Assembly (NCBI GenBank): GCA_027624955.1
Contig: JAQBTG010000002.1
Span: 24,694 to 88,693, forward strand
Direction: 5' to 3'
Length of the DNA: 64,000 bases
Origin: Pseudomonadota bacterium
GTDB lineage: Bacteria; Pseudomonadota; Alphaproteobacteria; UBA828
Notes under the pieces: generated by a model
The model's database searches: none
Told to the model about the DNA's origin: nothing
What the model saw: only the letters and a program-made list of their open reading frames with translations
Shown: one piece after another, positions 1-64,000 of the stretch
How the letters are laid out: every line of letters begins with the position of its first letter
Position numbering within the stretch: position 1 is the first letter of the stretch
Made by a program: the position numbers and the translations under genes

Positions 1-833
1 TCCATCGAAATTCCAACCAGGATCGCGAATACCCGCCAAATGCGCCAGAAGGCGATATCGACCGCTTGCTGCGCCTCTGCCTTTTTGCCGTTGCGAATCA
101 TGATCTGAATGACCGGCGTGCCGATCTGGGCATGGCGCGCTTCATCTGATTGGATGCTGGTGATCAGGTTTGAGAAGGTGTAATCGCCCATGTTCGCGGC
201 ATCGCGCGACAGGCCGATCATCTGGACGTTGGTCAGGCCGGTCTCAAAAGCGAAATTGAGCATGAGTGAAGTGGTCGGCGCGTCGCGCGTCATCATCACA
301 TCGTCGAGCGCATGACGGCCAGCAACGACGGCCCAATTCTGGGTGTGATGGGCCTGATGCGCCCAATCGAATTGACGGTCTTTTTTGGCTAGCGCATGGG
401 CGAACCAGAGATGGATCTGGCCGTGCCGCATTTCGTCCAGCATGCCGAAGGTCGCCATGTTGCGCATGCTCGGCGCGCGGCCGAAGCGCACCATCCGTTC
501 GTCCGCATGGCAGGCGGCATATTCGGATAAAGAGATCGAGCCATAATGCATTTTTAAGGCGCTTAAATAGGCCGGGTCGGCGTCTTCGTAATAATCGGAA
601 TGTGCGAGGGCGGTGCGGACAGAATAGGCGCCCGAGTCTTTCTCGCGCTGAATGCGGACATATTCGCGGTACGACACTTTATAGGGCTCGTCGAACGTCT
701 CCCACTCGGCGACCGGAATGCCGTAGGGATCGCTCATTTCCGGCGGGAATATTTCCTGTTCATCGACATAGCGCGGCGTCCAGTTGGTGTCGCGCGCGAG
801 GTCGTACCATTCGGAGCGTTCGAGTCTGGGCAT
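1..833 (-). CDS. Soluble di-iron monooxygenase hydroxylase alpha subunit (TmoA/TouA-like, aromatic/alkene monooxygenase). Only the N-terminal ~277 aa are present; the 3' end lies beyond the window start.
   Basis: The reverse-strand translation from the ATG at 833 (RBS GGAGG 6 nt upstream) gives MPRLERSEWYDLARDTNWTPRYVDEQEIFPPEMSDPYGIPVAEWETFDEPYKVSYREYVRIQREKDSGAYSV..., which by recall closely resembles group-2 SDIMO alpha subunits (TmoA-like). Segments such as GMLDEMRHGQ and ITSIQSDEARHAQ are present. This ORF is missing from the six-frame track because it runs off the window edge. Confidence 0.8.
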   Translation of the reverse strand, partial: MPRLERSEWYDLARDTNWTPRYVDEQEIFPPEMSDPYGIPVAEWETFDEPYKVSYREYVRIQREKDSGAYSVRTALAHSDYYEDADPAYLSALKMHYGSISLSEYAACHADERMVRFGRAPSMRNMATFGMLDEMRHGQIHLWFAHALAKKDRQFDWAHQAHHTQNWAVVAGRHALDDVMMTRDAPTTSLMLNFAFETGLTNVQMIGLSRDAANMGDYTFSNLITSIQSDEARHAQIGTPVIQIMIRNGKKAEAQQAVDIAFWRIWRVFAILVGISM

Positions 834-1040
834 TGTCGTGCCTCCATGAAGCGATGACGTGCCGCCTTAGCAGCATTCCGTAGATCAGGAGCTGCCTCTC
901 CCGAGCAGAGAAAACCTAGCCCGGCAGGACGAATTGCACCGACGGTAGCATGTTTCTGGGAATGAGTCGGTGGTTTTGATCCAAATCAGCGCGGCACATG
1001 CGTCACCCGCGACGCTGGAAAGGGGCATCGGCTCGGAGTT

Positions 1041-1120
1041 GTCAGGCCCCAGGTCCTTGGACTTGTCAGGCCCCAGGTCTTTGGACTTATCAGGCCCCAG
1101 GTCTTTGGACTTATCAGGCC
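1041..1120. repeat. Perfect/near-perfect 24-bp tandem repeat, 3.3 copies (gtcaggccccaggtcYttggactt), in the intergenic region between the hyuB-like stop and the SDIMO alpha start.
   Basis: Units lie at 1041-1064, 1065-1088 and 1089-1112, with a partial unit at 1113-1120 that overlaps the hyuB-like stop codon. The spurious plus ORF 970-1239 reads SGPRSLDL x3 across it. Confidence 0.9.
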
Positions 1121-2961
1121 AATGCCGCGAGGCGGGATTGGCGGAGTTTGGTGGTGGCGCTGATGTCGACAGCGAGATCGTCGCGCGCCGGCGAGCCGGT
1201 GATGATCACGCCATAGACCGCTTCGGCCTTGGCGCGTGAGACATAGCGCTCCTGCACATCGTTGAGAACACGTTCGGTCTCGCGCGTCAGGGGGTCGCCG
1301 TAGCCGCCACCGCCATTGTCGACGGCGCGTAATCTATCGCCCGGCGAGAGATGGCAATAGGCATCGGTGGAATAAAACTCCTCGCTGCCGTCGGCGGCAA
1401 TCTTCATTTGGATGGCGGGCTGCGACGGCAAGCCGCCGAGCACGCCCTGCGGCACATTTTCCAAGCCGTTGGCGATATTGATGATCAGCATGGGTTCGAT
1501 GCGCGGCCCCATGATCACTTCCGACGCCGGGCCGCCGCGCCGCCGTCCGGCGCCGCATGAATCCTCCAGCGCGCGCACGCTTTCAACCTGGAACGGAAAG
1601 CGCTGTTCGTTGACCTCGATGCTGTCGCGGTAGACCAGCCCGGCGCTGACCGGATTGACCATGCCGTGCATGCCGTCATTGCGCGCTGAGGCGGGCATGC
1701 CGCCGGCCGACATGAACATCTGGTTCACATAGGGTGCGCCGCCGTTGCGCCAATCCTTGCCCGAGCACACGCCCGTGCCGGCGCCGTTGCACATATTGCC
1801 CTGGCTGAAGCCATAGCCGTCGCCGAGCTGAGCGAAGCCGGCCTGAATGGTATTGATGATGGTATCGGTCATATTGGTGGTGGCGACCGAGCAGCTATGC
1901 GGAAAGCGCGGAATGCCGGTGACGCAATTTTCGCGCAGCAGAATATCCAGCCGCCGGAAGCTGCCGGAATTGTGCGGAATGTCGGGATCGAGGCAGCAGA
2001 ACACCGCTTGCGCCGCCGACATGGTGGAGGTCGCCTCGGTCAGATTTAGTCCGGCATCGACGGAATCCGGATTGTCGCGCAGATCCACCTTGATCCGGCC
2101 GTCGGTGCTGTCGATATCGATAGCGACTTTGATCTGAATGCCGTCCGGCAGAAACGGCATGATCGGATCATGCACGCCGGTGGCGGAGATGGTGCCACCC
2201 GGCAGAGCGCGGATCGCCTCGGCCGTCCGTCGCTCGGAATAATCGAACCAGTCGGCGACGAATTTGCGCGTCATGGCCTTGCCGTATTTGCCGATGAACT
2301 CCTTCAGCCGGCGCTCGCCGATGCGGGCCGCGCCCATCGCCGCGAGATAATCGCCATACCATTGATCAGGCACGCGGATGCGCCGGCGGCACATGCGGAT
2401 GATATCCTGGTTGTCCTCATAATCGCTTTGCACCTGCACACAGGGAAAGATCAGCGCGCCTTCTTGATAGACGTCCTTGGCGGCGGCGAAATAGGTCGTC
2501 GGCTGGCTATTGCCGCAATCGGCCTGATGCGCCTTGACCGCCGCCGTAAAGAAATGCTCGCCCTCAAAAAATACCGGAATGAGAAAGGTATGATCCGCGG
2601 GGTGGCTGTTGCCGACATAGGGATCATTGTCGAGAAAGGCATCGCCCTCGCGAAAATCCGGATGATATTTCGCCATCGAGGCGGTTTGCAGATGCATGCC
2701 AAACACATGAATCGGCATCGCCTCGGCGACCGCCAGAACCTCGTCATCCGAGGTGATAATCGCGCAGGAAAAATCGCGCGCGATGCCGATCACCGCCGAG
2801 CGGGCGGAGAACAACACGGTGTTGGTCATCTCACGGCAGATCGCGTCCATGCGGTTGGCCATGATGGCGAGCAGCACAGAGTCGAACTGGCCGTCCTGGT
2901 CCGCCTGGCTCGTCTGGTCCGTCCCTGTACCGGACGCGGGATTGTTCTTGGATATAGCCAT
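1114..2961 (-). CDS. Hydantoinase B / 5-oxoprolinase family protein (HyuB-like, ATP-dependent amidohydrolase beta subunit).
   Basis: A 615-aa ORF with typical HyuB architecture and length. A GGGGAG RBS sits before the ATG, and the gene lies 12 bp downstream of the hyuA-like gene, so the two are translationally coupled. Confidence 0.85.
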   Translation of the reverse strand: MAISKNNPASGTGTDQTSQADQDGQFDSVLLAIMANRMDAICREMTNTVLFSARSAVIGIARDFSCAIITSDDEVLAVAEAMPIHVFGMHLQTASMAKYHPDFREGDAFLDNDPYVGNSHPADHTFLIPVFFEGEHFFTAAVKAHQADCGNSQPTTYFAAAKDVYQEGALIFPCVQVQSDYEDNQDIIRMCRRRIRVPDQWYGDYLAAMGAARIGERRLKEFIGKYGKAMTRKFVADWFDYSERRTAEAIRALPGGTISATGVHDPIMPFLPDGIQIKVAIDIDSTDGRIKVDLRDNPDSVDAGLNLTEATSTMSAAQAVFCCLDPDIPHNSGSFRRLDILLRENCVTGIPRFPHSCSVATTNMTDTIINTIQAGFAQLGDGYGFSQGNMCNGAGTGVCSGKDWRNGGAPYVNQMFMSAGGMPASARNDGMHGMVNPVSAGLVYRDSIEVNEQRFPFQVESVRALEDSCGAGRRRGGPASEVIMGPRIEPMLIINIANGLENVPQGVLGGLPSQPAIQMKIAADGSEEFYSTDAYCHLSPGDRLRAVDNGGGGYGDPLTRETERVLNDVQERYVSRAKAEAVYGVIITGSPARDDLAVDISATTKLRQSRLAALA

Positions 2962-2973
2962 ATTTAAGCTCCC

Positions 2974-5064
2974 CTACGCCTTGCTCTCGGTTTCTGTTTC
3001 CAACATATAATTCCGCCGCGCCGTCACCCGTGCGGTGGCGCCGGGATAGACGACGATGGTGGTGGTTGGCTCCTCAATAATTGCCGGGCCAGCGATCACA
3101 GCGCCGGGGCTGAGGTCCGTGCCGACATAGACCGGCGCGTCGAGGGCGTCGTCGCCGCCGAAATAGGTTTTCGAAACACGCCTGGCTTCGGGCGCCTTTA
3201 ATTCGCCCGCCGCTTCTTCCGGCAAATTCGGCTTGTCGAGGATCGCGGTCAGCCGGCCCTTCCAATTGACGCATTCGATGGCGCCGCCTTCTTCTTTCAT
3301 GGCGTAGCGGCGGAAATGCACATCGTGGAACGCCTGCACCAAAACCTCTACATCGGCGGCGCTTTTGACCGTCTCCAGCGGCATGGCGAATTCCATTTCC
3401 CACTGTTGATTGATGTAGCGCGCCTCGACAAAATATTCGCTTTTGAACTGGTTGATGCCGCGCTCGCGCAATTCTTCGCTGAAGGCCTCGATCTGCTGGG
3501 TGATGCCGCCGAGCGCGCGATCGACGCCGGCGAAATCGAAATTTCCCGAATGGGCGTATTGGCTGGCGCTGAATTCGGCGACGATGTTGGAATATTGCCC
3601 ACCGCAGGCGCTAAGCGCCCCAGCGGTGCGCGGCACCAGCACTTTGGCGCAGCCGAGTGCCTTGGCGATGGGCAGAATATTGAGACCGGCAGCGCCGCCG
3701 CCGGCGACGAGAATGCTCTCCGCCGGGTTAACACCGTCCTGCACGGTGATTTCCTGAATCGCCTTGATCATCTGCTCACCGGCGATGGTGATGATGGCAA
3801 AGGCCGCCTGCTCAACGCTCAACTTGCTCTGATCGGCAATTGCCGAAACAGCCTTGCGCGCCGCCGCCACATCGAGCGCCATGCGCCCGCCGAGAAAGAA
3901 ATGCGGATCGATATAGCCGAGCACCACGGCGGCATCGGTGACCGTCGCTTCGGTGCCGCCGCGGCCGTAACAGGCCGGGCCGGGCATCGCGCCGGCACTC
4001 TTGGGGCCGACCCGGAGCAGGCCGCCTGAATCGATCCAGGCGATGGAGCCGCCGCCGGCGCCGACGCTCCGCACATCGACCGAGGAGAGGCCGAGATTGT
4101 GGCCGATCCATTCGCCGAGCAACCACGTCTCGCGGGTGAATTTGATTTGCCCGGCGCGCACCATGCTGACGTCGAACGTCGTGCCGCCGGTGTCGACGAT
4201 GATGACGTCGTTGCCTTCGCCTTCCGCCTCGGCATAAGCGATGCCCGCCAGGGGCGCCATGGCCGGCCCCGATTTAACCGTGTAGATCGGCTTCTCAACC
4301 ACATCTTTGACATGCATAACGCCGCCCGAGCACGCGCTCACCAGGATTTCGCCCTGATAGTTGGCCGCGCGCAGATCGCTCTCAAAGCCAGAAAGATGGT
4401 GCTGCATGAGCGGCTTTAGCGAGGCATCGATGGCGGTGGAGGAGGTGCGCGGATATTCGCGGATGATCGGATTGAGCTGATGCGACAGCGTGTAGGGAAT
4501 GCCCGGCAGGATCTCTGCAATCAATTCGCCAAGGCGCTTTTCATGCGCCGAATTGACGATCGACCAAAGCAGGCTCACCGCGACGGCCTCGATATTCATG
4601 TTCGCCAGGCCGGCGATGGTGGCGCGCGCCGCCGCTTCGTCGAGCGCTGTCTCGACGCCGCCTTCGGCATTGATGCGCTCGGGAATTTCGAAGGTGAGGC
4701 GGCGCGGCACGTAGGGCGGTGGAAACTCAATCACAATATTGAGCGGCTCGCGCTTGCCGCCTTGGCGGTACAGCAGAATGTCGGGGAAGCCTTCGGTCAC
4801 GAGGAGGGCGGTCTTGGCGGTCTTTTTTTCCACGATGGAATTGGTCGAGCGCGTGGTGCCGTATATCAAAACTTCAGTCTCGCCCAGTAGAGTCACCACC
4901 GGAACACCGATGATTTCCGCCGCATTGGTCAACGCGGCGGAAAAGCCGTCATAGCTGCGTTCGGGTGTGGTCAGCGCCTTGCCGACCACCAAATGCCCTT
5001 GTGCATCTGCAACGACGACATCGGTGAAGGTGCCGCCAGTATCGACGGCAATGCGATAGCCCAT
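2974..5064 (-). CDS. Hydantoinase A / oxoprolinase family protein (HyuA-like). The start is probably the internal Met giving MGYRIAVDTGGTFTD (5064); the longest ORF extends to 5106.
   Basis: The N-terminal DxGGTFTD ATPase motif is present (RIAVDTGGTFTDVVV). Length is about 697 aa, and it forms a pair with the downstream HyuB-like gene. Confidence 0.85.
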   Translation of the reverse strand: MGYRIAVDTGGTFTDVVVADAQGHLVVGKALTTPERSYDGFSAALTNAAEIIGVPVVTLLGETEVLIYGTTRSTNSIVEKKTAKTALLVTEGFPDILLYRQGGKREPLNIVIEFPPPYVPRRLTFEIPERINAEGGVETALDEAAARATIAGLANMNIEAVAVSLLWSIVNSAHEKRLGELIAEILPGIPYTLSHQLNPIIREYPRTSSTAIDASLKPLMQHHLSGFESDLRAANYQGEILVSACSGGVMHVKDVVEKPIYTVKSGPAMAPLAGIAYAEAEGEGNDVIIVDTGGTTFDVSMVRAGQIKFTRETWLLGEWIGHNLGLSSVDVRSVGAGGGSIAWIDSGGLLRVGPKSAGAMPGPACYGRGGTEATVTDAAVVLGYIDPHFFLGGRMALDVAAARKAVSAIADQSKLSVEQAAFAIITIAGEQMIKAIQEITVQDGVNPAESILVAGGGAAGLNILPIAKALGCAKVLVPRTAGALSACGGQYSNIVAEFSASQYAHSGNFDFAGVDRALGGITQQIEAFSEELRERGINQFKSEYFVEARYINQQWEMEFAMPLETVKSAADVEVLVQAFHDVHFRRYAMKEEGGAIECVNWKGRLTAILDKPNLPEEAAGELKAPEARRVSKTYFGGDDALDAPVYVGTDLSPGAVIAGPAIIEEPTTTIVVYPGATARVTARRNYMLETETESKA

Positions 5065-5368
5065 TCCTGCTCTCCCGATTTCTTCATATTTGGCCGTGCG
5101 TACCACGCATTTTTAAGATGCTCGACGACCTTGTCCTTGGATTCGATCTTGCGCGAATTGGAGGCGGCGATCAAATACTCAAGCGCGTCTTTGGCAAAAC
5201 AGTCGAAATTATTTTTCGCCGCGCCGACGTCTAGGCTCCTCAGCCGCACGCCATCCTGTGACCAGGCCGTTTTTTGCGCTCGATCTCCAGCCAGCCAATA
5301 TTTTTAAAGCCTTGTTGGTGGCGGCCAGCTAACGTAGCAGCCCTCTGGATTGGGAAGGCGGCAAAATT

Positions 5369-6118
5369 ATGTTGAAGGATCGCGTGGGACTGGTGACGGG
5401 TGGTGCGTCCGGAATTGGGCGGGCGACGGTACTGGCCATGGCTGCGGCGGGGGCCAAGGTTCTCGTCGCCGATATCGATGAAGCGGGCGGTGAAGCGGTG
5501 GCGCGCGAAGTAACGGAGGCCGGTGGCGTCGCCGAGTTTCTGCGCGCCGATGTGTCTAACGCGGCAGATGTGAACGCCATGGTGGCGCGCGCATTGAGCG
5601 CCTTTGGCAGGCTCGATGCCGCCGTCAACAATGCCGGCCTCGAGGGCCCTGAGGCGCCGGTACAGGGACAGGACATGGCGCAGGTGCAGCGCGTGTTCGA
5701 TATCATGATTAACGGCGTCTATCTCGCCATGCAGGCTGAGATACCGGCCATGCTGGCTGGCGGCGGTGGCGCCATCGTCAATATGAGTTCGATTTGGGGC
5801 TTGTTCGGCTACGCCGATTGGTCGCCCTATATCACCGCAAAGCACGCGGTTTCCGGCATGACCAAAGCGGTGGCGCTTGAAGTCGCGGCCCAAGGCATCC
5901 GCATCAATGCGGTTGCCCCCGGACCGATCCACACGCCGCTCCTGCTGCGCCTGTGGGATAACGATCTCTCTGGGTCGGCGGCACGCGTGCCGATGCGCCG
6001 CATCGGCCAGCCCGAGGAGGTTGCCAATGCGGTCGTCTGGTTGCTTTCAGATCAATCCAGTTTCATCACCGGCCATATCCTGCCGATCGATGGCGGCATG
6101 CTGGCCGAGAAGGGCTGA
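5369..6118 (+). CDS. SDR family NAD(P)-dependent oxidoreductase.
   Basis: It carries TGGASGIGRA (the Rossmann TGxxxGxG motif), NNAG, and the catalytic S...YxxxK (YITAKH). It is paralogous to the SDR at 33551-34303. Confidence 0.9.
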   Translation: MLKDRVGLVTGGASGIGRATVLAMAAAGAKVLVADIDEAGGEAVAREVTEAGGVAEFLRADVSNAADVNAMVARALSAFGRLDAAVNNAGLEGPEAPVQGQDMAQVQRVFDIMINGVYLAMQAEIPAMLAGGGGAIVNMSSIWGLFGYADWSPYITAKHAVSGMTKAVALEVAAQGIRINAVAPGPIHTPLLLRLWDNDLSGSAARVPMRRIGQPEEVANAVVWLLSDQSSFITGHILPIDGGMLAEKG

Positions 6119-6414
6119 CCCGCGCTGCGTTGTGGGCCGAGCTGCGTTTGATCGTGCTCGGCGGCGAAGATGTTGGCGGGCTTCGTCACAGACTCGTTTA
6201 ACTGCCCGCCCGCACGCTAGATGATCGATCGTGGGAAGCGAGGGCTTCGACAGCTGCTCGCATTCATCCGGCCAGTTTAACCGGATCGGCGCCGCTGGGG
6301 CACTCGCGTTTGCGACAAAGCCTTATATAAAACCGGGGCTTACACTCCAGTAACGCTTGCTCCGACAGCGCCAAATCTGTCGCCGCACGAGCTGGCGATG
6401 CGCCCGACAGATTC

Positions 6415-6472
6415 AGAAGGCGCCTTCGTCTTGGAGGCCGTTGCATTGAAAACGTTGAGGTGGCTTCTGTAG
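6415..6472. repeat. Copy A of an imperfect ~58-bp direct repeat; copy B is at 11941-11998. The core is ggaggccgNtgcattgaaaacgttgNNgtggcttctg.
   Basis: By-eye alignment gives about 83% identity over ~58 bp, with a near-perfect 28-bp core. The two copies flank the lower-GC nhaA-nhaR-hflK'-kef block. Confidence 0.7.
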
Positions 6473-6736
6473 GCTTCACTTCTTGCCATGATGAAAAACG
6501 CCAACACACGCGTATTTGATGGCCGGTGCAAGTACATGGCGCCTGTGTTTATGCAAAGCTTCGATGCCATTATTGGCTATCAGAATCTCGCATTCATTTT
6601 CCAGCAACCGGATGTTGAGACCGCCTTTAAGTTAATCGTCTTGAACAACTAGAACTTTCTTCATAGCCTTACTTTCCACCCGAGGGAACGCATCCGATTG
6701 TCCCCCAGGTCATTAACTCCATCCGCGATCCAGAAT

Positions 6737-8137
6737 CTAGTCTTCCGCCTCTCCTGGCCTGCTAACTAGGTAGAGCCAAATGAATCCAGCCACGCCCGCC
6801 AGCAGGGAAGCGGCAATAATGCCCGTCTTGGCCACCAGCAACAAATCATTGCGCTCGCCAAAACCGAGCTGAGCGACAAATATGGACATGGTGAATCCGA
6901 TCCCGGCCAGCAACGACACACCAGCGATCTGGGTGAACCGCGTATTTTTCGGTAGTTCGGCCACACCCAGCTTCAGCACCAGCCAACTTGCCCCAGTGAT
7001 GCCAATGAACTTGCCCACCACTAGACCGAGCGACACACCGTGCATCACCGGATTGGTCAAAATTTCACCCAGCGAACCAGAAGATAGCGGAATGCCGGCG
7101 TTGGCCAAGGCGAAGATTGGAATTACGAAGTAGGCCACCGGCATATGCCAGGTATGCTCCAATCGCTGCAACGGGGCTTCAACGCTGTGCACACTGTTTT
7201 TCAAGGCCTGTACGACGGCACGCAACTCGATATTGGTCATGATGCTTTTCCCAGGTTTGTGGCTGGCATCAAAACGCCTTATGAGTTCTTTGACGTGCTC
7301 ACTGAAACGTGTCGGGTCGTACTTTGGTATCGCTGGGACCGATAGCGCTCCCAATATGCCAGCCAGAGTGGCGTGCACACCTGATTGCTGCATGGCGTAC
7401 CACATCAACACCGCGACAATAAAATAGGGCATGGTATTGCGGATGCCGACCAGATTGAAAGCCAGCAGCAAAGCGAAGAGACCGCCGCAGAGCGCTAGGG
7501 GACCAAACGCAATGGTGTCGGTATAGAATAACGCAATCACCATCACGGCACCCAGATCGTCTACAATCGCCAGAGCGACCAGAAAGGTGATCAAGGCCTT
7601 GGGCACCCGGCTTGCCAGCAAAGCCAGGGCACCAACTGCGAAAGCGATGTCGGTGGCCATGGGTATCCCCCATCCAGCCGCCGCGTCGCCTTGTGGGTTG
7701 AAGGCAAAATATATCAAGGCAGGCACAACCATGCCGCCAATTGCCGCCGCAATCGGCAGGATGGCATTTCGTAGTTTCGCCAGTTCTCCTACCAGCAACT
7801 CACGTTTAAGTTCCAATCCGACGACAAAGAAAAATAGCGCCATTAGGCCATCATTGATCCAATGGTGCAGGGTCATTTCCAGCGCCCAACTGCCGATGTC
7901 GAGGCTGATTAGGGTATGTACGACATGCTCATAGACGGAAGCCAACGGTCCGTTGGCCAGTACCAACGCGACGATTGCCATACACATCAGCAGTAAGCCG
8001 CTCGTGGTCTGGCGGTGAATAAACTCTTCAAACGGCGTGAGGATTTTGCCGAAACTTTTTTCCCAGGGAGCGTAATAAACGCCTCTTTTCATTTTGGGAA
8101 TACGGTTTGCTCCTGTGTTTTTATTTTTCATCACCAA
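6737..8137 (-). CDS. nhaA: Na+/H+ antiporter NhaA. The start could alternatively be the Met at 8092.
   Basis: The NhaA signature region HWINDGLMALFFFVVGLELKRE and a 12-TM-type hydrophobic profile are present. It lies immediately downstream of nhaR. Confidence 0.9.
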   Translation of the reverse strand: MVMKNKNTGANRIPKMKRGVYYAPWEKSFGKILTPFEEFIHRQTTSGLLLMCMAIVALVLANGPLASVYEHVVHTLISLDIGSWALEMTLHHWINDGLMALFFFVVGLELKRELLVGELAKLRNAILPIAAAIGGMVVPALIYFAFNPQGDAAAGWGIPMATDIAFAVGALALLASRVPKALITFLVALAIVDDLGAVMVIALFYTDTIAFGPLALCGGLFALLLAFNLVGIRNTMPYFIVAVLMWYAMQQSGVHATLAGILGALSVPAIPKYDPTRFSEHVKELIRRFDASHKPGKSIMTNIELRAVVQALKNSVHSVEAPLQRLEHTWHMPVAYFVIPIFALANAGIPLSSGSLGEILTNPVMHGVSLGLVVGKFIGITGASWLVLKLGVAELPKNTRFTQIAGVSLLAGIGFTMSIFVAQLGFGERNDLLLVAKTGIIAASLLAGVAGFIWLYLVSRPGEAED

Positions 8138-9023
8138 ACAGCGACTGACGAGCTGCCTCCACTATGGCGGAGACGACTGGGTGCTTGACTTGGCGCTCGA
8201 CGGAGATGGCGTAGAAATGCGCTTTCACCTCATTGACCCGGCCAATCACAGTCACCTGATACTGCCTCTCCACCTCTGCCTCGATAACAGCGGGCGCTAT
8301 GAAGATCCCGACACCTTCTTGCCCAAAAGCCTTCATCAGCGCGCTGTCATCAAACTCGGCAATTCTTTGCGGGTAGATGCGATGTTTGTTCAGCCACTGA
8401 TCAATACTGGAACGCAGTTGATTGCCGGTACTCGGAAACAGTAGCGGTGCGCCTTCCAGACACTGGGGAAAATCACCAATTAGCTTCTTTTTCAGTTTCG
8501 CTGTGGCAAAGAAGCTGACCGCGCTCTCGCCAAGTTTATGACTAAAACTTCGCGTGCTGACCGTGGGAGGAACAGGACTGTCGGCCAGTACCAAGTCAAG
8601 GCGGTGCACGGACAATTCTGCCAGCAAAGTATCGAGACCCGTCTCGCGGCAAATCATGCGTACTGGGTCCGGCATCCGCAGCGCAGGCTGAAGAATTCGA
8701 TGGGCGATGGACTTGGATAGCACGTCGACAACACCAACCCGAAACAATTGGGGGCGGTCGTCAGGCAGCCGATGAATCGTATTTTCCAACTCACCGCCCA
8801 GCGAGAAGATCTCATCAGCATAGCTCAATACAAGTTGCCCGGTCTCAGTGAGCTCCAAATTGCGGCCGACCCGGGAGAACAGTTTCACTCCCAGATGCTC
8901 CTCCAGCAAACTCAGTTGCCCGCTGATCGTTTGCGGTGTCAGGTTTAGCCGTTCACTGGCCCTAGAGACGCCGCCCTCCCTAGCTACCGACCAGAAATAA
9001 TGTAGATGCTTGTAGTTGATCAT
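8121..9023 (-). CDS. nhaR: LysR-family transcriptional activator NhaR. The start is probably the Met giving MINYKHLHYFW (9023); the longest ORF extends to 9089.
   Basis: The N-terminal MINYKHLHYFWSVAREGGVSRASERLNLTPQTISGQLSLLEEHLGVKLF resembles, by recall, E. coli NhaR (INYNHLYYFWHV...LTPQTITGQI). Its stop is adjacent to or overlaps the nhaA start. Confidence 0.85.
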   Translation of the reverse strand: MINYKHLHYFWSVAREGGVSRASERLNLTPQTISGQLSLLEEHLGVKLFSRVGRNLELTETGQLVLSYADEIFSLGGELENTIHRLPDDRPQLFRVGVVDVLSKSIAHRILQPALRMPDPVRMICRETGLDTLLAELSVHRLDLVLADSPVPPTVSTRSFSHKLGESAVSFFATAKLKKKLIGDFPQCLEGAPLLFPSTGNQLRSSIDQWLNKHRIYPQRIAEFDDSALMKAFGQEGVGIFIAPAVIEAEVERQYQVTVIGRVNEVKAHFYAISVERQVKHPVVSAIVEAARQSLFGDEK

Positions 9024-9052
9024 CGGAATACCATAGTTCGATAAATACGAAT

Positions 9053-9075
9053 AATACGTCATATATATTCGTATT
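9053..9075. promoter_or_regulatory. Candidate LysR-type operator (a T-N11-A-style palindrome, AATACG-N11-CGTATT) immediately upstream of the likely nhaR start.
   Basis: An inverted repeat aatacg tcatatatatt cgtatt lies in an AT-rich tract 30-50 bp upstream of the Met at 9023. Confidence 0.4.
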
Positions 9076-9410
9076 TTATTGAATTTCAAGGATGGCCACC
9101 ATAGTTGTTGTTGAAACTACAACGACAATGCAGCGGAGGGGTTGATACGGGCTGACGTCACCCCGGACATCTTTTGTCTGATCCCATTCAATGCGCAGTC
9201 ATGCCTAAAGTTGGCGGCGTACTTATTTCCAATATTGGCGATCACATTCAACGATTGCCTGCGAGGAAATCTCGTTTCGGCGCAGGCCGAGAACATTGTC
9301 GATAAGGTAAGATGATAGGGAAAATGCATCCGCATGACGGGAATTTTGGAAAAACGGGGCATGGTAAAGCCACGAATTATTTATAACTTGAGAGACGAAT
9401 AAACTGTTAC

Positions 9411-9656
9411 GTGGTCGGACCAACGTGGTGGCAACGGCAACGGCCCCTGGGGAATTTCCCAGTTGGGTCACGCCGTGGTGAGGGCGGTCGCGGCTCCGGC
9501 GGCGGTGGCCGACGACCAAATGGCGGTGGCGGACCGCAACCGCCTGACTTAGAAGAGGTGTTGCGACGCGGTCAAGACAAGGCGCGGCGCTGGATGCCCT
9601 CTATTCGGGGGCCGCGCGGCGTCATTATCTTAATTCTTGTCGCCATTCTATCGGAC
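9411..9656 (+). pseudogene. hflK: Truncated 5' fragment of hflK (about the first 82 codons: Gly-rich N-terminus, PPDLEE(V/L)LRRGQD motif, start of the TM helix), then non-homologous sequence and a stop.
   Basis: The translation ...GGGGRRPNGGGGPQPPDLEEVLRRGQDKARRWMPSIRGPRGVIILILVAIL resembles the HflK N-terminal region. The SPFH/band-7 domain that should follow is absent, and the ORF ends at 9722 after an unrelated tail. Confidence 0.6.
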
Positions 9657-9784
9657 GATTGCGAGGTAAATCGATTCCAATACCAGAGTCAATTTAGCGA
9701 TTATTTGGAAAAGAACTGCTGAGCGGGAGCGTGCGGCTCGGTGCGCCGTCGCGGCCGAGGAGATGCCCAGGGGGGCTAGATTCG

Positions 9785-11506
9785 ATGGATATTCCAGAGA
9801 CCCATCTTGACGAACTGCTCTTTGCCCTAGTGATCATCCTGGGGGCCAGCGCGGGCGCCATGGCTATCGCGAAGCGCTTCCGCTTAAGCCCTGTGATTGG
9901 ATTGTTCGCGACGGGGTTCGTTGTCGGGCCGTCGGTCCTGGGCATTACCCAAAACGTGAGCCAGCTTCGCGAGATTGCCGAGTTCGGCGTGGTGTTGCTT
10001 CTGTTCGTGGTCGGACTTGAGATGGCTCCGCGCAAATTGTGGGCGATGCGCACCCGGGTTTTCGGGTTGGGCTCGCTTCAAGTGGCGGTAAGCGGCGCGC
10101 TCCTGTTCGGCTTTCTCGTCGCCACCGCGCTGCCGTGGAACGTGGCGCTAGTCGTTGGCCTGGCGCTCGCACTGTCGTCTACAGCATTCGTCGCGCAGAT
10201 TCTTTCCGAGCGGGCCGAGCTGAACACCGAGACGGGGCGGACTAGCATTTCGATCCTCATCTTACAGGATATGGCGGTCGTTCCCTTGCTGGCGATGGTT
10301 CCGCTCATTTCGGAGGGCGCGCCGCAGATCGCGGGCGAGCCAATCTGGCTGCGCGCGTTGATGATCATCGGCGTCATAGCCATCGTGCTGCTGATCGGGC
10401 GCTTCGTCTTGCCGGTCTTGCTCACTTGGACGGCGAAGCGGCGCTTCATGGACGTGTTCGCCGTGCTCTCAATGCTTGCGATGTTAGCCAGCGCCTGGGC
10501 GATGGAGTTCACGGGGTTGTCCATGGCGCTCGGCGCCTTTCTCATCGGGGTGACGCTGTCGGTGTCGGATTATCGCCATCAGGTCGAGGCGGCGGTGTTG
10601 CCCTACAAGGGACTACTGCTTGGGCTGTTTTTTCTCTCGGTCGGCATGTCGATCGACATCGCGGTGATAAAGCAGGAGTGGGTGCGGGTGATCTTCAGCG
10701 TACTCGCTGTCATCGGAATCAAGATCGCGGTCCTAATCGTGCTATGCGCTGCATTTCGGGTCTCGCGTCGGGCGACGATCCGCACAGCGTTCCTGCTCTC
10801 GCAAAGCGGCGAGTTTGGTTTCGTGCTACTGGGTTCTGCGCTGGCGAGCGGCCTCGTGGGCGAGGACCAGTTCGCCTTCGCCCTTGTCGTGATTTCTGTG
10901 TCGATGGCGGCGACGCCGGTTTTCGTCAAGCTCGGCAACGCGCTTGCCGACTTACTAGAAAGAGCGGGGCGCACATCTGCCCACTCCACGGCGGCCGACT
11001 GGGGCGAGGAAAAATACGTCGTGGTGACGGGAATTGGCAGGGTGGGGCGGATCGTTTGCGATATGCTCAAGGCTTCTGACATCCCCTACATCGCCTTCGA
11101 TGTCGACATTGAGAAGGTGGTGCGGGAACGGAAGTTGGGCCACCATGTCCGCTTCGGTGACGTCAGCGACCCGCACGTACTGACCTCGGGAGAACTCGCT
11201 CGGGCTGCGGCGGCGGTAGTGACGCTGAACGACAAGCGAGCCTGCGAAAAGGTGGTTAGTGCGCTGCGCAATTTCTATCCAGAAATGCCTGTACATGTGC
11301 GCGTCTATAATTTCGAGGACCGAGACGCGATGCTGGAGCGCGGGGTCGTTTCGGCGATTCCCGAAACCGTGGAAGCGAGCCTCGAGCTCGGCGCGGACCT
11401 TCTGCAGCACCTCGGCATATCCGACTCTGAGGTCCAGGACTTGCTCGGTATATTACGCGCAGATGGCTACGCACGGATCCGTAGCGGCGAGGAGAGGGGG
11501 GGCTGA
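9785..11506 (+). CDS. Monovalent cation:proton antiporter-2 (CPA2) family K+/H+ antiporter with a C-terminal RCK/TrkA-N domain (KefB/KefC-like). The track ORF begins at 9731; the Met at 9785 (MDIPETHL...) is more likely.
   Basis: A ~12-TM Na+/H+-exchanger-type membrane domain is followed by VVTGIGRVGRIVCDMLK, the Rossmann GxGxxG of the RCK domain. Total length is about 573 aa. Confidence 0.85.
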   Translation: MDIPETHLDELLFALVIILGASAGAMAIAKRFRLSPVIGLFATGFVVGPSVLGITQNVSQLREIAEFGVVLLLFVVGLEMAPRKLWAMRTRVFGLGSLQVAVSGALLFGFLVATALPWNVALVVGLALALSSTAFVAQILSERAELNTETGRTSISILILQDMAVVPLLAMVPLISEGAPQIAGEPIWLRALMIIGVIAIVLLIGRFVLPVLLTWTAKRRFMDVFAVLSMLAMLASAWAMEFTGLSMALGAFLIGVTLSVSDYRHQVEAAVLPYKGLLLGLFFLSVGMSIDIAVIKQEWVRVIFSVLAVIGIKIAVLIVLCAAFRVSRRATIRTAFLLSQSGEFGFVLLGSALASGLVGEDQFAFALVVISVSMAATPVFVKLGNALADLLERAGRTSAHSTAADWGEEKYVVVTGIGRVGRIVCDMLKASDIPYIAFDVDIEKVVRERKLGHHVRFGDVSDPHVLTSGELARAAAAVVTLNDKRACEKVVSALRNFYPEMPVHVRVYNFEDRDAMLERGVVSAIPETVEASLELGADLLQHLGISDSEVQDLLGILRADGYARIRSGEERGG

Positions 11507-11940
11507 CGGTATGCGGTGGAACGTCACTCAAATTTGCGGCGGCGGTCGCACCCCAGGGCGCATCCCAGGGCAGCTTGACTGTTTGACCGGTATCGTTAGA
11601 TCGGCTCCTGGTACATCGGAACGACAATTTCCGAGACCATGCGCGGTAGCTCTATGCACCTGCGGGGGTTGTCAGACAAACTGATCTGGCGGATCTCGGC
11701 AGCAAACATCGGATCGTGCCGGCTCCACCAGAACCGCACCGTCTGGTGGCAAATGTCTATCCCACGCTCGAACGGCGGATCCTCAACCTGCCGCTACGAC
11801 AGCGGATAGCTGATGTACATCGTGACCGCGAGGCGGATCACCTTGGGTGAGCTGTCGAAATAGCGGAACGGATTTGCCGTCCGCCCGGGCTATGCGTCGC
11901 CCACGCCGCCATCAAGCCGGTTTGGTCCGACAGAGCCCAT

Positions 11941-11998
11941 AGAAGGCCACCTGATCTCGGAGGCCGCTGCATTGAAAACGTTGCTGTGGCTTCTGCCG
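11941..11998. repeat. Copy B of the ~58-bp direct repeat (see 6415-6472). It overlaps the annotated GTG start of the fused oxoprolinase-like ORF.
   Basis: The sequence agaaggccacctgatctcggaggccgctgcattgaaaacgttgctgtggcttctg aligns with copy A. Confidence 0.7.
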
Positions 11999-14900
11999 CT
12001 GCCGGCACTTATATTGTGGTCGCTGTCAGCCATTTTGTGGCCTATTTGGGCAACGGCAATTTCGGAGTGTTACGACGTGGGCGAACGAACGGTGATGTTG
12101 CTGTGATTCTCGGCGTAGACGTTGGCGGCACCTTCACCGACCTGCTGCTTGCCGATCCCAAGACCGGGCGCTTCGAGATTGCCAAGGTGCCCTCTACGCC
12201 AGCCGATCAGTCGGACGGGTTCATGGCCGGCATCCAGGCGCTCGGCGCCGATCCGAGCACACTCGATTCAATCATTCACGGCACGACCGTGGGCACCAAT
12301 GCGGTGCTTGAACGGAAGGGCGTGCGCTGCGGGCTGATCACCACGCGCGGCTTTCGCGACACGCTGGAGCTTGGCCGGCGCACGCGGCCCAACCCTTGGG
12401 GCATGACCGGCCATTTCGAGCCGCTCGTGCCGCGCGACCGCCGGATTGAGGTGAGCGAGCGCATCGACGCCTCGGGCCGCGTGGTGACAGTGCTCGCAGA
12501 AGACGAGGTGCGCGAAGCCGTGGAGACGCTGCGCGAAGCCGGCGCGGAAGCGCTCATCATCCATTTCATTCACTCCTACCTCAATCAGGACCACGAGCGC
12601 CGCGCCGGTGAAATCGCGCGCGAAACCTGGACCAACGGGCATATCACGCTGGGCTCTGAGGTCTTGCGCGAAGTACGCGAGTTCGAGCGCGGCAGCACGG
12701 CGGCGCTCAACGGCTATATCCAGCCCATCATGACGCGCTATCTCGGCCATCTCCAACAGCGTCTGCGCGATGCCGCGTTTGGCCATGAATTGCTCGTGAT
12801 GCAGGGCAATGGCGGCATGATGAGCGCTGCGACCGCTGGTGAAAAAGCGGTTCATACCGTGATGTCGGGTCCGGCCGCGGGTGCAATTGCCGCGGCGCAT
12901 CTCGGCAGCGCCGCGGGCTTTCCGAACGTGATCAGCTGCGACATGGGTGGCACCAGCTTCGACATCGCCATCGTAAAAAACGGCGTGCCAACGACCACGA
13001 CCGAGAAGGACATCAGCTACGGCATGCCGCTCCGCGTGCCGATGGTCGATATCCAGACCATCGGGGCAGGCGGCGGCAGCATTGCCCGCGTTGATACCGG
13101 CGGCATCCTTCGCGTCGGGCCGGAAAGCGCGGGCGCGACACCCGGCCCGATCTGCTACGGGCGGGGCGGCACCGAGCCCACCGTGACCGATGCCAACCTC
13201 CTGCTCGGGCGGATCGACCCGGATACGATCGCGGGCCTCAATACCGGCCTTGGCGCAGACGCGGTGCGGCGTGCCATTGCCGAGAAGATCGGCAAACCGC
13301 TGGGGCTCGACGCCACCGAGGCGGCAGCGGCGATCATCCGCGTGGTCGATCATCAGATGGCGGGTGCGGCCAGGCTGGTCTCGGTCGACAAGGGAAACGA
13401 CCCACGAGAGTTCGCGCTGTTCGCATTCGGTGGCGCGGGTCCGATGCACGCGACGGCGATCGCGCGCGAGCTCGGCGTGCCGCATGTGGTGGTGCCGCGC
13501 TATCCCGGCATCACCTCGGCGCTCGGCTGTGTGCTCGCCGATGTCCGCCATGATTTCGTGCAGACCCTGCACACACCGCTCGAAGACGTGGATGTTGACG
13601 AGGCGGACCGCATTCTTGCCGACCAAGCTCACGAAGGGCGCGAGGTATTGGCGCGCGAGGGCGTGGCGGTCACGGCGGTCGAGGTCAGCCACGAGGCCGA
13701 TCTCTTCTATCGCGGCCAAAGCCATATGTTCCGCGTCGCGGTTGAGAGCCCGGGCTTCTCACTGGATGCAACGCGCGAGCGCTTCGCCGATCTCTACCGC
13801 GAGCGCTTCGATATTCTTTTGCCTGAGATGCAGCCGATCCTGGTGAGCCTCCGGACCACGATTCGCGGCGTCCGCACCTCGCCCGAGCTCACCTTCACGC
13901 CGAGCGCTGCTAAGAACGATCTGGCGGCCGCGCGAATCTCAACCCGCCCGGTCTTTTTCGATGGCGCTTGGCACGAGACGCCGATCTATGAACGCGAGCG
14001 CCTGCCGGCGGAAGCTGAGATCACCGGCCCCGCCGTTATCCAGCAGCTCGATACCACCATCCTCATTGAGCCGGGTTCGACCACGCGCATCGACCGCGCG
14101 GGCAACCTGATCGTCGAGGTGCCGCAAGCCGCCGCACAGAAGATCGCTGGGGCGCTAGATGCCGTGACCCTCGCGGTTATTCAAAGCGGTCTCGAACAAG
14201 TTGCGAGCGAGATGGACCTGGTTCACCAGCGCACCTCGTTCTCGCCGGTGATCTCCGAGGCCTACGACCGATCGAACGGGATTTACGACGCCGTAACCGG
14301 CGACATCATTGCCCAGGGCGAACTTGGGCTGCCGATCTTCCTTGGCGTCATGCAATCGACGACACAAGCCGTGATCGCCGAGCGCAAGGATTTGGAGCCC
14401 GGTGACATCATCCTGATCAACGATCCGTATAAGGGCGGCACGCATCTGATGGACGTCAAGATGGTGCGCCCTTTCTACTATAAAGGCAGGCACTGGGCGT
14501 ATCTCTCCAACACGGGGCATTGGCCCGACACTGGCGGCATGGTGCCGGGCGGCTTCTCCTCCGAGGCCACTGAGATCCAGCAGGAAGGCCTGCGTCTGCC
14601 CCCGGTAAAACTTTATCGGCGCGGCGTGATCGACCAGGACATCTTGCAAATCGTGCTGGCAAACATCCGCGTGCCAGACGAACGTGTCGGCGACATCCGC
14701 GCCCAGGTGGGCGCTCTTTCGGTCGGCGAAAAACGGCTTACGGCACTGCTCGACAAATACGGCGAAGCTACAGTCAGCGCAGCCATCGAGGCGCTCAAGG
14801 ACCGCTCCGAACAGCGCATGCGCGCGCATATCGAGACCATCCCCGACGGCGCATATGTTTTTTCCAGTTATATGGACAGCGACGGTGTCGATGACGCGCC

Positions 14901-15840
14901 GCTTGAAGTGCGCGTCAACACGACCGTCAAAGGCAGCGACATCCACGTCGATTTCTCGGGCTCCAGCCCGCCTTGCCGCGGGCCTGTCAACTCGGTTTGG
15001 GCGACCACGCTGGCCTCGGTCTATTGCGCGGTTAAGCACATCTTCCCCGACGTGCCGATCAACGCCGGCTGCTTCCGGCCGATCGCCGTCACCCCACCGC
15101 ATGACACGTTTCTCTATGCGACCTATCCGCGCCCGGTTTCGGGCTGCGCCGCCGAGACCGCACAGCGCATCATGGAAGCCGTGTTCGGCGCCTTGGGCCA
15201 GGCAATCCCGGAACGCATGTTCGCCGCACCCGCCGGTACCAGCGGCAATTTCAGCTTGGGCGGCGAAGACCCCGACGAAGGGCGCCGCTACGTCATGTAC
15301 ATCTTCTCGGGCGGCGGCTACGGCGGCTGGTGGGAGACCGACGGCCTGACCAACGGCTGCTCCTCTGTCGGCATCTCCAAAACCCAGCCGGCCGAGATAT
15401 TGGAGCAGCATTACCCGATCCTGTTCGAGGAATATGCGCTCCGCGAAGGCTCGGGCGGCGCCGGGCGGCATCGCGGCGGCTTCGGCGTCAACTACCGGGT
15501 CCGCCTGTTGCGGGGCGAGGCGAAAGCCTCGTTTATGATGGATCATGGGCGCATCGGTCCGCCCGGCTTGGGTGGCGGCCTGGCGGGTGCGGTGAACGAA
15601 ATAGAGATCACGCGCGGCGGTAATACCGAGCGGCCACCGCATCTCTCCAAGGGTGAGGGCTATGCGCTTCGTCCCGGCGACGTGGTGCAGGTACGCACAC
15701 CGGGCGGCGGCGGTTACGGCGATCCGCACGCCAGGCAACGTTCGAGGGTGGTTGAGGATCTTCGCCGGAATTACCTTAGCGCCGAGGATGCGGTGCGCGA
15801 CTACGCCTTCGATCTCACTGCAGACGAAGCCGCCGAGTAA
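11986..15840 (+). CDS. Fused hydantoinase A + hydantoinase B protein (5-oxoprolinase OplA-like, ATP-hydrolysing). The true start may be the GTG near 12103, just before VILGVDVGGTFTD.
   Basis: A 1284-aa ORF. The N-terminal half has the HyuA DVGGTFTD motif. The C-terminal half from about aa 730 is HyuB-like (AVTLAVIQSGLEQVASEMDLV...). The only in-frame ATG/GTG upstream of the motif is the GTG at 11986. Confidence 0.85.
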   Translation: MASAAAGTYIVVAVSHFVAYLGNGNFGVLRRGRTNGDVAVILGVDVGGTFTDLLLADPKTGRFEIAKVPSTPADQSDGFMAGIQALGADPSTLDSIIHGTTVGTNAVLERKGVRCGLITTRGFRDTLELGRRTRPNPWGMTGHFEPLVPRDRRIEVSERIDASGRVVTVLAEDEVREAVETLREAGAEALIIHFIHSYLNQDHERRAGEIARETWTNGHITLGSEVLREVREFERGSTAALNGYIQPIMTRYLGHLQQRLRDAAFGHELLVMQGNGGMMSAATAGEKAVHTVMSGPAAGAIAAAHLGSAAGFPNVISCDMGGTSFDIAIVKNGVPTTTTEKDISYGMPLRVPMVDIQTIGAGGGSIARVDTGGILRVGPESAGATPGPICYGRGGTEPTVTDANLLLGRIDPDTIAGLNTGLGADAVRRAIAEKIGKPLGLDATEAAAAIIRVVDHQMAGAARLVSVDKGNDPREFALFAFGGAGPMHATAIARELGVPHVVVPRYPGITSALGCVLADVRHDFVQTLHTPLEDVDVDEADRILADQAHEGREVLAREGVAVTAVEVSHEADLFYRGQSHMFRVAVESPGFSLDATRERFADLYRERFDILLPEMQPILVSLRTTIRGVRTSPELTFTPSAAKNDLAAARISTRPVFFDGAWHETPIYERERLPAEAEITGPAVIQQLDTTILIEPGSTTRIDRAGNLIVEVPQAAAQKIAGALDAVTLAVIQSGLEQVASEMDLVHQRTSFSPVISEAYDRSNGIYDAVTGDIIAQGELGLPIFLGVMQSTTQAVIAERKDLEPGDIILINDPYKGGTHLMDVKMVRPFYYKGRHWAYLSNTGHWPDTGGMVPGGFSSEATEIQQEGLRLPPVKLYRRGVIDQDILQIVLANIRVPDERVGDIRAQVGALSVGEKRLTALLDKYGEATVSAAIEALKDRSEQRMRAHIETIPDGAYVFSSYMDSDGVDDAPLEVRVNTTVKGSDIHVDFSGSSPPCRGPVNSVWATTLASVYCAVKHIFPDVPINAGCFRPIAVTPPHDTFLYATYPRPVSGCAAETAQRIMEAVFGALGQAIPERMFAAPAGTSGNFSLGGEDPDEGRRYVMYIFSGGGYGGWWETDGLTNGCSSVGISKTQPAEILEQHYPILFEEYALREGSGGAGRHRGGFGVNYRVRLLRGEAKASFMMDHGRIGPPGLGGGLAGAVNEIEITRGGNTERPPHLSKGEGYALRPGDVVQVRTPGGGGYGDPHARQRSRVVEDLRRNYLSAEDAVRDYAFDLTADEAAE

Positions 15841-15899
15841 GCCGCCGAGTAAGCCCGCGACAAAGCCGCTGAATGAGCGCCTGATAAGGATATCGAAAC

Positions 15900-17237
15900 A
15901 TGACAAATTATCCCGACACCGGCTCACGCTCCGCCGCGCTCTTTAAGCGTGCGCAAGCAGTGCTGCCCGGCGGCAACTCGCGGCAAAGCGTCTATCGTGC
16001 GCCGTACCCGATCTACATCCAATCGGCCAAAGGCGCGGTGTTGACCGATGTCGACGGCATCGAGCGCACGGATTTTCTCAACAACTTCACCTCACTCATT
16101 CACGGCCATGCACATCCGGACGTGATTGCGGCGGCGGCGGCGCAGCTTCCGCTCGGCACCTGTTATGCCGGCCCGACCGAGGCGGAGATCATGCTGGCGG
16201 AGCTGATTTGCGAGCGCTTGCCTTCAGCCGAGCGCGTGCGCTTCGCGAATTCCGGCACCGAGGCGGTGATGATGACTATCAAGGCGGCGCGTGCGCATAC
16301 GGGCCGGTCGAAGATCGCGAAATGTGAAGGCGCCTATCACGGTACCTATGATTATGCCGAAGTGAGCGAAGGCGTCGGGCCGGACGTATGGTCAGCGAGC
16401 GACCCAACTGCCATCGCCACCTCGCGCGGCACGCCAGCCGGCGTGCTCAGCGATGTCGTCGTGATGCCGTTCAATGATCCGGTCGCGGCCGAACGTATCC
16501 TGACACCGGAAGCTGGCAACCTCGCGGCCATTATCATCGACCCGTTGCCCAACCGTTGCGGCTTGACACCCGCCAACCAAGTATTCCTAAAATTTCTTCG
16601 TGATTTCGCTGACCGCCACGGCATCGTCCTCATCTACGATGAAGTCATCAGCTTCCGCATTGGCTTCAATGGTGCGCAGGGCGTGTTTGGCGTGTTGCCT
16701 GACCTCACGGCGCTCGGCAAGATTGTCGGCGGCGGCTTTCCCGTCGGCGCTATCGCCGGGCGGGAAGAAGTCATGTCGGTGTTTGATCCACGGGCGAGTG
16801 CGGTCGCGCTGCCCCATGCCGGTACGTTCAACGCCAATCCAGTTACGATGGTGGCAGGGCTGACGACGATGCGCCTCCTAGACGAGAAGCGCCTGGCCGA
16901 ATTGAACGCCTTGGGTGAGAAGGCGCGTGTTGCCTTCCGCGCCGCGATGGCCGATGCGGGAGTCGCCGGGCAAGTCACCGGCGCTGGCTCGCTGTTTCGG
17001 CTTTATCTCAACGACCGCCCGATCAGCGATTACCGCTCGGCCTATGTCGATGCCGACGAAAAGGCGCGCATGGCGCGGCTCAACCGCTATTTCCTCAATC
17101 ACGGTTTCATGATGGCGCCCTACGGCATGGGCAATTTGTCTACCGCGCTCGTCGAGGCCGATATCACCCGTTTCGCCGATGTTTTGCGGGACGGATTGCG
17201 CGATCAATTGCGCAATGCCGAAGACGAAGCTGCCTAA
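15900..17237 (+). CDS. Class III pyridoxal-phosphate-dependent aminotransferase (GSA-aminomutase / omega- or beta-amino-acid transaminase-like).
   Basis: A 445-aa ORF with the class-III AT fold and HemL-like layout. It has the YDEVISFR segment; the Schiff-base lysine lies in LGKIVGGGFP. Confidence 0.8.
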   Translation: MTNYPDTGSRSAALFKRAQAVLPGGNSRQSVYRAPYPIYIQSAKGAVLTDVDGIERTDFLNNFTSLIHGHAHPDVIAAAAAQLPLGTCYAGPTEAEIMLAELICERLPSAERVRFANSGTEAVMMTIKAARAHTGRSKIAKCEGAYHGTYDYAEVSEGVGPDVWSASDPTAIATSRGTPAGVLSDVVVMPFNDPVAAERILTPEAGNLAAIIIDPLPNRCGLTPANQVFLKFLRDFADRHGIVLIYDEVISFRIGFNGAQGVFGVLPDLTALGKIVGGGFPVGAIAGREEVMSVFDPRASAVALPHAGTFNANPVTMVAGLTTMRLLDEKRLAELNALGEKARVAFRAAMADAGVAGQVTGAGSLFRLYLNDRPISDYRSAYVDADEKARMARLNRYFLNHGFMMAPYGMGNLSTALVEADITRFADVLRDGLRDQLRNAEDEAA

Positions 17238-17266
17238 CCTAATCCCGGTTTAAGGAGTATTTTCTT

Positions 17267-18160
17267 ATGGCGCGAAAAGTCATCATCACCTGCGCGGTCA
17301 CCGGCTCTGCCGATACCGTCGGCAAGAACCCAGCCGTACCGGTCACACCGCAGCAGATCGCCGATTCGGCGATAGAGGCGGCGAAGGCGGGGGCTGCGAT
17401 CGTGCATGTCCATGTGCGCGACCCCGAAACCGGCCAGGCCAGTATGGCGCCTGAGCTTTACGAGGCAACGGCGGGCCGCATCCGGGAGAGCAACACCGAC
17501 GTGGTGCTGAATCTGACCACCGGTTATGGCGGTCGCATCAGCCTCGGGCTCGATAATCCACTCGAATTCGGGCCCGGCACGACCATGACTTCGCCGGCGC
17601 GGCGGATCGAGCATGTCTTGGCGCTCAAGCCGGAAATTTGCAGCCTGGATGTCGCGACCATGAATTCCGGCGGCATCCGCGACGAGAGCGTGATGATCAA
17701 CTCGCCGCCGCATCTGCGCTACATGGCCCAGGCGATGCGCGAGAACGGCGTGGTACCGGAGCTCGAAGTGTTCGATGTCGGACATGTGCGCCTCGCCCGG
17801 CATATGCTCGAAGCTGACCAGATTGCGCGCCCCGGCTTCTTCCAGCTTTGCCTCGGAATCCAATGGGGCGCGCCTGCGACGCCTGCCGCGCTTAACTATC
17901 TGTTGACCCTGTTGCCCGAGGGCGCGCATTGGGCGGCGTTTGGCATTTCGCGCGATCAATTGCCGCTGGCTGGCCTTTCCATTCTGAGCGGCGGCCATGT
18001 GCGCACGGGGCTTGAGGACAATCTCTATCTGCGCCAGGGCGAACTTGCGCCGTCTAACGCGGCGTTGGTCGAGCAGGCTGTCACGTTGATCGAGATGTTC
18101 GGCTGCGAAGCCGCAACGCCGGCCGAGGCGCGGGATATTCTCAACCTCCGCAAGCCCTGA
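17267..18160 (+). CDS. BKACE family enzyme (3-keto-5-aminohexanoate cleavage enzyme-like, DUF849), a beta-keto acid cleavage enzyme.
   Basis: A 297-aa ORF with an AAGGAG RBS. The N-terminus VIITCAVTGS...VPVTPQQIADSAIEAAKAGAAIVHVHVRD is typical of Kce/BKACE TIM-barrel proteins. Confidence 0.8.
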   Translation: MARKVIITCAVTGSADTVGKNPAVPVTPQQIADSAIEAAKAGAAIVHVHVRDPETGQASMAPELYEATAGRIRESNTDVVLNLTTGYGGRISLGLDNPLEFGPGTTMTSPARRIEHVLALKPEICSLDVATMNSGGIRDESVMINSPPHLRYMAQAMRENGVVPELEVFDVGHVRLARHMLEADQIARPGFFQLCLGIQWGAPATPAALNYLLTLLPEGAHWAAFGISRDQLPLAGLSILSGGHVRTGLEDNLYLRQGELAPSNAALVEQAVTLIEMFGCEAATPAEARDILNLRKP

Positions 18161-18168
18161 TCCAGCCG

Positions 18169-19968
18169 ATGGCTGGCAACCCCCAGATTGAGAGTGAGGG
18201 CTATACCCTAGAGCCGATGATGCTCGCCGTGCTATCGCGGCGCTTCGAGGCGATCTGCCGCGAGATGACCAACGGCATTTTGAAGGCCAGCCGTTCTGCC
18301 GTGATCAAAAACGCGCGCGATTTCTCGGTCGGCATCCTGACCCACGATCATCGATTGATCAGCGTTGAGGACGGCCTGCCGATCCACATCACCGCCCTCG
18401 ACCTCACCACGCGCGCGATCGATCGCCTGTTCGACGATATTGGAGAGGGTGACGCTTTTCTTAACAACTGCCCCTATTACGGCGCGACGCATCACGCCGA
18501 TCTCGATGTCATCGTGCCGGTGTATTTCGAGGGGCGTATCATGTTCTGGGCGCTCGTGCGTTGCCATCATGCCGACATGGGCGCGCCGCTGCCGACGACC
18601 TATTTGCCGCATGCTGCGACGATTTATGAGGAAGGTCTGCATTTCCCCGGCGTGCGCGTGGAGGAGGGCTACAAATCCAAGGCCGATATCCTGCGTATCG
18701 GATTGACTAAGATTCGCGCGAGCAAGATCTGGCTGGGCGATTATCGGGCGCAGCTTGGCGCCTGCCGCATCGGCGAGCAGCGCTTGAAGGAGCTGGTCGA
18801 GCGCCACGGTAGTACGATGATCGAGGACTTTATCGAAGACTGGATAACCTATGGCGAGCGCCGCACCAAAGCCGCCATCGCCAGTTTGCCGGCGGGCACC
18901 TGGTCATACGCGACAAAGCATGATCCGGTGCCGGGTGTGGCGGAAGACGGCATTCCGGTGCGCGTCACGGTTACGGTCGACCCTGAAGCCGGCGAGGTCA
19001 CGGTCGATGCCCGCGACAATATCGATTGTGTGCCGGGCGGGCTCAACCTGTCCGAGGCAACGGCCACCGCGTCCTGCCGCATCGGCGTGTTCGTCAATCT
19101 CGACCCTTCGATCCCGCACAACGAAGGCAGCGCCCGCTGTATCAACGTGCTATTGCGCGACGGCTGCGTCGTCGGCCGCCCGGCCTATCCCGTCGGCACC
19201 TCGGTCGCGACGACCAACGTCAACGACCGCTTGATCAACGCGGTGGCGTGCTGCTTCGCTCAGATGGGCAGCCCGCACGGCATTGCCGAAGGCGGCGGCA
19301 TGATGGCGAGCGGGCTGGCGGTGATTTCCGGCGACGATCCGTTGCGCGGCGGGCGCGCCTATGTGAACCAGCTTTTCGTTGGCTATTCGGGCGGGCCCGG
19401 CATCCACGGCCATGACGGCTGGCTCACCTATAACGACGCCGACACCTGCGGCATGCTGATGCTTGATTCGGTCGAGGTCGACGAAGGCATGTATCCGATT
19501 TTGATCGAGGAGCGCGGGGTGGCGCCCGACACCATGGGGCATGGCCGCTGGGACGGGGCGCCGGCGATGACCGGTATCTACGGGCCGCTCGCCGCTGAAA
19601 TGACAGCGATCTATTGCAGCGACGGCGATGTGGCGGCGGCACGCGGCGTGCTCGGCGGTCATGACGGCGCGCCTTCGTGCAACTGGAAGCGCGACGGTGC
19701 GGGCGGCTGGACAGAGATGCCGAGCTTCCATACCGAAATCTGCCAGCCGGGCGAGGCGCTGCGTTTCCTGGCAGGTGGCGGTGGCGGTTACGGCAACCCA
19801 AAGGAGCGCGCGCCCGAACGCGTGGTCGAGACGGTCAATCGCGGCTGGCTCTCAGCCGAGCGCGCCGAGGCGACCTACGCGGTCAAGCTCCGAATATCTG
19901 AGGACGGCCTCGATTACGTACTCGATGACACCGCGACGGCTCAACTGCGCACCAGCAACGGCGACTGA
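18169..19968 (+). CDS. Hydantoinase B / oxoprolinase family protein (second HyuB-like paralogue).
   Basis: A 599-aa ORF that is clearly paralogous to the 1114-2961 product, with the same block order (e.g. ICREMTN, GDAFLNN.PY). Its start lies 9 bp after the BKACE stop. Confidence 0.85.
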   Translation: MAGNPQIESEGYTLEPMMLAVLSRRFEAICREMTNGILKASRSAVIKNARDFSVGILTHDHRLISVEDGLPIHITALDLTTRAIDRLFDDIGEGDAFLNNCPYYGATHHADLDVIVPVYFEGRIMFWALVRCHHADMGAPLPTTYLPHAATIYEEGLHFPGVRVEEGYKSKADILRIGLTKIRASKIWLGDYRAQLGACRIGEQRLKELVERHGSTMIEDFIEDWITYGERRTKAAIASLPAGTWSYATKHDPVPGVAEDGIPVRVTVTVDPEAGEVTVDARDNIDCVPGGLNLSEATATASCRIGVFVNLDPSIPHNEGSARCINVLLRDGCVVGRPAYPVGTSVATTNVNDRLINAVACCFAQMGSPHGIAEGGGMMASGLAVISGDDPLRGGRAYVNQLFVGYSGGPGIHGHDGWLTYNDADTCGMLMLDSVEVDEGMYPILIEERGVAPDTMGHGRWDGAPAMTGIYGPLAAEMTAIYCSDGDVAAARGVLGGHDGAPSCNWKRDGAGGWTEMPSFHTEICQPGEALRFLAGGGGGYGNPKERAPERVVETVNRGWLSAERAEATYAVKLRISEDGLDYVLDDTATAQLRTSNGD

Positions 19969-19972
19969 GCGC

Positions 19973-22030
19973 GTGCGCTTCAATGTTTGCATCGATATCG
20001 GCGGCACGTTCACGGATTGCGTGGTGGCGGACGATGCCGGCACGGTTGAAATATTCAAGTCACCCACCACGCCGGGCCAATTCGAGCTAGGCTTCATGGA
20101 TGCGCTCGCGCTTGCGGCGGCTCATCATGGGCTGGAGCTGCCGGCATTTCTCGCGACCTGCGAGCGGATTGTGCATGGCACCACCGTTTCGACCAATGCC
20201 TTGGTCGAAGGCAAGACGGTGCCCACTGGCTTTCTGTGTAACAAGGGCCATCCAGATATTTTGACTTTTCGCGAGGCGCCTCGGAAACGCTGTTTCGATT
20301 TTCGCCTCGACTATCCCAAGCCCTATGTGCCGCGCCAGATGACAGCCGAAATTGGCGGGCGCATTGATGCCCAGGGGCGCGAGCATGTGCCGCTGGTGGA
20401 AAACGACGTGCGCGCGGCCGTCGATATGCTGCAACGGCGGAGCGTGCAGGCGATTGCCGTTTGCTTTTTGTGGTCGACCGTGAACCCGGCGCATGAGCTT
20501 CGGGCGCGCGCCATCGTTCACGAGATGTGGCCCGAGGTATCGGTCACGTTGAGCCACGAGCTCAACCCGATTCCGCGTGAGTACCGGCGCGCCATCTCGA
20601 CGGCGATTGACGCGTCGCTCCACCCGATCGTCAGCGCCTATACGAAAGCGCTCGCCGGTGCGCTCGAGGCCAACGGCTTCGATACCGATCATTTCCTTGT
20701 CGCAACCTGCACCGGCGGCATGATGCCGCCCGACGCGATCGTGGCGAAGCCGATTTTCAGCGTCATGTCGGGGCCGACGTTGGCACCGGTCGCGGCGCAA
20801 CATCTGACGAACGCGCCGGATGTCGTGGTTGTCGACATGGGCGGTACGACGTTCGATGTCGCAGCGATCCGCGATCGCCGGCTGATCGTCAATGACGAGG
20901 CCATGATCGGCGATGACATGCTGGGCATTCCCAAGGTGGACGTGCGCTCGGTGGGCGCCGGCGGCGGCAGCATCGCCTGGGTCGATGTTGGCGGTATGAT
21001 CCAGGTCGGGCCGCAAAGCGCCAGCGCCCAGCCAGGTCCGGCATGTTATGGCCTGGGCGGCACAGAGCCGACGGTGACGGATGCCAATGTCGTCCTCGGG
21101 CTGATTGATCCCGATGATTTTCTCGGCGGGCGCATGCACCTCGATGCCGCAGCCGCAGAGAAGGCGGTGGGCACGCTCGGCCAAATGCTCGGCCTCGGCC
21201 TGATCGAAACAGCTCTGACGATCCACACCACCAGCAATCACAACATGATCGCGGCGATCGAAGACATCACCGTGATGGAAGGCATCAACCCGCGCGAGAG
21301 CTTCCTCGTCGCCGGGGGTGGCGCAATCGGTTGCCATATCGGTGGCATCGCGCGCGAGCTCGGAATTAGGCGTTTCATGTTGCCACGGTTTGCTGCTGGC
21401 CTCAGTGCGTTCGGTGGCCTGATCTCGACCATCAAGTGGGAGCAAGCGACGACAGTTTTCTCAATCGCAGAGGATTTTGCGCTTGCCGCCGTCAATGAGG
21501 CGCTCGTCAGTATGCGCCGCAAAGGTGCCGCATTTCTTGAGCGCGCCGGACTCGAACCCGAAACACATCATTTTGAATGCGTTTTCTTTGGTCGATACGA
21601 GTTCCAGTCCTGGGAGATTGAAGTGCCGTTCGATGCTGCCGGTGGTCAACTTGTCGAAGCAGATATCGCCAAGCTGACGGCAGACTTCCATCGTCTGCAT
21701 GAGCGCATCTATGGCGTGAAGGATGAAGAGGACAGCGTCGAATTCGTGAGCTGGAAAGTGCGGGCGTTTGGCGAGGTTGCCAGGCTAAAAGGCGATAGCG
21801 ACCGGGTTGAACAAACCTATATGCCTGCATCAGAAGGCCAGCGCACGATCTTCCTCAGCGACCCCGAAACGCCGCTGGCTGCCCAGTTCTACCGTACAAA
21901 AAACATATCATCGGGTGCGGTTATCGACGGGCCGGCGGTGATTGCCGATGACACAACAACGATTGTCATCCATCCGGGATCAGTCGCGACCGCCGACGAA
22001 AACGGCAATCTTGTTGTCGTACAGGCATAA
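19973..22030 (+). CDS. Hydantoinase A / oxoprolinase family protein (second HyuA-like paralogue). A GTG start lies 5 bp after the hyuB stop.
   Basis: The translation (M/V)RFNVCIDIGGTFTDCVVAD... carries the HyuA N-terminal motif. About 110 codons at the 5' end of the track ORF (19628-) overlap hyuB in an Arg-rich wrong-context frame, so the GTG at 19973 is the plausible start. Confidence 0.8.
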   Translation: MRFNVCIDIGGTFTDCVVADDAGTVEIFKSPTTPGQFELGFMDALALAAAHHGLELPAFLATCERIVHGTTVSTNALVEGKTVPTGFLCNKGHPDILTFREAPRKRCFDFRLDYPKPYVPRQMTAEIGGRIDAQGREHVPLVENDVRAAVDMLQRRSVQAIAVCFLWSTVNPAHELRARAIVHEMWPEVSVTLSHELNPIPREYRRAISTAIDASLHPIVSAYTKALAGALEANGFDTDHFLVATCTGGMMPPDAIVAKPIFSVMSGPTLAPVAAQHLTNAPDVVVVDMGGTTFDVAAIRDRRLIVNDEAMIGDDMLGIPKVDVRSVGAGGGSIAWVDVGGMIQVGPQSASAQPGPACYGLGGTEPTVTDANVVLGLIDPDDFLGGRMHLDAAAAEKAVGTLGQMLGLGLIETALTIHTTSNHNMIAAIEDITVMEGINPRESFLVAGGGAIGCHIGGIARELGIRRFMLPRFAAGLSAFGGLISTIKWEQATTVFSIAEDFALAAVNEALVSMRRKGAAFLERAGLEPETHHFECVFFGRYEFQSWEIEVPFDAAGGQLVEADIAKLTADFHRLHERIYGVKDEEDSVEFVSWKVRAFGEVARLKGDSDRVEQTYMPASEGQRTIFLSDPETPLAAQFYRTKNISSGAVIDGPAVIADDTTTIVIHPGSVATADENGNLVVVQA

Positions 22031-22147
22031 ATCCAGCCCTGCGACCTTCGCGGTGACAGGCGAATTTGATATCCGCTGTCAGACTTGAGCCGACCGAAGA
22101 ATCAAGTCTCGTTGGTTGCTTGGCCGCACACGCAACAGGAGCAAATA

Positions 22148-23173
22148 ATGCGTATCTATGTAATCGGCGCGGGGGCCATGGGCTCCTTGTATGGCGGGTT
22201 GTTGGCGCGAAGCGGGTGTGAGGTAATTTTTGTCGATCGCTGGCGGGAGCACATGGATGCGGTCGCGGCGGACGGGCTCCGGCTGAGCGGTATCACCGGC
22301 GATTTCACCGTGCCGGTGCGGGCGATTTACGCTTCTGAAGAAGCGGGCATGCTGGCCGACGGCGGTGACGGCGATATCGCCATTATCTTGACGGATGCCA
22401 ATTCCACCGCGTTTGCCGCCAGCCTGGCGAAGCGGCTGCTCAAGCCGGGCGGTTACGCGCTGACGCTGCAAAACGGGATTGGCAATATCGAGGCGCTGGA
22501 GGCCGAACTCGGCCGCCCACGTGTGATTGGCGGGCTGAGCTATCATAGCGCCGCCATGGTCGAACCCGGCCACGCCATCCATACTCATAAGGGACCGACC
22601 TGGATTGGCGAGCTCGACGGCACGCCAAGCGCACGGGTAAGCGCGCTGGCGACGATGCTCAGCGACGCCGGCTTTAAGCCGCAGATTGTCGCGGATATCC
22701 TCGGCCAGATCTGGACGAAATTTATCCATAATTGCGCGATTAATCCGGTCTCGGCGCTGACCGGCCTCCGGGTTGGCGAGATATCGCGGGTGGCGGAGGC
22801 CGATGCGCTGCAAAGCGCGATTATTGAAGAGGCGCTCGCGGTGGTCGCGGCCAAGGGCATTGCTCTCGTCGACAGCGACCCGATGGCGAGCATCAAGAAA
22901 TTCTGCCTCGCCAAGTTCAACAAGCCCTCCATGTTGCAGCATATGGAGCAGGGCCGGCGCACCGAGATCGACGCGCTCAACGGCGCGCTGGTGCGTGAGG
23001 GCCGCGCCCTCGGCATTGCCACGCCGTATAACGAGGCCGTGACCTGGATGGTGGCGGCGATGCAGCACCAGAACATGCAGGTGATGCACGGCGCGCCGAT
23101 CGACTATGAGGCGCTCGAGGCCGAGATTAAGGGTGGCGCGGCGGCAGACCGCTCAGAAGACGAGGAAACCTAG
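22148..23173 (+). CDS. 2-dehydropantoate 2-reductase family (PanE/ApbA-like) NAD(P)H-dependent ketoreductase.
   Basis: MRIYVIGAGAMGSLYGGLLARSG (Rossmann) with an AGGAG RBS. Length is about 341 aa. The C-terminal ketopantoate-reductase domain includes LQHMEQGRRTEIDALNG. Confidence 0.8.
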   Translation: MRIYVIGAGAMGSLYGGLLARSGCEVIFVDRWREHMDAVAADGLRLSGITGDFTVPVRAIYASEEAGMLADGGDGDIAIILTDANSTAFAASLAKRLLKPGGYALTLQNGIGNIEALEAELGRPRVIGGLSYHSAAMVEPGHAIHTHKGPTWIGELDGTPSARVSALATMLSDAGFKPQIVADILGQIWTKFIHNCAINPVSALTGLRVGEISRVAEADALQSAIIEEALAVVAAKGIALVDSDPMASIKKFCLAKFNKPSMLQHMEQGRRTEIDALNGALVREGRALGIATPYNEAVTWMVAAMQHQNMQVMHGAPIDYEALEAEIKGGAAADRSEDEET

Positions 23174-23222
23174 GCATCGCCGCTGTGCTAGTCTGGTCAC
23201 GCTGGGATCAAGGAGCAAGCAG

Positions 23223-23570
23223 TTGGTAATCGTTATTTTCGAGTACGTCATCAAGGAAGGGCAGGCCGAGCGCTATTTAGAGACGGCGGCAAAGCTCATG
23301 CCGCTGGTTGAAACATTCGACGGTTTCCTTGGCGTGGAGCGCTACCAGAGCCGCACCGAAGCCAATAAACATCTCTCGCTTGTCTTCTGGCGCGACGAAG
23401 CCGCGATCGAGCCCTGGCGCAATCATCCGAATCATCGGGCTGCTCAAGATCTTGGGAAATCCGAGATATTCGAGGATTTCCGTATCACCGTGGTTGATAC
23501 CTTACGGTCCTATACGATGGGCGACCGAGGCGGCGCCCATACCGAAGATGCGATGCAAGCATTGGCCTGA
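23223..23570 (+). CDS. Antibiotic-biosynthesis-monooxygenase (ABM) domain protein, about 115 aa, with a probable TTG start.
   Basis: LVIVIFEYVIKEGQAERYLE...FDGFLGVERYQS...LSLVFWRDEAAIEPWRNHPNHRAAQ fits the ABM ferredoxin-like fold. An AAGGAG RBS sits 7 nt before the TTG at 23223. The upstream part of the track ORF (from 23106) is Arg-rich junk. Confidence 0.6.
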   Translation: MVIVIFEYVIKEGQAERYLETAAKLMPLVETFDGFLGVERYQSRTEANKHLSLVFWRDEAAIEPWRNHPNHRAAQDLGKSEIFEDFRITVVDTLRSYTMGDRGGAHTEDAMQALA

Positions 23571-23615
23571 CCTGCACTTGCCGCGCTCCCTAAATATCAC
23601 CAGGTTTCGGCTGCG

Positions 23616-23897
23616 CTAGCTGGCCTTTTGGCCGCCCGAAATCTCTGCAGGCGCCTGGTCGCGCAATAACGCTGCATCCAGCTCATTCGGGTCGATATTC
23701 AATATTTGCGTATGGCCCGGCTTTAGGCGGAGGTGAATCTGCGTCGATATCCGGTGGTAGGCGGCAAACGAAATGCTGTCCAGAAGCTCTTCTTCCGTTT
23801 CTACACGATAGGTGCCTGCCGGCAGCAGCTCATCGAATCCACTCAGGGCGAATGCCCGTTGGAAGGTCACTGTCTTGGTGCTGGTGCGTGTTGTCAT
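23616..23897 (-). CDS. Hypothetical protein of about 93 aa. The start is probably the Met giving MTTRTSTKTVTF.
   Basis: This is an ORF with a coherent acidic C-terminal half and no recognisable domain. The upstream in-frame extension to 24023 is encoded by an 11-bp x3 repeat and is probably leader, not coding. Confidence 0.4.
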   Translation of the reverse strand: MTTRTSTKTVTFQRAFALSGFDELLPAGTYRVETEEELLDSISFAAYHRISTQIHLRLKPGHTQILNIDPNELDAALLRDQAPAEISGGQKAS

Positions 23898-24044
23898 GGG
23901 TGGCCTCGTGGTGGCCTCGTGTGGCCTCGTGGCTGACGGCTTTATCGTCCCGTGGAGGCTGACGGCGGCGACGAGACGAGGTGCAGAGAATTGATCAGAC
24001 CATCGGGAATGTTTCGCGCGCACGTCTCAATCGGGCTCGCTGTA

Positions 24045-24353
24045 TTATTCAGCGGCATCCCGCTTTTCTTGTTCGGCCAATTTCTTGGCCCGTTTGGCTT
24101 GCTTTTCGTAGTAAATTGCATCGTCGCGGTCCGTCGCATCGGCGCGATCCTGGGCGGCGCGGGCCTTCTTGTCATAGTACCCGGCGCCCTCTCGTTCTTG
24201 CTCTTGCAGAAGTGCGGGCGCCGATTCAACGATGTCCGCCTTGTCGTCGTCGTTGGCGGATAGCGGGCTGGCCTGAATCAACAAAGCAGCTAAAGCCGTG
24301 GCGATAGCTGCCCCGCCGCGATATCGCCAGGGAGATTTGAAAAATATGTGCAT
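24045..24353 (-). CDS. Small secreted hypothetical protein (102 aa) with a signal peptide followed by a charged, Lys/Asp/Ala-rich region.
   Basis: The N-terminus MHIFFKSPWRYRGGAAIATALAALLIQASPLSA has the look of a signal peptide, and no domain is recognised. It sits immediately downstream of an AT-rich island. Confidence 0.45.
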   Translation of the reverse strand: MHIFFKSPWRYRGGAAIATALAALLIQASPLSANDDDKADIVESAPALLQEQEREGAGYYDKKARAAQDRADATDRDDAIYYEKQAKRAKKLAEQEKRDAAE

Positions 24354-24950
24354 GAATATATCCCAACCTGCATCTGGCTGGCAGGCGTCGTCGCGTGTGA
24401 TAGACCGAGCGTTGTCTGCTTCGAATGTTACGGCTTCGTAGAGGAGACGGCTACGCTCGATATTTTGTTCGGCACTGCAGCGGGCTGCTCGGCTGCCGGC
24501 GCGTCCTCGGGCCTAAATTTGGACGGCGCATCTTTTGCAGAGGAAATATCCTTGAATGACATGTAATGTTCCTTTTACTTATGGTGGCAATGAAATTGCA
24601 CCAATAAGTACATGGTTGTTTCATATGTATATTGCAACAAATTCTGATAATATTTTTGAATTATTTGATCAACGCAAAAAATGCGAAGAATTTATTTCAT
24701 TATTTAATATAACATTATTTATTCGGAAAATCTTTTATTTATGGGGTGACCCGGGAATTCGCGCGAGCCGACGCGCCGCCGCAAGCCTGCAAGTAGGCGA
24801 GGAATCGTCGTGCGGCCTGTTAAGTGTGCGGTCCGTTAAGAAGCCCGCACGGTGGATCCAGTCAGGTCGCGCCTTTGGTCTGGGCCGGCGAAGTCTATTG
24901 AGGGTCAAAACCGGCCCGGCGGAACGCGATGGCGCCGGGCGAGCCGGAAG

Positions 24951-25415
24951 TTACAGGCCTAAATCCGAAAGCCCGAGGTGCGCGTCGGGGCGGCGCCCCA
25001 ACGGCCAGGTGAACTTGCGGTCCGCCGCGGCGATGGGATGTTCGTTGATGCTGGCGATGCGGCGCCGCATGAGACCGTCCGCATCGAATTCCCAGTTTTC
25101 GTTGCCATAGGCGCGAAACCAATTGGCTGTATCGTCATGATACTCATAGGCAAAACGGACGGCGATGCGATTGTCGGCAAAGGCCCATAATTCCTTTATC
25201 AGACGATAGTCGAGCTCTTTTGCCCATTTGCGCGTGAGGAAAGCTTCGACCTCGGCACGTCCGGTAAGGAATTCAGCGCGGTTTCGCCACTGACTTTCCG
25301 CTGTGTAGGCGAGCGCAACCTTGGCCGGGTCGCGGCTGTTCCACCCATCCTCCGCCATGCGCACCTTTTGCTTGGCGGTCTCTTCCGTGAATGGCGGCAA
25401 TGGGGGTCGCGGCAT
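24951..25415 (-). CDS. DUF1348 family protein (NTF2/SnoaL-like fold).
   Basis: [30 protein letters not shown]...[24 protein letters not shown]...NENWEFD matches the conserved DUF1348 pattern as recalled. It is the last gene of a minus-strand operon. Confidence 0.7.
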
Positions 25416-25445
25416 GTCCGGCTCCTATGGATTGCGGCATCCTTG

Positions 25446-27098
25446 TCACCCAGCCGGTCCAAAAGACTCGGTGTGAATGCGTTCGGAAGGAATGCCCTGC
25501 TTCTCAAGTGTGTTCTGAATATTAGCCATAAACGCCGTCGGACCACAGAGCAGATAGTGCGCCTCGGGTAGTGCCGAAAGGGAGGCAATCAAATCACCGT
25601 CGATCCGTCCTTCGGAATCGTAGTCGATACCGAGTTTGTCCTCGGCGAGCGGTTTGCTGTAGGCAATGTGCAGATTGATTCCCGGACGGCGAGCCGCGAG
25701 ATCGCGTATCTCGCTCGCCAAAGCGTGGTGGGCGCTGTCGTGGCTGCCGTGGATAAACCAAACCGGACGCGCTCCGTCTTCGCCCGCCAGAGCATGAAGC
25801 ATCGACGCCATTGGCGTAATACCCACGCCTGCGCTGACCAGCAACACGGGGCATTGGTCACATGGAAGGATGAGATCGCCGATAGGGTTGCGGGCGTCGA
25901 CAAAAGCGCCAACTTCAATCTTGTCATGCAGATGACGCGAGGCGATGCCCAGCGGGTGGCGCTTTACGGTTGTTCTGTAGCGTTCGGCGCTTGGTCGACC
26001 GGAGAGCGAATAGGTGCGGCCAACCGTGCCGTCAATGCCTGGTACGTTAAGTTCAATCGGCAGATATTGACCCGCTGCAAAAAGAGGCAGGGGACCGCCA
26101 TCGCGCGCCTCAAATACAAATGACGTAATGTCCGCGCTCTCCCGGGCCTTCTCGATGAGCCGCAGGGTGCGGACGGAATCGGCGGATGCTTGCCACCGTA
26201 AAGCTACAGCGGAGGGGAGTTCGACAACCTGTTCGATATCTAGGGAGACCAAGCGTCGCGCTCCGGGAATTGCAGCGACAGCGTCCGAATCCCAATCGAT
26301 CGTTGTCCGGCCAGTCAGTTGCAGCAGGCTCCCCGTCGTGAAGTCCACAAACAACAATCCTGCTCTGGCATCGAGCACGAGGTTGCCGATGGTGTTGAAG
26401 TGATTGTTGCCGGCGAAATCCGGGAACCGTATTTGCGTTTGGTTCATCACCTGTACGAAGCCGGGTTCGCCGCCGCGGTGCGAGGCATCCATGCCGTATG
26501 CCGGACTTTCTTCTTCGCCTGCGTGGCCGCTGGCGATAAAAAATGTATCGGCCGACGAGATCCAGGCGATCTGTGATGGTGTGAGACGAGTGCCGCGCGA
26601 TGGCACGCCGGCTGAATTATCGCTGGTCCGCCGCCATTGCCGCTCGCGAATATATTGCGGGCAATTTCCGAAAGCTTGGTCCACGGAAAACAGCAAATCT
26701 CCGGTAGCGTTCGTAGAGACCCGGCCATTGACGCGATTGCGCCGGCGGCTGTCGAGCTCAATTCCCAGTAGCCCAAGGTGGTGCCCTGATGACAGCGTAC
26801 CCTCCAAGGCGTCGCCATCAGCGAGCGTTGCGTCTATGACCAGTGACTTGGAATCCGGTGACGTGATGAAGTTCTCTGGCCCTGTGAGCAAAGTTGCCCA
26901 AGGGCGTCCCCGGTCGTCGCGTGCTGCGGCGACCAAAAAGGGCAGGGCTGTGTGGAAGTCGAGGTGATCCTTCGCCAAGAACGGGCGCACGACTTTCCGC
27001 GCCCAATCTTCGATATCTTGAACACCCATCCTTCTCTGAACATCATGCTCACCGGAATGGAAAGGCGAACCGCTTTCCGTCCAATCATCGGTCATCAT
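25446..27098 (-). CDS. Two-domain flavoprotein: a pyridoxamine-5'-phosphate-oxidase-like FMN-binding domain fused to a ferredoxin-NADP reductase-like FAD/NAD(P)-binding oxidoreductase domain.
   Basis: A 550-aa ORF. The C-terminal half carries RTYSLS (the FNR-type RxYS FAD motif) and LLVSAGVGITP (the NAD-binding GxGxxP motif). The N-terminal half is a PNPOx-like split-barrel. Its start overlaps the upstream VOC stop (ATGA). Confidence 0.7.
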   Translation of the reverse strand: MMTDDWTESGSPFHSGEHDVQRRMGVQDIEDWARKVVRPFLAKDHLDFHTALPFLVAAARDDRGRPWATLLTGPENFITSPDSKSLVIDATLADGDALEGTLSSGHHLGLLGIELDSRRRNRVNGRVSTNATGDLLFSVDQAFGNCPQYIRERQWRRTSDNSAGVPSRGTRLTPSQIAWISSADTFFIASGHAGEEESPAYGMDASHRGGEPGFVQVMNQTQIRFPDFAGNNHFNTIGNLVLDARAGLLFVDFTTGSLLQLTGRTTIDWDSDAVAAIPGARRLVSLDIEQVVELPSAVALRWQASADSVRTLRLIEKARESADITSFVFEARDGGPLPLFAAGQYLPIELNVPGIDGTVGRTYSLSGRPSAERYRTTVKRHPLGIASRHLHDKIEVGAFVDARNPIGDLILPCDQCPVLLVSAGVGITPMASMLHALAGEDGARPVWFIHGSHDSAHHALASEIRDLAARRPGINLHIAYSKPLAEDKLGIDYDSEGRIDGDLIASLSALPEAHYLLCGPTAFMANIQNTLEKQGIPSERIHTESFGPAG

Positions 27099-27406
27099 AT
27101 TTTCTCTGCTACTTCATTCAGGCGCTGATAGAGATCATCGAGTACCGCCGCGGTCGCAACCTTCAATGCAAGATGATGAAGCCCTATGACATTCTTGCGG
27201 TCGAACGGAGCGGCGGTTTGCGGATTTTCTGCCTGCCACAGGGTGATCATCGTTGTGCCGTCACTCAAAAATACGGCGGTATAATCCGCTACCTCGCCGA
27301 CTTGCATGAATCCCAACAAATCGCCGAAAAATGATTGAGCCTCGGATAAATTAGGTACCGTCAGCCCAACGTGATGCGTCCCTTGGGTCAATGCGGTGGT
27401 TGTCAT
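27095..27406 (-). CDS. VOC (glyoxalase/bleomycin-resistance/dioxygenase) family protein, 103 aa.
   Basis: HHVGLTVPNLSEAQSFFGDLLGF...VIGLHHLALKV is typical of the VOC beta-alpha-beta-beta-beta module. A GGGGGA RBS is present, and its stop overlaps the downstream start. Confidence 0.7.
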   Translation of the reverse strand: MTTTALTQGTHHVGLTVPNLSEAQSFFGDLLGFMQVGEVADYTAVFLSDGTTMITLWQAENPQTAAPFDRKNVIGLHHLALKVATAAVLDDLYQRLNEVAEKI

Positions 27407-27616
27407 AATTTTTATCCCCCGGATGTAGCGCTGGCCGGCGACACCGGATGTGTTCGCCTCCTTTCCGCTACTGGGATAAATATATTATGTCTGAAGGAGA
27501 AGATAATTGGCAGACTTGGCAATTGATTGTTGCGATTATTGAAATAATCAATTGGTCGGTTTCAGCCCATGCCTCTTCTCAGGCAAGTCCCGCCGGTACA
27601 CTGGGGCGTGCTCCAA

Positions 27617-28414
27617 CTAGCCGATCATCACGCCATTCTGGATACACAGCACCTCGCCCTCGTCGAGCGGCACCCAGCCCTCGTCTGAAAGCGGCACGCT
27701 GGCAACTAAGACAACATGCTGGTCTTCGCTGTCGAAATGCAATCCCGGAATATCATAGGCAGACTCCGGCGCGCATTGCCGGCACAGCCGATACAATCCG
27801 GGTGGCGCGACATTTCCCGAGGTGGGTTGTGTTCTCTTGTTGCCATGCGCAAAAAATGCATCGCCATCGGCGTAAAGGAAATTGGCCGGACCCAGCGGAC
27901 TGATTTCAGCCGCGAATTGACTAACGATTTGATGGCGGTGGGTCAGCGACGGAACCCCTCTGGTACTGAGCCAAAGCTCAGATAAACGCTCAAGCAGGAT
28001 GCAGAAGGCGTGCTCGGAATCGGTCTCTCCGACGGGTCGATAGCGCTGATATGACAGCGGCTTCGCCGTTTCGATGTCGTGCAGGTTGCCGTTATGCGCG
28101 AAGACATGCTTGCGCCCGCCAAGCTCCCGCATAAACGGGTGGGTGTTGATGAAAGATACGCTGGTCCCCGTCGCCGAGCGGATGTGCGAAAGAATGATTT
28201 TACTGTTGAGCTTTTGCCGGCCGATGAACTCCACCCATTCGCTGCCGGCGGCGGGCCCGGCCTCCTTGATGAGCCTGGCGTCGCGGTCTTCAAAATATGC
28301 GATGCCCCATCCGTCACGATGCGGCCCCGTGTCACCGCCATGCCTGGCGAACGTATCGAGGGAGAGTTTCGCGGTAACCGGAATATTGCTGGAAAGACCG
28401 AACAGTTCGCACAT
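27617..28414 (-). CDS. Class II (Ntn-type) glutamine amidotransferase domain protein, stand-alone (YafJ/EgtC-like amidohydrolase).
   Basis: The N-terminus begins MCELFG (Cys2 nucleophile after Met removal). A 265-aa GATase-II domain has no fused synthetase domain. Confidence 0.8.
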   Translation of the reverse strand: MCELFGLSSNIPVTAKLSLDTFARHGGDTGPHRDGWGIAYFEDRDARLIKEAGPAAGSEWVEFIGRQKLNSKIILSHIRSATGTSVSFINTHPFMRELGGRKHVFAHNGNLHDIETAKPLSYQRYRPVGETDSEHAFCILLERLSELWLSTRGVPSLTHRHQIVSQFAAEISPLGPANFLYADGDAFFAHGNKRTQPTSGNVAPPGLYRLCRQCAPESAYDIPGLHFDSEDQHVVLVASVPLSDEGWVPLDEGEVLCIQNGVMIG

Positions 28415-28508
28415 TTTATGAAGAAACCTTTTCAGCTATCGGCCTGGCAGCCGGCAATTGCAGCAGCGCAAAGGTGTTACCGCGTTTCAGCGGCGCCGGG
28501 TCGGGAAT

Positions 28509-29807
28509 TTAATCGCTCGGTGTTGGCACCTTTGGCGCGTGTTGCAGGACGTCGACATAATGTTCACGGATCGCTCCGAGGTTGACCTGATTCAGAAAGG
28601 CCGAATAAGCGAGGTAGGACACAAGAAACCGTAGGTCCTTCACCCAAGGCGGCAGATAGCGGGGAAATTGGCAAAGCCCTTCCTGGACCAATATGCAGAT
28701 CGCCGGCAGATCTTCGATGTTGAGTTTGCCGCAGAATAGCAAACGGATGCAGTCCAGCCGGTCGAGCTGCACGGCGACCCGCAAGAAATTATGAACGCGC
28801 AGAAGCCCTTCTAGATAGACCACATCCTTGGTAAACGGCGCACCGCCAGTGACCAATCCGCCGCGCACCACCCGGCGCGCATTTTCGAAGGATTGGCGCG
28901 TGCTGTCGGTGCGCTCGAAAAAGAATTTATAGATCTCGAGAAAATCGGCGCCGTCGATCGCCATTTGTATCGCGATGACACGGTCGGCCAAGCGGCGCAT
29001 GCGGCTCGGGTCCATAGCGCCACTGATGATTTCGGCGAACACGGCGAGGCCTTCTTGCGTGCGTGTGGTGCCGGGATGCCCCGCCGCCAGCAGGGGCATT
29101 CGCTTCTGCTCATGGCCATTCAGGGTGGTCCCGATATGGACGAAGGCCTCGTGCTGAATCAGTTGCGCGCAGTCTCGGTCGGAAAACACCGCATCGCTGC
29201 GAAATCGGATATAGCGTCCTCCGGCGATGGCTTTCGCGGATAGATGATCCATGATCTCAAGGCGCGGCGCGGCAGCGCCAAAATGCGCGACGACTTGAGG
29301 GCGGATTTGTTCGACCAGTTCGGTTGCGCTGTATTCTATGGGCGATTCGTCGAGGTGGAGGTCCTGATGCTTGAAGCCGGCCAGCACACCGTCGAGCGCC
29401 TGGGCGAGATCGATGGGACGGGTAACTTTATCCACCATGGCCGCATTCGGCGCGCCGTACAGCTCGGCCGACAATTCGAAAAATTCTTTCGTTCCGACGG
29501 CACCGACCATATTTGCACCGGTATCGACCACATCGGCGACCCTCGATAGCCAGTGATGGACGGGCGAGGAACCATCGATCAAGGCGCGGGCGGCGCGAGT
29601 GCGCTCGTGTGTTTCATCGGGGCGAATCTGGGTATACGTTACCTGTGGCAGGGCGCATGCTCTTTTCGCCATGAACGCTTCGTAAGCGTCTTCAGGCCAT
29701 GCCACGCTGCGCAACATGCGCACCGGGCGTTCAGCTTCGCGCAAGGCAGCGGCTGCTTCGATTATTCGATCGCGCTCTCGTGAGCTAAATTCGGCGGTGG
29801 CGTTCAA
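28509..29807 (-). CDS. DUF1704 / 'flavohemoglobin expression-modulating QEGLA motif' family protein, with an HExxH motif suggesting a gluzincin-like metallohydrolase. TTG start.
   Basis: It contains QHEAFVH (HExxH) followed 27 residues later by TRTQEGLAVFAE (the QEGLA motif, a possible third zinc ligand Glu). Length is 432 aa. An AAGGAG RBS sits 8 nt before the TTG. Confidence 0.65.
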   Translation of the reverse strand: MNATAEFSSRERDRIIEAAAALREAERPVRMLRSVAWPEDAYEAFMAKRACALPQVTYTQIRPDETHERTRAARALIDGSSPVHHWLSRVADVVDTGANMVGAVGTKEFFELSAELYGAPNAAMVDKVTRPIDLAQALDGVLAGFKHQDLHLDESPIEYSATELVEQIRPQVVAHFGAAAPRLEIMDHLSAKAIAGGRYIRFRSDAVFSDRDCAQLIQHEAFVHIGTTLNGHEQKRMPLLAAGHPGTTRTQEGLAVFAEIISGAMDPSRMRRLADRVIAIQMAIDGADFLEIYKFFFERTDSTRQSFENARRVVRGGLVTGGAPFTKDVVYLEGLLRVHNFLRVAVQLDRLDCIRLLFCGKLNIEDLPAICILVQEGLCQFPRYLPPWVKDLRFLVSYLAYSAFLNQVNLGAIREHYVDVLQHAPKVPTPSD

Positions 29808-29958
29808 GAACCTGGCTCCTTATGGTTTATCGTTTGTCGATCCCGGTAGGCTTAGAGGATACATATTGACCGCAGGCGAAGCGGCCGGTCGAGAGAATTG
29901 TGGAGATTCGCGATGAAATTTCTTTCTGGCGCGGCACGCGACAAGGGATAGGAAAAAC

Positions 29959-30342
29959 GTGACTCAGACATCACCAAACGCCGTGAATCTTCTCGGCGAA
30001 TTCGAAAATGTAACGGAATATTGGTCACCGCAAATCGTCGGGCAGGTCAATGACCAGTACGTCAAGATAGCCAAAGCCAAAGGAGTGCTGGCGTGGCACA
30101 AGCATGATGAGGAGGACGAGCTTTTCTACATCTGCAAAGGCAGCCTCAAGATCGAGTACGAAGATTCGGAGGTTATCCTCAACGAAGGCGACTTCCATAT
30201 CGTACCGAAAGGGAAAATGCATAATCCCGTGGCGGAATCGGAATGCTGGATCATGTTGATCGAAACGGTAACGGCAGCGCATACTGGCGATGTCGTGATA
30301 GAGCGGACCAAATCCATCGCGGCGCAGCGCAAGCGGCGCTAA
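29959..30342 (+). CDS. Cupin domain protein (cupin_2 type).
   Basis: A 127-aa ORF. WHKHDEEDELFYICKGSLKIEY....GDFHIVPKGKMHNP matches the two cupin motifs, G(X)5HXH and G(X)5PXG(X)2H. Confidence 0.7.
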   Translation: MTQTSPNAVNLLGEFENVTEYWSPQIVGQVNDQYVKIAKAKGVLAWHKHDEEDELFYICKGSLKIEYEDSEVILNEGDFHIVPKGKMHNPVAESECWIMLIETVTAAHTGDVVIERTKSIAAQRKRR

Positions 30343-30453
30343 ACGACGAACCCCCTGGATGGGCGACCGCCTGATTCGGGGTCAAGAACAGACCCAAAGT
30401 GCCGGAAAGTTCGGCAATATGTCTATTTCAGCCCTTACAAATTGGAGAATTTA

Positions 30454-30888
30454 ATGCCCGAATACATTCCCTCACCCATTGATTGGGTGCGCGAACAGAT
30501 AAAACTTTATGAAAGCAGCGGCGGTACCGAAGGCACCACATTGAAGGATACAGGATTGCCCTGCATCGTCATCACGCATAAGGGCAATAAGACCGGTGGC
30601 GTGCGCAAAATCGCATTGATGACGGTTAAGGTTGGCGATGGCTATGTGCTGATTGGCTCGAACGGCGGCGCGCCTACGCATCCGGTGTGGATTTATAATT
30701 TTAGGGCCAATCCGGACGTGGAAATACGGGATAAGACCAAGGTCCAAAAGATGCGGCTTCGCGAGGTTCACGATGATCCGGAACGCGAGAAGTTATGGCA
30801 GGCCGGTGTGAAGGCATTCCCCCCCTACGAAGAATACAAAGCAAAAACGTCGCGTAAAATCGCGGTCTTTATTGCCGAACCAATTTGA
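30454..30888 (+). CDS. Nitroreductase-family deazaflavin-dependent oxidoreductase (DUF385/Ddn-like PNPOx split-barrel).
   Basis: MPEYIPSPIDWVREQIKLYESSGGTEGTT...PCIVITHKG.KTGG.RK.ALM...GYVLIGSNGGAP.HP.W..N is the characteristic pattern of this family. The local GC is lower, about 52%. Confidence 0.65.
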   Translation: MPEYIPSPIDWVREQIKLYESSGGTEGTTLKDTGLPCIVITHKGNKTGGVRKIALMTVKVGDGYVLIGSNGGAPTHPVWIYNFRANPDVEIRDKTKVQKMRLREVHDDPEREKLWQAGVKAFPPYEEYKAKTSRKIAVFIAEPI

Positions 30889-30980
30889 GCTGACCGACTG
30901 CGGCAGCCGCACGCCCAAGATTGTGAGGCGTGCGGCTGTGACCGCATGGGTAAAGAGAATTCGGCGAAGGGAATTTGGTG

Positions 30981-31787
30981 ATGGGTAGGCTCGAAGATCG
31001 GGTGATCATCGTAACCGGTGCGGGTGCCAGCGGTGAAGGCATCGGCAACGGCAAGGCATGTGCAATTCACTATGCCCGCGAGGGTGCACGGGTCGTCGCG
31101 GTCGACATCAATAAAAGCGCCGTGGAGGAGACGGCGAATATCATCACCGAGGAAGGCAATTCAGTTCTAACCATATTGTGCGATGTCACCGATAATAGCT
31201 CGGTATCGGCGATGGTTGCGGCCTGCCTAAAAATCTATGGCCGGATTGATGTTCTGCACAATAATGTTGGCATTCTGGATGTTAACGGGCCGGTATCACT
31301 GCCCGAAGCGATGTGGGACAAAATTATCGATACCAACGTCAAGAGCATGTTTCTCACGTGCAAACATGTCTTGCCGGTGATGGAAAAACAGGGCAAGGGC
31401 GCGATTGTGAACATCTCCTCGGTCGCGGGAATCCGTTATTGGGGAACGCCGGCAATCGCCTACGACACGTCGAAAGCAGCGATCCTGCAATTTACCCGCA
31501 CCGTGGCGCTTGAATATGCCGCCAAGGGAATCCGCGCGAACTCAATTTTGCCCGGCGTTATCGATACGCCGTTGATCAACGCGTCGCTTGAGGAGATCAA
31601 TGACCCGGCTGAAGTTGAACGTATCCGCCAAGAGCGCCATGCCATGATTCCGATCGGGCGCATGGGCGATCCGTTTGAGATTGCCAAGGCAGCGGCTTTT
31701 CTGGCCTCCGACGATGCAAGCTATATCACCGGGACGGAATTGATCGTAGATGGCGGGCTGACGAGCACCTGCATCCCTACTTGGTAG
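30981..31787 (+). CDS. SDR family oxidoreductase.
   Basis: It has VIIVTGAGASGEGIG, NNVG, and S...YDTSK (the catalytic triad region). Confidence 0.85.
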   Translation: MGRLEDRVIIVTGAGASGEGIGNGKACAIHYAREGARVVAVDINKSAVEETANIITEEGNSVLTILCDVTDNSSVSAMVAACLKIYGRIDVLHNNVGILDVNGPVSLPEAMWDKIIDTNVKSMFLTCKHVLPVMEKQGKGAIVNISSVAGIRYWGTPAIAYDTSKAAILQFTRTVALEYAAKGIRANSILPGVIDTPLINASLEEINDPAEVERIRQERHAMIPIGRMGDPFEIAKAAAFLASDDASYITGTELIVDGGLTSTCIPTW

Positions 31788-31902
31788 GGGCGGCGACGCG
31801 GGGCGACGCGGCGCGGCCGTTCAAGCTATTTGATTTGGCGTTGATCTGCGCCGGCGCTGGTGCAGGAATGCGGCGCCATTCTGCCGCCCGCCGGGGCTAG
31901 CA

Positions 31903-33525
31903 ATGAAACTGGTCCACGGGCTCGCCTTCGATAATATACGCGGCGATATCTATGGTGGTCTCACAGCCGCCGTGGTCGCCCTGCCGCTGGCGTTGGCGTT
32001 TGGCGTTGCCTCCGGCGCCGGGCCAATGGCCGGGCTGTACGGCGCCATCATTGTCGGCTTTTTTGCCGCCCTTCTCGGCGGCACGCCAAGTCAAATTTCC
32101 GGCCCAACCGGGCCCATGACCGTGGTCATGGCGGTGATCTTCCTGCGCTATGCCGATCAGCCGGGCACCGCTTTTACGGTCGTGCTCATGGGCGGGCTAT
32201 TGCAAATTCTTTTCGGTGCGCTTCGTGTCGGTCGCTATATCAACCTGGTACCGTTTCCGGTGGTATCCGGCTTCATGAGCGGCATCGGCTGTATCATTAT
32301 CATCCTGCAATTGGCGCCGTTGATAGGGCAAAGCCATCCCGGCGCAAATGTTGTGCAAAGCCTGGGTGCCCTGCCCAGCGATATCGCCGCACTCAATTGG
32401 CAGGCCGCGTTGATCGCCTGCGTGACGCTGGGCATCGTCTATTTCACGCCACGGCCTATCCAGCGCCTCGTGCCGACTCCGCTGATTGCCCTGGTGATCG
32501 GCACCATCGTGGTGTGGCTGTTTCTTGCCGGTGTGCCGACCCTGGGTGAGATTCCAACCGGCCTGCCTGAACTGCAATTGCCGTCGCTCGATTGGCTGAC
32601 GCTCAGCGACATGGTGGGCTCGGCCCTGATGCTGGCGCTGTTGGGATCGATCGACAGCCTGTTGACTTCTTTGGTTGCCGATAGCGTTACACGGAGCCAG
32701 CACAATTCAGACCGCGAACTTATCGGCCAAGGCATCGGCAATTTTCTCGCCGGCCTGTTTGGCGCCATTCCCGGTGCCGGCGCCACGATGCGCACGGTCG
32801 TCAATGTGCGCGCCGGCGGGCGCACACCGATTTCGGGCATGGTGCATTCGCTGGTGTTGCTCGCCGTGGTGTTGGGCGCCGGGCCAATTGCCTCGCATAT
32901 GCCGCACGCTGTGCTGGCCGGCATTCTGGTCAAGGTTGGCATCGATATTATCGATTGGGGTTATCTCCGGCGCATCGCGCGAGCGCCGCGCGCCGGCATC
33001 GCCATCATGGGCGTGGTGCTGGGATTAACTGTGTTCGTCGATCTGATCATTGCGGTCGCGGTCGGCATCGTCTCGGCCAGCCTGTTGTTCGTCAAGCGCA
33101 TGTCCGATTTGCAGTTGGAGAATGTGCACGAGGTTTCAGAAGACCGGCCGCTCACGCCTGAAGAGGCGGATATATTAGAGCGCCACGCAGACGACATCAT
33201 AATCTACTACATTTCCGGGCCGATGAGTTTTGGCGCCGCCAAAGGCCTGACGCGGCGCGTCGCCGTCACCGGCGAATTCAAAGTGTTGGTGCTTGATCTC
33301 TCAGACGTGACGTTTATCGATACCAGCGCGTCGCTCGCCATCGAAGATGCCATGGCTAATGCTACGGAGTTGGGCCTGGACGCGCTCCTCGTCGGCCTAC
33401 GCCCGCGCGTACGCAATACGCTGGAACGGCTCGGCGTCATCCACAACATTCCCGCGCATCATTGTTTAGAGACCCGCGCCGAGGCGCTGACCTACGCCGC
33501 GGAATTGCTCGCCAAGCGCGGCTAA
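31903..33525 (+). CDS. SulP family inorganic anion transporter (sulfate-permease fold with a C-terminal STAS domain).
   Basis: A 540-aa ORF with multiple TM helices. Its N-terminus is SulP-like (GDIYGGLTAAVVALPLALAFGVASG), and the C-terminal ~120 aa are STAS-like. Confidence 0.85.
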   Translation: MKLVHGLAFDNIRGDIYGGLTAAVVALPLALAFGVASGAGPMAGLYGAIIVGFFAALLGGTPSQISGPTGPMTVVMAVIFLRYADQPGTAFTVVLMGGLLQILFGALRVGRYINLVPFPVVSGFMSGIGCIIIILQLAPLIGQSHPGANVVQSLGALPSDIAALNWQAALIACVTLGIVYFTPRPIQRLVPTPLIALVIGTIVVWLFLAGVPTLGEIPTGLPELQLPSLDWLTLSDMVGSALMLALLGSIDSLLTSLVADSVTRSQHNSDRELIGQGIGNFLAGLFGAIPGAGATMRTVVNVRAGGRTPISGMVHSLVLLAVVLGAGPIASHMPHAVLAGILVKVGIDIIDWGYLRRIARAPRAGIAIMGVVLGLTVFVDLIIAVAVGIVSASLLFVKRMSDLQLENVHEVSEDRPLTPEEADILERHADDIIIYYISGPMSFGAAKGLTRRVAVTGEFKVLVLDLSDVTFIDTSASLAIEDAMANATELGLDALLVGLRPRVRNTLERLGVIHNIPAHHCLETRAEALTYAAELLAKRG

Positions 33526-33550
33526 GTCGGACGACTAATGGGCGGCTCGC

Positions 33551-34303
33551 TCAGCCGACCTTGCACATCATGCCGCCATCGATCGGCAGCACATGGCCGG
33601 TAATGTAACTGGCGCGATCGGAGCATAGCCAGACCACGGCCTCGGCCACTTCGTTTGCTTCGCCGACGCGGCCCATCGGCACGCCGAGCGCGGCTTTGTC
33701 GACATCGCCGCTCCAATCGCGCAGCATCATCGGCGTGCGGATCGGCCCCGGCGCGATGGCGTTGACGCGGATGTTCTTTTTCGCGAGTTCGAGCGCGGCG
33801 GTTTTTGTCAGGCCAGAAATGGCGTGCTTGGCCGCGATATAGGTCGAGCGCTCGGGGCCGGCATTCAGGCCCCAGACCGACGTGGCATTGACGATTGAAC
33901 CGCCGCCGCCGGCGATCATTGCTGGGATCTCATGCTTCATGCAGGCGAGGATGCTGAACAAATTGACGTCATAGGCGGCTTTCACCTCCGCCAAATCGAC
34001 GTCCTGAACGGGGCAGGCCGGGCTTTCGATGCCGGCATTGTTATAGGCGATGTCGAGGCGGCCATATTCATCGAGCGCACGCGCCACCATGCGCGCGATC
34101 GCGGCCTCATCAATCACATCGACCGTCTCAAAAACCGCGCGTCCGCCCAATTCGTGGATTTCCGCCACCATCGGATCGCCCTCCGAAGGCTCTCTGCCGG
34201 TGACCACCACCGCTGCGCCTTCGCGCGCCATGGCAAACGCCGCAGCCCGGCCGAGCCCTGCGGTGGCGCCCGTCACCACGCCAACTTTTCCCTGCAACAT
34301 CAT
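33551..34303 (-). CDS. SDR family oxidoreductase, paralogous to the 5369-6118 product. The start is probably at the MMLQGK Met; the track ORF extends to 34339.
   Basis: It has VVTGATAGLGRA, NNAG, and YIAAKH. The C-terminal 100 aa are near-colinear with the 5369 protein (VNAIAPGPI.TP..LR.W......A..VPM.R.G...EVA.AVVWL.SD..S.ITGH.LPIDGGM). Confidence 0.85.
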   Translation of the reverse strand: MMLQGKVGVVTGATAGLGRAAAFAMAREGAAVVVTGREPSEGDPMVAEIHELGGRAVFETVDVIDEAAIARMVARALDEYGRLDIAYNNAGIESPACPVQDVDLAEVKAAYDVNLFSILACMKHEIPAMIAGGGGSIVNATSVWGLNAGPERSTYIAAKHAISGLTKTAALELAKKNIRVNAIAPGPIRTPMMLRDWSGDVDKAALGVPMGRVGEANEVAEAVVWLCSDRASYITGHVLPIDGGMMCKVG

Positions 34304-34496
34304 ATCTTGCTTACCCTCTACCCGGTTGATGGCGCGCATCGAGCAGGCGCCGCCGACGATGATGCGAAATCATTTCGGTTATATCAATGACCTGGCGCTG
34401 GCTGGTTGCGGCGGTAGATAGCGCTGCCAACGGCTGGGCGGTGCGCTTTGCCGCCCAGCCGTTGGCATACTTGGGTTTAGAGGTTCAAGCCCGGTG

Positions 34497-35381
34497 CTAG
34501 CTCACATTGTCGCCGCGGCGGAAGGCTCGGATCACGTTGTCGCGCAGCACATGGCGAGCCATGTCTTCACCGAGCCGCTCGGCTAATTTCGCCTCGAAAT
34601 AGCGGTGCACATAGGTGTTGTCGCGGTCGTACTGCCACACCGGCGGATTGACATAAACCGAGGCATCGGCCGAGACGATCACCTGGTCGGGATGGCCCTT
34701 GGTGATGTTCTCGATGCGCTCGAGCATTGAGGCATCGTCGGTCGGGCCGTTGAAAAACGGGTCGGTGTCGGCGCTGATCGCATCGAACTGCACGGTTGCG
34801 CCGCGACCGACCATCTTGAGATGGTCTTCATTGCTCGACGGCTGCGAATGGCCCCACACAAATCGATCCAGTTTGAAGCCCTCCGCTTCCAACGACGCGA
34901 CAACTTCGTTGGCCACATTCGCATGCGGGCAATGCATCGAAATGGTGCAGCCGGTTTTCTTCGCCGCTATGGCAGCGGCCCGATGAAATGGAACCTCGGT
35001 TTCGACGACGGCATCCGAGGACACCGAGATCTTGATAAATCCGGCGCGAATATTGGTGCCGTCAATTCCCATCGTCAGCTCGCGCATGAAGTGCTCGGCG
35101 AGACGCGGGACCGAGAGATCAGCCATCGCCGGCGGCACCAGGCTTTTGTAGATGCCGGTCGGACAGACAATATTCATCCCGGTTTGGCGCGACACATGGC
35201 GCAGCAACAGGACGTTGCGCCCGACACCGAGGTTGGTCCACTCAATCATCAAATTGACGCCCTGGCCGCGCAGTTCCATGGCGCTGGTGACGCTGGCGCC
35301 GAGCGCTGCCGACCAATTAACGTCCATATATTCGGCAGCGTTTGGCCCGTGAAAATCGACGAACAGATGTTCATGCGCCAT
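34497..35381 (-). CDS. Phosphotriesterase-like (PTE/PLL, amidohydrolase superfamily) protein body, beginning MAHEHL... with the metal-ligand residues intact.
   Basis: It has HEHL (first two His ligands), IRAGFIKIS (the carboxylated Lys), and the remaining ligands in MHCPH, WGHSQ and VSADAS, by recalled alignment to Brevundimonas OPH. The upstream in-frame codons are separated from the start by a single TAG. Confidence 0.75.
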   Translation of the reverse strand: MAHEHLFVDFHGPNAAEYMDVNWSAALGASVTSAMELRGQGVNLMIEWTNLGVGRNVLLLRHVSRQTGMNIVCPTGIYKSLVPPAMADLSVPRLAEHFMRELTMGIDGTNIRAGFIKISVSSDAVVETEVPFHRAAAIAAKKTGCTISMHCPHANVANEVVASLEAEGFKLDRFVWGHSQPSSNEDHLKMVGRGATVQFDAISADTDPFFNGPTDDASMLERIENITKGHPDQVIVSADASVYVNPPVWQYDRDNTYVHRYFEAKLAERLGEDMARHVLRDNVIRAFRRGDNVS

Positions 35382-35387
35382 GGCTTT

Positions 35388-35567
35388 CTAGATGTCTGCG
35401 GCGCTGACCGGCCCGGTAACGGTCTGTAGGACGGCGTTCTCGATTGTGTCCGCCAACGCGAATTTCGAACTGCCGAGAGTTGTCAGGGCCATCGCGCCGA
35501 GCGCCGCGCCCGAGCCCAGTAGAAACGATCGCCGGCTTGCTAGGATATCCAGAGGATTGTTTGACAT
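35388..35567 (-). other. 5' ORF encoding a twin-arginine (Tat) signal peptide plus the first PTE-homologous residues. It is in frame with the PTE body but ends at a TAG (35388-35390).
   Basis: MSNNPLDILASRRSFLLGSGAALGAMALTTLGSSKFALA contains the SRRxFL Tat motif. A GGGAG RBS precedes the ATG at 35567. ...LQTVTGPVSAADI* aligns to the OPH region TVRGPITISEAGF. Confidence 0.65.
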
Positions 35568-35718
35568 GATTGCTCCCGTAGTTGATTTTGTGAACCACTT
35601 GTGATCCAATGGAAAATTGATCTAATAATGGTACACTAATGGATCCAATGATCAAGGTGCAACTTGGCGTCCTAGAGCGCGCGGCGGAATCGATCAAGCG
35701 TGCGACAAGGCGCGCGAT

Positions 35719-36405
35719 ATGAACAAGCGCGAGCGATCACACGAGCTGTCCGGCGCGGTTCGTGCCTCGATAACCGATCGCATCGCATCGGGTGAATTGG
35801 CGCCGGGCGACCGGGTGCCGACGGAGCGCGCGCTCTCGGAAAAATATGAGATTGCCAGGAATACCGTGCGCACGGTGTTGCGCCAGCTTGAGCGCGACGG
35901 GCTGATCGTGCGCCATGTCGGCAGCGGTACGTTTGTTGCCGATAGGGAAGGCCAGGTGCGGTTGACGCCGGCCACGGGCATTGGTGACGCGTCGCCGTCC
36001 GATATCATGGAGGTTCGCTTGCTCGTCGAGCCGGGCATGGGCGAGCTTGCTGTCTTGCGCGCTACTCAATCGGATCTCGACACCCTACAAAAATGCCTGG
36101 AGCGCGGAGAGGCGGCGCGTTCGTGGCGTGAATTCGAGCGCTGGGACGCTGAATTTCATGAGGCATTGGCGCTGACGACGAAAAACCGCGCGGTGATCGA
36201 TATTCTAAGTTCGATCAACCGGCTTCGATCCCTTTCGGCGTGGGGAGAGTTGAAGAAGAAGAGCCTCACTCCGGCGCGCCGGACAATTTACGAACGCCAG
36301 CACCGCGCGATTTTGACGGCGCTCTCCAAACGAGATTCTGCCGGTGCGCAGAAGACCATTCGCCAGCATCTGCTGTCCGTTCGACATAATCTCATCGGAT
36401 ATTAA
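35719..36405 (+). CDS. GntR-family transcriptional regulator (FadR/FCD subfamily).
   Basis: An N-terminal winged-HTH (LPTERALSEKYEIARNTVRTVLRQLERDGLI) is followed by a C-terminal FCD-like helical domain. It is divergent from the PTE-like gene. Confidence 0.85.
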   Translation: MNKRERSHELSGAVRASITDRIASGELAPGDRVPTERALSEKYEIARNTVRTVLRQLERDGLIVRHVGSGTFVADREGQVRLTPATGIGDASPSDIMEVRLLVEPGMGELAVLRATQSDLDTLQKCLERGEAARSWREFERWDAEFHEALALTTKNRAVIDILSSINRLRSLSAWGELKKKSLTPARRTIYERQHRAILTALSKRDSAGAQKTIRQHLLSVRHNLIGY

Positions 36406-36520
36406 GCGCTGCCGGCGATCGATCGACCGGCAATCGGGCCTCGCCTCATGTTTTGGCGGACTTCGCCAAGTTGATCTATCGGGGCGTTTACATCTTTTGA
36501 AAATGCGGCGGCGCTAATAC

Positions 36521-37333
36521 TCAGAACTTGAACTCAATTACCGCAGCGCCGGCGCCATATGTGGGGCCGTAGCCGTGAATTTCGGCGTGGTTATAGCTGC
36601 CGCCGATCCCGCCCAGTACCCAGGCGAGATGTTTGAAGCCCATATCGACCTTCGCCGCCGCCGCATATTCGCCGCAGAGGTCCTCGACCTGCTGTGCTTC
36701 TCCCGCTGCCATCAAGTCGAGCATGCGGCGGTTCCATTTGTCATCTTCGGCACTGGCGATGCGGTCCGCGGCGATATCGATTTCTTCGCGGAATATCGTG
36801 CCTGACAAGCCGCCGACACCGACCACGGCATAGCGTTTGCCCTGTGCCTCCGCGGTTTCTGCAGCCATCGCGGCGATGGTTCGGGTCTTTTCAAAATCGT
36901 GATAGACGTTATTCGCGGCCAACACGAGCGGGCAGTTTGCGCCCGAATTCAAAAAACCGTTGGCGACAATCGTGCCCGTGTCGATCGGGAAAGCGTCGTA
37001 ATCAACGCCCTTGGATTGGATGCCGCGTGCGTTGGCGGTTTCGATACAGGCATGCGCCAGTTTGGTATCGATTTTTAGATCATATTCAAGATCGCCATAC
37101 TCGTACCAGTTTTCGTCAACATGGGTCCCGGACAATTGCGGTCGTGTTTGCCACAGTTCGTCCAGCACAGCGATCCATTGGGTCGAATAGAGCAAAATGA
37201 CATCAGGCTTGGCCGCAGCCAAAGCGCGCGCGGCTATCTCGAAGCCGGTGGTAAGTTCCTTCCAGGCTGGATTGTCTTTGCGCAAATAGGGCAGGGGGGA
37301 GCCGGTCACCAAAAACGCTGCGGCCAATGTCAT
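36521..37333 (-). CDS. LigB-family extradiol ring-cleavage dioxygenase, non-catalytic-type subunit (2-aminophenol 1,6-dioxygenase alpha, AmnA-like).
   Basis: A 270-aa ORF with the LigB/class III extradiol fold. It lies directly downstream of a 304-aa LigB catalytic-type subunit. The size pair (about 305 + 271 aa) and the beta-then-alpha order match amnBA as recalled. Confidence 0.6.
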   Translation of the reverse strand: MTLAAAFLVTGSPLPYLRKDNPAWKELTTGFEIAARALAAAKPDVILLYSTQWIAVLDELWQTRPQLSGTHVDENWYEYGDLEYDLKIDTKLAHACIETANARGIQSKGVDYDAFPIDTGTIVANGFLNSGANCPLVLAANNVYHDFEKTRTIAAMAAETAEAQGKRYAVVGVGGLSGTIFREEIDIAADRIASAEDDKWNRRMLDLMAAGEAQQVEDLCGEYAAAAKVDMGFKHLAWVLGGIGGSYNHAEIHGYGPTYGAGAAVIEFKF

Positions 37334-37364
37334 GGAATTTATCCTCGGTGCGTAACGTGTGAAG

Positions 37365-38291
<927 letters not shown>

Positions 38292-38467
38292 CTACCGGAC
38301 AAGCTGATTGCGACAGGTCATTAGATTAAATTCAAAGAGCGGTCTCATCGACTTAGGTTGGTACACTTCATTGTCGTCGTTAAAGTGAGTCTATATCAAT
38401 TACACCTAGTCTATCGGCAGTGCACTGCCTCCGCCATCCCCTGCCAGGATCAAGAGGAACATCAGAT

Positions 38468-39580
38468 ATGGTTAAGCATCTCGTCTCGGTTGATCGTACC
38501 ATTCCGTTGGCGGAGTGCCCCGCGGAAGGCCATAACCGTTGGCACCCCGACATCACACCGATGATTCATGTGAAGAGCGGCGACGAGGCGGAAATTCATA
38601 CGCGTGACTCGTTTGACTGCCAAATTCACAAATCTATGTCGGGCGCGGATTTGGGTCAGGCCAGCATTGGCCGTGCGCATCCTTTGACCGGGCCGGTTTA
38701 TGTCGAGGGAGCGGAGCTCGGCGATTTGCTGGCGGTCGATATCTTGGACGTCAAATCGCATGACGAAGGGTTCACGCTTATCGCGCCGGGGTTCGGCTTT
38801 TTGCGCGACCGCTTTACCAAACCGCATCTGATTCATTGGGAGATGCGGGATGGGTTTGCGACCTCGCCCGACCTGCCCGGTGTGCGCATTCCGGGCGCGC
38901 CGTTTTTTGGCGTGATGGGCTTGGCGCCGTCGCATGAATTGCTCGCCCGCATAAATGCGCGGGAGAAGAGCCTGCATGAGCGCGGCGGCGCGGTATTTCT
39001 GCCCGATGCCGACATGGCGGTGCCGGCTGATCCGGCAATCGCGGGTGAAGCCATGCGCACCATCGCGCCGCATGAAACCGGCGGTAATCTCGACATCAAA
39101 CAATTCGTCAAAGGCACGACAGTCTATTTGCCGGTCTATCAGAAGGGCGCGTTGTTTTCAGTAGGCGACGCACATTTTGCCCAAGGTGACGGCGAATCTT
39201 GCGGCAGCGCGATCGAGACTTCGGCCATTCTGCATGCGCGCTTCCGCGTGCTGTCCGGCGTGGCGGCGCGGCGCGGCCAGACCGATGTTTCTTTCGGCAA
39301 TGAAAACCCCGGGGGCGCGCCGCTCGATTGCTCGACCCGGTTCTACGCAACCACCGGCACCTGCCTGAAACGCGACGGCGAGAATCTGTCGGAAGACCTC
39401 ACCTTGGCAACGCGCAACGCGCTCTTGAATATGGTGGATTACATCGGCGAGCGCTGCGGCTTCTCGCCGGAAAATTCGCTGGCCTTGGCGAGCGTCGCGG
39501 TAAATTTGCGCATCAGCCAAATTGTCGATGTCCCCAACCTGACGGTATCCGCCTTCTTGCCGCTTGAGATTTTCGACTAG
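38468..39580 (+). CDS. Acetamidase/formamidase (FmdA_AmdA) family protein.
   Basis: A ~370-aa ORF with a GAGGAA RBS. It has the conserved FmdA-family profile, including GNLD.KQ and SVGDAHFAQGDGE. The start was chosen at MVKHLV. Confidence 0.75.
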   Translation: MVKHLVSVDRTIPLAECPAEGHNRWHPDITPMIHVKSGDEAEIHTRDSFDCQIHKSMSGADLGQASIGRAHPLTGPVYVEGAELGDLLAVDILDVKSHDEGFTLIAPGFGFLRDRFTKPHLIHWEMRDGFATSPDLPGVRIPGAPFFGVMGLAPSHELLARINAREKSLHERGGAVFLPDADMAVPADPAIAGEAMRTIAPHETGGNLDIKQFVKGTTVYLPVYQKGALFSVGDAHFAQGDGESCGSAIETSAILHARFRVLSGVAARRGQTDVSFGNENPGGAPLDCSTRFYATTGTCLKRDGENLSEDLTLATRNALLNMVDYIGERCGFSPENSLALASVAVNLRISQIVDVPNLTVSAFLPLEIFD

Positions 39581-39595
39581 CAAAGGAACGTCGCT

Positions 39596-40357
39596 GTGAA
39601 GATGCATATTCTCTCCGGCGGCCGCCTCAGGATGCAGAAGCTCGTCTATTTGCCTGGCTCGGCGCCCGAGGAAATGATCGAGCTGCCGGTTTCCTGTTTC
39701 CTGTTCATTCACCCACACGGCAATGTGCTGTTCGATACCGGCTGTCACCCGGAAATAGCCGTCAACCCGGAGGAGCGTTGGGGGCCGATGGCGCGCTTTG
39801 TAATTCCGGCGATGTCGGCTGATGACAACATCATCAGCCAGCTCGCGCGGGTGAATCTGGCGCCCGACGATATCGATATCGTGGTGAATTCGCATTTGCA
39901 CTGCGACCATTGCGGCTGCAACGAGTTTTTCTCCAAGGCGACGATCTACTTACACCGCGATGAGCTAGCCTGTGCGCGCGATCCGGCGAGCGAGGGCCAA
40001 GGCTATTTCCAGGCCGAATGGGACCACCCGATGCCGATGATCGAATTCGACGGTGAAGTGGATATCTTCGATGATGGGCGCTTGGTATTGCTGCCGCTGC
40101 CTGGCCATTCGCCGGGGATGACCGGCCTGCTCGCCGCGCTGCCAAAGAGCGGCGCGCATCTGCTGGCTTCGGACGCGGTCGCGGTGCGCGAGAATTTACA
40201 GCCGGAAAACATGCCGCAAAATACCTGGAACCGCGACGTGCAAACTAAATCCATCGCCGAGATCACCCGCATCGAGAAATCGGGGGCGCAGGTTCTGTGC
40301 GGCCATGACTTGGCGGAGTGGTCGACCTTCAAGCAGGCGGAGGAAAGTTACGCCTAA
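39596..40357 (+). CDS. Metallo-beta-lactamase-fold N-acyl homoserine lactonase-like hydrolase.
   Basis: A 253-aa ORF. HLHCDHCG matches the AiiA-type HxHxDH zinc motif, with a downstream His in LPGHSPGM. Confidence 0.65.
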   Translation: MKMHILSGGRLRMQKLVYLPGSAPEEMIELPVSCFLFIHPHGNVLFDTGCHPEIAVNPEERWGPMARFVIPAMSADDNIISQLARVNLAPDDIDIVVNSHLHCDHCGCNEFFSKATIYLHRDELACARDPASEGQGYFQAEWDHPMPMIEFDGEVDIFDDGRLVLLPLPGHSPGMTGLLAALPKSGAHLLASDAVAVRENLQPENMPQNTWNRDVQTKSIAEITRIEKSGAQVLCGHDLAEWSTFKQAEESYA

Positions 40358-40400
40358 CGCGTCCGCCGCCCCGCCGCCATTGAGCAAAGGAAAAAACACC

Positions 40401-41414
40401 ATGTCGAATATCGTAAATCATCAAATCAGACTGGCCGGCCGGCCGGTCGGCCTGCCCAAATCAAGCGATTGGCAGTTTACCGAGGCGGCGGTGCCTGACC
40501 TCGAGGCTGGCCAGGTATTGGTCAAGATTCACTACATCTCGGTTGATCCGGCGATGCGCGGCTGGATGAACGACCGCGAAACTTATGTGCCGGCGCTCAA
40601 GCTCGGCGAAGTGATGCGCGCGCTGACGGTTGGCGAGGTGATCGCCAGCGAGAATCCGGCCTTCGCCACCGGCGAGTTCGTCGTTGGTATCGACGGCGTG
40701 CAGGAATATGCGATCTCCGACGGCAGCGCATTGATGAAGGCCGACGCCAGCCTGGCGCCGCTGCCGGCTTATTTGAACAGCTTGGGGATCGCCGGGCTGA
40801 CCGCCTATTGCGGCCTGATCGAGGTCGGCGCGCCGAAAGCGGGCGAGACGGTGGTCGTCTCCGGTGCTGCCGGATCGGTCGGCGCGCATGTCGGTCAGAT
40901 CGCCAAGATCAAGGGCTGCCGCGCGGTCGGCATTGCCGGCGGGGCGCGCAAATGTGCGTTCCTCATCGACGAGCTCGGGTTCGATGCGGCGATCGACTAT
41001 CAGAATGAGGATCTCAATGACGGCCTGGCGCGGAGCTGCCCTGACGGTATCGACGTGTTTTTCGATAATGTCGGGGGCGAATGTCTGGATGCGGCCCTGG
41101 CGCGCATCAACTTTCACGCCCACGTCGTGATCTGCGGCGCGATCTCTCAATATAACAATACGACGGCGATCGAAGGCCCGGCCAATTACCTCAATCTACT
41201 TATCCGCAGTGCTCGGCTGGAAGGCTTTATCTATTTCAACTGGCGCAACCAGTGGCCGGAGATGGTCGCTGAACTCGCCGGTTGGCTGAATGCCGGCAAG
41301 TTGAACTGCCCCGACGATATCGTCGAGGGCGGTGTGGCGGCCTTCCCTGAGACGCTGTTGCGGCTGTTTTCCGGCGACAATTTCGGAAAATTGATGATCA
41401 AGGTGGCCGCTTAA
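40401..41414 (+). CDS. NADP-dependent oxidoreductase of the MDR superfamily (YncB/PTGR-like alkenal/one reductase).
   Basis: A ~337-aa ORF with an AAAGGAA RBS. It has the Rossmann motif VVVSGAAGSVG and no zinc-binding Cys cluster. The start was chosen at MSNIVNHQ. Confidence 0.75.
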   Translation: MSNIVNHQIRLAGRPVGLPKSSDWQFTEAAVPDLEAGQVLVKIHYISVDPAMRGWMNDRETYVPALKLGEVMRALTVGEVIASENPAFATGEFVVGIDGVQEYAISDGSALMKADASLAPLPAYLNSLGIAGLTAYCGLIEVGAPKAGETVVVSGAAGSVGAHVGQIAKIKGCRAVGIAGGARKCAFLIDELGFDAAIDYQNEDLNDGLARSCPDGIDVFFDNVGGECLDAALARINFHAHVVICGAISQYNNTTAIEGPANYLNLLIRSARLEGFIYFNWRNQWPEMVAELAGWLNAGKLNCPDDIVEGGVAAFPETLLRLFSGDNFGKLMIKVAA

Positions 41415-41552
41415 GGTTCTCTGCTGACGTCTTCGCCCCCAGGTACGAAGCAACCATAGTTCAGCGGCCGGCGATGGCGGCGCAATATTGGCGTAGGCGC
41501 CTCCCATAGCCTATCGTGCCAGTCAGGTATTAAACCGGGGAGAACAGCGAAG

Positions 41553-41996
41553 ATGCGCTCGATCAAGGTAAGCAAGAGGATATCTGCCGCGCCGGCGGCG
41601 GTGTGGGCGGTTCTCGCGGACTATCCCAACATCGCGTCATGGAACTCGGGTGTCACCAAATCATTCTCGACCTCGGACAGCACCAGCGGCGTCGGCGCAC
41701 AGCGGCACTGCGATTTGGCGCCGTTCGGCGCGCTCGAAGAAACCGTCAAAGAATGGGATGAGGCGAGCCGCCTGGTGATCAGCATTGATTCGGCGAAAAA
41801 ATTGCCGATGGCGCATGGTCTCGCCACCTTCACCCTCACCCCGGCGGGCGAAGAAACCACCGTCACCATCGATTACGCCTACCAGCCGAAGTTCGGCTTT
41901 GTCGGGCAAATCCTGGGCAGCGTCGCCCTGGACGGCCAATTTACCAAGGGCTTCAACGCATTCCTCAAAGATCTCGACAAGGCCGCGCGGAAATAG
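41553..41996 (+). CDS. SRPBCC (START/Bet v1/polyketide-cyclase-like) family protein.
   Basis: A 147-aa ORF. The N-terminal KVSKRISAAPAAVWAVLADYPNIASWN pattern is typical of the SRPBCC helix-grip fold. Confidence 0.6.
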   Translation: MRSIKVSKRISAAPAAVWAVLADYPNIASWNSGVTKSFSTSDSTSGVGAQRHCDLAPFGALEETVKEWDEASRLVISIDSAKKLPMAHGLATFTLTPAGEETTVTIDYAYQPKFGFVGQILGSVALDGQFTKGFNAFLKDLDKAARK

Positions 41997-42056
41997 CCTA
42001 GCCGTAGCCTCGGCCGCAATCGGTGCTTTCAGATGGCGACGGCCGGCGTCTGATCC

Positions 42057-42530
42057 TTAAGTCTTGGCGGATTCTGCCCAGCCTTTGTTGATCGGCTCGA
42101 AGAAATTGACATAGACGTTGACCGCCTGAAATTTCCACACGCCATCGACCTTGACGAACACATTGTCATAAGCGGCAACGAGTAGGTTTGAATCAAGAGC
42201 GCCGTCGCTATTCACGGTGGCGGTCTGAAACAGGCGCCAGGCGCCGCGCACGCGATCATCGGTCTCGAAGGTGATGATCGGGTTGGTGACGAAATGGGCG
42301 GCGAACACCAGTACGCCCGACAGGCTTTCGAAAAAATCCCAGATCGCTTGGCGTCCTTCATGGCGGCCGAAGGCGTCGGATTCCCAGGTGGCGTCCTCGA
42401 CGAAAAAGGCGGTGATTTTATCGGGATCGTAGCCCTGGTCAGCGACCAGCAGATATTCCGCCATCAATTTGCAAATGTCGTTATGCGCCTCAAGCCGGGC
42501 GATGCGTTGTTCGAGGGTCTGGTCAGCCAT
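42057..42530 (-). CDS. Nuclear transport factor 2 (NTF2/SnoaL-like) family protein. The start is probably at MADQTLEQ...
   Basis: About 157 aa. It has the LEAHNDICKLMAEY pattern and an NTF2-like cone fold. The upstream extension to 42623 has no RBS support. Confidence 0.6.
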   Translation of the reverse strand: MADQTLEQRIARLEAHNDICKLMAEYLLVADQGYDPDKITAFFVEDATWESDAFGRHEGRQAIWDFFESLSGVLVFAAHFVTNPIITFETDDRVRGAWRLFQTATVNSDGALDSNLLVAAYDNVFVKVDGVWKFQAVNVYVNFFEPINKGWAESAKT

Positions 42531-42646
42531 GGCAAACTCCTTCTTCAATGGGCGGCGATGAATATCATGGATTTTACCGGCGGCGCTAGGCAGTATTCCG
42601 ACCGCTTTTATGATGTGGTGCAAGCGGCGACAGAGGAGAAGAAAAA

Positions 42647-43147
42647 ATGAGCGCGCGAGAATGGATGATGAGCGATCGCAACATGGCCGATCAGCCGATC
42701 GAGAGTTTTACTGAACTGAACGATGAAGAGCGCGCCAATCTGGCACTTCTGGCGCAGCAATGCCGCGGGTGGTCGAGCCAGAATATCGACGAGGTGGTCG
42801 CGCCGATGGCGGAAGACGGGGTGTATCACGACATCACCTTGCCGCCGGCGGAAGGCCATGCCGCGATTCGTGAATTCGGTGCCGGGTGGCTCGAAGCGGT
42901 GCCGGATCTCTCGCTTTATATCGAGACGTTCTGTGTGCAGGGCAACGTGGTGTGCGATATGGGGCGCATGAGCGGCACCATTTCCAAGGAATATTTCGGC
43001 TTGCCCAATACGGGGAAAAGGTTCGATTGCCAGTTTTCGCAAATTTGCTTCATCGAAAACCACAAGATTAGCTATCTGCGGGGGCTGTGGAACGCCGCCG
43101 ATATGTACAATCAGGTCGGTTGGGATGTGGCCGGCTTGAAACGCTAG
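42647..43147 (+). CDS. SnoaL-like / ester-cyclase (NTF2 superfamily) protein.
   Basis: A 166-aa ORF. Its N-terminal region (EERANLALL....W) is typical of SnoaL-like polyketide cyclase family proteins. Confidence 0.55.
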   Translation: MSAREWMMSDRNMADQPIESFTELNDEERANLALLAQQCRGWSSQNIDEVVAPMAEDGVYHDITLPPAEGHAAIREFGAGWLEAVPDLSLYIETFCVQGNVVCDMGRMSGTISKEYFGLPNTGKRFDCQFSQICFIENHKISYLRGLWNAADMYNQVGWDVAGLKR

Positions 43148-43268
43148 CTGTGCAGGGCGGTTTGGCGCTATGCTCGGCCTTGGCGACCGTCCTTCCCAAG
43201 GGTCACATTGACCGTTCTGGGCATTGGGCGTCTCGGAAACATACTGAAACGGTTGACTGGGACGCGCT

Positions 43269-44219
43269 ATGAAATCGGTTGATATCGTTGCCCGCCGGAG
43301 CGGCGGGCTGTTCCTATCGCTACTGCTGATTTTTATCGCCGGCGCCAATTTCAGCTTTATCTTTTCAGTCAACAAGGTCGCGACCGAAGCCGGGGTTCCA
43401 TTTTTCGCCTACGTCTTCTGGTACACGTTCGGCGCCGGCGCGGTGTTGTTTGTCGTTGCCGCAATTCGCCGCGAATTGCCGCGCGTTGATTTCATCCATT
43501 TAAGGGCTTACGGCGTGGCCGCGGCGCTCGGCATCGCCTTTCCATTCGCGCTGCTCGCCTTTGTCGCGCCCAAATTGCCGTCCGGCGTGGCGGTGCTGCT
43601 GGTTATTTTGACTCCGGCGTTTACCTATTTATTTTCACTGCTCGCCCGTCTCGAGCGCATCCACATCATGAGTGTCGCTGGGCTCGTGCTCGGCGTCGCC
43701 GGCGTGTTGTTTATCGTCATTCCGAGTGGCAGCCTGCCGGACGCCGACATGGCTGGCTGGTTCATCCTCGCCCTGCTGGCACCGATCTGTTTTGCCGGTC
43801 TCAATGTTTATGTCGAACTGGTGCGCCCGCCGGAAACGGCTTCGCTTTCGCTCGCGGTCGGCATTCTGTTGTCGAGCGCTTTGCTGCTGCTGCCCTTGAT
43901 GCTGGCGACCGGTCAGCTTTATATTTTCCCCGGACCGGTGCAGGACGGCGACCTCGCGCTTCTGGGTGCGGTGGTGATCAACATCATCATGTGGCCGCTG
44001 TTCTTCGAAATCGTCAAACGTACCGGTGCTTTTTTGATGTCGATGATTAACGTCTTCGGCGTGGTGATCGGCATTTTGTGGAGCATTGTCCTTTTTGGAG
44101 AACGCCATAGCGGCTACGTCTGGCTTGCCGCCGCGCTGATGTTGCTGGGCCTCGGGCTAATTCTGGCGCGGCCCATTATGTCGAGTCGGGCGAAACGCGC
44201 CGCCGCCGACAAGGCTTAG
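43269..44219 (+). CDS. DMT-superfamily (EamA-type) transporter.
   Basis: A 316-aa ORF with about 10 predicted TM helices arranged as two repeated EamA-like halves. Confidence 0.75.
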   Translation: MKSVDIVARRSGGLFLSLLLIFIAGANFSFIFSVNKVATEAGVPFFAYVFWYTFGAGAVLFVVAAIRRELPRVDFIHLRAYGVAAALGIAFPFALLAFVAPKLPSGVAVLLVILTPAFTYLFSLLARLERIHIMSVAGLVLGVAGVLFIVIPSGSLPDADMAGWFILALLAPICFAGLNVYVELVRPPETASLSLAVGILLSSALLLLPLMLATGQLYIFPGPVQDGDLALLGAVVINIIMWPLFFEIVKRTGAFLMSMINVFGVVIGILWSIVLFGERHSGYVWLAAALMLLGLGLILARPIMSSRAKRAAADKA

Positions 44220-44298
44220 AGCGTGCCGCCAAAATTCCTTTAAAATATAGCCTTGGTTTGCCAGGCGCGCTCCCGGGTGGAGAAGGGGAATTTTTGAA

Positions 44299-45057
44299 AT
44301 GTTGTTCGATCTCACAGGAAAAGTGGCACTGATTACCGGAGCGAGCCGCGGCGTTGGCGCGGCGATTGCAGCGGGCCTTTCGCAGCACGGCGCGACCATT
44401 ATCCTGAATGGCCGCAACCCGGAAACTCTGGAACAAACCGCCACAGAACTGCGCGCTATTGGTGGCCAGGTTCACACATCCGCCTTCGATGTGAGCGATG
44501 CCGAGGCGATCACAGCGGCGGTTGGCGAGATCGAGGCGACGATCGGGCCGGTCGATATATTGGTGAACAATGCCGGCGTTCAACACCGTCAATTGCTGAG
44601 CGAATTGCCCGAAGCCGATTGGCGGCGCGTGCTCGAAATCAATCTGACCGCACCGTTCTTGATGGCGCAATCGGTGGCGCGGGGCATGCTGCGGCGGAAG
44701 TCGGGAAAAATTATCAATATCTGCTCGTTGACCAGCGAAATTACCCGGCCCGGTATCGCGCCTTATACGGCGGCCAAAGGCGGCTTGAAGATGCTAACGA
44801 AATCTATGGCGGTGGAATGGGCAAAGGACAATGTGCAAGTCAACGCGATTGGTCCGGGCTTTTTGATGACGGAGATGAACAAGGTTCTGGCGGAGGACGA
44901 AAAGTTTAATGAATGGGTTTGCGGGCGGACACCGGCTGGGCGATGGGGCACACCGGAAGAAGTGGCGGGCGCCGCAGTCTTTCTCGCATCCGAGGCGTCA
45001 AATTACATTACCGGTCAAGTGATCTATGTCGATGGCGGCTTTCTCTCCACCATGTAA
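44299..45057 (+). CDS. SDR family oxidoreductase (gluconate-5-dehydrogenase-like).
   Basis: It has VALITGASRGVG, NNAG, and S...YTAAKG. Confidence 0.85.
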   Translation: MLFDLTGKVALITGASRGVGAAIAAGLSQHGATIILNGRNPETLEQTATELRAIGGQVHTSAFDVSDAEAITAAVGEIEATIGPVDILVNNAGVQHRQLLSELPEADWRRVLEINLTAPFLMAQSVARGMLRRKSGKIINICSLTSEITRPGIAPYTAAKGGLKMLTKSMAVEWAKDNVQVNAIGPGFLMTEMNKVLAEDEKFNEWVCGRTPAGRWGTPEEVAGAAVFLASEASNYITGQVIYVDGGFLSTM

Positions 45058-45086
45058 GTACAGGCGGTGGCGCGATATCTTAGGTC

Positions 45087-46544
45087 TTAACCGGCGAGCG
45101 GAATACGGACGATAAATTCCGTGCCCTGGCCCGCCACGCTCTTTACCTCAGCACTGCCGCCATGCACCTCGGCGGCACTTTTTACGGTCGACAGGCCCAA
45201 CCCCGTGCCAGAGAACCCGACGGCGTTGCCGCCCCGGAAATATAGCTCGAAGATGTTATCGATCTCCGCCGGCTCGATGCCGATGCCTTGATCGGCAACG
45301 CGAAATTCAACCTGGTTTCCGCGGCGTGAAATTTTGATATCGATAGTGCTTCCGTGCGAAGAATATTTGATCGCGTTTGATATTAGATTGTTCAAGATAT
45401 GGCGCAGCAGCTGCGCATCGAGCACCACCTGATCGAGATCGCCGCTAAAATTCAAATTTACCGTCTGCTCTGCATTGGTGCTGAGGCGCATTTGCTGCAC
45501 CAGATCGCGGCAAAACGGGCCGAGGTCCATCACCGCCGGATTGCACTCCAGCTTGTTGGCGCCGATCTTGCTACCGACAAGAATTTTGTCGAGCACTTGG
45601 GTGATGGCCGATACTTGCTTCTTGATATTTTCCAAATTGTCCTTGAATTCATGCGGTTCCAAGCGCTCGGCATAGCGGTCCATGATATCGGCGGAGGCGT
45701 GAATCGTGGTCAGCGGCGTGCGGAAATCATGCGACACGGAGGCGACAAAGTTCGACCGGACCTTGCCCATCTCGCGCTCATTGTCGAGCGCCACCCGGGC
45801 GACCTCCTCGGACCGCCGGCGCTCGGCCAACTCAAGCTGGAGCTCTAAGTTTTCCTGATGTTTGCGCGCCGTCAGCCGGGTGCCGGCAACCACCGTGAAC
45901 AAAACAACGGCGTACACCACCAGGAGAATGCCGATCGTGACGCCCAGAATTAACCAAACTAGATTGGAGATCGTGCTTTTGAGCGTGGTGACGTCGGAAT
46001 AAATCTCTAGCACGCCGGACGCCGCCGGCGCGCCAGAGGTCGTGAAGATCGGGATGTAGCTCGAGACCAGGTCGCGATTAAAAATTGTTTCCTCGAATGC
46101 ATTAAATTGGTCGCGAAAGGTCAGCGTGCTGGCGACCACATTGCCGATGGCCGATTGAAATCCCGCGTTGTCGCTTTTGTCCTCGCCGATCTGGCTGGGG
46201 TCTGAGGAATAAACCGTCATGCCGGAGCGGCTGTATATCTTAATATTGACGATTCGCGTTCCCTGCGTGGCGTCGGTAAAGGCAAGGTTGATGTGCCGTA
46301 GCGCGGGGAGTTGCTTTAACTCCGCTGCTGAGAGGTCCGGCGCTATATTCATAAGCTCGCCGACTTCCTCGCGTAGCATGTTCGACATGGCAAAGGTGAG
46401 CGCGACGTTGCTTTCTTCCGCCATGTTCTTGAGCCGTGCGATCGAAGCAGCCTGATTGACATAGGCCAGCGCGCCTGCGGCCACCAACAGGACAATGCCG
46501 CCGATAAGGGCGAAGCGAAGCGGTAGTGATAAATTGCGCAGCAT
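45087..46544 (-). CDS. Sensor histidine kinase with an N-terminal periplasmic/extracytoplasmic sensor region flanked by two TM segments. No cognate response regulator is adjacent.
   Basis: It carries the HisKA H-box SVSHDFRTPLT and HATPase_c N/G1/G2 boxes (LISNAIKYS; DQGIGI; GTGLGLS). Confidence 0.85.
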   Translation of the reverse strand: MLRNLSLPLRFALIGGIVLLVAAGALAYVNQAASIARLKNMAEESNVALTFAMSNMLREEVGELMNIAPDLSAAELKQLPALRHINLAFTDATQGTRIVNIKIYSRSGMTVYSSDPSQIGEDKSDNAGFQSAIGNVVASTLTFRDQFNAFEETIFNRDLVSSYIPIFTTSGAPAASGVLEIYSDVTTLKSTISNLVWLILGVTIGILLVVYAVVLFTVVAGTRLTARKHQENLELQLELAERRRSEEVARVALDNEREMGKVRSNFVASVSHDFRTPLTTIHASADIMDRYAERLEPHEFKDNLENIKKQVSAITQVLDKILVGSKIGANKLECNPAVMDLGPFCRDLVQQMRLSTNAEQTVNLNFSGDLDQVVLDAQLLRHILNNLISNAIKYSSHGSTIDIKISRRGNQVEFRVADQGIGIEPAEIDNIFELYFRGGNAVGFSGTGLGLSTVKSAAEVHGGSAEVKSVAGQGTEFIVRIPLAG

Positions 46545-46679
46545 AATTGACGCCCCGGCTATTTGCCGGCGGGCCGAATTCGGCTTTGCGGCTTAGATCG
46601 TTGAATTATTTTTTGTCATAGACTTTTCTGTGTCGCGGTCGGCCGCAGCGAATTGTATCTACGTCAGACAATCCGAATC

Positions 46680-47201
46680 CTATAGGAAGACGCCGATACT
46701 CTGAGTTGGAAGGGTTGTATGGGATAATAGCACCCGCCGCCGCGCCAAACGTAAACCTTGCTCCTCTTTTCGCAGAATATCCTGACGTTCGGCGGCAAGC
46801 ACGGTGTACTCCGCTGAATCGCCGCGGCCCAGATAAAGCAAGAGGTTCGATTTAACGTCGATCTTCCCTTCGTTCCACTGCCCGGCTCTGACGTTACCGA
46901 TCACCCGGCGGGTGCGTGTTGGCGGATCTTCTCCCCAGGCACTGTCGGTGCCGAGCCGGGCCACGCGGGCTTGGAGCGACGCAAAGGTTTCCTTCATATG
47001 CCATCCGTTTTCGACAACCGGATCTTCACCGCGCAGCCGGGTCACCAGGATTGGCATTTCATAGTGAATATCGGCAGTCAATAAATCGAGCCATTCGGTG
47101 ACGCGGTTTTCGTCGAGGCACTCGGCTTCCTGCGCGAGAAATTGATAGCAGGCAAACCAGGCCGTTATGTCCTGCTCCTGTAAATTTGAATTTTTCATCA
47201 T
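46680..47201 (-). CDS. Aromatic ring-hydroxylating dioxygenase beta (small) subunit.
   Basis: About 173 aa with an NTF2-like fold. It lies directly downstream of the Rieske alpha subunit and has an AAGGGA RBS. The start was chosen at MMKNSN. Confidence 0.75.
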   Translation of the reverse strand: MMKNSNLQEQDITAWFACYQFLAQEAECLDENRVTEWLDLLTADIHYEMPILVTRLRGEDPVVENGWHMKETFASLQARVARLGTDSAWGEDPPTRTRRVIGNVRAGQWNEGKIDVKSNLLLYLGRGDSAEYTVLAAERQDILRKEEQGLRLARRRVLLSHTTLPTQSIGVFL

Positions 47202-47235
47202 TCCCTTGTTCCTCGAGTGCTCGCGCTGGATGGCG

Positions 47236-48639
47236 TCAGTCGAGTTCGCGCGGTGCCGGCAGCAGCTCCGGATAGGCATCGTCCGTTACGAATCGCGCCC
47301 ATTGCCGAATTGTGTAGCGGTAGGAGTTCTCCTCATAGCGGTGTGAGGTCGCGAGTCCGGGGCCCTGCCAATCCTTGATCGGTTCGGCGGTGCCGACGCG
47401 AAATCCGGCCTGATAGTTTAATTTCATGCCGCAGCCGAAAACGCTTGTGCTGGTGCGGTTCATCCCACGTCCGGCGACGCCGTCGTCCTGATCGAACACG
47501 CCGGTGCTGCCGAAGGTTTGCACCGCCGCCAGATAGGATTTTTCGCGAAACTCGGCCGACGCGCTCTTCGGCACCAGGGTCCAGCTCCACGCTTCCATCT
47601 TGCCGTCGCCGCGCGGCTGCCAGAGGCGCACCTGCGCGAACCCGGTGGCGGGCTGCCCAGCGGTGCCGGTTAGGGGGATGATGAGGTAGGAGAAATTGGG
47701 GAACACGGTGCCGACCAGCACGCGGCTGCGGCGCGCGAGATCGGCTTGCAGCGCATCGAGTTTGTCGAACGAATAGCGCTCAGCGAATTCTTCGGGATAT
47801 CCCCAGAACGCGGATTCATCGCTCGGTGCGATTGATATGGTGGTGTTGTGTCCGCCGCCGGTGATGACATGGTGGCCGAGAATATTGGCCGCGAAGGGAA
47901 TCTCGATTGCGCCGATGTCGAACAACGAACGGTGCAGGGTGATCAAGTGATAATCATCGCCAAAGCCGTCAAACCCGGCTTTCCAATTGGTTGGCCACAT
48001 ATAGCGCTGCGGTGCGCCGACGACTTCGAGATCGTCGAACAGAGCGAAGAAAATATCGAGATAATAGGCCGCATCGCCAAGGTAATCTGCGAGCGACGGC
48101 GCGGCGTTATCTAAACAAGCGAAATACAAGCCGCGATAGAGCTCAAGCCGAGGCGCCGCATGCAAGCCCCATTGGCTGCGATCGAGGCCGCCGATCGCAT
48201 CGCCCTGTGACGGCGCGCCGATGAGATGGCCGATATTGTCATATGTCCAGCCGTGATAGGGGCATTGAAATTTCTCGCTGTTGCCGCGTTCCACCGCGCA
48301 AACCTGAGAGCCGCGATGGCGGCACGCGTTGAACAACAGCCGGACTTGATTATCGGCGCCGCGAACAAGAATGAACGAGTCCTCGCCGATATAGCGCAGC
48401 AGATGATCGCCGCGCTTTGGAATTTCAGATTCATGGCCGACAAATGTCCACGCCCGGGGAAACAGGCGCTCGCGTTCCAGGGCATATAGCTCCGGATCGC
48501 TGCCGAACACCCATGCCGGCACCAAGCCTTGCTGGATATCTTTTTCCAGCATCTCAAACCTGGCGCGCATTTCTGGCGATAGGTTGCGGGTGCGCATTAT
48601 TGCCGGGGACAGGCCGTTCGCTGCCGGGTTCGACGTCAT
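47236..48639 (-). CDS. Rieske [2Fe-2S] aromatic ring-hydroxylating dioxygenase alpha (large) subunit.
   Basis: CRHRGSQVC...CPYHGW is the Rieske motif, and DDYHLITLH is the mononuclear-iron His motif region. A GGAGA RBS precedes the chosen start MTSNPAANG (48639); the track ORF extends to 48729. Confidence 0.85.
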   Translation of the reverse strand: MTSNPAANGLSPAIMRTRNLSPEMRARFEMLEKDIQQGLVPAWVFGSDPELYALERERLFPRAWTFVGHESEIPKRGDHLLRYIGEDSFILVRGADNQVRLLFNACRHRGSQVCAVERGNSEKFQCPYHGWTYDNIGHLIGAPSQGDAIGGLDRSQWGLHAAPRLELYRGLYFACLDNAAPSLADYLGDAAYYLDIFFALFDDLEVVGAPQRYMWPTNWKAGFDGFGDDYHLITLHRSLFDIGAIEIPFAANILGHHVITGGGHNTTISIAPSDESAFWGYPEEFAERYSFDKLDALQADLARRSRVLVGTVFPNFSYLIIPLTGTAGQPATGFAQVRLWQPRGDGKMEAWSWTLVPKSASAEFREKSYLAAVQTFGSTGVFDQDDGVAGRGMNRTSTSVFGCGMKLNYQAGFRVGTAEPIKDWQGPGLATSHRYEENSYRYTIRQWARFVTDDAYPELLPAPRELD

Positions 48640-48652
48640 AGGCTGTCTCCGC

Positions 48653-49762
48653 TTATGAACAAGGCTGCGGGAATCGAATTGCCCCGCGGGTGATCTTATG
48701 GCCTTCCAAATCGTCGAAGGCCGCCGCAATCTCGGAGATATCGTAGTATCGGTCGGTGATGGCGTCGAACGGCAGTTCGCCGGCCATCATGAGGTCGACG
48801 AAGCGCGGGATATCGCGGCGCGGAACAATTGAGCCGCCATTGGTCCCGGTAATAATTTTTTCATTAATCAAGCCGCGCAACGGCACCGAATATTCAAGAT
48901 CGTTTTTCATGATGCCGATAGCGACGATTGTGCCGCCGGCCCGGGTCGCGGCGATGCCGGCCTCGATGGTGCCGGCGGCGCCGACGGCATCATAGAAAAT
49001 ATCGACACCCCTGCCGCCCGGTGTCAGCTTCAATATATCGTCAATGGCATTGGGGCCGGCGAGCACGGCATCTGTCGCGGCGCCGGAGGTGAGCGCGTTG
49101 TCGAGCTTTGTCGGTACGAGATCGACGGCGATCACGCGCAACGCCTTGAGCGCGCGCGCACCCAGCATGGTGGCGATGCCGACGCCGCCGGCGCCCAGCA
49201 CAGCAATCGTTGCGCCGGGCTGCACGGGCGCGCGGATCATGGACGCGCCAAGACCGGTAGAGATGCCGCAGGCCAGGCCGGCCAATTTTTCGAGCGGCGC
49301 ATCGGGGCGCACCTTGACCACCGCTGAGACCGGGACAACGGCATATTCGGCGAATGAGGATTGCGAAAAGAAACTGTTGATGTCATTGCCGCCGCGCCGG
49401 AGCCGCGTCGTGCCGTCGGGCATGACGCCGCTGAAAGCGGTCTCAAACCAGCGATCGCAGATCGACAGGGCGCCGCGATCACATTGCGGGCAGGCGTTGC
49501 ACGGCATGATGATGGAGCAGATCACCGGGTCGCCGAGCGCTACTTCGCGCACGTCCGGCCCGACCGCATCGACGTAGCCACAGCCTTCATGGCCGAGCAC
49601 CACCGGCTTCGGCACATCGAAATTGCCGCGCACCACCGAGAGATCGGTATGGCAAATGCCGGCGGCGACGATCCTTATCCGGACCTCGCGCGCCTGCGGT
49701 TGCGGAACATCAATATCCTCGACGGAGAATTGATTTGTGCCAGTGCATAGGACGGCTCGCAT
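48653..49762 (-). CDS. Zinc-dependent alcohol dehydrogenase (MDR family). The start is at MRAVLCTG.
   Basis: GHEGCGYV (catalytic Zn), the CxxC..C structural-zinc cluster (CNACPQCDRGALSIC), and the GAGGVG Rossmann motif are present. A GGAGA RBS sits about 10 nt upstream. Confidence 0.85.
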   Translation of the reverse strand: MRAVLCTGTNQFSVEDIDVPQPQAREVRIRIVAAGICHTDLSVVRGNFDVPKPVVLGHEGCGYVDAVGPDVREVALGDPVICSIIMPCNACPQCDRGALSICDRWFETAFSGVMPDGTTRLRRGGNDINSFFSQSSFAEYAVVPVSAVVKVRPDAPLEKLAGLACGISTGLGASMIRAPVQPGATIAVLGAGGVGIATMLGARALKALRVIAVDLVPTKLDNALTSGAATDAVLAGPNAIDDILKLTPGGRGVDIFYDAVGAAGTIEAGIAATRAGGTIVAIGIMKNDLEYSVPLRGLINEKIITGTNGGSIVPRRDIPRFVDLMMAGELPFDAITDRYYDISEIAAAFDDLEGHKITRGAIRFPQPCS

Positions 49763-50034
49763 TTTTTGTGTTTCTCCGTGCCTGTTATTGTGGCCCCCAA
49801 AGCGCCGCGCTGCTCGAGATCGGGCACTTCGGTATTGGTAATTTAACATCGCCAATCTGACCACAGCAATCGGCCTGTCGCCGCGATCCGGCATGCCTGA
49901 GGGTTGACGGATCGCTGGTGGCGCCACTGCGTTAGAATATGATCCGGGCTTGGCATAGCGGAGAATCAGATTAATTTAGCGGGCTCACGCCGCGCCGGAC
50001 CTGCGCAACCAGACCGGAAGGAGAACCGCCAGCG

Positions 50035-50691
50035 ATGACGGATGATACAGAATCGACGACACCGTTCGAAATTGTGCGCTGGGATCTCAACCCTGGGCGC
50101 ACAGTGCTCGTCATCATTGATGCGCAGAATGATTTTCTCCACCCGGACGGTTGGTATGGCCAGAAGGGCATCGATATTTCCCATATGCGGCGCACCATCG
50201 CGCCGACACGCCAGTTGCTGAAGGATATCCGCGCCAAAAACATCCCTGTGGTGTGGACGCGCCATGGCTGCCGCGGGGTGGAAGACGGCGGACCGTTCAT
50301 GCAACTCCGCCCGTTTCTCAAGGAAGGCGGCTTGCGCCAAGGCAGTTGGGGCTATCAAATATTTGACGAGCTCGGCCCGCGCGAAGACGATTGGTACGTG
50401 GAGAAATCGCGCCTCAGCGCCTTCTACAACAGCAATCTTGAGACCGTCCTGCGCGCGCTTAATGCAGATACCGTGCTGATCGTTGGCGTGCTCACCAACC
50501 AATGCGTGGCGGCAACCTCCAAAGATGCGATGTTTCGCGACTTTCGGCCGATTGTGATTGAGGACTGCACCGGCACCACGTTGCCGCACCTGCACGCCCC
50601 GGCAATCGAAATGATGCAGGTCGGCTGGAGCGAAGTACGCGATCTTGAGTCTGCGCTGAGCGAAATTCGCCAGCTCTCACCGGCGCGCTGA
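50035..50691 (+). CDS. Isochorismatase-family cysteine hydrolase.
   Basis: A 218-aa ORF. VLVIIDAQNDF, the catalytic Cys in GVLTNQCV, and the overall YcaC-like profile are present. Confidence 0.8.
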   Translation: MTDDTESTTPFEIVRWDLNPGRTVLVIIDAQNDFLHPDGWYGQKGIDISHMRRTIAPTRQLLKDIRAKNIPVVWTRHGCRGVEDGGPFMQLRPFLKEGGLRQGSWGYQIFDELGPREDDWYVEKSRLSAFYNSNLETVLRALNADTVLIVGVLTNQCVAATSKDAMFRDFRPIVIEDCTGTTLPHLHAPAIEMMQVGWSEVRDLESALSEIRQLSPAR

Positions 50692-50748
50692 AGCCGAGCT
50701 ATGCGCCGAATTTTATGACCACAAAGAACAGTTCAAGGGAGGCGGGAC

Positions 50749-51912
50749 ATGCAATTGGGTGAACCATCTTGGATGAACGAGGAATATGCGATCGTCCGGG
50801 ATTCGGTGCAGAAATTCATCGCCGCCGAGATTGCGCCGCATTATGAGGCGTGGGAGCAAGCCGGCATCATGCCGCGTGACATCTGGACCAAGCTCGGCGC
50901 GCACGGCCTGCTCGCCCCCGACATGCCGGAGGAATATGGCGGCGCCGGCGGAACTTTCGAACATCTGGCGGTAGTCATCGCCGAGTTTGCCCGGCACGGC
51001 TATGCGAGCTTTGCCGGCAGCATGCTCGGCGTCCATTCCGGCATCATTAATCATTATATTTTGAACAATGGCAGCGCCGAGCAGAAAGCGCGCTATCTGC
51101 CGGCGATGGCGTCCGGCGAGATGGTGGCCGCCATCGCCATGACCGAACCCGGCGCCGGATCGGACCTCCAAGGCGTGACCACGACGGCGAAGCGCGACGG
51201 CAATGGCTATATCCTGAACGGCGCCAAGACTTTCATTTCCAACGGCCAGCATTGCGACGTCGTCGTGGTGATCGCCAAAACCGACAGCACGGTCGCCGGC
51301 TCCAAAGGCATCAGCCTGCTGTTTGTCGAGAAAGACGCTGCCGGCTTTAGCCGCGGTCGCAATCTCGATAAGATCGGCCTGCACTCCGCCGACACCTCGG
51401 AACTGTTCTTCGCCGACGTCCGGGTTGAGGGCGATGCCGTTCTCGGCCCCGAACATGGCGGATTCGGCGTGCTGATGACTGAATTGCCGCGCGAGCGCTT
51501 GACGCTGGCAATTGGCTCTCTGGCCGCCGCCGAGGGCGCGATGCAATGGACGATCGACTACATCCAGGAACGCCAGGTCTTTGGCCAGCCGATCGGAAAA
51601 TATCAGAACACCCGTTTCAAGATAGCCGAAATGATGACCGAACTGCGCTCGCTGCGCGCCTTTATCGACGATTGCACAAGACTGCTATCGACCGACGATC
51701 TCGACACCGTGACGGCCAGCATGGCCAAGCTCAAAGCCACCGAATTGCAGGGCGAAATCATCGATGGCTGCCTGCAATTCTTCGGCGGCTATGGCTATAT
51801 GCGCGAGTTTCCGATCAGCCGCGCCTTCGTTGACGCGCGAGTGCAGCGCATCTATGGCGGCACGTCGGAGGTAATGAAGGAAATTATCGCGCGCGACATC
51901 CTCGGGCGATGA
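50749..51912 (+). CDS. Acyl-CoA dehydrogenase.
   Basis: A 387-aa ORF with ACAD N-terminal, middle and C-terminal domains. It ends with the IYGGTSEVMKEIIAR-type region that precedes the catalytic Glu. Confidence 0.85.
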   Translation: MQLGEPSWMNEEYAIVRDSVQKFIAAEIAPHYEAWEQAGIMPRDIWTKLGAHGLLAPDMPEEYGGAGGTFEHLAVVIAEFARHGYASFAGSMLGVHSGIINHYILNNGSAEQKARYLPAMASGEMVAAIAMTEPGAGSDLQGVTTTAKRDGNGYILNGAKTFISNGQHCDVVVVIAKTDSTVAGSKGISLLFVEKDAAGFSRGRNLDKIGLHSADTSELFFADVRVEGDAVLGPEHGGFGVLMTELPRERLTLAIGSLAAAEGAMQWTIDYIQERQVFGQPIGKYQNTRFKIAEMMTELRSLRAFIDDCTRLLSTDDLDTVTASMAKLKATELQGEIIDGCLQFFGGYGYMREFPISRAFVDARVQRIYGGTSEVMKEIIARDILGR

Positions 51913-51953
51913 GCGCTTCCTAAGGCGCCCGCGCTAATTCGTAAATTAGGCGA

Positions 51954-52580
51954 TCAAAGCGCCGGCGGAACGGTTTTCTTGGCGCTGTCACGCTCTGCCA
52001 TGCGCGCTGACCAGGGCCTGAGATTTTGCGTCGCGTTGAGCAGTGACTTGCCTTCTGCGGTCATCTCCAAAACTGAAAGCACTGGGAAAACGAAGAAATC
52101 CGCCAGCGTTGGCTTGTCGCTGGCAAAATATTTTTGTTTACCGAGCGCGCCGTCGAGTGCGGTGAGGGCTTTTGCCGCCTTGGGCATGCTTTCTAATATA
52201 AGGTCTTCATTTGTCGTGCCGCCGAAGGCCGGAATGACCAGCCGTTGCAGGACGATATCGATTCCCGGGCGGTAGAGATATTGGATAAATACCGATATCC
52301 ATTGATTCATGCGGGCACGTTGCAGCGGATCATCCGGCTGTAAGGCGGGTCCGTCGAAATTTGTGTCGATGTAAGAGGTGATCGCGAGCGTCTCATAGAG
52401 GCGAATATCGCCATGGGTCATCGCCGGCACTGGGCCCCAGGGATGGCGTTCCAACTGCTCCGCAGATTGTGGCTGGGCCGGGTCTAGCTCGTACGGCACG
52501 CCTTTTTCGATCAGGGCGAGGGTGCAGGTGCGGCCATAGGTGCTGAGCGGCAGCGCATGGATGATTAAAGCAGACATCAC
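51954..52580 (-). CDS. Glutathione S-transferase.
   Basis: A 208-aa ORF with an N-terminal thioredoxin-like GST domain followed by a C-terminal helical domain. Confidence 0.75.
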   Translation of the reverse strand: MMSALIIHALPLSTYGRTCTLALIEKGVPYELDPAQPQSAEQLERHPWGPVPAMTHGDIRLYETLAITSYIDTNFDGPALQPDDPLQRARMNQWISVFIQYLYRPGIDIVLQRLVIPAFGGTTNEDLILESMPKAAKALTALDGALGKQKYFASDKPTLADFFVFPVLSVLEMTAEGKSLLNATQNLRPWSARMAERDSAKKTVPPAL

Positions 52581-52778
52581 GATCCATTTGAGTTAGGGCA
52601 GGGTTAAGTTGATCCTATAGTTAGCACTCTCAGCCACGCCTTCAATATATTTTCGGCGGGCCTCCCTTTGGGGCTTGGCGTCTTCGCTTACCCCCGTCGC
52701 TTTACTCGCCAAGGGCCAATCGCCATAATTAACGACTTCCTCTGATACCATCGCCACCGCAACTGGAAAGCCGTAAGC

Positions 52779-53621
52779 ATGCCCGAAACATCGTCCTATA
52801 CGCCGCCAAAAGTTTGGAAAGACGTTAATGAAAACGGTGGCACATGGGCCAGCATCAATCGCCCGACCGCCGGTGCAACGCATGAGCAGGAGCTGCCGGT
52901 CGGCAAGCATCCGTTGCAGCTCTATTCGCTGGCGACGCCGAACGGCGTCAAAGTCACGATCCTGCTGGAGGAACTGCTGGCGCTCGGACATAAGGGGGCT
53001 GAATATGATGCCTTCCTGATCGAGATCGGCGATAGCCAGCAGTTCGGCAGCGGCTTCGTCGCGCTCAACCCGAACTCTAAGATTCCGGCCTTGCTCGATC
53101 AGAGCACATCGCCGGGAACGCGGGTGTTTGAATCAGGCGCGATCCTCCTCTACCTGGCGGAAAAGTTCGGAGAGTTTGTTCCGCAGGAGCTATCGGCACG
53201 GGCCGAATGTTATTCCTGGCTGTTTTGGCAAATGGGAAGCGCGCCCTATCTCGGCGGCGGATTCGGCCATTTCTACGCCTATGCGCCGGAAAAATTCGAA
53301 TACCCGATCGACCGCTATGCGATGGAAGCGAAACGCCAGCTTGATGTCTTGGATCAAAATTTGTCGGAGCGGCGCTACCTGTGCGGCGATGACTACAACA
53401 TCGCTGACATCGCCACCTATGCCTGGTATGGCAATCTGGTGCTGAATAATTCTTACGATGCGGCGGAATTCCTCGACGTGGCGTCGTATAAACATGTCGT
53501 CAGATGGGCGACGGAAATAGAACAGCGCCCGGCGGTCAAGCGCGGCCGGCGGGTCAATAAAACCTCGGGACCGGAAGACGAACGCCTCCCCGAACGCCAC
53601 GACGCAAGCGACCTCGATTGA
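52779..53621 (+). CDS. YghU/YfcG-type (Nu-class) glutathione S-transferase / glutathione-dependent disulfide-bond oxidoreductase.
   Basis: A 280-aa ORF. Its long N-terminal extension, with LQLYSLATPNGVKVTILLEEL, is typical of YghU. Confidence 0.75.
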   Translation: MPETSSYTPPKVWKDVNENGGTWASINRPTAGATHEQELPVGKHPLQLYSLATPNGVKVTILLEELLALGHKGAEYDAFLIEIGDSQQFGSGFVALNPNSKIPALLDQSTSPGTRVFESGAILLYLAEKFGEFVPQELSARAECYSWLFWQMGSAPYLGGGFGHFYAYAPEKFEYPIDRYAMEAKRQLDVLDQNLSERRYLCGDDYNIADIATYAWYGNLVLNNSYDAAEFLDVASYKHVVRWATEIEQRPAVKRGRRVNKTSGPEDERLPERHDASDLD

Positions 53622-53797
53622 TCGGCGCGGCAAGCGGAACGCGCCGGAGTTGGTGAGGATCGGGCAACAAGGCTTAACGAGCCTGTGATATGGCCGGCTT
53701 TGCGCCGGGGATATCTGGCCTCACAATCCACCCGGCGGAAAAAAATTCGTTACCGTTGATCTCTCTTCCTTGACCTTCCAGGTGCTGGAAGCATTAT

Positions 53798-54274
53798 ATG
53801 GATGGAATGACAAGCGACGCGAAGAACATTGTTCCGCCGCCGCAGCGGCAGCCGGTCAATTTTTTCAGATTTTCCGGACGCGTTGCCATGGCGTTGGCCC
53901 TGGCATTTACAATAGTTTTTGGCCCCTCCCAAATTAGCGCGGCCACGCCGGATCTGAATAATGCGGCGGGCCAGAAGCAACCTCATCACGACGAGCAGGC
54001 GAACGCCGGTCATCATTCAATTGGCCCGGCGGCAAGCGGGCATCACACAGCGGCGATTAAGGTCTATTGCAACACGGCGACGCCTGGCCATGGCGACCAT
54101 GCGCAGCATGGCGACGGTATGTGCGAAGGCTACCGCGTTATGTCTTCTGCCCTGACATCCGCCGAACGCGAATTTGCGCGGTATTACATTCGCCTCAGTG
54201 CGAAAACGGCGCCTGATAGCGCCCCGGCCGGCCACTCACCCGAGCGCCTCAAAGAACCTCCCCGAACCGTCTAA
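53798..54274 (+). CDS. His-rich hypothetical exported protein. The start is uncertain; an internal Met at about 53888 begins a hydrophobic signal/TM segment.
   Basis: The segment MALALAFTIVFGPSQISAATP is followed by a run of His residues (PHHDEQANAGHHSIGPAASGHHTAA...HGDHAQHGDGMCEGY). It lies immediately upstream of a multicopper oxidase gene. Confidence 0.4.
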   Translation: MDGMTSDAKNIVPPPQRQPVNFFRFSGRVAMALALAFTIVFGPSQISAATPDLNNAAGQKQPHHDEQANAGHHSIGPAASGHHTAAIKVYCNTATPGHGDHAQHGDGMCEGYRVMSSALTSAEREFARYYIRLSAKTAPDSAPAGHSPERLKEPPRTV

Positions 54275-54382
54275 GGCGGGTATCCCCGCTTCATTTTGAA
54301 TGAAGGGCTTCCGTAGCGAAGCTTGAAATGGCCTGCCGTGGTTCTCCCATCCGCGGCGGCTGGGACGGATCATGTGTGAGGA

Positions 54383-55708
54383 GTGATCATGAGCGAGAAA
54401 AGAGAATTGCCACAATCGGCGGCACAGACCGCCGAAGAAACCACCGAAGAAAGCGCCAAAAAATCTAGGCCGACCACATCGTCTTCTAGTACCGACACGC
54501 CGCCTTCGGGACCGACGCGGCGCGCCGTGCTGCGCTCGGCGGCGTTGGCGGCCACCGGCGGCGCGCTGTTGGGCGCGGCGGGCAAAGCAGGGGCCAGCGA
54601 ATATCAGGCAGCCCAGGGCTCCATGATGTTTATGAAAGGGCACAACATGATTGGTGCGCGCACCAATCCGCCGGGCGCGCCGGGCGACCATGAAGTGCCC
54701 TACCGCAGTTTCGATATCAGCTTTGATCTGATGGAGCATGAATTGGTGCCGGGCGTGAGCCTGCCGGTATTCGCTTTCAATAAGCAGGTGCCGGGGCCGC
54801 TCTTCCGCGTGCAAGAGAATGATTGGGTCAAGATCAGCGCCACCAACAATACGGAAGAGATGCACACCATCCATTGGCATGGTCTCGACGTGATTTACAC
54901 CATGGACGGCGTACCGATGGTGACGCAGGACCCGATCCACCCGGGCGAGACGTTCGTTTATCGCTTTCAGGCGCGCCCGGCAGGGACGCGGTTCTATCAC
55001 TGCCACTGGAGCACGCCGCTGCATATGATGTCGGCCCTGCACGGTGCCTTCATCATCGACCAGGCAGATGATCCGGTGCGCCAAGCCTTCCCCTATACGC
55101 GCGACTACACGCTGATGCTTGAAGCGTTCGACGTGAATTGGACACGCAAGCACATCAATGAAGTTTTGGCCGGCATGAAGCGGGTCAACAAGCTCATGGC
55201 GATGGGCAAGCTGGACCCGATCACGCACGGCTTCTTTCGCGATTACGATGAATTTAAGGCCGCCGTCGCGGACGGTTGGACACCGCCCTATGTGCGCGGC
55301 GCGGCGGAGCGCAGCACGCCGGAGCCCGATTTCTTCGCGATCAACGGCAAATGTTATCCGGCCACCGAAAAACTCAAAATCAAGCAAGGCGAATATATCC
55401 GCATCCGCCTGATCAATGGCGGCTTCCTGTCACATCATATGCATTTGCACGGTCATAATTTTTGGCAGGTGGCGGAGGACGGCAACCCGCTGCCCCAGCC
55501 AATTCGCATGAACACCGTATCGCTGTTTCCCGGAAAGACGGCAGACATCATCGTTTACGGCGACAATCCTGGGTTTTGGACTTTCCACGACCACGATGTC
55601 CGGCGGGTGATGAATAACGGCATCTATCCGGGCGGCATGCTCACGATGCTTGAATATGAAGATATGGGCGACGTGCCCTACGTCCCCTCCATCGCCATCA
55701 ACGAATAA
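54383..55708 (+). CDS. Tat-exported multicopper oxidase, two-domain type (laccase-like).
   Basis: The Tat motif TRRAVLRSAALAATGG and the Cu-binding motifs HWHG, HCHWSTPLHMM, HHMHLHGH and HDHD are present. The length of 441 aa fits two cupredoxin domains rather than a 3-domain CopA or PcoA. Confidence 0.75.
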   Translation: MIMSEKRELPQSAAQTAEETTEESAKKSRPTTSSSSTDTPPSGPTRRAVLRSAALAATGGALLGAAGKAGASEYQAAQGSMMFMKGHNMIGARTNPPGAPGDHEVPYRSFDISFDLMEHELVPGVSLPVFAFNKQVPGPLFRVQENDWVKISATNNTEEMHTIHWHGLDVIYTMDGVPMVTQDPIHPGETFVYRFQARPAGTRFYHCHWSTPLHMMSALHGAFIIDQADDPVRQAFPYTRDYTLMLEAFDVNWTRKHINEVLAGMKRVNKLMAMGKLDPITHGFFRDYDEFKAAVADGWTPPYVRGAAERSTPEPDFFAINGKCYPATEKLKIKQGEYIRIRLINGGFLSHHMHLHGHNFWQVAEDGNPLPQPIRMNTVSLFPGKTADIIVYGDNPGFWTFHDHDVRRVMNNGIYPGGMLTMLEYEDMGDVPYVPSIAINE

Positions 55709-55726
55709 CCGGAAAGGAACTGACCG

Positions 55727-56971
55727 ATGAAAAACAAACTTATCTCTCTCGCCGCCGGTTGTTCAGCCGCCCTCTTTGCCGCCGGCGCTATGGCTCTGGA
55801 GATCGATCCAAACGTGCCGCCGGAGATCAGTCTCGGCGGGCGTCTTGTTGCCACGGCCAACTTCTCGGATACGGAACAAGCGGTTGGCAGCAATAAGACC
55901 GATGCGGCGCTCGATATCGCCGATTCAAGCATTCTCATCAGCGCCAGCAAATATTTGTTCAACGCCGGTGATTACGGTTACGCGGTGTTTGGCCTCACAA
56001 TTCCGGAGGACGATTCTGACCTGCCGGATGAGATATTCGTGCACCAGGCGGCGGTCGGCATGGGCAGTCAAGATTACGATCTAGTCCTTGGCCGCACGCG
56101 ACTGCCAAATACCTTGGTTTCGTTTCCGACCGTGCGCGACGACGATCTTCTCGCTTTCACCCATGTCGGCAACGCCGGCGCTAACGTAGAGGCGGAGGAA
56201 GATACAATTTTTGGCGGTGTCCTCGGCGGCACGCGGTATCTATGGAAGCAATTCCAGGCGCAAGCCTTCGCCACGGCGCGGGCCGAAACCGACCTTACCA
56301 ATCTCACAAATAGTGACCGAACTGCGCGTTCTAATTTAAACGGCGCGGCGTTTGGCTTTGCCTATGAAATTCCCGAAGAGATCAAGTTTGACCGCGGCAT
56401 CCGCTACGCTGCTGTCGGGCTCGATTGGCAGCGCGTTGATGAGTTGGCGGGCGGCGATGATGACGACGTCGCGGCCGTTCTGGCCGGCCTAAGTTACAAC
56501 CTCAGCGACGACCCTGAGGCAAGCTGGGCATTGGATTTTCAGGGCATCTACAATTTCGGCGCCGGGGTCGCCAATCTCAATTCCGACGTGGCGCGGGCGC
56601 GCGGCGAGCAATATGCCCTGGTCAGCGCGCTCCGCTACACCGCCCGCCCGCAATTGCAAACCGATTGGCAAGCGGCCATCACGGTGGCGTGGAAGGATTA
56701 TGCGGATTTTGACGACGCCTCTTCTTTTGCAATAGTGCCGAGTATCGCCTGGCGATTGGGCAGTGGTGTCGAGGTGCTCGGCCAATATCGATTTCTCAAC
56801 AATGGCGCCACCTTGGGCGCTGCGGAGAATCAGGACCGTAGCCACACACTCTTTCTCGGCCTGTCCTTCGCTTTGGATACGACCTTCAACGAATCTGTCG
56901 GTGCGCGCGGCTCGATTCTCAGCCTAGAGCACAACATGCTCAATCCCGGCCCCGCCGGGCTCGGCCATTGA
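55727..56971 (+). CDS. Outer-membrane beta-barrel (porin-like) protein with a signal peptide.
   Basis: The signal peptide is MKNKLISLAAGCSAALFAAGAMA. Alternating amphipathic beta-strand patterns with Tyr/Phe/Trp-rich strands follow. No family was recognised. Confidence 0.5.
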   Translation: MKNKLISLAAGCSAALFAAGAMALEIDPNVPPEISLGGRLVATANFSDTEQAVGSNKTDAALDIADSSILISASKYLFNAGDYGYAVFGLTIPEDDSDLPDEIFVHQAAVGMGSQDYDLVLGRTRLPNTLVSFPTVRDDDLLAFTHVGNAGANVEAEEDTIFGGVLGGTRYLWKQFQAQAFATARAETDLTNLTNSDRTARSNLNGAAFGFAYEIPEEIKFDRGIRYAAVGLDWQRVDELAGGDDDDVAAVLAGLSYNLSDDPEASWALDFQGIYNFGAGVANLNSDVARARGEQYALVSALRYTARPQLQTDWQAAITVAWKDYADFDDASSFAIVPSIAWRLGSGVEVLGQYRFLNNGATLGAAENQDRSHTLFLGLSFALDTTFNESVGARGSILSLEHNMLNPGPAGLGH

Positions 56972-56991
56972 GAGACGGAGGAAGGAAGAGA

Positions 56992-57420
56992 ATGATGCAA
57001 ATCAAAAGTAAGACGCTTCCACTCATCGCGGCGGTGGCCGCTTTCACCACTTCCGTCGCTGTGGTCACTCCCGCTATGGCGCAAGAGTCCGGCAGCCATG
57101 AGGGGCACGATATGTCTGCCATGATGGCTGTGGGCGAAGCCGGTGCCTGGTCCTATACAGGGCGGGAAAATCCACAAATGCAGATGCACGGGCGCTGGGA
57201 AACGGTGCCGCTAAAGGGGCGAGCTAGCGCCGCGGTTTCCGCCGCCGCCATGACGCACCAGGAGCGCTGCGCCGCGCTGATGGCGGCGGAGGATTTGATG
57301 CAGGATCACGCGACCCTCGCGGCTTGTACGGGGATAAACCCATCCACCCCGATGGAACAACAACCGCCGCCGAGCCAACATGATGACATGGACCATGGCG
57401 ACGGCGGACAAAGTAACTAA
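56992..57420 (+). CDS. Met/His-rich periplasmic hypothetical protein and possible copper ligand.
   Basis: The signal peptide MMQIKSKTLPLIAAVAAFTTSVAVVTPAMA is followed by SGSHEGHDMSAMMAVGE...MQMHG...HDDMDHGDGG. The gene sits between the porin-like and cupredoxin genes. Confidence 0.45.
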   Translation: MMQIKSKTLPLIAAVAAFTTSVAVVTPAMAQESGSHEGHDMSAMMAVGEAGAWSYTGRENPQMQMHGRWETVPLKGRASAAVSAAAMTHQERCAALMAAEDLMQDHATLAACTGINPSTPMEQQPPPSQHDDMDHGDGGQSN

Positions 57421-57444
57421 CTCTAACTCCAACAGAGAAGGCAG

Positions 57445-58278
57445 ATGATGAAACACAGAAAACTGGCCGCCACCACGGTGCTGGCTCTAATGATCGGCGC
57501 GGGAATTTCCACAGCAGCCATGGCCGATACGGCGGTCATCAAAATGAAATTCGATGAAGACAGCGGCGATCTTTATTTTGAGCCGGCCAAGGTCACTATC
57601 AATCCCGGCGATACCGTGGTCTGGCTGCAAGATGATGTCGACAACGAGCACAACGTGGCTGCCTATCCCAACCTCATTCCGGAAGGCGTGCAGCCCTTTG
57701 AAAGTCAGATGATGACGCGGGTAGGCGAAAGCTGGAGCATGACCTTCGACAAGGTAGGCAGCTATTTCTATCACTGCCATCCGCATGAGGCGGCGGGCAT
57801 GAAAGGGCTGATCGTGGTCGGTCGCGAATCTCTGCCGGAGGAATTCCGAAAAGCCAGAGCGGGTGATATGTCGCATGACCATGGCGACGGCGATATGGAC
57901 GACATGAAGCATGGCGATAAGGACGGCATGAAGCATGGCGACAAGGACGGCATGAAGCATGGTGACATGGACGACATGAAGCCTGGCGATAAGGACGGCA
58001 TGAAGCATGGTGACATGGACGGCATGAAGCATGACGACATGGACGGCATGAAGCATGACGACATGGACGGCATGAAGCATGGTGACATGGACGGCATGAA
58101 GCATGACGATAAGGACGGCATGAAGCATGACGACATGGACGGCATGAAGCATGACGACATGGACGGCATGAAGCACGGCGACGATGATGATCATCACCAA
58201 GATGGTGACAAAAAGGAGAACAAGATTATGGAGGATGGGCATGGCCACGATAATGACCATGGCGATCACCACGATTAG
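57445..58278 (+). CDS. Exported type-1 copper (cupredoxin: plastocyanin/pseudoazurin/amicyanin-like) protein with a C-terminal tail of 12 tandem 8-aa DGMKH(G/D)D(M/K) repeats.
   Basis: A signal peptide is present. The cupredoxin ligand pattern His...Cys-x2-His-x4-Met appears in FYHCHPHEAAGMKGLIVV. Residues from about 148 to 250 are a Met/His/Asp repeat array. Confidence 0.75.
   Translation: MMKHRKLAATTVLALMIGAGISTAAMADTAVIKMKFDEDSGDLYFEPAKVTINPGDTVVWLQDDVDNEHNVAAYPNLIPEGVQPFESQMMTRVGESWSMTFDKVGSYFYHCHPHEAAGMKGLIVVGRESLPEEFRKARAGDMSHDHGDGDMDDMKHGDKDGMKHGDKDGMKHGDMDDMKPGDKDGMKHGDMDGMKHDDMDGMKHDDMDGMKHGDMDGMKHDDKDGMKHDDMDGMKHDDMDGMKHGDDDDHHQDGDKKENKIMEDGHGHDNDHGDHHD
57886..58192 (+). repeat. 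24-bp tandem repeat array (about 12 units of gacggcatgaagcatgRcgaYaWg) encoding the DGMKHxDx repeats.
   Basis: Direct inspection shows highly regular 24-nt periodicity. The spurious minus-strand ORFs 57487-58296 and 57771-58169 are its reverse-frame translations (MLHAV / MPSMSSCF repeats). Confidence 0.9.
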
Positions 58279-58420
58279 GGCGCGCCGGACGGTCAAGGGC
58301 GCCTTCGGCTAGGCGCTCCGCATTAGAGAAGATAACTGTGAACGGCAATTTTTTTGACAGCGAGGTGGCGGAGCTAATCGCTCTATGCCCCGCACCGCCA
58401 GCGGCCTTGATTGATCGGCT

Positions 58421-59614
58421 TCAGCGCGGCCCCAGCAAACAATAGGTGTCCATCTTGCCTTTGCCTTTGATCTCGATCGTTCCGTTTGCGCTGAATAGGT
58501 ATTTGTCGCTTAGCGCGCGGTAGACGGTTTCCGTGACCTGGATGGTATCCGCCGCACCGCTTGATTCCATACGGCTCGCGACGTTCACCGTGTCGCCCCA
58601 CATATCGTAGGCGAATTTGTTTTTTCCGATGACGCCAGCGACGACCGGGCCGCTATGGATACCGATGCGGAGTGAAAAGGCCTCGCCGCTGTCCTTCTTT
58701 ATCTCGCTGATGGCCGATTGCATATCGAGCGCCAGATTGGCGATGGCCTCGGCGTGGTCCGGTCTTGGCTCCGGCACGCCGCCCGCTACCATATAGGCGT
58801 CTCCGATGGTTTTGATTTTCTCCAGACCGTGACGGATGGTGAGTTCATCAAAGCGAAAAAAGATCTCGTTGAGCTTGGTCACCAGTTGATCCGGGCGCAC
58901 GGTGCTCGAATACCCGGTGAAATCGACAATATCGGCGAAGAGCACGCTCGCATCGTCATATTCCTCGGCGATGACGCCGGGCCGCGACTTCAGAACCTGC
59001 GCAGTTTTTCGCGGAAGAATGTTCAACAGCAGGCCGTCGGCTTTGGCCCGTTCGCTGACGGCGCTGATCACGAAATAGCTGGCGAAAACAAAGACGATGA
59101 GCGACCAAATGCTCAAATTCATGAAGAAGAACAACACCCTCGTATCATCGGATACGGGATGGCCGTGCCTGATAAAAAAATCTTCGAAGGCAAACGAGAT
59201 AGCGATATTTACGAGATAAAGCAGCAGCCAGATGATTGACTGCTTCATTGAAAAAAACATCAACGCGATGATCGGGCCGCAGAACGCCCATAGAAGGACC
59301 AAACCGGAATCGAAAACGCTGCCGATGCTCCACTGGATCAGCGCGGTGATATAGATGATGCAGAGGATCTGGACATAAACCAACGGGCGATGCTTACGCG
59401 TGAAATGGCAGATAACGATTGTTGATCCGACAATCACGACAAAGGCGAAAGGCAGGAGCGAAACCAACCCGAAGCCAAAGATGATGTAGTACATTGCCGT
59501 CCAGGCAGTGCCCGCTAGGCAGCACGACGCGGCGACCAGAAAGATGGTGATTTTTTCCAGTCTGACGTCGTCGGTGTCATCGGGTGCGTAGGCGAAAAAG
59601 GTCTTCAGATTCAT
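58421..59614 (-). CDS. Membrane-anchored class III adenylate/guanylate cyclase. The start is probably the Met giving MNLKTFFAYAP...; the track ORF extends to 59854.
   Basis: A ~6-TM N-terminal domain is followed by a CYCc catalytic domain (VLFADIVDFTGYSS, KTIGDAYMVAGG, the metal-binding Asp residues, and the GDTVNVASRME transition-state region). GC is markedly lower, about 48-55%. Confidence 0.8.
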   Translation of the reverse strand: MNLKTFFAYAPDDTDDVRLEKITIFLVAASCCLAGTAWTAMYYIIFGFGLVSLLPFAFVVIVGSTIVICHFTRKHRPLVYVQILCIIYITALIQWSIGSVFDSGLVLLWAFCGPIIALMFFSMKQSIIWLLLYLVNIAISFAFEDFFIRHGHPVSDDTRVLFFFMNLSIWSLIVFVFASYFVISAVSERAKADGLLLNILPRKTAQVLKSRPGVIAEEYDDASVLFADIVDFTGYSSTVRPDQLVTKLNEIFFRFDELTIRHGLEKIKTIGDAYMVAGGVPEPRPDHAEAIANLALDMQSAISEIKKDSGEAFSLRIGIHSGPVVAGVIGKNKFAYDMWGDTVNVASRMESSGAADTIQVTETVYRALSDKYLFSANGTIEIKGKGKMDTYCLLGPR

Positions 59615-59769
59615 TCTGTTCGGCGCTCTGATGTGAAAGCCGGGCTGCGAATTTGAACGGCTGGCAGGGGCGGCGAACCGTAGCATGAACTGGCGGGCGG
59701 CAGAGAGCTGCTGGAGGAACGGTGACAAACAGCGCTTCGAGAGCGCCCAGTGCGGGGAGGCTGAGCAAT

Positions 59770-60486
59770 ATGGATGATTTTTATGTGGTTGCGACCGAGC
59801 CCGGCCATGTTCGGCACGACCTACCAGTTTGGGCCGGCAAGCGTGCTGGGGCAATCAAGTTCGATGCCGCATCCGGCCGCAAAGTCGAGCGGGCAGATAT
59901 CGCGGACGTGCCAGGCGCTTTTCAGCTCCTCGATGTCCTGAGCGTTGATGAGTGTGATCGCTTGGTCGAACTCAGTGATGCTCTCGGCTATCACGATGAC
60001 GCGCCGGTGTCGCTGCCGCGCAGCATTCTCCACACCAACAATTTCAATTGGGTGGTGGATGAAAGCGTCGACGGCCCAATCTGGGAACGTTGCAAAGATT
60101 TTGTCGCAGCATCCACCTACACCAGCCGGATAGCCTGCGGCCTCAACGGGCGTTTTAGATTTTACCGGTACCACCCGGGTGATTACTTTGCGCCACATAC
60201 GGACGGGGTGTGGCCTGGGAGCCGCGTCGTTGACGGGCGATTGGTCCATGACGCCTATGGCGATCGCATCAGCGAAATGACGTTCTTGATTTTCCTAACG
60301 GACGGATATGAGGGCGGGCGGACTCAGTTCCAGTCGCAACAGAACGCTGTTACCAGCGTCGCCACCCCGAAGGGCGCGGTCCTGTGCTTTCCGCATGGTA
60401 CGCATCCGCAGCACTGTGTTCATGCGGGCGAAGAAGTAACATCTGGGAAAAAGTACATCATACGCACCGACATATTGTTTGGTTGA
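59770..60486 (+). CDS. 2-oxoglutarate/Fe(II)-dependent oxygenase (prolyl-4-hydroxylase-like).
   Basis: About 238 aa. The facial triad is present: YHPGDYFAPHTDG (HxD) and a distal His in GTHPQHCVHAG. The start was chosen at MDDFYVV; the track ORF begins at 59722. Confidence 0.65.
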   Translation: MDDFYVVATEPGHVRHDLPVWAGKRAGAIKFDAASGRKVERADIADVPGAFQLLDVLSVDECDRLVELSDALGYHDDAPVSLPRSILHTNNFNWVVDESVDGPIWERCKDFVAASTYTSRIACGLNGRFRFYRYHPGDYFAPHTDGVWPGSRVVDGRLVHDAYGDRISEMTFLIFLTDGYEGGRTQFQSQQNAVTSVATPKGAVLCFPHGTHPQHCVHAGEEVTSGKKYIIRTDILFG

Positions 60487-60925
60487 AGAATAACACCAGC
60501 GAGAATTTCCAGTGCTCCGATCACTAACCCTGCACGTCCGTCCGGGGTCGCGAACAAACTCACCGTCGGCTCGTTCTGAGCCGGCGGTCGTTTCATCTGG
60601 GTTGGTAGAGCCGCAACGATTTTACAGCCGCTGCAGGCAAAAACCGAGGTCCAGAAGGCGATGAATTGCCACCGCCATGTGATCGTCCTACGATGGATTC
60701 AATGGCTTGCAAAACATCGGCGGTGGAACAATTGACCCGCAAACGCCATCGCGTCACAATTCGAAAAGAGGCAGCGCAAGACGTGATCAAGGCCATTTTA
60801 CGCGCCTCTATGAGAAACCTCATGCGGGTTTCTTTGTTGTTCGCGCCATCACCGCGCCGCTGGCCAAACGGTCGTGATACGCAAGCTAGGAATGGCCGCT
60901 CAAATGTTGGTCTCCACCCTCTGAT

Positions 60926-61693
60926 TTGGCGGCAGGGCGGTCCGGATTGACTGAGCAGCCCAAAGATTCTTGCCCCGCTTGCCTCTGTGGCGAATCCACA
61001 CCCTTTGCGATTCACGAGGGGATGGCGCTCGTCCGCTGCGGCGATTGCGGCGTCATCCACATGGACAGACTGCCTTCGCCGACGCAATTGGCGAGCCTGT
61101 ACGACGATGCCTATGACGGCGCGACGACGGGTTACTTCGCCAAAGTAGACTCAAAAATGCGCCGGTCCCTTCACCGTGTCCGTCAATTGCGGCGGCGGGT
61201 CAGCGGCGGCCGATTCCTTGATATCGGTTGCAGTGGCGGATTCATGGTGGAGGCGGCGCGGCTGCAAGGATTTGGAGCGCATGGCGTTGAGGTCGATCCT
61301 AAGTCGGTCGCCTATGCGCGCGAACATTACCCGGCCAACGCCTATTTTCATGGCACCGTACAGGCGTTCGCGGAATCGCACGGCGGCGAGCCACTTTTCG
61401 ACGCTGTGTACTGCAGCGAAGTGATCGAGCATGTGCCCGAATCGCGGTCTTTCGTTGCCGCCATTGCCGGTTTGATGCGGCCAGGAGCGGTCCTCTACAT
61501 CACGACGCCGGACATCAGCCACTGGCGCCGTCCCAAGGAACTGACGAATTGGGACGCTTTCTGCCCGCCCTCGCATTGCGTTTTTTTCAATCCAGCCAAC
61601 CTCACCAGGCTGCTCGCCGCGCACGACCTTGTCGTATTTAAACGCTTCATTTCTTTGAAGCCGGGGGTCAAGCTTTTGGCGCGAAAGTCATGA
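60926..61693 (+). CDS. Class I SAM-dependent methyltransferase with an N-terminal Cys4 zinc-ribbon. A TTG/alternative start is possible.
   Basis: CPACLCGES...CGDCGV (zinc ribbon) is followed by FLDIGCSGGF (SAM motif I, GxGxG-like) and an acidic motif II. Confidence 0.65.
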   Translation: MAAGRSGLTEQPKDSCPACLCGESTPFAIHEGMALVRCGDCGVIHMDRLPSPTQLASLYDDAYDGATTGYFAKVDSKMRRSLHRVRQLRRRVSGGRFLDIGCSGGFMVEAARLQGFGAHGVEVDPKSVAYAREHYPANAYFHGTVQAFAESHGGEPLFDAVYCSEVIEHVPESRSFVAAIAGLMRPGAVLYITTPDISHWRRPKELTNWDAFCPPSHCVFFNPANLTRLLAAHDLVVFKRFISLKPGVKLLARKS

Positions 61694-61942
61694 CCCTGAA
61701 ACCGTTGCAGGCTTAAGCAAAGGCCGCTCCTGCTCCGCGGCTTCCGCCGGATATTCGCGGCGCTGCTGGCCCGCTGGATCGCCCCCGGAAGGTTCGATCA
61801 TGCCCGTTCGGGTCCTTCAGCCGCTCTGTCCGACTTGCGATAGCCGGCGCGGTCGAGCGCAGCGTAAAATCCTAATCCGAAAACCTGACCGGCCCCGGTA
61901 CGGTTTGAACTGTACAAGGCCAATTTACCGGCTAGGCTCGCA

Positions 61943-62896
61943 ATGATGCAAAAGATACTAGTTACAGGCGCGTTGGGACAAATCGGTTCGGAACTGGTGC
62001 CGGCCCTGCGAGAGCGGTATGGGAGCGAGGCGGTCATCGCTTCGGGCATCCGCTTCAGGTCCATGGGCCCTGTTACGGAAGGCGGCATTTTTGAGATTCT
62101 AGATTGCACCAATGTCGATGACGTCGGCGCGATCGTTCAGAGACACAATATCGGCACGATCTATCACCTGGCCGCAATCATGTCGGCGGTCGGGGAGAAA
62201 CAACCGGAAGACGCCTGGGACCTTAATTTTGGCGCCTTCGCGAATGTCCTGAAAGTCGCCCGACAGCACCGGTGCGCCGTATTTTTTCCGAGTTCGATTG
62301 GCGCATTCGGTCCGACCACGCCGAGTCACAACACGCCTCAAGACACGTCGCAGCGTCCCACGACAATATATGGCGTCGCCAAAGTCGCGGGCGAATTGTT
62401 GAGCGACTATTACGCTGCCCGCTTCGACCTCGACACGAGAGGAATTCGATTGCCGGGCCTTATCTCCAGCGTGACATTGCCAGGCGGCGGTACCACGGAT
62501 TACGCGGTCGATATATTTTATCAGGCGGTGCGCGAGAAACGCTATACCTGCTTCCTGCGGGCCGATTCACGGCTCGATATGATGTACATGCCCGATGCGA
62601 TCAGCTCGATCACGCAATTGATGGAGGCCGACGCGAGCCGTTTGAGGCATCGCAATGCCTTTAACGTGACCGCCATCAGCATTACGCCAGCGGAGCTTGC
62701 CGCTGAAATCCAACGACACATTCCGGACTTTGTCATCGACTACGACGTCGACCCCTTGCGTCAGGCGATCGCCGATTCCTGGCCTGATTCGATGGACGAC
62801 AGTGCGGCGCGCGCGGAATGGGATTGGTCGCCCCGTTACGATCTCGCCGCTATGACCAGAGACATGCTTGAGAAAATCCGAACCAAGCTGACCTAG
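61943..62896 (+). CDS. tdh: NAD-dependent epimerase/dehydratase-family L-threonine 3-dehydrogenase (extended-SDR type).
   Basis: MMQKILVTGALGQIGSEL...IYHLAAIMSAVGEKQPEDAWDLNFGAFANVLKVAR...YGVAKVAGELL (catalytic YxxxK) resembles, by recall, SDR-type TDHs of Cupriavidus/Flavobacterium. Confidence 0.7.
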   Translation: MMQKILVTGALGQIGSELVPALRERYGSEAVIASGIRFRSMGPVTEGGIFEILDCTNVDDVGAIVQRHNIGTIYHLAAIMSAVGEKQPEDAWDLNFGAFANVLKVARQHRCAVFFPSSIGAFGPTTPSHNTPQDTSQRPTTIYGVAKVAGELLSDYYAARFDLDTRGIRLPGLISSVTLPGGGTTDYAVDIFYQAVREKRYTCFLRADSRLDMMYMPDAISSITQLMEADASRLRHRNAFNVTAISITPAELAAEIQRHIPDFVIDYDVDPLRQAIADSWPDSMDDSAARAEWDWSPRYDLAAMTRDMLEKIRTKLT

Positions 62897-63237
62897 CCGT
62901 CAGGCGCGCGGTGGCGCCGCCGCTTGGCCGCCGGCACTTTCTCTGTTTGGCAGATTTCTGTCACACCGGAATCCCCGAGATGACTCCCTTTGTTCAACGG
63001 CATTGCCGGCCCACAAAGCCGGCCGATCTGGCACCTTAGGTCAGGCAGTCGGTGACTTCGCGCCCCGCCGCTTGGCCGGGAAAATATGTCGCCATCGCCT
63101 GGGTAGACAGTGTTAACATACGGCGGTAAAGTCCAGAATCTCTGAAGGCATGGCGGCGCCAACAGGCGCACGGACTGACGCCCGACGTATCGGGTTGTGA
63201 ATTTTTGCCGAGGACCAGAAAGAACTATCACGTGTCC

Positions 63238-64000
63238 ATGAACACAATTCCCCTCCGCTCCTGGGTTACGGGTCGAATGTCGATTGCGCCATCGACGTCG
63301 CAGGCCGTCGAGCAGCGCGTGTCGTCGCTGGTCTTGTTGGTTGGCAGTTTGGTAAGCGCCACAGGCGCCGGCCTCGGAATTCTCGCCGCGTCCTGGTCGC
63401 CCGAGCAGGCAATGCCCTTTGATATGGTGACGATGCCCACGGCGACGGTGCTGTTTTCCTCAATATTTCTCGCCATCCTTGTCACGGGCAACCGCTATAA
63501 CCGCCAAATTGCCTATGTTTGGGTCGCCTTTTCAGGACTGTTCAACCTGATCGCGGTCGCCGATGCGTTGTTTGTTTCGCCCTCGCCAAATCTGGTTTTC
63601 TATCTTCTGTGGATTCCGCTCTATTACATATTCCTCAGCTTCGTCTTAAACGGTCGCCAAGCATTCTTTGTCGGTTGGGGCTGTTTTCTCGCCGTTGTGC
63701 TGATGTTCCTGGTGTATGGCCTAACGGGACCTGGCGCCGATCTTGACGGACGCGAGTTCAATTTGCTCGTTCAATCAGCCGCCACACAGGGCGGCACGTT
63801 GGGTTTGATGTATTTCTTCCGTGTCTATCGCGAGCGCTTTCACCATGAATCGGAGCGTAGTTCGGAATATCGAAAAATAGCAGCGGAACTGGAAGCCGCG
63901 GTGCAGCGCGAGCAGGCGACGCATCAGCAGGTAGAAATCGCCAACCAAGCCAAAATTCAATTTCTCGCCGGCATGAGCCATGAATTGCGCATGCCGCTGA
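63238..64000 (+). CDS. Sensor histidine kinase, 5' portion (membrane domain plus the start of the HisKA domain). It runs off the window end.
   Basis: Checked codon by codon, the ORF runs open from the ATG at 63238 to position 64000. Several TM helices are followed by a coiled region and the H-box FLAGMSHELRMPL at the window end. It is not in the ORF track because it has no stop. Confidence 0.75.
   Translation, partial: MNTIPLRSWVTGRMSIAPSTSQAVEQRVSSLVLLVGSLVSATGAGLGILAASWSPEQAMPFDMVTMPTATVLFSSIFLAILVTGNRYNRQIAYVWVAFSGLFNLIAVADALFVSPSPNLVFYLLWIPLYYIFLSFVLNGRQAFFVGWGCFLAVVLMFLVYGLTGPGADLDGREFNLLVQSAATQGGTLGLMYFFRVYRERFHHESERSSEYRKIAAELEAAVQREQATHQQVEIANQAKIQFLAGMSHELRMPL

Follow-up and report, generated by a model that had tools for sequence, protein, structure and literature searches.

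A 64,000-nucleotide stretch of an alphaproteobacterial contig (the window) carries five contiguous genes at 12103–22030 that encode a fused HyuA-HyuB protein, a class III aminotransferase, a BKACE enzyme, a HyuB and a HyuA. The same five-gene operon occurs in other marine and soil bacteria. Judged from the enzyme classes that homology assigns and from the gene context, the chances are about even that these genes make up an operon that degrades one or more carboxylate-bearing cyclic amides, and the operon looks like an undescribed route for cyclic-amide breakdown. All proteins of the unit score below the NCBIfam equivalog cut-offs, and no combination of Hyu genes, aminotransferase and BKACE was described in the literature searched, in line with an earlier sequence-only reading that had called the route uncharacterised.

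That reading had proposed a module of seven genes at 11986–23570. The seven ORFs are real and co-directional on the plus strand, Pfam profile searches agree with the domain assignment proposed for each protein, and the cluster contains no transcription factor gene (Table 1). With revised starts, the intergenic gaps are 59, 29, 8, 4, 117 and 46 bp. The conserved unit, however, comprises five genes only. A single contiguous DNA match of 9,961 bp (78.5% identity) on metagenome contig L090 corresponds to window 12103–22022 and breaks off at both edges of the unit; homology to L090, L086 and L087 stops at ~22022–22025, before the ApbA gene. The ketoreductase and ABM genes lie beyond this end and are not conserved with the other five, so they drop out of the module. 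The ApbA gene (TIGR00745, 242 bits against a cut-off of 141; maximal ORF 22085–23173) has a revised ATG start preceded by an AGGAG ribosome-binding site, and the sole other copy seen in related loci is a 37% identical paralogue in L002, encoded on the opposite strand. The ABM gene (maximal ORF 23106–23570) has a revised TTG start with AAGGAG upstream, and searches of the related loci yielded no homologue. The 5′ edge of the module is marked by a transposase remnant with 62–70% identity to annotated plasmid-borne IS6 family transposases. Given this scar and the lack of a transporter or regulator in the window, the operon here may lack parts or be expressed poorly. A third Hyu pair is present elsewhere in the window (1114–5106).

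Table 1. Features of the module and its flanks (window coordinates; functions as predicted by homology)
Feature	Position	Strand	Basis or remark
IS6-family transposase remnant	11620..11890	-	N-terminal part with in-frame stop; minus-strand translation; tblastn
Fused HyuA-HyuB, 5-oxoprolinase architecture	12103..15840	+	Pfam; predicted ATP-dependent cyclic-amide hydrolase
Class III aminotransferase, 445 aa, glutamate-semialdehyde-aminomutase (GSAM)/β-transaminase branch	15900..17237	+	Pfam
BKACE enzyme	17267..18160	+	Pfam BKACE, 336 bits, full length
HyuB subunit of second (split) ATP-dependent amidohydrolase, 599 aa	18169..19968	+	Pfam Hydantoinase_B, 400 bits
HyuA (ATP-binding) subunit of second amidohydrolase, 685 aa	19973..22030	+	Pfam Hydant_A_N, Hydantoinase_A, Hydant_A_C
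Ketopantoate-reductase (ApbA/PanE) family oxidoreductase, outside conserved unit	22148..23173	+	Pfam ApbA and ApbA_C
Small ABM-domain protein, 116 aa, outside conserved unit	23220..23570	+	Pfam ABM, 62 bits

Within one ORF (11986–15840), Hydant_A_N, Hydantoinase_A and Hydant_A_C are followed by Hydantoinase_B (562 bits), identifying a fused A-B protein. Its start is most likely the GTG at 12103 rather than the opening of the maximal ORF, because the resulting 1245 aa match the lengths of homologues (1239–1247 aa) and homology with L090 at the DNA level sets in at exactly that base. The top solved structure is a 1288-aa N-methylhydantoinase (7hk5, E 9e-219, full length), with caprolactamase 6yra A and B next. 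The ATP motifs DVGGTFTD, DMGGT and GATPGP are present and all four CapB metal ligands are kept. Orthologues share 84% (L090), 80% (L085) and 67% (L002 and L091) protein identity. In the split pair, HyuB is closest to caprolactamase CapB (6yra_B, E 2e-61) and keeps the CapB metal ligands D51, the H and D of the THHAD motif, and H133, while HyuA is closest to CapA (6yra_A, E 1e-118). The revised GTG start of HyuA (maximal ORF 19628–22030) lies 4 bp past the HyuB stop codon; DIGGTFTD and DMGGT are present, and the HyuA sequence gave no hit to the strict GxxPGP motif. Orthologues reach 88% (HyuB) and 77% (HyuA) in L086, and 65% and 62% in L002. Both systems keep the ATP and metal sites that mutagenesis has shown caprolactamase to require (PMC8453981). 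Against NCBIfam models, the fused protein scores 551 bits for CapA and 334 for CapB, both below the 1000-bit cut-off, and 360 for the carboxylase model ApcC and 103 for ApcD; the split pair scores 550 and 270 versus 281 and 105. By score, both systems are much nearer to lactam/hydantoin hydrolases than to carboxylases.

The aminotransferase (Aminotran_3, 180 bits) falls below every NCBIfam equivalog cut-off (hemL, 325 bits versus 527). Its top solved structure is the β/γ-amino-acid ω-transaminase of Sphaerobacter thermophilus (6k8h, E 1e-137), and it is ~57% identical to a characterised β/γ-amino-acid transaminase. The closest characterised relative deaminates β- and γ-amino acids (PMC10589169), and its carboxylate-binding arginine is kept in the window enzyme, which retains Arg28 (StoTA R36), Lys274 and Thr309 (PMC10589169); seven BKACE-adjacent relatives all carry R28 and K274. 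The enzyme belongs to the β/γ-amino-acid transaminase branch, which the proposed chemistry would require; the sequence-only reading had called it an ω/β-amino-acid type. Hyu genes lie within 6 kb of aminotransferase relatives (50–58% identity) in 30 of 80 metagenome loci, compared with only 2 of 80 BKACE-anchored loci. Those nearest to the window's (51–67% identity) belong to the fused lineage (L091, L092, L097, L135, L155, L170), and the remaining pairs are merely 33–45% identical. This habitual adjacency backs a lactamase-to-transaminase step.

BKACE matches solved structures 9zsc and 3c6c (E 1e-80) and reaches the threshold of none of the curated equivalogs (Kce, 250 versus 382 bits; 3,5-dioxohexanoate, 218 versus 430; 3-oxoadipate, 205 versus 350). 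Its catalytic residues are intact: all 98 relatives compared share the Zn ligands H47, H49 and E250 as well as E167, R246 and D251. Relatives with 76–81% identity occur in unrelated contexts (L001, L003, L088), indicating that coupling to Hyu genes and aminotransferase is not obligatory.

All five genes recur together in four other loci at 60–89% protein identity: in the same order in L086 and L087 (77–89%), syntenic in L090, and rearranged in L002 (60–67%). For five of the seven genes, this recurrence in other contigs makes the arrangement more than chance, and it bears out the expectation that they are conserved as a set. L091 holds the fused Hyu, aminotransferase and BKACE genes, and fused Hyu with BKACE or aminotransferase with BKACE also occur as sub-combinations. 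In L085, the fused Hyu gene adjoins BKACE (80% identity) with the aminotransferase precisely absent; the Hyu product may there reach BKACE untransaminated, or the aminotransferase may be encoded elsewhere. Looser assemblies of BKACE, Hyu and class III aminotransferase genes are found in Mesorhizobium sp. Root102 and on a Sphingobium sp. TomTYG64 plasmid, with aminotransferases only 37% and 49% identical to the window's, respectively. The module comes with Liv-type or TRAP transporters in L002, L091, L072 and L170, which fits an imported, carboxylated nitrogen compound. The genomes that bear these genes each carry many Hyu paralogues (three pairs in L090), raising the background for chance adjacency.

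In the proposed route, the fused Hyu protein and HyuB/HyuA would each open a stable ring of the lactam or hydantoin type at the expense of ATP; the two systems would handle different but related rings, or else two rings or two stages of a single compound. At least the fused enzyme would release an amino acid with its amino group β to a carboxylate. The aminotransferase would pass this group to an oxo-acid acceptor, and BKACE would trap the resulting unstable β-keto acid with acetyl-CoA, yielding acetoacetate and a shortened acyl-CoA; such capture would make a separate CoA ligase or thiolase unnecessary. Purely as an illustration, (5-oxopyrrolidin-2-yl)acetate could give 3-aminoadipate, then 3-oxoadipate, and finally succinyl-CoA and acetoacetate. 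The sequence-only reading had drawn a like line from a cyclic amide through an amino acid and a β-keto acid or aldehyde to BKACE. Gene content, catalytic motifs and synteny are directly observed, the enzyme classes follow from homology, and step order and substrate type are read from gene context. The sequence-only reading left one constraint unaddressed: a simple monocyclic lactam cannot yield a β-amino acid without a further ring carboxyl or amino group.

The nearest precedents are the Pseudomonas jessenii caprolactam pathway, in which the ATP-dependent HyuA/HyuB-type lactamase CapAB opens a stable lactam and a class III 6-aminohexanoate aminotransferase takes off the freed amino group, an order also proposed here, and the similar valerolactam system OplBA of P. 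putida (PMC6061476, PMC8453981). The split pair shares the B-A gene order of CapAB, which is its top solved structure, but Hyu scores here are far below the CapA/CapB cut-offs, the aminotransferase belongs to the GSAM/β-transaminase branch, and the window operon adds BKACE and a second, fused lactamase. Whereas the caprolactam pathway continues through an aldehyde, a dehydrogenase and adipate to β-oxidation, the window route is proposed to run via BKACE. Caprolactamase with its aminotransferase had been named as the sole described analogue; BKACE and a second Hyu system are indeed foreign to it, but a class III aminotransferase–BKACE context was already proposed, in the NetSyn preprint supplement, for β-amino-acid degradation via β-ketoglutarate. 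Known BKACE pathways given there (after Bastard et al. 2014) are Kce in lysine fermentation, dehydrocarnitine cleavage and 3-oxoadipate cleavage, and the enzymes are Zn-dependent TIM barrels that convert a β-keto acid and acetyl-CoA to acetoacetate and an acyl-CoA, with catalytic residues kept here. Unlike in the window proposal, the keto acid in these cases comes from a dehydrogenase or the protocatechuate pathway, and hydantoinase/oxoprolinase genes appear in none of the BKACE contexts listed in that supplement. The engineered CORE cycle follows the same two-step logic, with β-alanine:pyruvate transaminase feeding BKACE directly in vivo, but it is synthetic, uses an unrelated transaminase and proceeds via malonate semialdehyde; its authors regard its BKACE reaction as not known from natural pathways (PMC11961710). 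Fused 5-oxoprolinases of the eukaryotic OPLAH type and N-methylhydantoinase 7hk5 share the A-B fusion and a length of ~1250–1290 aa, but the match to the window protein is distant. Glutamate or N-carbamoylsarcosine is an unlikely product, since neither needs conserved β-transaminase and BKACE chemistry downstream.

Three other readings were weighed. ω-Aminoacyl-CoAs cyclise spontaneously, and the lactamases could act after BKACE: a β,ω-diamino or ω-amino-β-hydroxy acid would become an ω-amino-β-keto acid, BKACE would release an ω-aminoacyl-CoA such as 4-aminobutyryl-CoA, and one or both Hyu enzymes would re-open the dead-end lactam (here 2-pyrrolidone). The best curated BKACE score, to Kce, a cleaver of an amino-β-keto acid, fits this order, as do the dehydrocarnitine-cleaving JGI label of ~60% identical BKACE relatives, the L085 arrangement of a GMC oxidoreductase, fused Hyu and BKACE without aminotransferase, and the position of HyuB-HyuA after BKACE in the window. 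We nevertheless consider it unlikely. Split-pair orthologues (64–71%) occur without BKACE or aminotransferase, beside a Liv-type ABC transporter and an Amidohydro_1 gene in L176 (Ensifer psoraleae) and with other neighbours in L177 and L178, suggesting attack on an imported compound, and the 30 aminotransferase loci with Hyu genes and no BKACE fit lactamase then transaminase, not the reverse.

A somewhat more doubtful reading casts one or both Hyu systems as ATP-dependent ketone carboxylases that make BKACE's β-keto acid, or recapture it after spontaneous decarboxylation, with the aminotransferase converting an amine or β-amino acid to the ketone or keto acid needed. Acetone and acetophenone carboxylases belong to the same superfamily, and their products, acetoacetate and benzoylacetate, fall in the BKACE substrate class (PMC8453981, PMC5214803); β-keto acids readily decarboxylate (PMC10589169), and L085 would be explained directly. 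ATP and metal motifs are common to both branches and do not discriminate. Against it stand the higher hydrolase scores of both systems, a HyuB match to acetone carboxylase alpha of only E 7e-14, core gaps (4–59 bp) too small for the required gamma or epsilon subunit gene, and HyuB modules of 570–600 aa versus 684–776 aa in carboxylase subunits. Least probable is that a lactamase-transaminase cassette, a BKACE gene and a second lactamase were juxtaposed by rearrangement in Hyu-rich genomes without a single shared pathway. The paralogue abundance, the IS6 scar at the module edge, a decayed copy in L083 and L084, and loci lacking one or more partners (L085, L089, L176 and the 30 aminotransferase–Hyu loci) would suit such an origin. 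The five genes nevertheless stay contiguous at these short gaps even in loci with protein identities as low as 60%, are reassembled in another order in L002, and have analogous triads built from non-orthologous parts in Sphingobium and Mesorhizobium, a pattern expected from selection for joint function.

Seven co-directional ORFs lie between window positions 11986 and 23570, in a metagenome-assembled genome, and the domain assignments proposed for them in the sequence-only reading (fused HyuA-HyuB, class III aminotransferase, BKACE, HyuB, HyuA, ApbA/PanE and ABM) were all upheld by Pfam. The fusion of the first gene stood, whereas its proposed length of 1284 aa gave way to 1245 aa, the most likely start codon lying further downstream. 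The starts of HyuA, ApbA and ABM were refined by reading the sequence and by homologue comparison, leaving intergenic gaps of 59, 29, 8, 4, 117 and 46 bp from gene 1 to gene 7. The region had been described as lacking an internal transcription factor, and indeed neither a regulator nor a transporter is encoded within it. A promoter and terminator scan returned nothing exceeding shuffled expectation, and when the 11.6-kb region was compared with plasmids by megablast, only trivial matches came back.

Positions of the features in the window and in the related loci (L handles) compared with it
Locus	Position	Strand	Feature
Window	1114-5106	-	Third Hyu pair: HyuA (710 aa), HyuB (615 aa)
Window	5369-6118	+	SDR gene, divergent from the third Hyu pair
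Window	about 11620-11890	-	IS6-family transposase remnant, truncated, with in-frame stop
Window	12103-15840	+	Fused HyuA-HyuB (most likely start)
Window	15900-17237	+	Class III aminotransferase
Window	17267-18160	+	BKACE
Window	18169-19968	+	HyuB
Window	19973-22030	+	HyuA (refined start)
Window	22148-23173	+	ApbA/PanE (refined start)
Window	23220-23570	+	ABM (refined start)
Window	25446-27098	-	Gene for a 550-aa protein with FMN-binding and FAD/NAD reductase modules
Window	27617-29807	-	MATCAP/DUF1704 homologue (432 aa) and class II glutamine amidotransferase-like gene
L002			HyuB, HyuA, binding protein, fused Hyu, aminotransferase, BKACE, then EamA and Liv-type permease genes
L090	15875-20111		Two 680-aa Oxidored_FMN + FAD/NAD proteins
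L083	9700-10900		Deletion derivative of the module
L084	9400-10900		Deletion derivative of the module
L089	5246-10897		HpcH/HpaI aldolase, second class III aminotransferase, APH-type kinase
L001	8800-12600		BKACE relative in binding protein/oxygenase context
L088	8500-12200		BKACE relative in binding protein/oxygenase context
L177	9001-19779		Several HyuB genes with one HyuA
L178	9001-15527		Several HyuB genes with one HyuA
L171 (NZ_CP155730.1)	89-111 kb		Nicotinate-type cluster with split Hyu orthologue

The first five genes form a real and conserved module. In the metagenome contig L090, the nearest of the syntenic contigs, window positions 12103-22022 align as one contiguous block (9,961 bp, 78.5% identity) that opens with the fused gene's start codon and closes where HyuA ends, with homology breaking off on either side. 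The marine metagenome locus L086 and L087 share this gene order as far as they extend, their proteins being 77-89% identical to those of the window. L002, a complete 2.9-Mb contig, has the five genes rearranged (60-67% identity), and L091 repeats that layout starting with the binding protein. Neither ApbA nor ABM occurs in these five loci, the one exception being a 37% ApbA paralogue on the opposite strand of L002. Across diverged genomes the genes of 12103-22030 stay adjacent and homology breaks off at their borders, which is not the case for ApbA or ABM. Because these two are missing from the compared loci, the proposed seven-gene module contracts to five genes, and by this comparison ApbA and ABM are neighbours of the unit, not members. 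The ApbA gene does exceed the TIGR00745 subfamily cut-off (242 vs 141 bits), which shows family membership only. Exactly where synteny ends, upstream of the fused gene, lies the IS6-family remnant, which was recognised as a transposase by tblastn against plasmids, Pfam giving no match; the insertion sequence may have moved the module, or severed it from its transporter and regulator. The flanks of L090 carry an additional HyuB-HyuA pair and a 2-hydroxyacid dehydrogenase ahead of the module, and after it, in place of ApbA and ABM, two proteins of the 2,4-dienoyl-CoA reductase/amine dehydrogenase type.

The five-gene unit is also modular. L085 has the fused Hyu gene (80%) directly beside BKACE (80%), the aminotransferase being precisely missing, and L089 carries just the aminotransferase (76%) and BKACE (77%). 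A deletion in L083 and L084 leaves only the first 200-300 bp of the fused gene, which run straight into the 3′ end of the aminotransferase; an intact BKACE (92% identical) lies alongside and no HyuB/HyuA follows. Judged from these junctions, both loci represent a decayed copy and an example of module loss. Looser assemblies of BKACE, Hyu and class III aminotransferase genes occur in cultured Mesorhizobium sp. Root102 (L072; NZ_LMCP01000007.1) and on a plasmid of Sphingobium sp. TomTYG64 (L172; AP027328.1, 407-418 kb); in the Sinorhizobium meliloti and S. medicae loci matched by single proteins, the genes are not combined. BKACE relatives of 76-81% identity also occur in other surroundings: those in L001 and L088 (78-81%) are flanked on one side by a sugar-type binding protein (Peripla_BP_1/4) and on the other by a 2OG-Fe(II) oxygenase (DIOX_N + 2OG-FeII_Oxy), and L001 has a cupin as well. 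This BKACE setting is distinct, recurs and is apparently uncharacterised. Of 80 BKACE relatives drawn from species-representative genomes, only 2 have Hyu genes within 6 kb and 5 have the aminotransferase. Upstream of the aminotransferase-BKACE pair of L089, the second aminotransferase and the kinase are reminiscent of phospho-lyase systems.

Both Hyu systems of the unit, the fused protein and the split pair, contain Hydant_A_N, Hydantoinase_A, Hydant_A_C and Hydantoinase_B well above Pfam gathering scores. The phosphate-binding motifs DxGGTxxD and DxGGT are present in both HyuA modules, and GxxPGP in the fused protein, its strict form not being found in the split HyuA. Each of the window's three HyuB modules has equivalents of the CapB ligands D41, H99, D102 and H124; these four caprolactamase metal ligands are essential by mutagenesis, the third being numbered D101 in the abstract (PMC8453981). 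The NCBIfam models CapA (NF050156; 551 bits for the fused protein, 550 for the split pair) and CapB (NF050157; 334 and 270 bits) both scored below their cut-off of 1000, and neither Hyu system reached an equivalog threshold; both are probably the same kind of enzyme as CapA/CapB, not the same enzyme. Neither BKACE nor the aminotransferase accompanies the split pair's orthologues (64-71% identity) in Ensifer psoraleae, where an Amidohydro_1 gene and a Liv-type ABC transporter adjoin them, or in two other genomes with other neighbours, which suggests that the split pair attacks an imported compound independently.

The third Hyu pair of the window shares 42% identity with the split pair; its best matches among the loci examined are the BKACE-adjacent pair of the Sphingobium TomTYG64 plasmid and the pair of locus L044 (51-60%). 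Its identification as a displaced equivalent of the extra upstream pair of L090 was rejected because identity is only 24-34%. Elsewhere, in L177 and L178, several HyuB genes go with a single HyuA gene, with two or three HyuB genes standing consecutively and one HyuB gene followed by a PhyH oxygenase, an arrangement suggesting that different B subunits may take turns on one shared A subunit that binds ATP. On a Sagittula stellata E-37 plasmid (L171), the fused Hyu has an orthologue split into A and B (52-57%), clustered with genes for 6-hydroxynicotinate reductase and for subunits of a molybdenum dehydrogenase; there it could replace the enamidase and open a 6-oxo-tetrahydronicotinate-type ring.

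The aminotransferase matched Pfam Aminotran_3 (180 bits) and reached no curated equivalog, the HemL models remaining below their cut-offs (TIGR00713, 325 vs 527 bits; PRK00062, 343 vs 398). Its closest solved relative is StoTA (6k8h), the Sphaerobacter thermophilus omega-transaminase (E 1e-137; about 57% identity, counted by hand from the printed alignment), which deaminates beta- and gamma-amino acids. K274, T309 and R28 align with StoTA K282, T317 and R36, respectively the catalytic Lys, the Thr that positions it and the P-pocket Arg proposed to bind the substrate carboxylate (PMC10589169), and R28 and K274 are invariant in seven aminotransferase relatives adjoining BKACE genes. Fold, catalytic Lys and P-pocket Arg place the enzyme, at the level of sequence, in the class III, beta-amino-acid transaminase branch. 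Scanning metagenome contigs with its alignment recovered 80 relatives (46-83% identity), 30 of which have Hyu genes within 6 kb, nearly always without BKACE; where 3 kb or more is available to either side, the count is 14 of 29. At a frequency of 30/80, this aminotransferase type habitually accompanies ATP-dependent amidohydrolases. The Hyu partners nearest to those of the window (51-67% identity) belong to the fused lineage; one of them lies on a Rhizobium plasmid, in a locus that also encodes a TRAP transporter and an IclR regulator.

BKACE gave a full-length match to PF05853 (336 bits, profile positions 1-274). The zinc ligands H47, H49 and E250 and the catalytic E167, R246 and D251 do not vary among 98 aligned relatives, these roles being assigned provisionally by mapping onto Kce. 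Scores fell below three specificity cut-offs (Kce, 250 vs 382; 3,5-dioxohexanoate, 218 vs 430; 3-oxoadipate, 205 vs 350 bits), and "3-keto-5-aminohexanoate cleavage protein", as databases call it, is a generic label. R90, the Arg after the TTG motif, was considered as a sign of a dicarboxylate substrate, such an Arg being part of the beta-ketoadipate group logo (NetSyn preprint supplement), and was discarded as non-discriminating because 93 of the 98 relatives, from many contexts, carry it.

The catabolic route suggested in the sequence-only reading is supported in part, the observation of the cluster itself being confirmed. The Hyu enzymes are predicted to spend ATP on opening one or two related carboxylated cyclic amides; the product would be an amino acid with its amino group beta to the carboxylate, which the aminotransferase would transaminate, and BKACE would convert the resulting unstable beta-keto acid with acetyl-CoA into acetoacetate and an acyl-CoA. 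We give this general scheme, from cyclic amide through beta-amino acid and beta-keto acid to BKACE cleavage, an even chance of being right. A plain monocyclic lactam cannot open to such a product unless its ring bears an additional carboxyl or carboxymethyl substituent, as in a beta-homologue of 5-oxoproline, or a second amino group. That the module serves a natural, undescribed route of marine and soil Alphaproteobacteria, in which carboxylated lactams are opened with ATP before transamination and BKACE cleavage, is a tentative reading that we place somewhat short of even.

Three other arrangements were weighed. The Hyu enzymes might be ketone carboxylases supplying BKACE. Both systems do match the acetophenone carboxylase models (ApcC, 360 bits for the fused protein and 281 for the split pair; ApcD, 103 and 105), below the cut-off of 1500. 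Acetone and acetophenone carboxylases require small gamma (and epsilon) subunit genes for activity; none was found among the five core genes, and their gaps of 4-59 bp leave no space for one. The fused protein matches N-methylhydantoinase at 732 bits and caprolactamase at 402 + 275 bits, against 353 + 97 for acetophenone carboxylase, and the split pair scores 401 + 211 against 266 + 106. By these matches both systems score clearly higher with hydrolases than with carboxylases, and we regard a carboxylase role as quite improbable.

The order of the steps might instead be reversed, the lactamases acting after BKACE on lactams that arise from its aminoacyl-CoA products, which we consider unlikely; the aminotransferase relatives beside Hyu genes, nearly all without BKACE, fit the order lactamase then transaminase. 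Juxtaposition of separate cassettes, against which the recurrence of the whole unit counts, we regard as very improbable.

The module is a new combination of known enzyme kinds and is apparently undescribed. Pairing of a class III aminotransferase with BKACE was proposed earlier from genome context (NetSyn preprint supplement), in BKACE contexts without the Hyu genes that the module adds, and a transaminase-BKACE pairing has been built synthetically (PMC11961710). Lactamase-aminotransferase pairing is already known from caprolactam degradation, where caprolactamase and 6-aminohexanoate aminotransferase follow the same logic as the Hyu-aminotransferase pairs seen here. The full-text literature searched, from which subscription-only papers were absent, yielded no paper joining BKACE/DUF849 or beta-amino-acid terms with hydantoinase or oxoprolinase; the combination thus appears uncharacterised, as first claimed, absence from this search not being proof.

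If the route is right, BKACE would stand in for the usual CoA ligase and thiolase sequence, in its first physiological role downstream of a lactamase and as a natural counterpart to the engineered transaminase-BKACE module. ATP-dependent lactamases and BKACE are, as far as we know, large families most of whose members have no known substrate; an operon tying them together via a beta-amino-acid transaminase offers a concrete, testable hypothesis for all three and limits the substrates to be considered to cyclic amides whose opening gives a beta-amino acid. It also suggests how bacteria may trap unstable beta-keto acids before they are lost to decarboxylation. The related assemblies in the cultured Mesorhizobium and Sphingobium strains make the idea testable, and its practical value would lie in mild hydrolysis of stable lactams, beta-amino-acid chemistry and BKACE-using synthetic pathways.

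Two further genes of the window lie outside the module. One encodes a protein in which PNPOx-like FMN-binding domains are joined to an FAD/NAD reductase module of the flavohaemoprotein type, with no globin domain; the other is a bacterial homologue of the MATCAP/DUF1704 tyrosine-carboxypeptidase family (406 bits) and adjoins a class II glutamine amidotransferase-like gene.

What the first reader, a model, noticed from the sequence alone, without database searches (positions are those of the whole stretch)
34497..35609. Tat-secreted phosphotriesterase-like enzyme interrupted by a single in-frame amber codon
A 5' ORF encodes a textbook twin-arginine signal (SRRSFLLGSGAALGAMALT) and the first PTE-homologous residues (..TVTGPVSAADI). 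It is followed in the same frame by TAG (35388-35390), two codons (K, A), and then an ATG that opens a 294-aa PTE-like body in which all metal-binding residues (HEH, carboxylated Lys, His, His, Asp) are intact.

By recalled alignment to Brevundimonas OPH, the TAG replaces a conserved Gly. The catalytic domain shows no other damage. The options are therefore:
- a very recent nonsense mutation, i.e. an incipient pseudogene;
- a sequencing error;
- a functional arrangement in which re-initiation at the internal ATG yields a cytoplasmic enzyme lacking its export signal.

There are no pyl genes nearby to suggest pyrrolysine read-through.
Basis: seen in the sequence. Interest (0 to 1): 0.6.

Follow-up and report, generated by a model that had tools for sequence, protein, structure and literature searches.

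The report
Recently broken secreted hydrolase gene
A gene for an exported metal-dependent hydrolase of the phosphotriesterase family carries a real, population-wide premature stop codon just after its export signal, and is most likely an ordinary gene caught at the first step of being lost.

Summary
On the minus strand, a 356-codon PTE-family gene (35567-34497) is interrupted only by TAG at 35390-35388 (codon 60). An in-frame ATG follows 6 nt later and opens a 294-aa ORF.

It is not a sequencing error. Six other assemblies, 99.8-100% identical but with different SNP haplotypes, carry the same TAG.

Full-length 356-aa orthologues have Glu at this position (GAA or GAG; Gln or Lys in some).

On the window's own branch the gene shows 28 synonymous and 5 conservative non-synonymous changes (omega about 0.06), so the nonsense mutation is very recent.

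The sister lineage has inactivated the same gene independently: a +1 frameshift before the catalytic Asp, with further lesions in some alleles. Intact alleles persist there, so the gene is dispensable in this clade.

The internal ATG has no Shine-Dalgarno sequence. A product starting there would lack the Tat signal, a conserved N-terminal beta-hairpin and part of barrel strand 1. TAG is an ordinary stop codon here, and no tRNA or pyl genes are nearby.

Verdict: an incipient pseudogene. Residual expression by reinitiation or read-through is possible, but nothing supports it as a selected arrangement. Low interest.

The parts
34497..35567 (-). Whole interrupted PTE-family gene: 356 codon positions plus the terminal TAG. 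It is collinear, without gaps, with full-length 356-aa orthologues.
   Evidence: 93% nt identity to the intact L003 and L016 genes over all 1071 nt, with no indels.
35391..35567 (-). 5' fragment, codons 1-59. It holds the Tat signal peptide, a predicted AxA cleavage site (A37-L38-A39, cleavage before D40) and the first 20 residues of the mature protein, including the conserved beta-hairpin (L47, V50, G52).
   Evidence: Gene callers list it as a separate 59-aa ORF.
35469..35537 (-). Twin-arginine signal match, residues 11-33 (SRRSFLLGSGAALGAMALTTLGS). The RR pair is at 35534-35529.
   Evidence: TIGR01409 scores 16.8 bits against a cut-off of 16.7. Pfam TAT_signal scores 18.6 against 22.7, which is below its cut-off. 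R12 and R13 are conserved in orthologues.
35388..35390 (-). In-frame amber codon TAG at codon 60. Intact relatives have GAA or GAG (Glu), or CAG (Gln).
   Evidence: The TAG is present in the window and in L005-L009 and L017.
34497..35381 (-). 3' fragment: a 294-aa ORF from M63 to S356 holding all six metal ligands. Ligand positions are H65 35375-35373, H67 35369-35367, K179 35033-35031, H212 34934-34932, H240 34850-34848 and D301 34667-34665. It ends with an ordinary TAG stop.
   Evidence: NCBI annotates it as a hypothetical protein, MDA1354848.1.
35573..35577 (-). Shine-Dalgarno GGGAG, 5 nt upstream of the native ATG. The internal ATG at 35381 has nothing comparable.
   Evidence: Duplex energy with the anti-SD is -6.6 kcal/mol for the native ATG and -0.1 kcal/mol for the internal ATG.
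35568..35718 (.). Divergent intergenic region between the PTE gene and the GntR gene. It has conserved non-coding blocks, presumably promoter and operator, that are still intact.
   Evidence: Alignment with L016, L003, L013 and L010. A promoter-like site lies at 35594-35566 on the minus strand.
35719..36405 (+). Divergently transcribed GntR/FCD-family regulator. It is paired with the PTE gene in all relatives down to 78% nt identity.
33551..34339 (-). Downstream short-chain dehydrogenase, annotated glucose 1-dehydrogenase. It is conserved next to the PTE gene in the close relatives L003, L013 and L018, and a promoter-like site lies upstream of it.
34426..34466 (.). Perfect inverted repeat (16-nt arms, 9-nt loop) between the PTE stop and the SDR gene. 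It may be a terminator, but there is no T-run after it.

Best explanation
This is a genuine, very recent nonsense mutation, most simply GAG (Glu60) to TAG. It lies in a gene for a Tat-exported binuclear-metal hydrolase of the phosphotriesterase (PTE) family. The mutation has spread through a near-clonal natural population of an uncultured proteobacterium.

Translation from the native start stops after 59 residues. The only product made in quantity is therefore a signal peptide carrying 20 mature residues, and the exported enzyme is lost.

The gene is an incipient pseudogene. It looks undamaged because too little time has passed for further lesions to accumulate.

Shown here:
- the stop codon is real and shared across assemblies;
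- orthologues are full-length, with a sense codon at this position;
- purifying selection acted over almost all of the lineage's history;
- the same gene is being destroyed independently in the sister lineage.

Inferred:
- the enzyme's function is lost;
- any 294-aa protein from reinitiation, or full-length protein from UAG read-through, is a minor by-product and not selected for.
For: (1) The TAG is real. The window plus six other assemblies (L005 NCBI MAG, L006, L007, L017 ENA, L008, L009 Logan) carry TAG at codon 60. They differ from the window at 19 variable sites over 16.9 kb, in different combinations.

(2) No window-type allele with a sense codon exists among the 14 members of the 90% cluster.

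(3) More than 30 orthologues are full-length (355-381 aa), with a Tat signal and Glu, Gln or Lys at position 60.

(4) Changes specific to the window's branch are 28 synonymous and 5 non-synonymous, all conservative. That gives omega of about 0.06. At most about 9% of the branch can have been neutral.

(5) Within the carriers the gene has only two singleton SNPs. One of them is A91P, at a site that is at least 90% conserved.

(6) The sister lineage carries a +1 T frameshift before the catalytic Asp in at least 6 contigs from ENA and JGI. Some alleles add a -1 deletion, loss of the start codon and extra non-conservative substitutions. Intact alleles of that lineage coexist.

(7) TAG is an ordinary stop codon here. 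It ends 7 of the 19 called genes nearby, counting both halves of this gene. The window has no tRNA. No pyl-type Pfam families occur within 8 kb on either side.

(8) The internal ATG has no SD: -0.1 kcal/mol against -6.6 for the native start. There is no RNA structure around the stop (z=+0.7).
Against: The 3' ORF shows no second lesion, and all six metal ligands and the regulatory region are intact. An ATG lies only 6 nt after the stop. Ribosomes that terminate at an internal stop can reinitiate at a nearby Met codon (PMC6728339), so some signal-less protein may be made. UAG read-through gives low-level full-length protein from Salmonella pseudogenes (PMC9122581), and position 60 tolerates Gln and Lys in orthologues. 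Because the carriers are near-clonal, the data cannot separate 'neutral since the mutation' from 'still selected'.
Confidence: 0.78

Rival explanations
1. Relocalisation by reinitiation. Ribosomes terminating at the TAG restart at the ATG 6 nt downstream and make a signal-less 294-aa cytoplasmic enzyme. That enzyme is useful, and the arrangement is kept by selection.
For: The stop-to-start spacing is only 6 nt. Reinitiation at internal Met codons after an artificial stop is documented (PMC6728339). The catalytic residues and the rest of the ORF are intact. The allele is fixed in all seven sampled genotypes.
Against: The ATG is ancestral, being Met in most orthologues, so it was not created for this purpose.

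There is no SD (-0.1 kcal/mol, weaker than about 85% of 20-mers in the gene). Removing the SD cut reinitiation substantially in 4 of 5 E. coli gene pairs.

The product would lack the beta-hairpin 46-55 and 2 of the 5 residues of barrel strand 1 in the AF2 model of the 96%-identical orthologue. That stretch contains invariant V50 and G52 and near-invariant L47 and T49.

The arrangement is confined to one near-clonal lineage, and the sister lineage simply destroys the gene.
Confidence: 0.1
2. Leaky hypomorph. Low-level read-through of the UAG by near-cognate tRNAs still delivers a little full-length Tat-exported enzyme, and that reduced dose is what the cell now uses.
For: UAG was the main stop codon read through in Salmonella pseudogenes, giving low protein levels (PMC9122581). 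Orthologues accept Gln or Lys at position 60, so read-through products would probably be functional.
Against: There is no read-through-promoting structure. The base after the stop is A, whereas C was the most frequent neighbour in that study. No suppressor tRNA is seen in the window. There is no evidence of selection for the state, and the sister lineage shows the gene is dispensable.
Confidence: 0.06
3. Sequencing or assembly error: the true sequence has a sense codon.
For: The source is a metagenome-assembled genome, and some carrier contigs have only 5-7x coverage according to their contig names.
Against: The same TAG is present in seven assemblies from NCBI, ENA and Logan that differ from one another at other sites. 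A substitution is also not the typical homopolymer-type error.
Confidence: 0.02
4. Programmed recoding of UAG, either pyrrolysine or a reassigned or suppressed amber codon.
For: The interrupting codon is UAG, the codon used for pyrrolysine.
Against: TAG terminates 5 other called genes within 17 kb, and it terminates this gene itself at the position where all orthologues end. The window has no tRNA. No pyl-like families are found within 8 kb on either side. Orthologues have ordinary Glu, Gln or Lys codons at this position.
Confidence: 0.02

Closest known systems
PTE-like lactonases (Deinococcus radiodurans Dr0930, Geobacillus kaustophilus GKL/GkaP)
   Same: Same Pfam family (PF02126) and the same (beta/alpha)8 barrel. 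Foldseek TM is 0.72-0.76 normalised to the query and about 0.8 to the target, at 25-28% identity, for the model of the 96%-identical intact orthologue. Sequence E-values are about 1e-26 to 1e-28. The ligand set is the same: HxH, Lys, His, His, Asp.
   Different: Those enzymes are cytoplasmic and lack a Tat signal. They have Gly where this subfamily has Glu60. Identity is only about 25-28%, and the substrate of the present subfamily is unknown.
Organophosphate hydrolase / parathion hydrolase (OPH, PTE) of Brevundimonas diminuta and Agrobacterium
   Same: Same PTE family and fold (1psc). From my own knowledge, not re-checked here: native OPH also carries an N-terminal twin-arginine signal and is Tat-targeted (Gorla et al. 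2009, J Bacteriol).
   Different: The NCBIfam OPH equivalog scores 81.5 bits against a cut-off of 500, so this is not an OPH orthologue. Identity is about 22-24%.
E. coli phosphotriesterase homology protein (PHP/YhfV, 1bf6)
   Same: It is the best sequence match among solved structures (E=1.5e-28).
   Different: The PRK09875 equivalog scores 118 bits against a cut-off of 486. PHP has Glu in place of the bridging Lys (alignment), no signal peptide and no N-terminal hairpin.
Bacterial pseudogenes with in-frame UAG ('pseudo-pseudogenes', Salmonella; PMC9122581)
   Same: A single in-frame UAG in an otherwise intact gene, with possible low-level read-through.
   Different: No expression data exist here. 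The organism is an uncultured aquatic proteobacterium, not a host-restricted pathogen.
Translational coupling by termination-reinitiation (PMC6728339)
   Same: A stop codon closely followed (6 nt) by an in-frame ATG on the same mRNA.
   Different: Natural coupled pairs are conserved and usually have an SD inside the upstream gene. Here there is no SD, no conservation beyond one clone-like lineage, and the 'downstream gene' is the truncated remainder of a single ancestral gene.

Membership tests
Phosphotriesterase family (Pfam PF02126, amidohydrolase superfamily) | Significant match to the family profile above the curated cut-off | tested here: met
   138.6 bits against a cut-off of 22.4, E=3.8e-40. 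The match covers residues 54-307 and spans the stop.
Phosphotriesterase family (Pfam PF02126, amidohydrolase superfamily) | Binuclear-metal ligand set: HxH, bridging Lys (carboxylated) or Glu, His, His, Asp | tested here: met
   H65, H67, K179, H212, H240 and D301 are present in the window and invariant in 47 orthologues. In the alignment to E. coli PHP, the HEH motif, the bridging Lys (opposite PHP's Glu) and the next two His columns line up; that alignment ends before D301. Carboxylation of the Lys cannot be tested here.
Phosphotriesterase family (Pfam PF02126, amidohydrolase superfamily) | (beta/alpha)8 barrel fold like solved PTE and PLL structures | tested here: met
   The AF2 model of the 96%-identical intact orthologue P0001 has pLDDT 88.7. 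Foldseek against the PDB gives E of about 3e-23 and TM up to 0.76/0.83 to PTE, GkaP and Dr0930. The window's own broken product was not modelled.
Phosphotriesterase family (Pfam PF02126, amidohydrolase superfamily) | Hydrolase activity (lactone, ester or phosphotriester) | not testable with these tools
   Needs an enzyme assay.
OPH equivalog (NF041153) and PHP equivalog (NF007373) | Score at or above NCBIfam's equivalog cut-off | tested here: not met
   81.5 against 500 for OPH, and 118.1 against 486 for PHP. It is a separate, uncharacterised subfamily.
Tat (twin-arginine) exported proteins | N-terminal S/T-R-R-x-F-L-type motif followed by a hydrophobic stretch and an AxA cleavage site | tested here: met
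   The sequence reads S11-R-R-S-F-L-L, then a hydrophobic stretch, then A37-L-A39 before D40. TIGR01409 scores 16.8 bits against a cut-off of 16.7, which is marginal. Pfam TAT_signal scores 18.6 against 22.7, which is below its cut-off. The RR pair is at least 90% conserved in orthologues.
Tat (twin-arginine) exported proteins | Actual Tat-dependent export | not testable with these tools
   Needs an experiment. In the window allele the signal is in any case uncoupled from the enzyme by the stop.
Pseudogene (recent, unitary) | Disruption relative to intact orthologues, reproducible in independent data | tested here: met
   TAG against GAA, GAG or CAG in intact relatives. Seven assemblies with different haplotypes carry it.
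Pseudogene (recent, unitary) | Relaxed selection after the disruption | tested here: inconclusive
   Only two singleton SNPs occur in the gene among carriers: one synonymous, and one A91P at a conserved site. Omega of about 0.06 on the branch shows only that the lesion is recent.
Pseudogene (recent, unitary) | Gene dispensable in the clade, shown by independent losses | tested here: met
   The sister lineage shows the +1 frameshift, plus a -1 deletion, start-codon loss or 5' replacement in some alleles, and coexists with intact alleles.
Programmed termination-reinitiation pair | Short stop-start distance | tested here: met
   6 nt separate the TAG from the ATG.
Programmed termination-reinitiation pair | SD or other restart signal, and conservation of the two-ORF arrangement across diverged relatives | tested here: not met
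   SD energy is -0.1 kcal/mol. The arrangement occurs only in genotypes at least 99.8% identical, and all more distant relatives have one ORF.
Pyrrolysine or amber recoding | pylT/pylS or a tRNA-CUA present, and TAG rarely used as a true stop | tested here: not met
   The 64-kb window has no tRNA. No pyl families occur in the annotated 17 kb. TAG ends 7 of 19 called genes. The rest of the genome could not be examined.

The most novel reading that the evidence does not exclude
A single G-to-T change has turned a Tat-exported periplasmic hydrolase into a two-cistron unit. Termination at the amber codon is followed by SD-independent reinitiation 6 nt downstream, giving a signal-less cytoplasmic enzyme. 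This one-step relocalisation would be the reason the allele swept through the population.
Probability: 0.08. Interest if true: 0.55.

Novelty: new member of a known kind. Interest (0 to 1): 0.2.

Why it matters
It matters mainly for annotation. NCBI lists the 294-aa remnant as an ordinary hypothetical protein, and gene callers add a separate 59-aa ORF. Together they are one broken gene and should be flagged as a pseudogene.

As biology, it is a clean small example of gene loss caught in progress in wild, uncultured bacteria. One lineage is at the first lesion, and its sister lineage shows a graded series of later lesions in the same gene. This suggests that the exported PTE-family enzyme, whose substrate is unknown, has become dispensable in this clade.

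It would be of wider interest only if the truncated cytoplasmic product proved functional.

Tried and rejected
- Sequencing error: rejected, because seven assemblies with distinct haplotypes carry the TAG.
- Code reassignment or pyrrolysine: rejected. TAG is a common true stop, the window has no tRNA, and there are no pyl families nearby.
- Read-through or restart RNA element: folding 35330-35450 gave no structure beyond shuffles (z=+0.7).
- Dedicated RBS for the internal ATG: none.
- Second PTE copy in the window: none (tblastn).
- Sense-codon alleles of the window's own lineage: none in the 90% protein cluster. One metagenome pattern scan returned only three sister-lineage contigs.
- The GTDB genome scan returned only a Sneathiella MAG (82% aa identity) and a Thermoleophilia MAG (48%), so no close isolate genome was available.
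- Sample provenance: a paper search for the run, sample and assembly accessions found nothing.
- 'TAG replaces a conserved Gly': true only against distant solved PLLs, not within the orthologous group.
- A truncated natural homologue, P0110, which starts at the equivalent Met, turned out to be another disrupted gene. Its signal and mature parts are in different frames, so it gives no precedent for a functional short form.

Full report
**What is there**

On the minus strand an ATG at 35567 is preceded by GGGAG. It opens 59 sense codons (MSNNPL...GPVSAADI), followed by TAG at 35390-35388, then AAA GCC, then an ATG at 35381. That ATG opens a 294-aa ORF ending at TAG 34499-34497.

Translated through the stop, the 356 positions match Pfam PTE (PF02126) at 138.6 bits, from residue 54 to 307. 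Homology therefore runs across the stop. NCBIfam equivalogs for E. coli PHP and for OPH are hit far below their cut-offs (118 against 486; 81.5 against 500). This is a PTE-family member of an uncharacterised subfamily.

The 59-aa N-terminal piece passes TIGR01409 TAT_signal_seq by 0.1 bit (16.8 against 16.7). It is below Pfam's TAT_signal cut-off.

**Orthologues**

A search of 5.8 billion proteins gave many full-length relatives of 355-381 aa at 53-96% identity. In the alignments the twin arginines, the six metal ligands (H65, H67, K179, H212, H240, D301) and the stretch L47-T49-V50-G52 upstream of the stop are invariant or nearly so.

The residue at the stop position is Glu in most, and Gln or Lys in some. 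It is Gly only in distant solved relatives such as Dr0930.

The codons in the nearest intact genes are:
- GAA in L016, L003 and L010;
- GAG in L018, L013 and L015;
- CAG in Sneathiella L001.

A single G-to-T change from GAG is the simplest path to TAG.

**Is the TAG real?**

The exact 294-aa product, with the 59-aa ORF directly upstream, is encoded on contigs from another NCBI MAG, three ENA assemblies and two Logan assemblies. All carry TAG.

These contigs are 99.8-100% identical to the window. They differ from it at 19 sites over 16.9 kb, in different combinations, so they are distinct genotypes and not copies of one assembly. None of the 14 members of the 90% protein cluster is a window-type allele with a sense codon.

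A sequencing error is effectively excluded. The allele is fixed in the sampled near-clonal population. NCBI labels the source 'Proteobacteria bacterium' and calls the 294-aa ORF a hypothetical protein.

**How old is it?**

I used the three closest intact genes (92-94% nt identity) to assign changes to the window's own branch. This gives 28 synonymous and 5 non-synonymous changes, all conservative and at variable sites. That corresponds to omega of about 0.06. It is no different from the other branches (Fisher p=0.74). At most roughly 9% of the branch can have evolved neutrally.

Within the carriers the gene has two singleton SNPs. One is synonymous. The other is A91P, at a site at least 90% conserved. 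The nonsense mutation is therefore very recent, which is enough to explain the undamaged catalytic domain.

**The sister lineage**

Contigs L013, L014 and L015 (ENA, JGI) and L020-L022 (JGI) belong to the closest sister lineage. All have an extra T in a T5 run about 90 nt upstream of the catalytic Asp codon, which shifts the frame.
- L013, L014 and L022 add a -1 deletion 111 nt later.
- L013 has lost the canonical ATG.
- L022 has its 5' end replaced.
- L013, L014, L020 and L022 also carry non-conservative substitutions (E to G, V to D).

Intact alleles of the same lineage also exist (P0130/L018, P0127, P0123). The same gene is therefore being inactivated independently and progressively next door, which argues that it is dispensable in this clade. 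The window's allele is the earliest stage of the same process.

**Could the arrangement be functional?**

The ATG 6 nt after the stop is ancestral, being Met in most orthologues. It has no Shine-Dalgarno sequence: -0.1 kcal/mol against -6.6 for the native start, and weaker than about 85% of 20-mers in the gene. The surrounding RNA has no structure beyond shuffled controls.

Reinitiation at a nearby internal Met after an artificial stop is documented. However, removing the SD lowered reinitiation substantially in 4 of 5 E. coli pairs (PMC6728339).

I modelled the 96%-identical intact orthologue with AF2 (pLDDT 88.7). It matches solved PTE and PLL barrels.
- Residues 1-37 are disordered, as expected for the signal.
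- Residues 46-55 form a confident beta-hairpin.
- Barrel strand 1 is residues 61-65.

A protein starting at M63 would lose the hairpin, with its invariant V50 and G52, and two of the five residues of strand 1. This suggests a destabilised product but does not prove it.

Low-level UAG read-through is known from Salmonella pseudogenes (PMC9122581) and would give a tolerated residue here. Nothing indicates that it is selected.

**Recoding**

TAG ends 7 of the 19 genes called in the surrounding 17 kb, including this gene at the position where all orthologues end. The window has no tRNA gene. No pyl-type family is annotated within 8 kb on either side. The rest of the genome could not be checked.

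**Context**

A GntR/FCD regulator (35719-36405, plus strand) is divergently paired with the PTE gene in every relative down to 78% nt identity. It is not paired in the Sneathiella locus L001 or the Thermoleophilia locus L002. The intergenic region keeps conserved blocks.

A short-chain dehydrogenase follows on the same strand (33551-34339). It lies behind a perfect 16-nt-arm hairpin and a promoter-like site. It is therefore probably not silenced by polarity, though that is an inference.

The substrate of the enzyme is unknown. A lactonase or esterase role is the usual expectation for non-OPH members of this family. That is general knowledge of the family, not something tested here.

**Verdict**

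This is a real amber mutation that has just turned a Tat-exported PTE-family hydrolase gene into an incipient pseudogene in a wild, near-clonal population.
- Its 'recent nonsense mutation' option is supported.
- Its 'sequencing error' option is refuted.
- Its 'functional reinitiation' option remains a low-probability possibility.

The finding is ordinary in kind. Its value is in annotation and as a tidy example of parallel gene decay.

Noticed in passing
L013, L014, L015, L020, L021, L022 (equivalent to window ~34760 and ~34650): The sister lineage shows a graded decay series of the same PTE gene. All six contigs have a +1 T in a T5 run. L013, L014 and L022 add a -1 deletion 111 nt later. L013 has lost its ATG and L022 has its 5' end replaced. 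L013, L014, L020 and L022 carry extra E-to-G and V-to-D changes. Intact alleles (L018/P0130, P0127, P0123) coexist.
   Followed up: yes
L013 3747-6116 and 10126-11748; L014 likewise: In the sister lineage, two neighbouring genes are also split relative to relatives. The SAM/guanylate-cyclase/AAA_16 gene is 772 aa in L003 but 427+353 here. The SulP transporter is 540 aa in the window but 469+63 here. The same splits appear in two independent samples, which suggests broader gene decay in that lineage.
   Followed up: no
L017 3025-3786 (window ~39596-40357) and window 35297: One TAG-carrying genotype (L017) has the neighbouring Lactamase_B gene split (253 aa to 108+138). It also carries A91P in the PTE remnant, at a conserved site. 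I could not tell whether these are real mutations or assembly errors.
   Followed up: partly
L019 2823-3891: A distant homologue (P0110, 57% identity) has its Tat signal (TRRQAL) and its mature domain in different reading frames. It is flanked by transposase and recombinase genes. This is either another disrupted copy or a long-read homopolymer error. It is seen in a single assembly.
   Followed up: partly
window 34426-34466: A perfect inverted repeat (GCCAACGGCTGGGCGG, 9-nt loop) lies right after the PTE stop, with no T-run. It occurs once in the window. The sequence downstream of the stop differs in L003 and L013.
   Followed up: partly
window 35568-35718: Conserved non-coding blocks (CTTGATCATT, TTTGTGTACCATTATT, ATTGGATCACAATTGGTTCA) lie between the divergent GntR and PTE genes. 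They are kept down to relatives with 78% gene identity and are likely the operator and promoter. The window lineage has one change in the last block (AAGTGG for AATTGG). A polymorphic site, 35588, lies just downstream of that block.
   Followed up: partly
window 33551-34339: The SDR gene is called as 262 aa here but 250 aa in most relatives. A better SD (GAGGG) precedes the Met pair 12 codons downstream, so the annotated start is probably too far upstream.
   Followed up: no
L006/L007 vs L010/L011 (samples ERZ24794640, ERZ24794639): The same two metagenomes contain both the TAG allele (contigs named cov ~5-7) and an intact 90%-identical orthologue in a different gene neighbourhood (contig named cov ~30 in one sample, ~4 in the other). 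A related organism in the same community therefore keeps the enzyme.
   Followed up: partly

What the first reader, a model, noticed from the sequence alone, without database searches (positions are those of the whole stretch)
53798..58278. Periplasmic copper-handling gene cluster of unusual composition
Five consecutive plus-strand genes are:
- a His-rich exported protein;
- a Tat-signal two-domain multicopper oxidase (441 aa, HWHG/HCH/HxHxH motifs), not the usual 3-domain CopA or PcoA;
- a 414-aa outer-membrane beta-barrel;
- a Met/His-rich periplasmic protein;
- a cupredoxin with a Met/His repeat tail.

There is no CopB/CusCBA, P-type ATPase or CopRS/CueR gene in the cluster. The set resembles a Cop/Pco-like resistance or copper-delivery system assembled from non-canonical parts.
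Basis: partly seen in the sequence, partly recalled or inferred. Interest (0 to 1): 0.65.

Follow-up and report, generated by a model that had tools for sequence, protein, structure and literature searches.

The report
Copper-switched oxidase–porin detoxification operon
This is a five-gene operon, probably switched on by copper, that pairs a small two-domain copper oxidase with an outer-membrane pore; it looks like a previously undescribed variant of bacterial copper-detoxification systems, found almost only in uncultured marine and saline bacteria.

Summary
The five plus-strand genes are real and form a conserved cassette. In all ~30 related loci examined the oxidase sits immediately upstream of the barrel.

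Parts:
- A type-C two-domain multicopper oxidase (MCO) with a Tat signal.
- A barrel with a 16-stranded general-porin fold, not PcoB/CopB.
- A small Met/His protein (p4) from a tiny unannotated family. Its members are often fused to cytochrome c, CusF or a cupredoxin.
- A pseudoazurin-like cupredoxin with a (GDMDGMKH)x12 tail. Gamma- and betaproteobacterial versions carry cytochrome c or a DUF2231 membrane protein instead.

- A CueR-type operator lies at 53770-53796. It matches the E. coli copA site at 22 of 27 bases and recurs in 13 alphaproteobacterial loci.
- The "His-rich exported protein" looks like a CutF/CopL-type leader. It has a signal peptide, a C-terminal PPR motif before the stop, and Pro-Pro codons predicted to pair with the oxidase's Shine-Dalgarno.

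Related loci sit beside a P1B-ATPase, CopG, an RND pump or CsoR.

Best reading: a copper-induced system for periplasmic Cu(I) oxidation and release. It is analogous to copLAB, pcoAB and cutFOG but built from different parts. All of this is in silico. The roles of the porin, p4 and the electron carrier are inferred.

The parts
53770..53800 (+). CueR-type (MerR-family, Cu(I)-responsive) promoter and operator. The -35 is TTGACC at 53770-53775. The dyad CTTCCAG-GTG-CTGGAAG lies at 53775-53791 within a 19-nt spacer. The -10 is TATATG at 53795-53800.
   Evidence: It matches the E. coli copA CueR site TTGACCTTCCCCTTGCTGGAAGGTTTA (PMC9004249) at 22 of 27 bases. It is unique in the window; 0.12 matches are expected even when 2 mismatches are allowed. 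The same box lies upstream of the cassette in 13 alphaproteobacterial loci.
53807..54274 (+). p1, a CutF/CopL-like leader protein of 155 aa. It has a Sec signal (RFSGRVAMALALAFTIVFGPSQISA), a His-rich mature part, two Cys residues, and the C-terminal motif SPERLKEPPRTV followed by the stop. The ORF list gives its start as 53798.
   Evidence: An ORF with the same architecture lies directly upstream of the oxidase in about 20 loci. The L025 copy passes the Pfam DUF2946 cut-off. The L014 and L025 copies weakly hit NCBIfam CopL_fam. CutF's features are described in PMC8456105 and PMC9973294. The ATG lies 6 nt after the -10 hexamer in six loci. The window copy itself has no Pfam hit.
54254..54391 (+). 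Leader-to-oxidase regulatory RNA. The Pro-Pro-Arg codons at 54257-54264 are predicted to pair with the oxidase Shine-Dalgarno region at 54377-54385 (SD GAGGAG, 54378-54383). A GC hairpin at 54274-54291 begins at the stop codon and is followed by a U-rich stretch.
   Evidence: RNAalifold predicts the anti-SD:SD helix in six close relatives (A10). It predicts the equivalent helix in a divergent group with 3 compensatory pairs (A8). The promoter/terminator scan flags the hairpin as terminator-like. The hairpin is conserved in other loci. No Rfam family matches.
54389..55708 (+). Tat-exported two-domain multicopper oxidase, type C, with the T1 Cys in the N-terminal domain. The ORF list gives its start as GTG 54383.
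   Evidence: Pfam finds Cu-oxidase_3 and Cu-oxidase_2 only. The best solved relatives are mgLAC 2zwn and the N. europaea oxidase 3g5w, E about 1e-57. Four HxH motifs and a single HCH are present. A conserved MMxMxxHxM motif lies at residues 81-89, and there is a conserved 64-aa interdomain insert. NCBIfam scores for copper_res_A and Cu_nitrite_red fall far below their cut-offs.
55727..56971 (+). Outer-membrane porin-fold beta-barrel of 414 aa. A conserved acidic loop FPTVRDDDLLAFTHV (residues 133-147) is probably the constriction loop. A conserved 27-aa C-terminal extension, NESVGARGSILSLEH..., follows the terminal Phe387.
56992..57420 (+). p4, a small exported Met/His-rich protein of an unannotated family. 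Its conserved core is GxWSY..RW..VP..G...RCAAL...DHAT..AC, with two Cys residues and His/Met-rich N- and C-terminal tails. The ORF list gives its start as TTG 56968.
   Evidence: There is no hit in Pfam, NCBIfam or the PDB. The family has only 61 clusters among 1.84 billion representative proteins. Of 25 longer members, 10 are fused to cytochrome c, 3 to CusF and 2 to a cupredoxin (examples L018 and L012).
57445..58278 (+). p5, a plastocyanin/pseudoazurin-like cupredoxin with T1 ligands H69, C111, H114 and M119. It carries a C-terminal (GDMDGMKH)x12 His/Met/Asp tail encoded by a 24-nt tandem repeat at 57889-58182.
   Evidence: PF00127 matches with E 1.6e-19. The domain is 34-37 % identical to rhizobial and Paracoccus pseudoazurins. 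Plastocyanin and pseudoazurin are the best PDB hits. The tandem repeat was found. Tail length varies between homologues. Cytochrome c or DUF2231 takes this position in gamma/beta loci.

Best explanation
This is a copper-inducible operon that removes Cu(I) from the periplasm.

Regulation (inferred from sequence):
- When cytoplasmic Cu(I) rises, CueR activates the MerR-type promoter at 53770-53800. The transcript probably starts at or next to the p1 AUG at 53807.
- p1 is a CutF/CopL-type leader. While it is exported co-translationally, periplasmic copper binds the nascent His/Cys-rich chain.
- This prolongs ribosome pausing on the C-terminal Pro-Pro-Arg codons.
- Those codons are the anti-Shine-Dalgarno arm of a helix that sequesters the oxidase ribosome-binding site. 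They also lie just before a hairpin that starts at the stop codon.
- A paused ribosome therefore opens expression of the downstream genes.

Enzymology and transport (inferred by analogy with CueO, PcoA and CutO):
- The Tat-exported two-domain oxidase, presumably a homotrimer like its solved relatives, oxidises Cu(I) to Cu(II) using O2.
- The Met/His tails of p4 and of the cupredoxin capture copper. p4 hands it over or docks the carrier.
- The cupredoxin, or cytochrome c in other lineages, acts as a one-electron relay or sink. This could keep Cu(I) oxidation going when O2 is scarce.
- The porin has an acidic conserved loop and gives Cu(II) a path across the outer membrane.

What is shown and what is inferred: gene identities, cassette conservation, the operator sequence, the leader architecture and the predicted RNA pairing are shown. 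The substrate, the direction of copper flow, the direction of electron flow and any protein complexes are inferred.
For: CueR operator:
- It is 22/27 identical to the E. coli copA site.
- It is conserved upstream of the cassette in 13 alphaproteobacterial loci, with fixed -10 to ATG geometry.

Leader:
- p1 has a signal peptide, a His/Cys region and PP[RK] placed 1-3 residues before the stop. It lies directly upstream of a Tat-MCO in about 20 loci.
- One copy passes the Pfam DUF2946 cut-off.
- These features match those shown experimentally to be needed for Cu-dependent CutO production (PMC8456105 and PMC9973294).
- The anti-SD:SD helix is predicted in two divergent groups, with 3 compensatory pairs in one of them.

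Copper-binding composition:
- The tails of p4, p5 and p1 are strongly enriched in His and Met.
- The oxidase has a conserved N-terminal MMxMxxHxM motif.
- p4 is fused to CusF in 3 family members.

Copper-resistance neighbourhood in other loci:
- P1B-ATPase with an HMA domain, DUF411/CopG and LTXXQ/Metal_resist in the Aquisalimonas isolate.
- A second MCO with DUF411.
- An RND pump.
- OmpR-type two-component systems.
- CsoR with PCuAC.
- DUF411.

Architecture and unit:
- MCO plus outer-membrane barrel plus leader mirrors copLAB, pcoAB and cutFOG (PMC13115771, PMC12509749, PMC9973294).
- The cassette boundaries are conserved while the flanks differ.
Against: - There is no expression, genetic or biochemical data for any member, and nearly all members are MAGs.
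- No cueR, copA or efflux gene lies in the 64-kb window.
- The beta/gamma loci lack the CueR box.
- A dedicated electron carrier, and the frequent p4-cytochrome c fusions, are not needed for a simple O2-dependent cuprous oxidase. They fit a respiratory or electron-transfer role equally well.
- The window's p1 lacks the CxxxC motif and has no Pfam hit. Its similarity to DUF2946-positive copies is weak: 10 bits and hhalign probability 11 %.
- The anti-SD helix is invariant in the window's own group, so it carries no covariation there.
- The single-sequence fold of the intergenic region is not better than shuffles, z = -1.17.
- CCUCC pairs with GGAGG for any Pro-Pro pair next to any strong SD.
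- The p4 structure could not be modelled.
Confidence: 0.65

Rival explanations
1. The cassette is a porin-oxidase electron conduit for metal oxidation or extracellular electron uptake. The trimeric oxidase sits under the trimeric porin. It oxidises Fe(II), Mn(II) or an external donor that enters through the pore, or it receives electrons from outside. The cupredoxin or cytochrome c, docked by p4, connects it to the respiratory chain. Copper regulation would only reflect the enzyme's need for copper as a cofactor.
For: - The fourth gene switches between a cupredoxin and a class-I cytochrome c, as true redox partners do.
- Ten of 25 long p4 proteins are fused to cytochrome c.
- Hosts include sulfur- and iron-oxidiser lineages: Acidiferrobacteraceae, Sulfurifustaceae, Ectothiorhodospiraceae and Thiohalomonadales.
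- Porin-MCO pairs have been proposed as electron-transfer modules (PMC5566968).
- A cytochrome c-MCO operon with an upstream MerR gene is induced during electron uptake in Thioclava (PMC13488337).
- Some JGI records name homologues 'manganese oxidase'.
Against: - The operator is specifically CueR-like, and CueR activates under copper excess, not copper need.
- The leader is of the Cu-sensing CutF type.
- p4, p5 and p1 carry long His/Met copper-binding tails, and p4 is fused to CusF in some members.
- Neighbouring genes are copper efflux or chaperone genes, not respiratory genes.
- No multihaem cytochromes are present.
- The 'manganese oxidase' label is an automatic name, and even the type enzyme MoxA is doubted.
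Confidence: 0.15
2. The cassette is a copper acquisition and delivery system. The porin imports copper, the His/Met proteins buffer it, and the oxidase and cupredoxin set its redox state for loading into periplasmic cuproenzymes.
For: - PcoB, the barrel paired with PcoA, has been argued to permit copper import (PMC9210255).
- A PCuAC-like chaperone gene lies next to the cassette in L001.
- CutF-like and DUF2946 leaders also precede copper-uptake genes (PMC9973294).
Against: - CueR-type promoters switch on when Cu(I) is in excess, the opposite of what an uptake system needs (established knowledge of CueR; operator).
- Neighbours in other loci are efflux and resistance genes: P1B-ATPase, RND, CopG and Metal_resist.
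- No cuproenzyme client such as NosZ, cytochrome oxidase or NirK lies in or beside any cassette.
Confidence: 0.1
3. The enzyme is a general laccase-like or NcgA-like oxidase that acts on organic substrates or nitrogen oxides. The neighbouring genes are only loosely associated with it.
For: The closest solved relatives are a metagenomic 'two-domain laccase' and the Nitrosomonas europaea blue copper oxidase. In Nitrosomonas a related oxidase is encoded with cytochromes c and NirK (my own knowledge; not checked here).
Against: - The five-gene cassette is strictly conserved as a unit while its flanks change.
- No nirK or aromatic-degradation gene is linked to it.
- The copper-specific regulation and the His/Met partners argue against it.
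- The family differs from the solved enzymes by a conserved Met/His N-terminal motif and a 64-aa insert.
Confidence: 0.05

Closest known systems
copLAB (Xanthomonas) / pcoAB (E. coli plasmid, Caulobacter) copper-resistance modules
   Same: A small upstream leader ORF needed for copper induction is followed by a Tat-exported periplasmic multicopper oxidase and then an outer-membrane beta-barrel in one operon. His/Met-rich copper-binding segments are part of the system (PMC13115771, PMC12509749, PMC9210255).
   Different: - The oxidase has two domains, not three. Its TIGR01480 score is 147 against a cut-off of 479.
- The barrel has no His/Met N-terminal disordered region. His/Met segments sit on separate proteins, p4 and p5.
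- An electron carrier gene is present.
- A CueR operator replaces CopRS/PcoRS.
cutFOG of Rhodobacter capsulatus
   Same: A leader protein with a Sec signal, a Cys/His copper-binding region and a C-terminal Pro-rich motif lies directly upstream of a Tat-MCO. An RNA structure shields the oxidase Shine-Dalgarno, and a periplasmic copper-handling protein is encoded downstream (PMC9973294, PMC8456105).
   Different: - CutO is a three-domain MCO.
- There is no porin, no p4 and no cupredoxin.
- CutG is a DUF411 protein.
- The window's p1 lacks CxxxC and has no detectable DUF2946 match.
- Here the anti-SD arm is formed by the Pro-Pro codons themselves.
Type-C two-domain multicopper oxidases (mgLAC, PDB 2zwn; Nitrosomonas europaea blue copper oxidase, PDB 3g5w)
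   Same: These are the best sequence matches, E about 1e-57 over both domains. They share the same copper-ligand pattern, with the HCH of the T1 site in domain 1.
   Different: - The interdomain segment is about 64 aa, against about 16 aa in 2zwn.
- A conserved N-terminal MMxMxxHxM motif is present.
- The position aligned with the axial Met of 2zwn is Leu here.
- The family is obligately linked to a porin gene.
CopI (Rubrivivax gelatinosus, Vibrio, Pseudomonas) and pseudoazurin/plastocyanin
   Same: p5 is a single-domain cupredoxin with a His-Cys-His-Met site plus extra His/Met-rich copper-binding segments. CopI confers copper tolerance at low O2 (PMC13308877). The p5 domain is 34-37 % identical to pseudoazurins.
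   Different: [quoted passage not shown]
- p5 falls below the NCBIfam equivalog cut-offs for pseudoazurin and plastocyanin.
- No CopI sequence was available for a direct comparison.
Cytochrome c-multicopper oxidase operons (Thioclava electrotropha pmcA operon; Nitrosomonas ncgABC)
   Same: A small MCO is encoded with monohaem c-type cytochromes, and a MerR-family regulator is associated (PMC13488337). The gamma/beta versions of this cassette carry cytochrome c in place of the cupredoxin.
   Different: Those operons have no porin, no p4 and no CutF-like leader. Sequence relatedness of their oxidases to this one was not tested.

Membership tests
Two-domain multicopper oxidase, type C | Only two cupredoxin domains | tested here: met
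   Pfam finds Cu-oxidase_3 at 127-228 and Cu-oxidase_2 at 314-404 in 441 aa, with no third domain. The best PDB hits are 318-339-aa two-domain enzymes.
Two-domain multicopper oxidase, type C | Eight His residues in four HxH motifs for the trinuclear centre | tested here: met
   HWH 164-166, HCH 206-208, HMHLHGH 352-358 and HDH 402-404 are present. They are conserved in 117 homologues.
Two-domain multicopper oxidase, type C | A single T1 site whose Cys lies in the N-terminal domain | tested here: met
   The only HCH is at 206-208, in domain 1. The only other Cys, at 324, is not in a copper motif. The type A/B/C nomenclature is from my own knowledge.
Two-domain multicopper oxidase, type C | Homotrimer with the trinuclear centres at subunit interfaces | not testable with these tools
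   No multimer prediction was available.
CopA/PcoA/CueO copper-resistance multicopper oxidase | Three-domain architecture and a family-level sequence match (TIGR01480 / CueO models) | tested here: not met
   copper_res_A scores 147.5 bits against a cut-off of 478.95. CueO scores 59.5 against 525. Only two domains are present.
CopA/PcoA/CueO copper-resistance multicopper oxidase | A Met-rich segment near the substrate site and cuprous oxidase activity | tested here: inconclusive
   A short conserved MMxMxxHxM motif lies at residues 81-89. Its position relative to the T1 site is unknown, and activity cannot be tested here.
Copper nitrite reductase NirK | T1 plus T2 sites only, and a match to TIGR02376 | tested here: not met
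   The score is 84.3 bits against a cut-off of 296.3. A full trinuclear ligand set is present.
PcoB/CopB outer-membrane copper protein | A Pfam CopB (PF05275) match and a 12-stranded barrel | tested here: not met
PcoB/CopB outer-membrane copper protein | A His/Met-rich disordered N-terminal domain | tested here: not met
   The mature protein starts LEIDPNVPPE and goes directly into strand 1 at residue 33. The whole protein is only H 1.2 % and M 1.0 %.
General (16-stranded, trimeric) Gram-negative porin | A 16-stranded barrel with an internal constriction loop | tested here: met
General (16-stranded, trimeric) Gram-negative porin | Sequence membership of a curated porin family (e.g. Pfam Porin_4) | tested here: inconclusive
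   The window protein has no hit. Twelve of 56 homologues hit Porin_4, best E 2.7e-8.
General (16-stranded, trimeric) Gram-negative porin | Trimeric assembly | not testable with these tools
   No multimer prediction was available.
CutF / CopL / DUF2946 copper-sensing leader proteins | A small (<170 aa) protein with a Sec signal peptide, encoded immediately upstream of a copper gene | tested here: met
   The protein is 155 aa from ATG 53807. It has an n-region RFSGR, an h-region VAMALALAFTIVF and a c-region SQISA. The Tat-MCO begins 114 nt downstream.
CutF / CopL / DUF2946 copper-sensing leader proteins | A C-terminal Pro-rich motif with nearby positive charge, close to the stop codon | tested here: met
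   The C-terminus is ...SPERLKEPPRTV followed by the stop. PP[RK] lies 1-3 residues before the stop in all roughly 20 copies. CutF ends PEPEGPPPRL.
CutF / CopL / DUF2946 copper-sensing leader proteins | A central CxxxC (or CxxC) copper-binding motif | tested here: not met
   The window copy has two Cys residues 20 residues apart (YC...MCEG) in a His-rich stretch. Relatives in L004, L011, L019 and L021-L026 do have CxxxC/CxxC motifs. The CutF papers accept Cys-containing variants.
CutF / CopL / DUF2946 copper-sensing leader proteins | An RNA structure that shields the downstream Shine-Dalgarno | tested here: met
   This is a prediction only. The CCUCC Pro codons pair with GGAG of the SD in A10 (6 sequences). 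The equivalent helix in A8 has 3 compensatory pairs.
CutF / CopL / DUF2946 copper-sensing leader proteins | A detectable sequence match to Pfam DUF2946 or NCBIfam CopL_fam | tested here: not met
   The window copy has no hit. The L025 copy scores 24.8 bits against a cut-off of 23.7. hhalign between the window group and L025 gives probability 11 %.
CueR regulon | A MerR-type promoter with a 19-nt spacer containing the CCTTCC-N7-GGAAGG-like dyad | tested here: met
   Window 53770-53796 is 22/27 identical to the E. coli copA site. The site is conserved in 13 loci.
CueR regulon | CueR binding and Cu(I)-dependent activation | not testable with these tools
   No cueR gene lies in the window. EMSA and reporter assays would be needed.
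CopI | A cupredoxin His-Cys-His-Met centre | tested here: met
   H69, C111, H114 and M119 lie within PF00127 and are invariant in three homologues.
CopI | A conserved internal His/Met-rich segment and an N-terminal His-rich site | tested here: not met
   No His-rich N-terminus is present. Internally there is only QMM. The His/Met region is a C-terminal repeat. The CopI features come from PMC13308877. No direct sequence comparison was possible.

The most novel reading that the evidence does not exclude
The two-domain oxidase is an obligate trimer in its solved relatives, and the barrel has the fold of trimeric porins. The two could form a three-fold symmetric porin-oxidase complex at the outer membrane. 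The porin's conserved, disordered periplasmic C-terminal tail (residues 388-414) would hold them together. p4 would dock a dedicated one-electron carrier, either a cupredoxin or a cytochrome c. This would be a copper-protein counterpart of the porin-cytochrome conduits. It would oxidise metal ions (Cu(I), possibly Fe(II) or Mn(II)) at or through the pore. It would pass the electrons either to O2 or, through the carrier, to the respiratory chain, which would allow O2-independent copper detoxification or even energy gain.
Probability: 0.12. Interest if true: 0.85.

Novelty: new variant of a known kind. Interest (0 to 1): 0.6.

Why it matters
Periplasmic copper detoxification is understood mainly from CueO, Cus and Pco/Cop.

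- This cassette suggests the same job (sense copper, oxidise Cu(I), cross the outer membrane) has been assembled a second time from different parts. Those parts are a two-domain oxidase, a general-porin-fold channel, a new small protein family and a dedicated electron carrier.
- It gives the widespread but functionally obscure type-C two-domain oxidases a concrete, testable physiological role.
- It extends the recently discovered CutF-type translational copper sensor to a new operon class. Here the Pro-Pro stalling codons are predicted to be the anti-Shine-Dalgarno themselves.
- The carrier gene raises the question of how Cu(I) is oxidised when oxygen is scarce, as in oxygen-minimum zones and sediments where these bacteria live.
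- One cultured carrier, Aquisalimonas sp. APHAB1-3, makes experiments possible.

Tried and rejected
- Plasmid searches: the cassette DNA and the barrel protein have no match in PLSDB, so no annotated relative was found there.
- Sequence searches of the barrel against the PDB found nothing, with either a single sequence or a profile. Only fold comparison was informative.
- AF2 modelling of p4 from 16 close homologues failed (pLDDT 49.7), so no fold search was done. A profile search of the PDB gave only chance hits.
- The AFDB Foldseek library was not available.
- The 'manganese oxidase' label on some homologues was followed to MoxA of Pedomicrobium. MoxA is CueO-sized and its own assignment is doubted, so this was dropped as evidence.
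- Direct homology of the window's p1 to DUF2946 could not be shown: Pfam gave none, hhalign gave probability 11 %, and an HMM of gamma copies scored 10 bits. Iterated jackhmmer on the 16-sequence set gave large scores, but I do not trust them because of His-rich and signal-peptide composition bias.
- The single-sequence RNA fold of the p1-oxidase spacer is not better than shuffles (z -1.17). Only the comparative folds were used.
- Rfam has no match in 53600-58500.
- Literature searches for a two-domain MCO plus porin operon found no description.

Full report
**1. The observation**

The five plus-strand ORFs are present as described. They are packed like an operon. The gaps are 18 nt (oxidase to barrel), about 20 nt (barrel to gene 4) and 24 nt (gene 4 to gene 5). 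A longer 114-nt spacer follows gene 1. The flanks are unrelated: a glutathione S-transferase upstream and a convergent adenylate cyclase downstream. A simple motif scan found no P-type ATPase or MerR-type ORF anywhere in the 64 kb. Base composition does not set the cluster apart.

**2. The oxidase (54389-55708)**

Pfam finds only Cu-oxidase_3 (residues 127-228) and Cu-oxidase_2 (314-404). The best solved relatives are the metagenomic two-domain laccase mgLAC (2zwn) and the Nitrosomonas europaea oxidase (3g5w), both with E about 1e-57.

All four HxH motifs of a trinuclear copper centre are present, and the single HCH lies in domain 1. This is the type-C pattern; that nomenclature is from my own knowledge.

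It is not a nitrite reductase and not a CopA/PcoA or CueO family member. NCBIfam scores are 84 against 296, 147 against 479 and 59 against 525.

The twin-arginine motif TRRAVL is invariant in 117 homologues. So are an N-terminal MMxMxxHxM motif at residues 81-89 and the interdomain segment 250-313. That segment is about 48 residues longer than in 2zwn. The GAGGAG Shine-Dalgarno 5 nt before ATG 54389 suggests the true start is there, not at GTG 54383.

**3. The barrel (55727-56971)**

No Pfam, NCBIfam or PDB sequence match exists for the window protein. Twelve of 56 homologues weakly hit Pfam Porin_4, and none hits CopB.

Two features are conserved across the family:
- An acidic loop, FPTxRDDDLLxFTHV (133-147), between strands. 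By analogy with porin loop L3 I infer that it lines the constriction and makes the pore cation-selective.
- A 27-residue tail, NESVGxRxSILxLEH..., after the terminal Phe387. It is predicted to be disordered. An extension beyond the usual C-terminal beta-signal is unusual and suggests a periplasmic docking peptide (inference).

**4. Gene 4, p4 (56992-57420)**

Homologues start at MQIKSK, so the start is probably ATG 56992. p4 has a signal peptide, Met/His-rich N- and C-terminal tails and a conserved core with two Cys residues. No library recognises it, and the structure could not be predicted.

A profile search of 1.84 billion representative proteins finds only 61 clusters. Of 25 longer members, 10 are fused to class-I cytochrome c, 3 to the Cu(I) chaperone domain CusF and 2 to a plastocyanin-like cupredoxin. 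Examples are L018 and L012. These fusions tie p4 functionally both to copper hand-over and to a one-electron carrier.

**5. Gene 5, p5 (57445-58278)**

p5 is a plastocyanin/pseudoazurin-type cupredoxin (PF00127, E 1.6e-19) with ligands H69, C111, H114 and M119. It is 34-37 % identical to rhizobial and Paracoccus pseudoazurins but falls below the equivalog cut-offs.

The tail is (GDMDGMKH)x12, encoded by a 24-nt repeat with 90 % matches. Its length varies from none to long among homologues, so it is evolutionarily labile.

**6. Conservation**

A genome scan with the barrel found 22 loci. Almost all are MAGs of marine or saline Alpha-, Gamma- and Betaproteobacteria; the only isolate is Aquisalimonas sp. 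APHAB1-3. Contig look-ups added about ten more loci.
- In every locus the oxidase is immediately upstream of the barrel.
- p4 follows in most loci.
- The next gene is a cupredoxin in Alphaproteobacteria. In the beta/gamma loci it is a cytochrome c (L002, L014, L015, L027; fused to p4 in L018) or a DUF2231 membrane protein with a His-rich tail.
- L031 shares the window's upstream flank but not the downstream one. L032 shares neither. L030 is followed by transposases.

The five-gene unit is therefore the conserved, transferable entity.

**7.

(a) A CueR-type operator. Positions 53770-53796 read TTGACCTTCCAGGTGCTGGAAGCATTA. The CueR site of the E. coli copA promoter is TTGACCTTCCCCTTGCTGGAAGGTTTA (PMC9004249), so 22 of 27 bases match, with the dyad in a 19-nt spacer. 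The pattern is unique in the window; 0.12 matches are expected even when two mismatches are allowed. The same box precedes the cassette in 13 alphaproteobacterial loci. It is absent from the beta/gamma loci. It is also absent from L001, which instead has a divergent CsoR-like gene, and from L012, which has a divergent two-component system. In six close relatives the p1 ATG lies exactly 6 nt after the -10 hexamer. This fixes the p1 start at 53807 and suggests a leaderless mRNA (inference).

(b) A CutF/CopL-like leader. p1 has the architecture of CutF/CopL/DUF2946 leaders. It is small and has a Sec signal, a His/Cys-rich mature part, and PP[RK] placed 1-3 residues before the stop. It lies directly upstream of a Tat-exported oxidase. 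About 20 loci have such an ORF. The Aquisalimonas copy passes the Pfam DUF2946 cut-off, and two copies weakly hit NCBIfam CopL_fam. In Rhodobacter capsulatus these same features of CutF, together with a stem-loop that shields the cutO Shine-Dalgarno, are required for copper-dependent CutO synthesis through a stalling-like process during co-translational export (PMC8456105, PMC9973294).

(c) An RNA switch. RNAalifold pairs the Pro-Pro codons (CCUCC, 54257-54261) and following bases with the oxidase Shine-Dalgarno (54378-54385). It does so in six close relatives. It predicts the equivalent helix in a divergent group (L011, L004, L019), where three pairs show compensatory changes. A GC hairpin begins at the stop codon (54274-54291), is followed by U-rich sequence, and is conserved in structure in other loci. 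A ribosome paused on PPR would occupy the 5' arm and free the ribosome-binding site.

Caveats on the regulatory model:
- The window's p1 lacks CxxxC, and its sequence similarity to DUF2946 copies is not significant.
- The helix is invariant in the window's own group, so it carries no covariation there.
- The single-sequence fold is unremarkable.

**8. Context elsewhere**

- The Aquisalimonas locus carries a P1B-ATPase with an HMA domain, DUF411/CopG and an LTXXQ/Metal_resist protein next to the cassette.
- L026 has a second MCO plus DUF411.
- L015 has an RND transporter.
- L027 and L012 have divergent OmpR-type two-component systems.
- L028 and L029 have DUF411.
- L001 has CsoR and PCuAC.

All of these point to copper homeostasis.

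**9. Mechanism**

The best-supported reading is a copper-induced periplasmic Cu(I) oxidation and release system under double control. CueR senses the cytoplasm and the p1 leader senses the periplasm.

It is analogous to copLAB, pcoAB and cutFOG (PMC13115771, PMC12509749). Its parts differ: they are either non-homologous (porin against PcoB; p4) or structurally different (two-domain against three-domain oxidase).

The carrier gene is the least explained element. Its swap between cupredoxin and cytochrome c, and the p4-cytochrome fusions, argue that it transfers electrons rather than merely binding copper. It may let Cu(I) oxidation proceed at low O2, as proposed for CopI (PMC13308877). That would fit the oxygen-minimum-zone and sediment origin of many carriers.

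The main rival is a porin-oxidase electron conduit for metal oxidation or electron uptake (PMC5566968, PMC13488337). It is not excluded, but it explains the CueR box, the CutF-type leader, the CusF fusions and the resistance-gene neighbourhoods less well.

**10. Novelty**

I found no description of this cassette in the searchable literature. It is a new variant of a known kind of system, copper-responsive MCO plus outer-membrane channel. It contains one apparently new small-protein family and one unannotated porin family. All functional statements are computational.

Noticed in passing
window 57889-58182: The cupredoxin tail is encoded by a 24-nt tandem repeat: 12.2 copies with 90 % matches. 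Homologues have tails ranging from none to long, so the array looks recently expanded and length-variable.
   Followed up: partly
window 56888-56971 (porin residues 388-414): The porin has a conserved 27-aa extension, NESVGARGSILSLEH...GH, after the terminal aromatic residue that normally ends an outer-membrane barrel. It is predicted to be disordered. It could be a docking peptide or a metal site.
   Followed up: partly
window 53795-53809; also L006, L007, L030, L031, L032: The p1 ATG lies exactly 6 nt after the -10 hexamer in six loci. This implies a leaderless transcript for the leader ORF.
   Followed up: partly
L018:2398-3222; L012:7227-7862: These are natural fusions of p4: with a C-terminal cytochrome c in L018 and with an N-terminal CusF domain in L012.
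   Followed up: yes
L016, L017, L020, L025, L026 (e.g. L020:6939-7574): In several loci the carrier gene is replaced by a DUF2231 membrane protein that has a His/Asp-rich C-terminal tail. Its role is unknown.
   Followed up: no
L009:3343 and 4008; L028:3721-4182: Some relatives have two CueR-like boxes. The first precedes an extra upstream gene: DUF411/CopG, or a cytochrome c in the P0005 contig. An extra Met-rich 150-aa gene follows the cupredoxin.
   Followed up: partly
L030:4966-9687; L001:12144-17275: In L030 the cassette is followed by three transposase genes. In L001 it is followed by an IS element and a type I-E CRISPR-Cas locus. With the variable flanks, this hints at horizontal mobility.
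   Followed up: no
window 54266-54291: In close relatives the last codons of p1 (CCGCC) can pair with GGCGG just after the stop. Alternatively, GGCGGG can pair with CCCGUU to form the terminator-like hairpin. These mutually exclusive pairings resemble an attenuator.
   Followed up: partly
window 58421-59854 (- strand): The convergent neighbour is a class III adenylate/guanylate cyclase with a multi-pass membrane N-terminal domain. No link to the copper cassette was seen, and it is absent from the related loci.
   Followed up: no
L022:612-633 (- strand): An exact CueR-type box occurs about 4 kb upstream of the cassette in a gammaproteobacterial locus, pointing away from it. It presumably serves another copper gene.
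   Followed up: no
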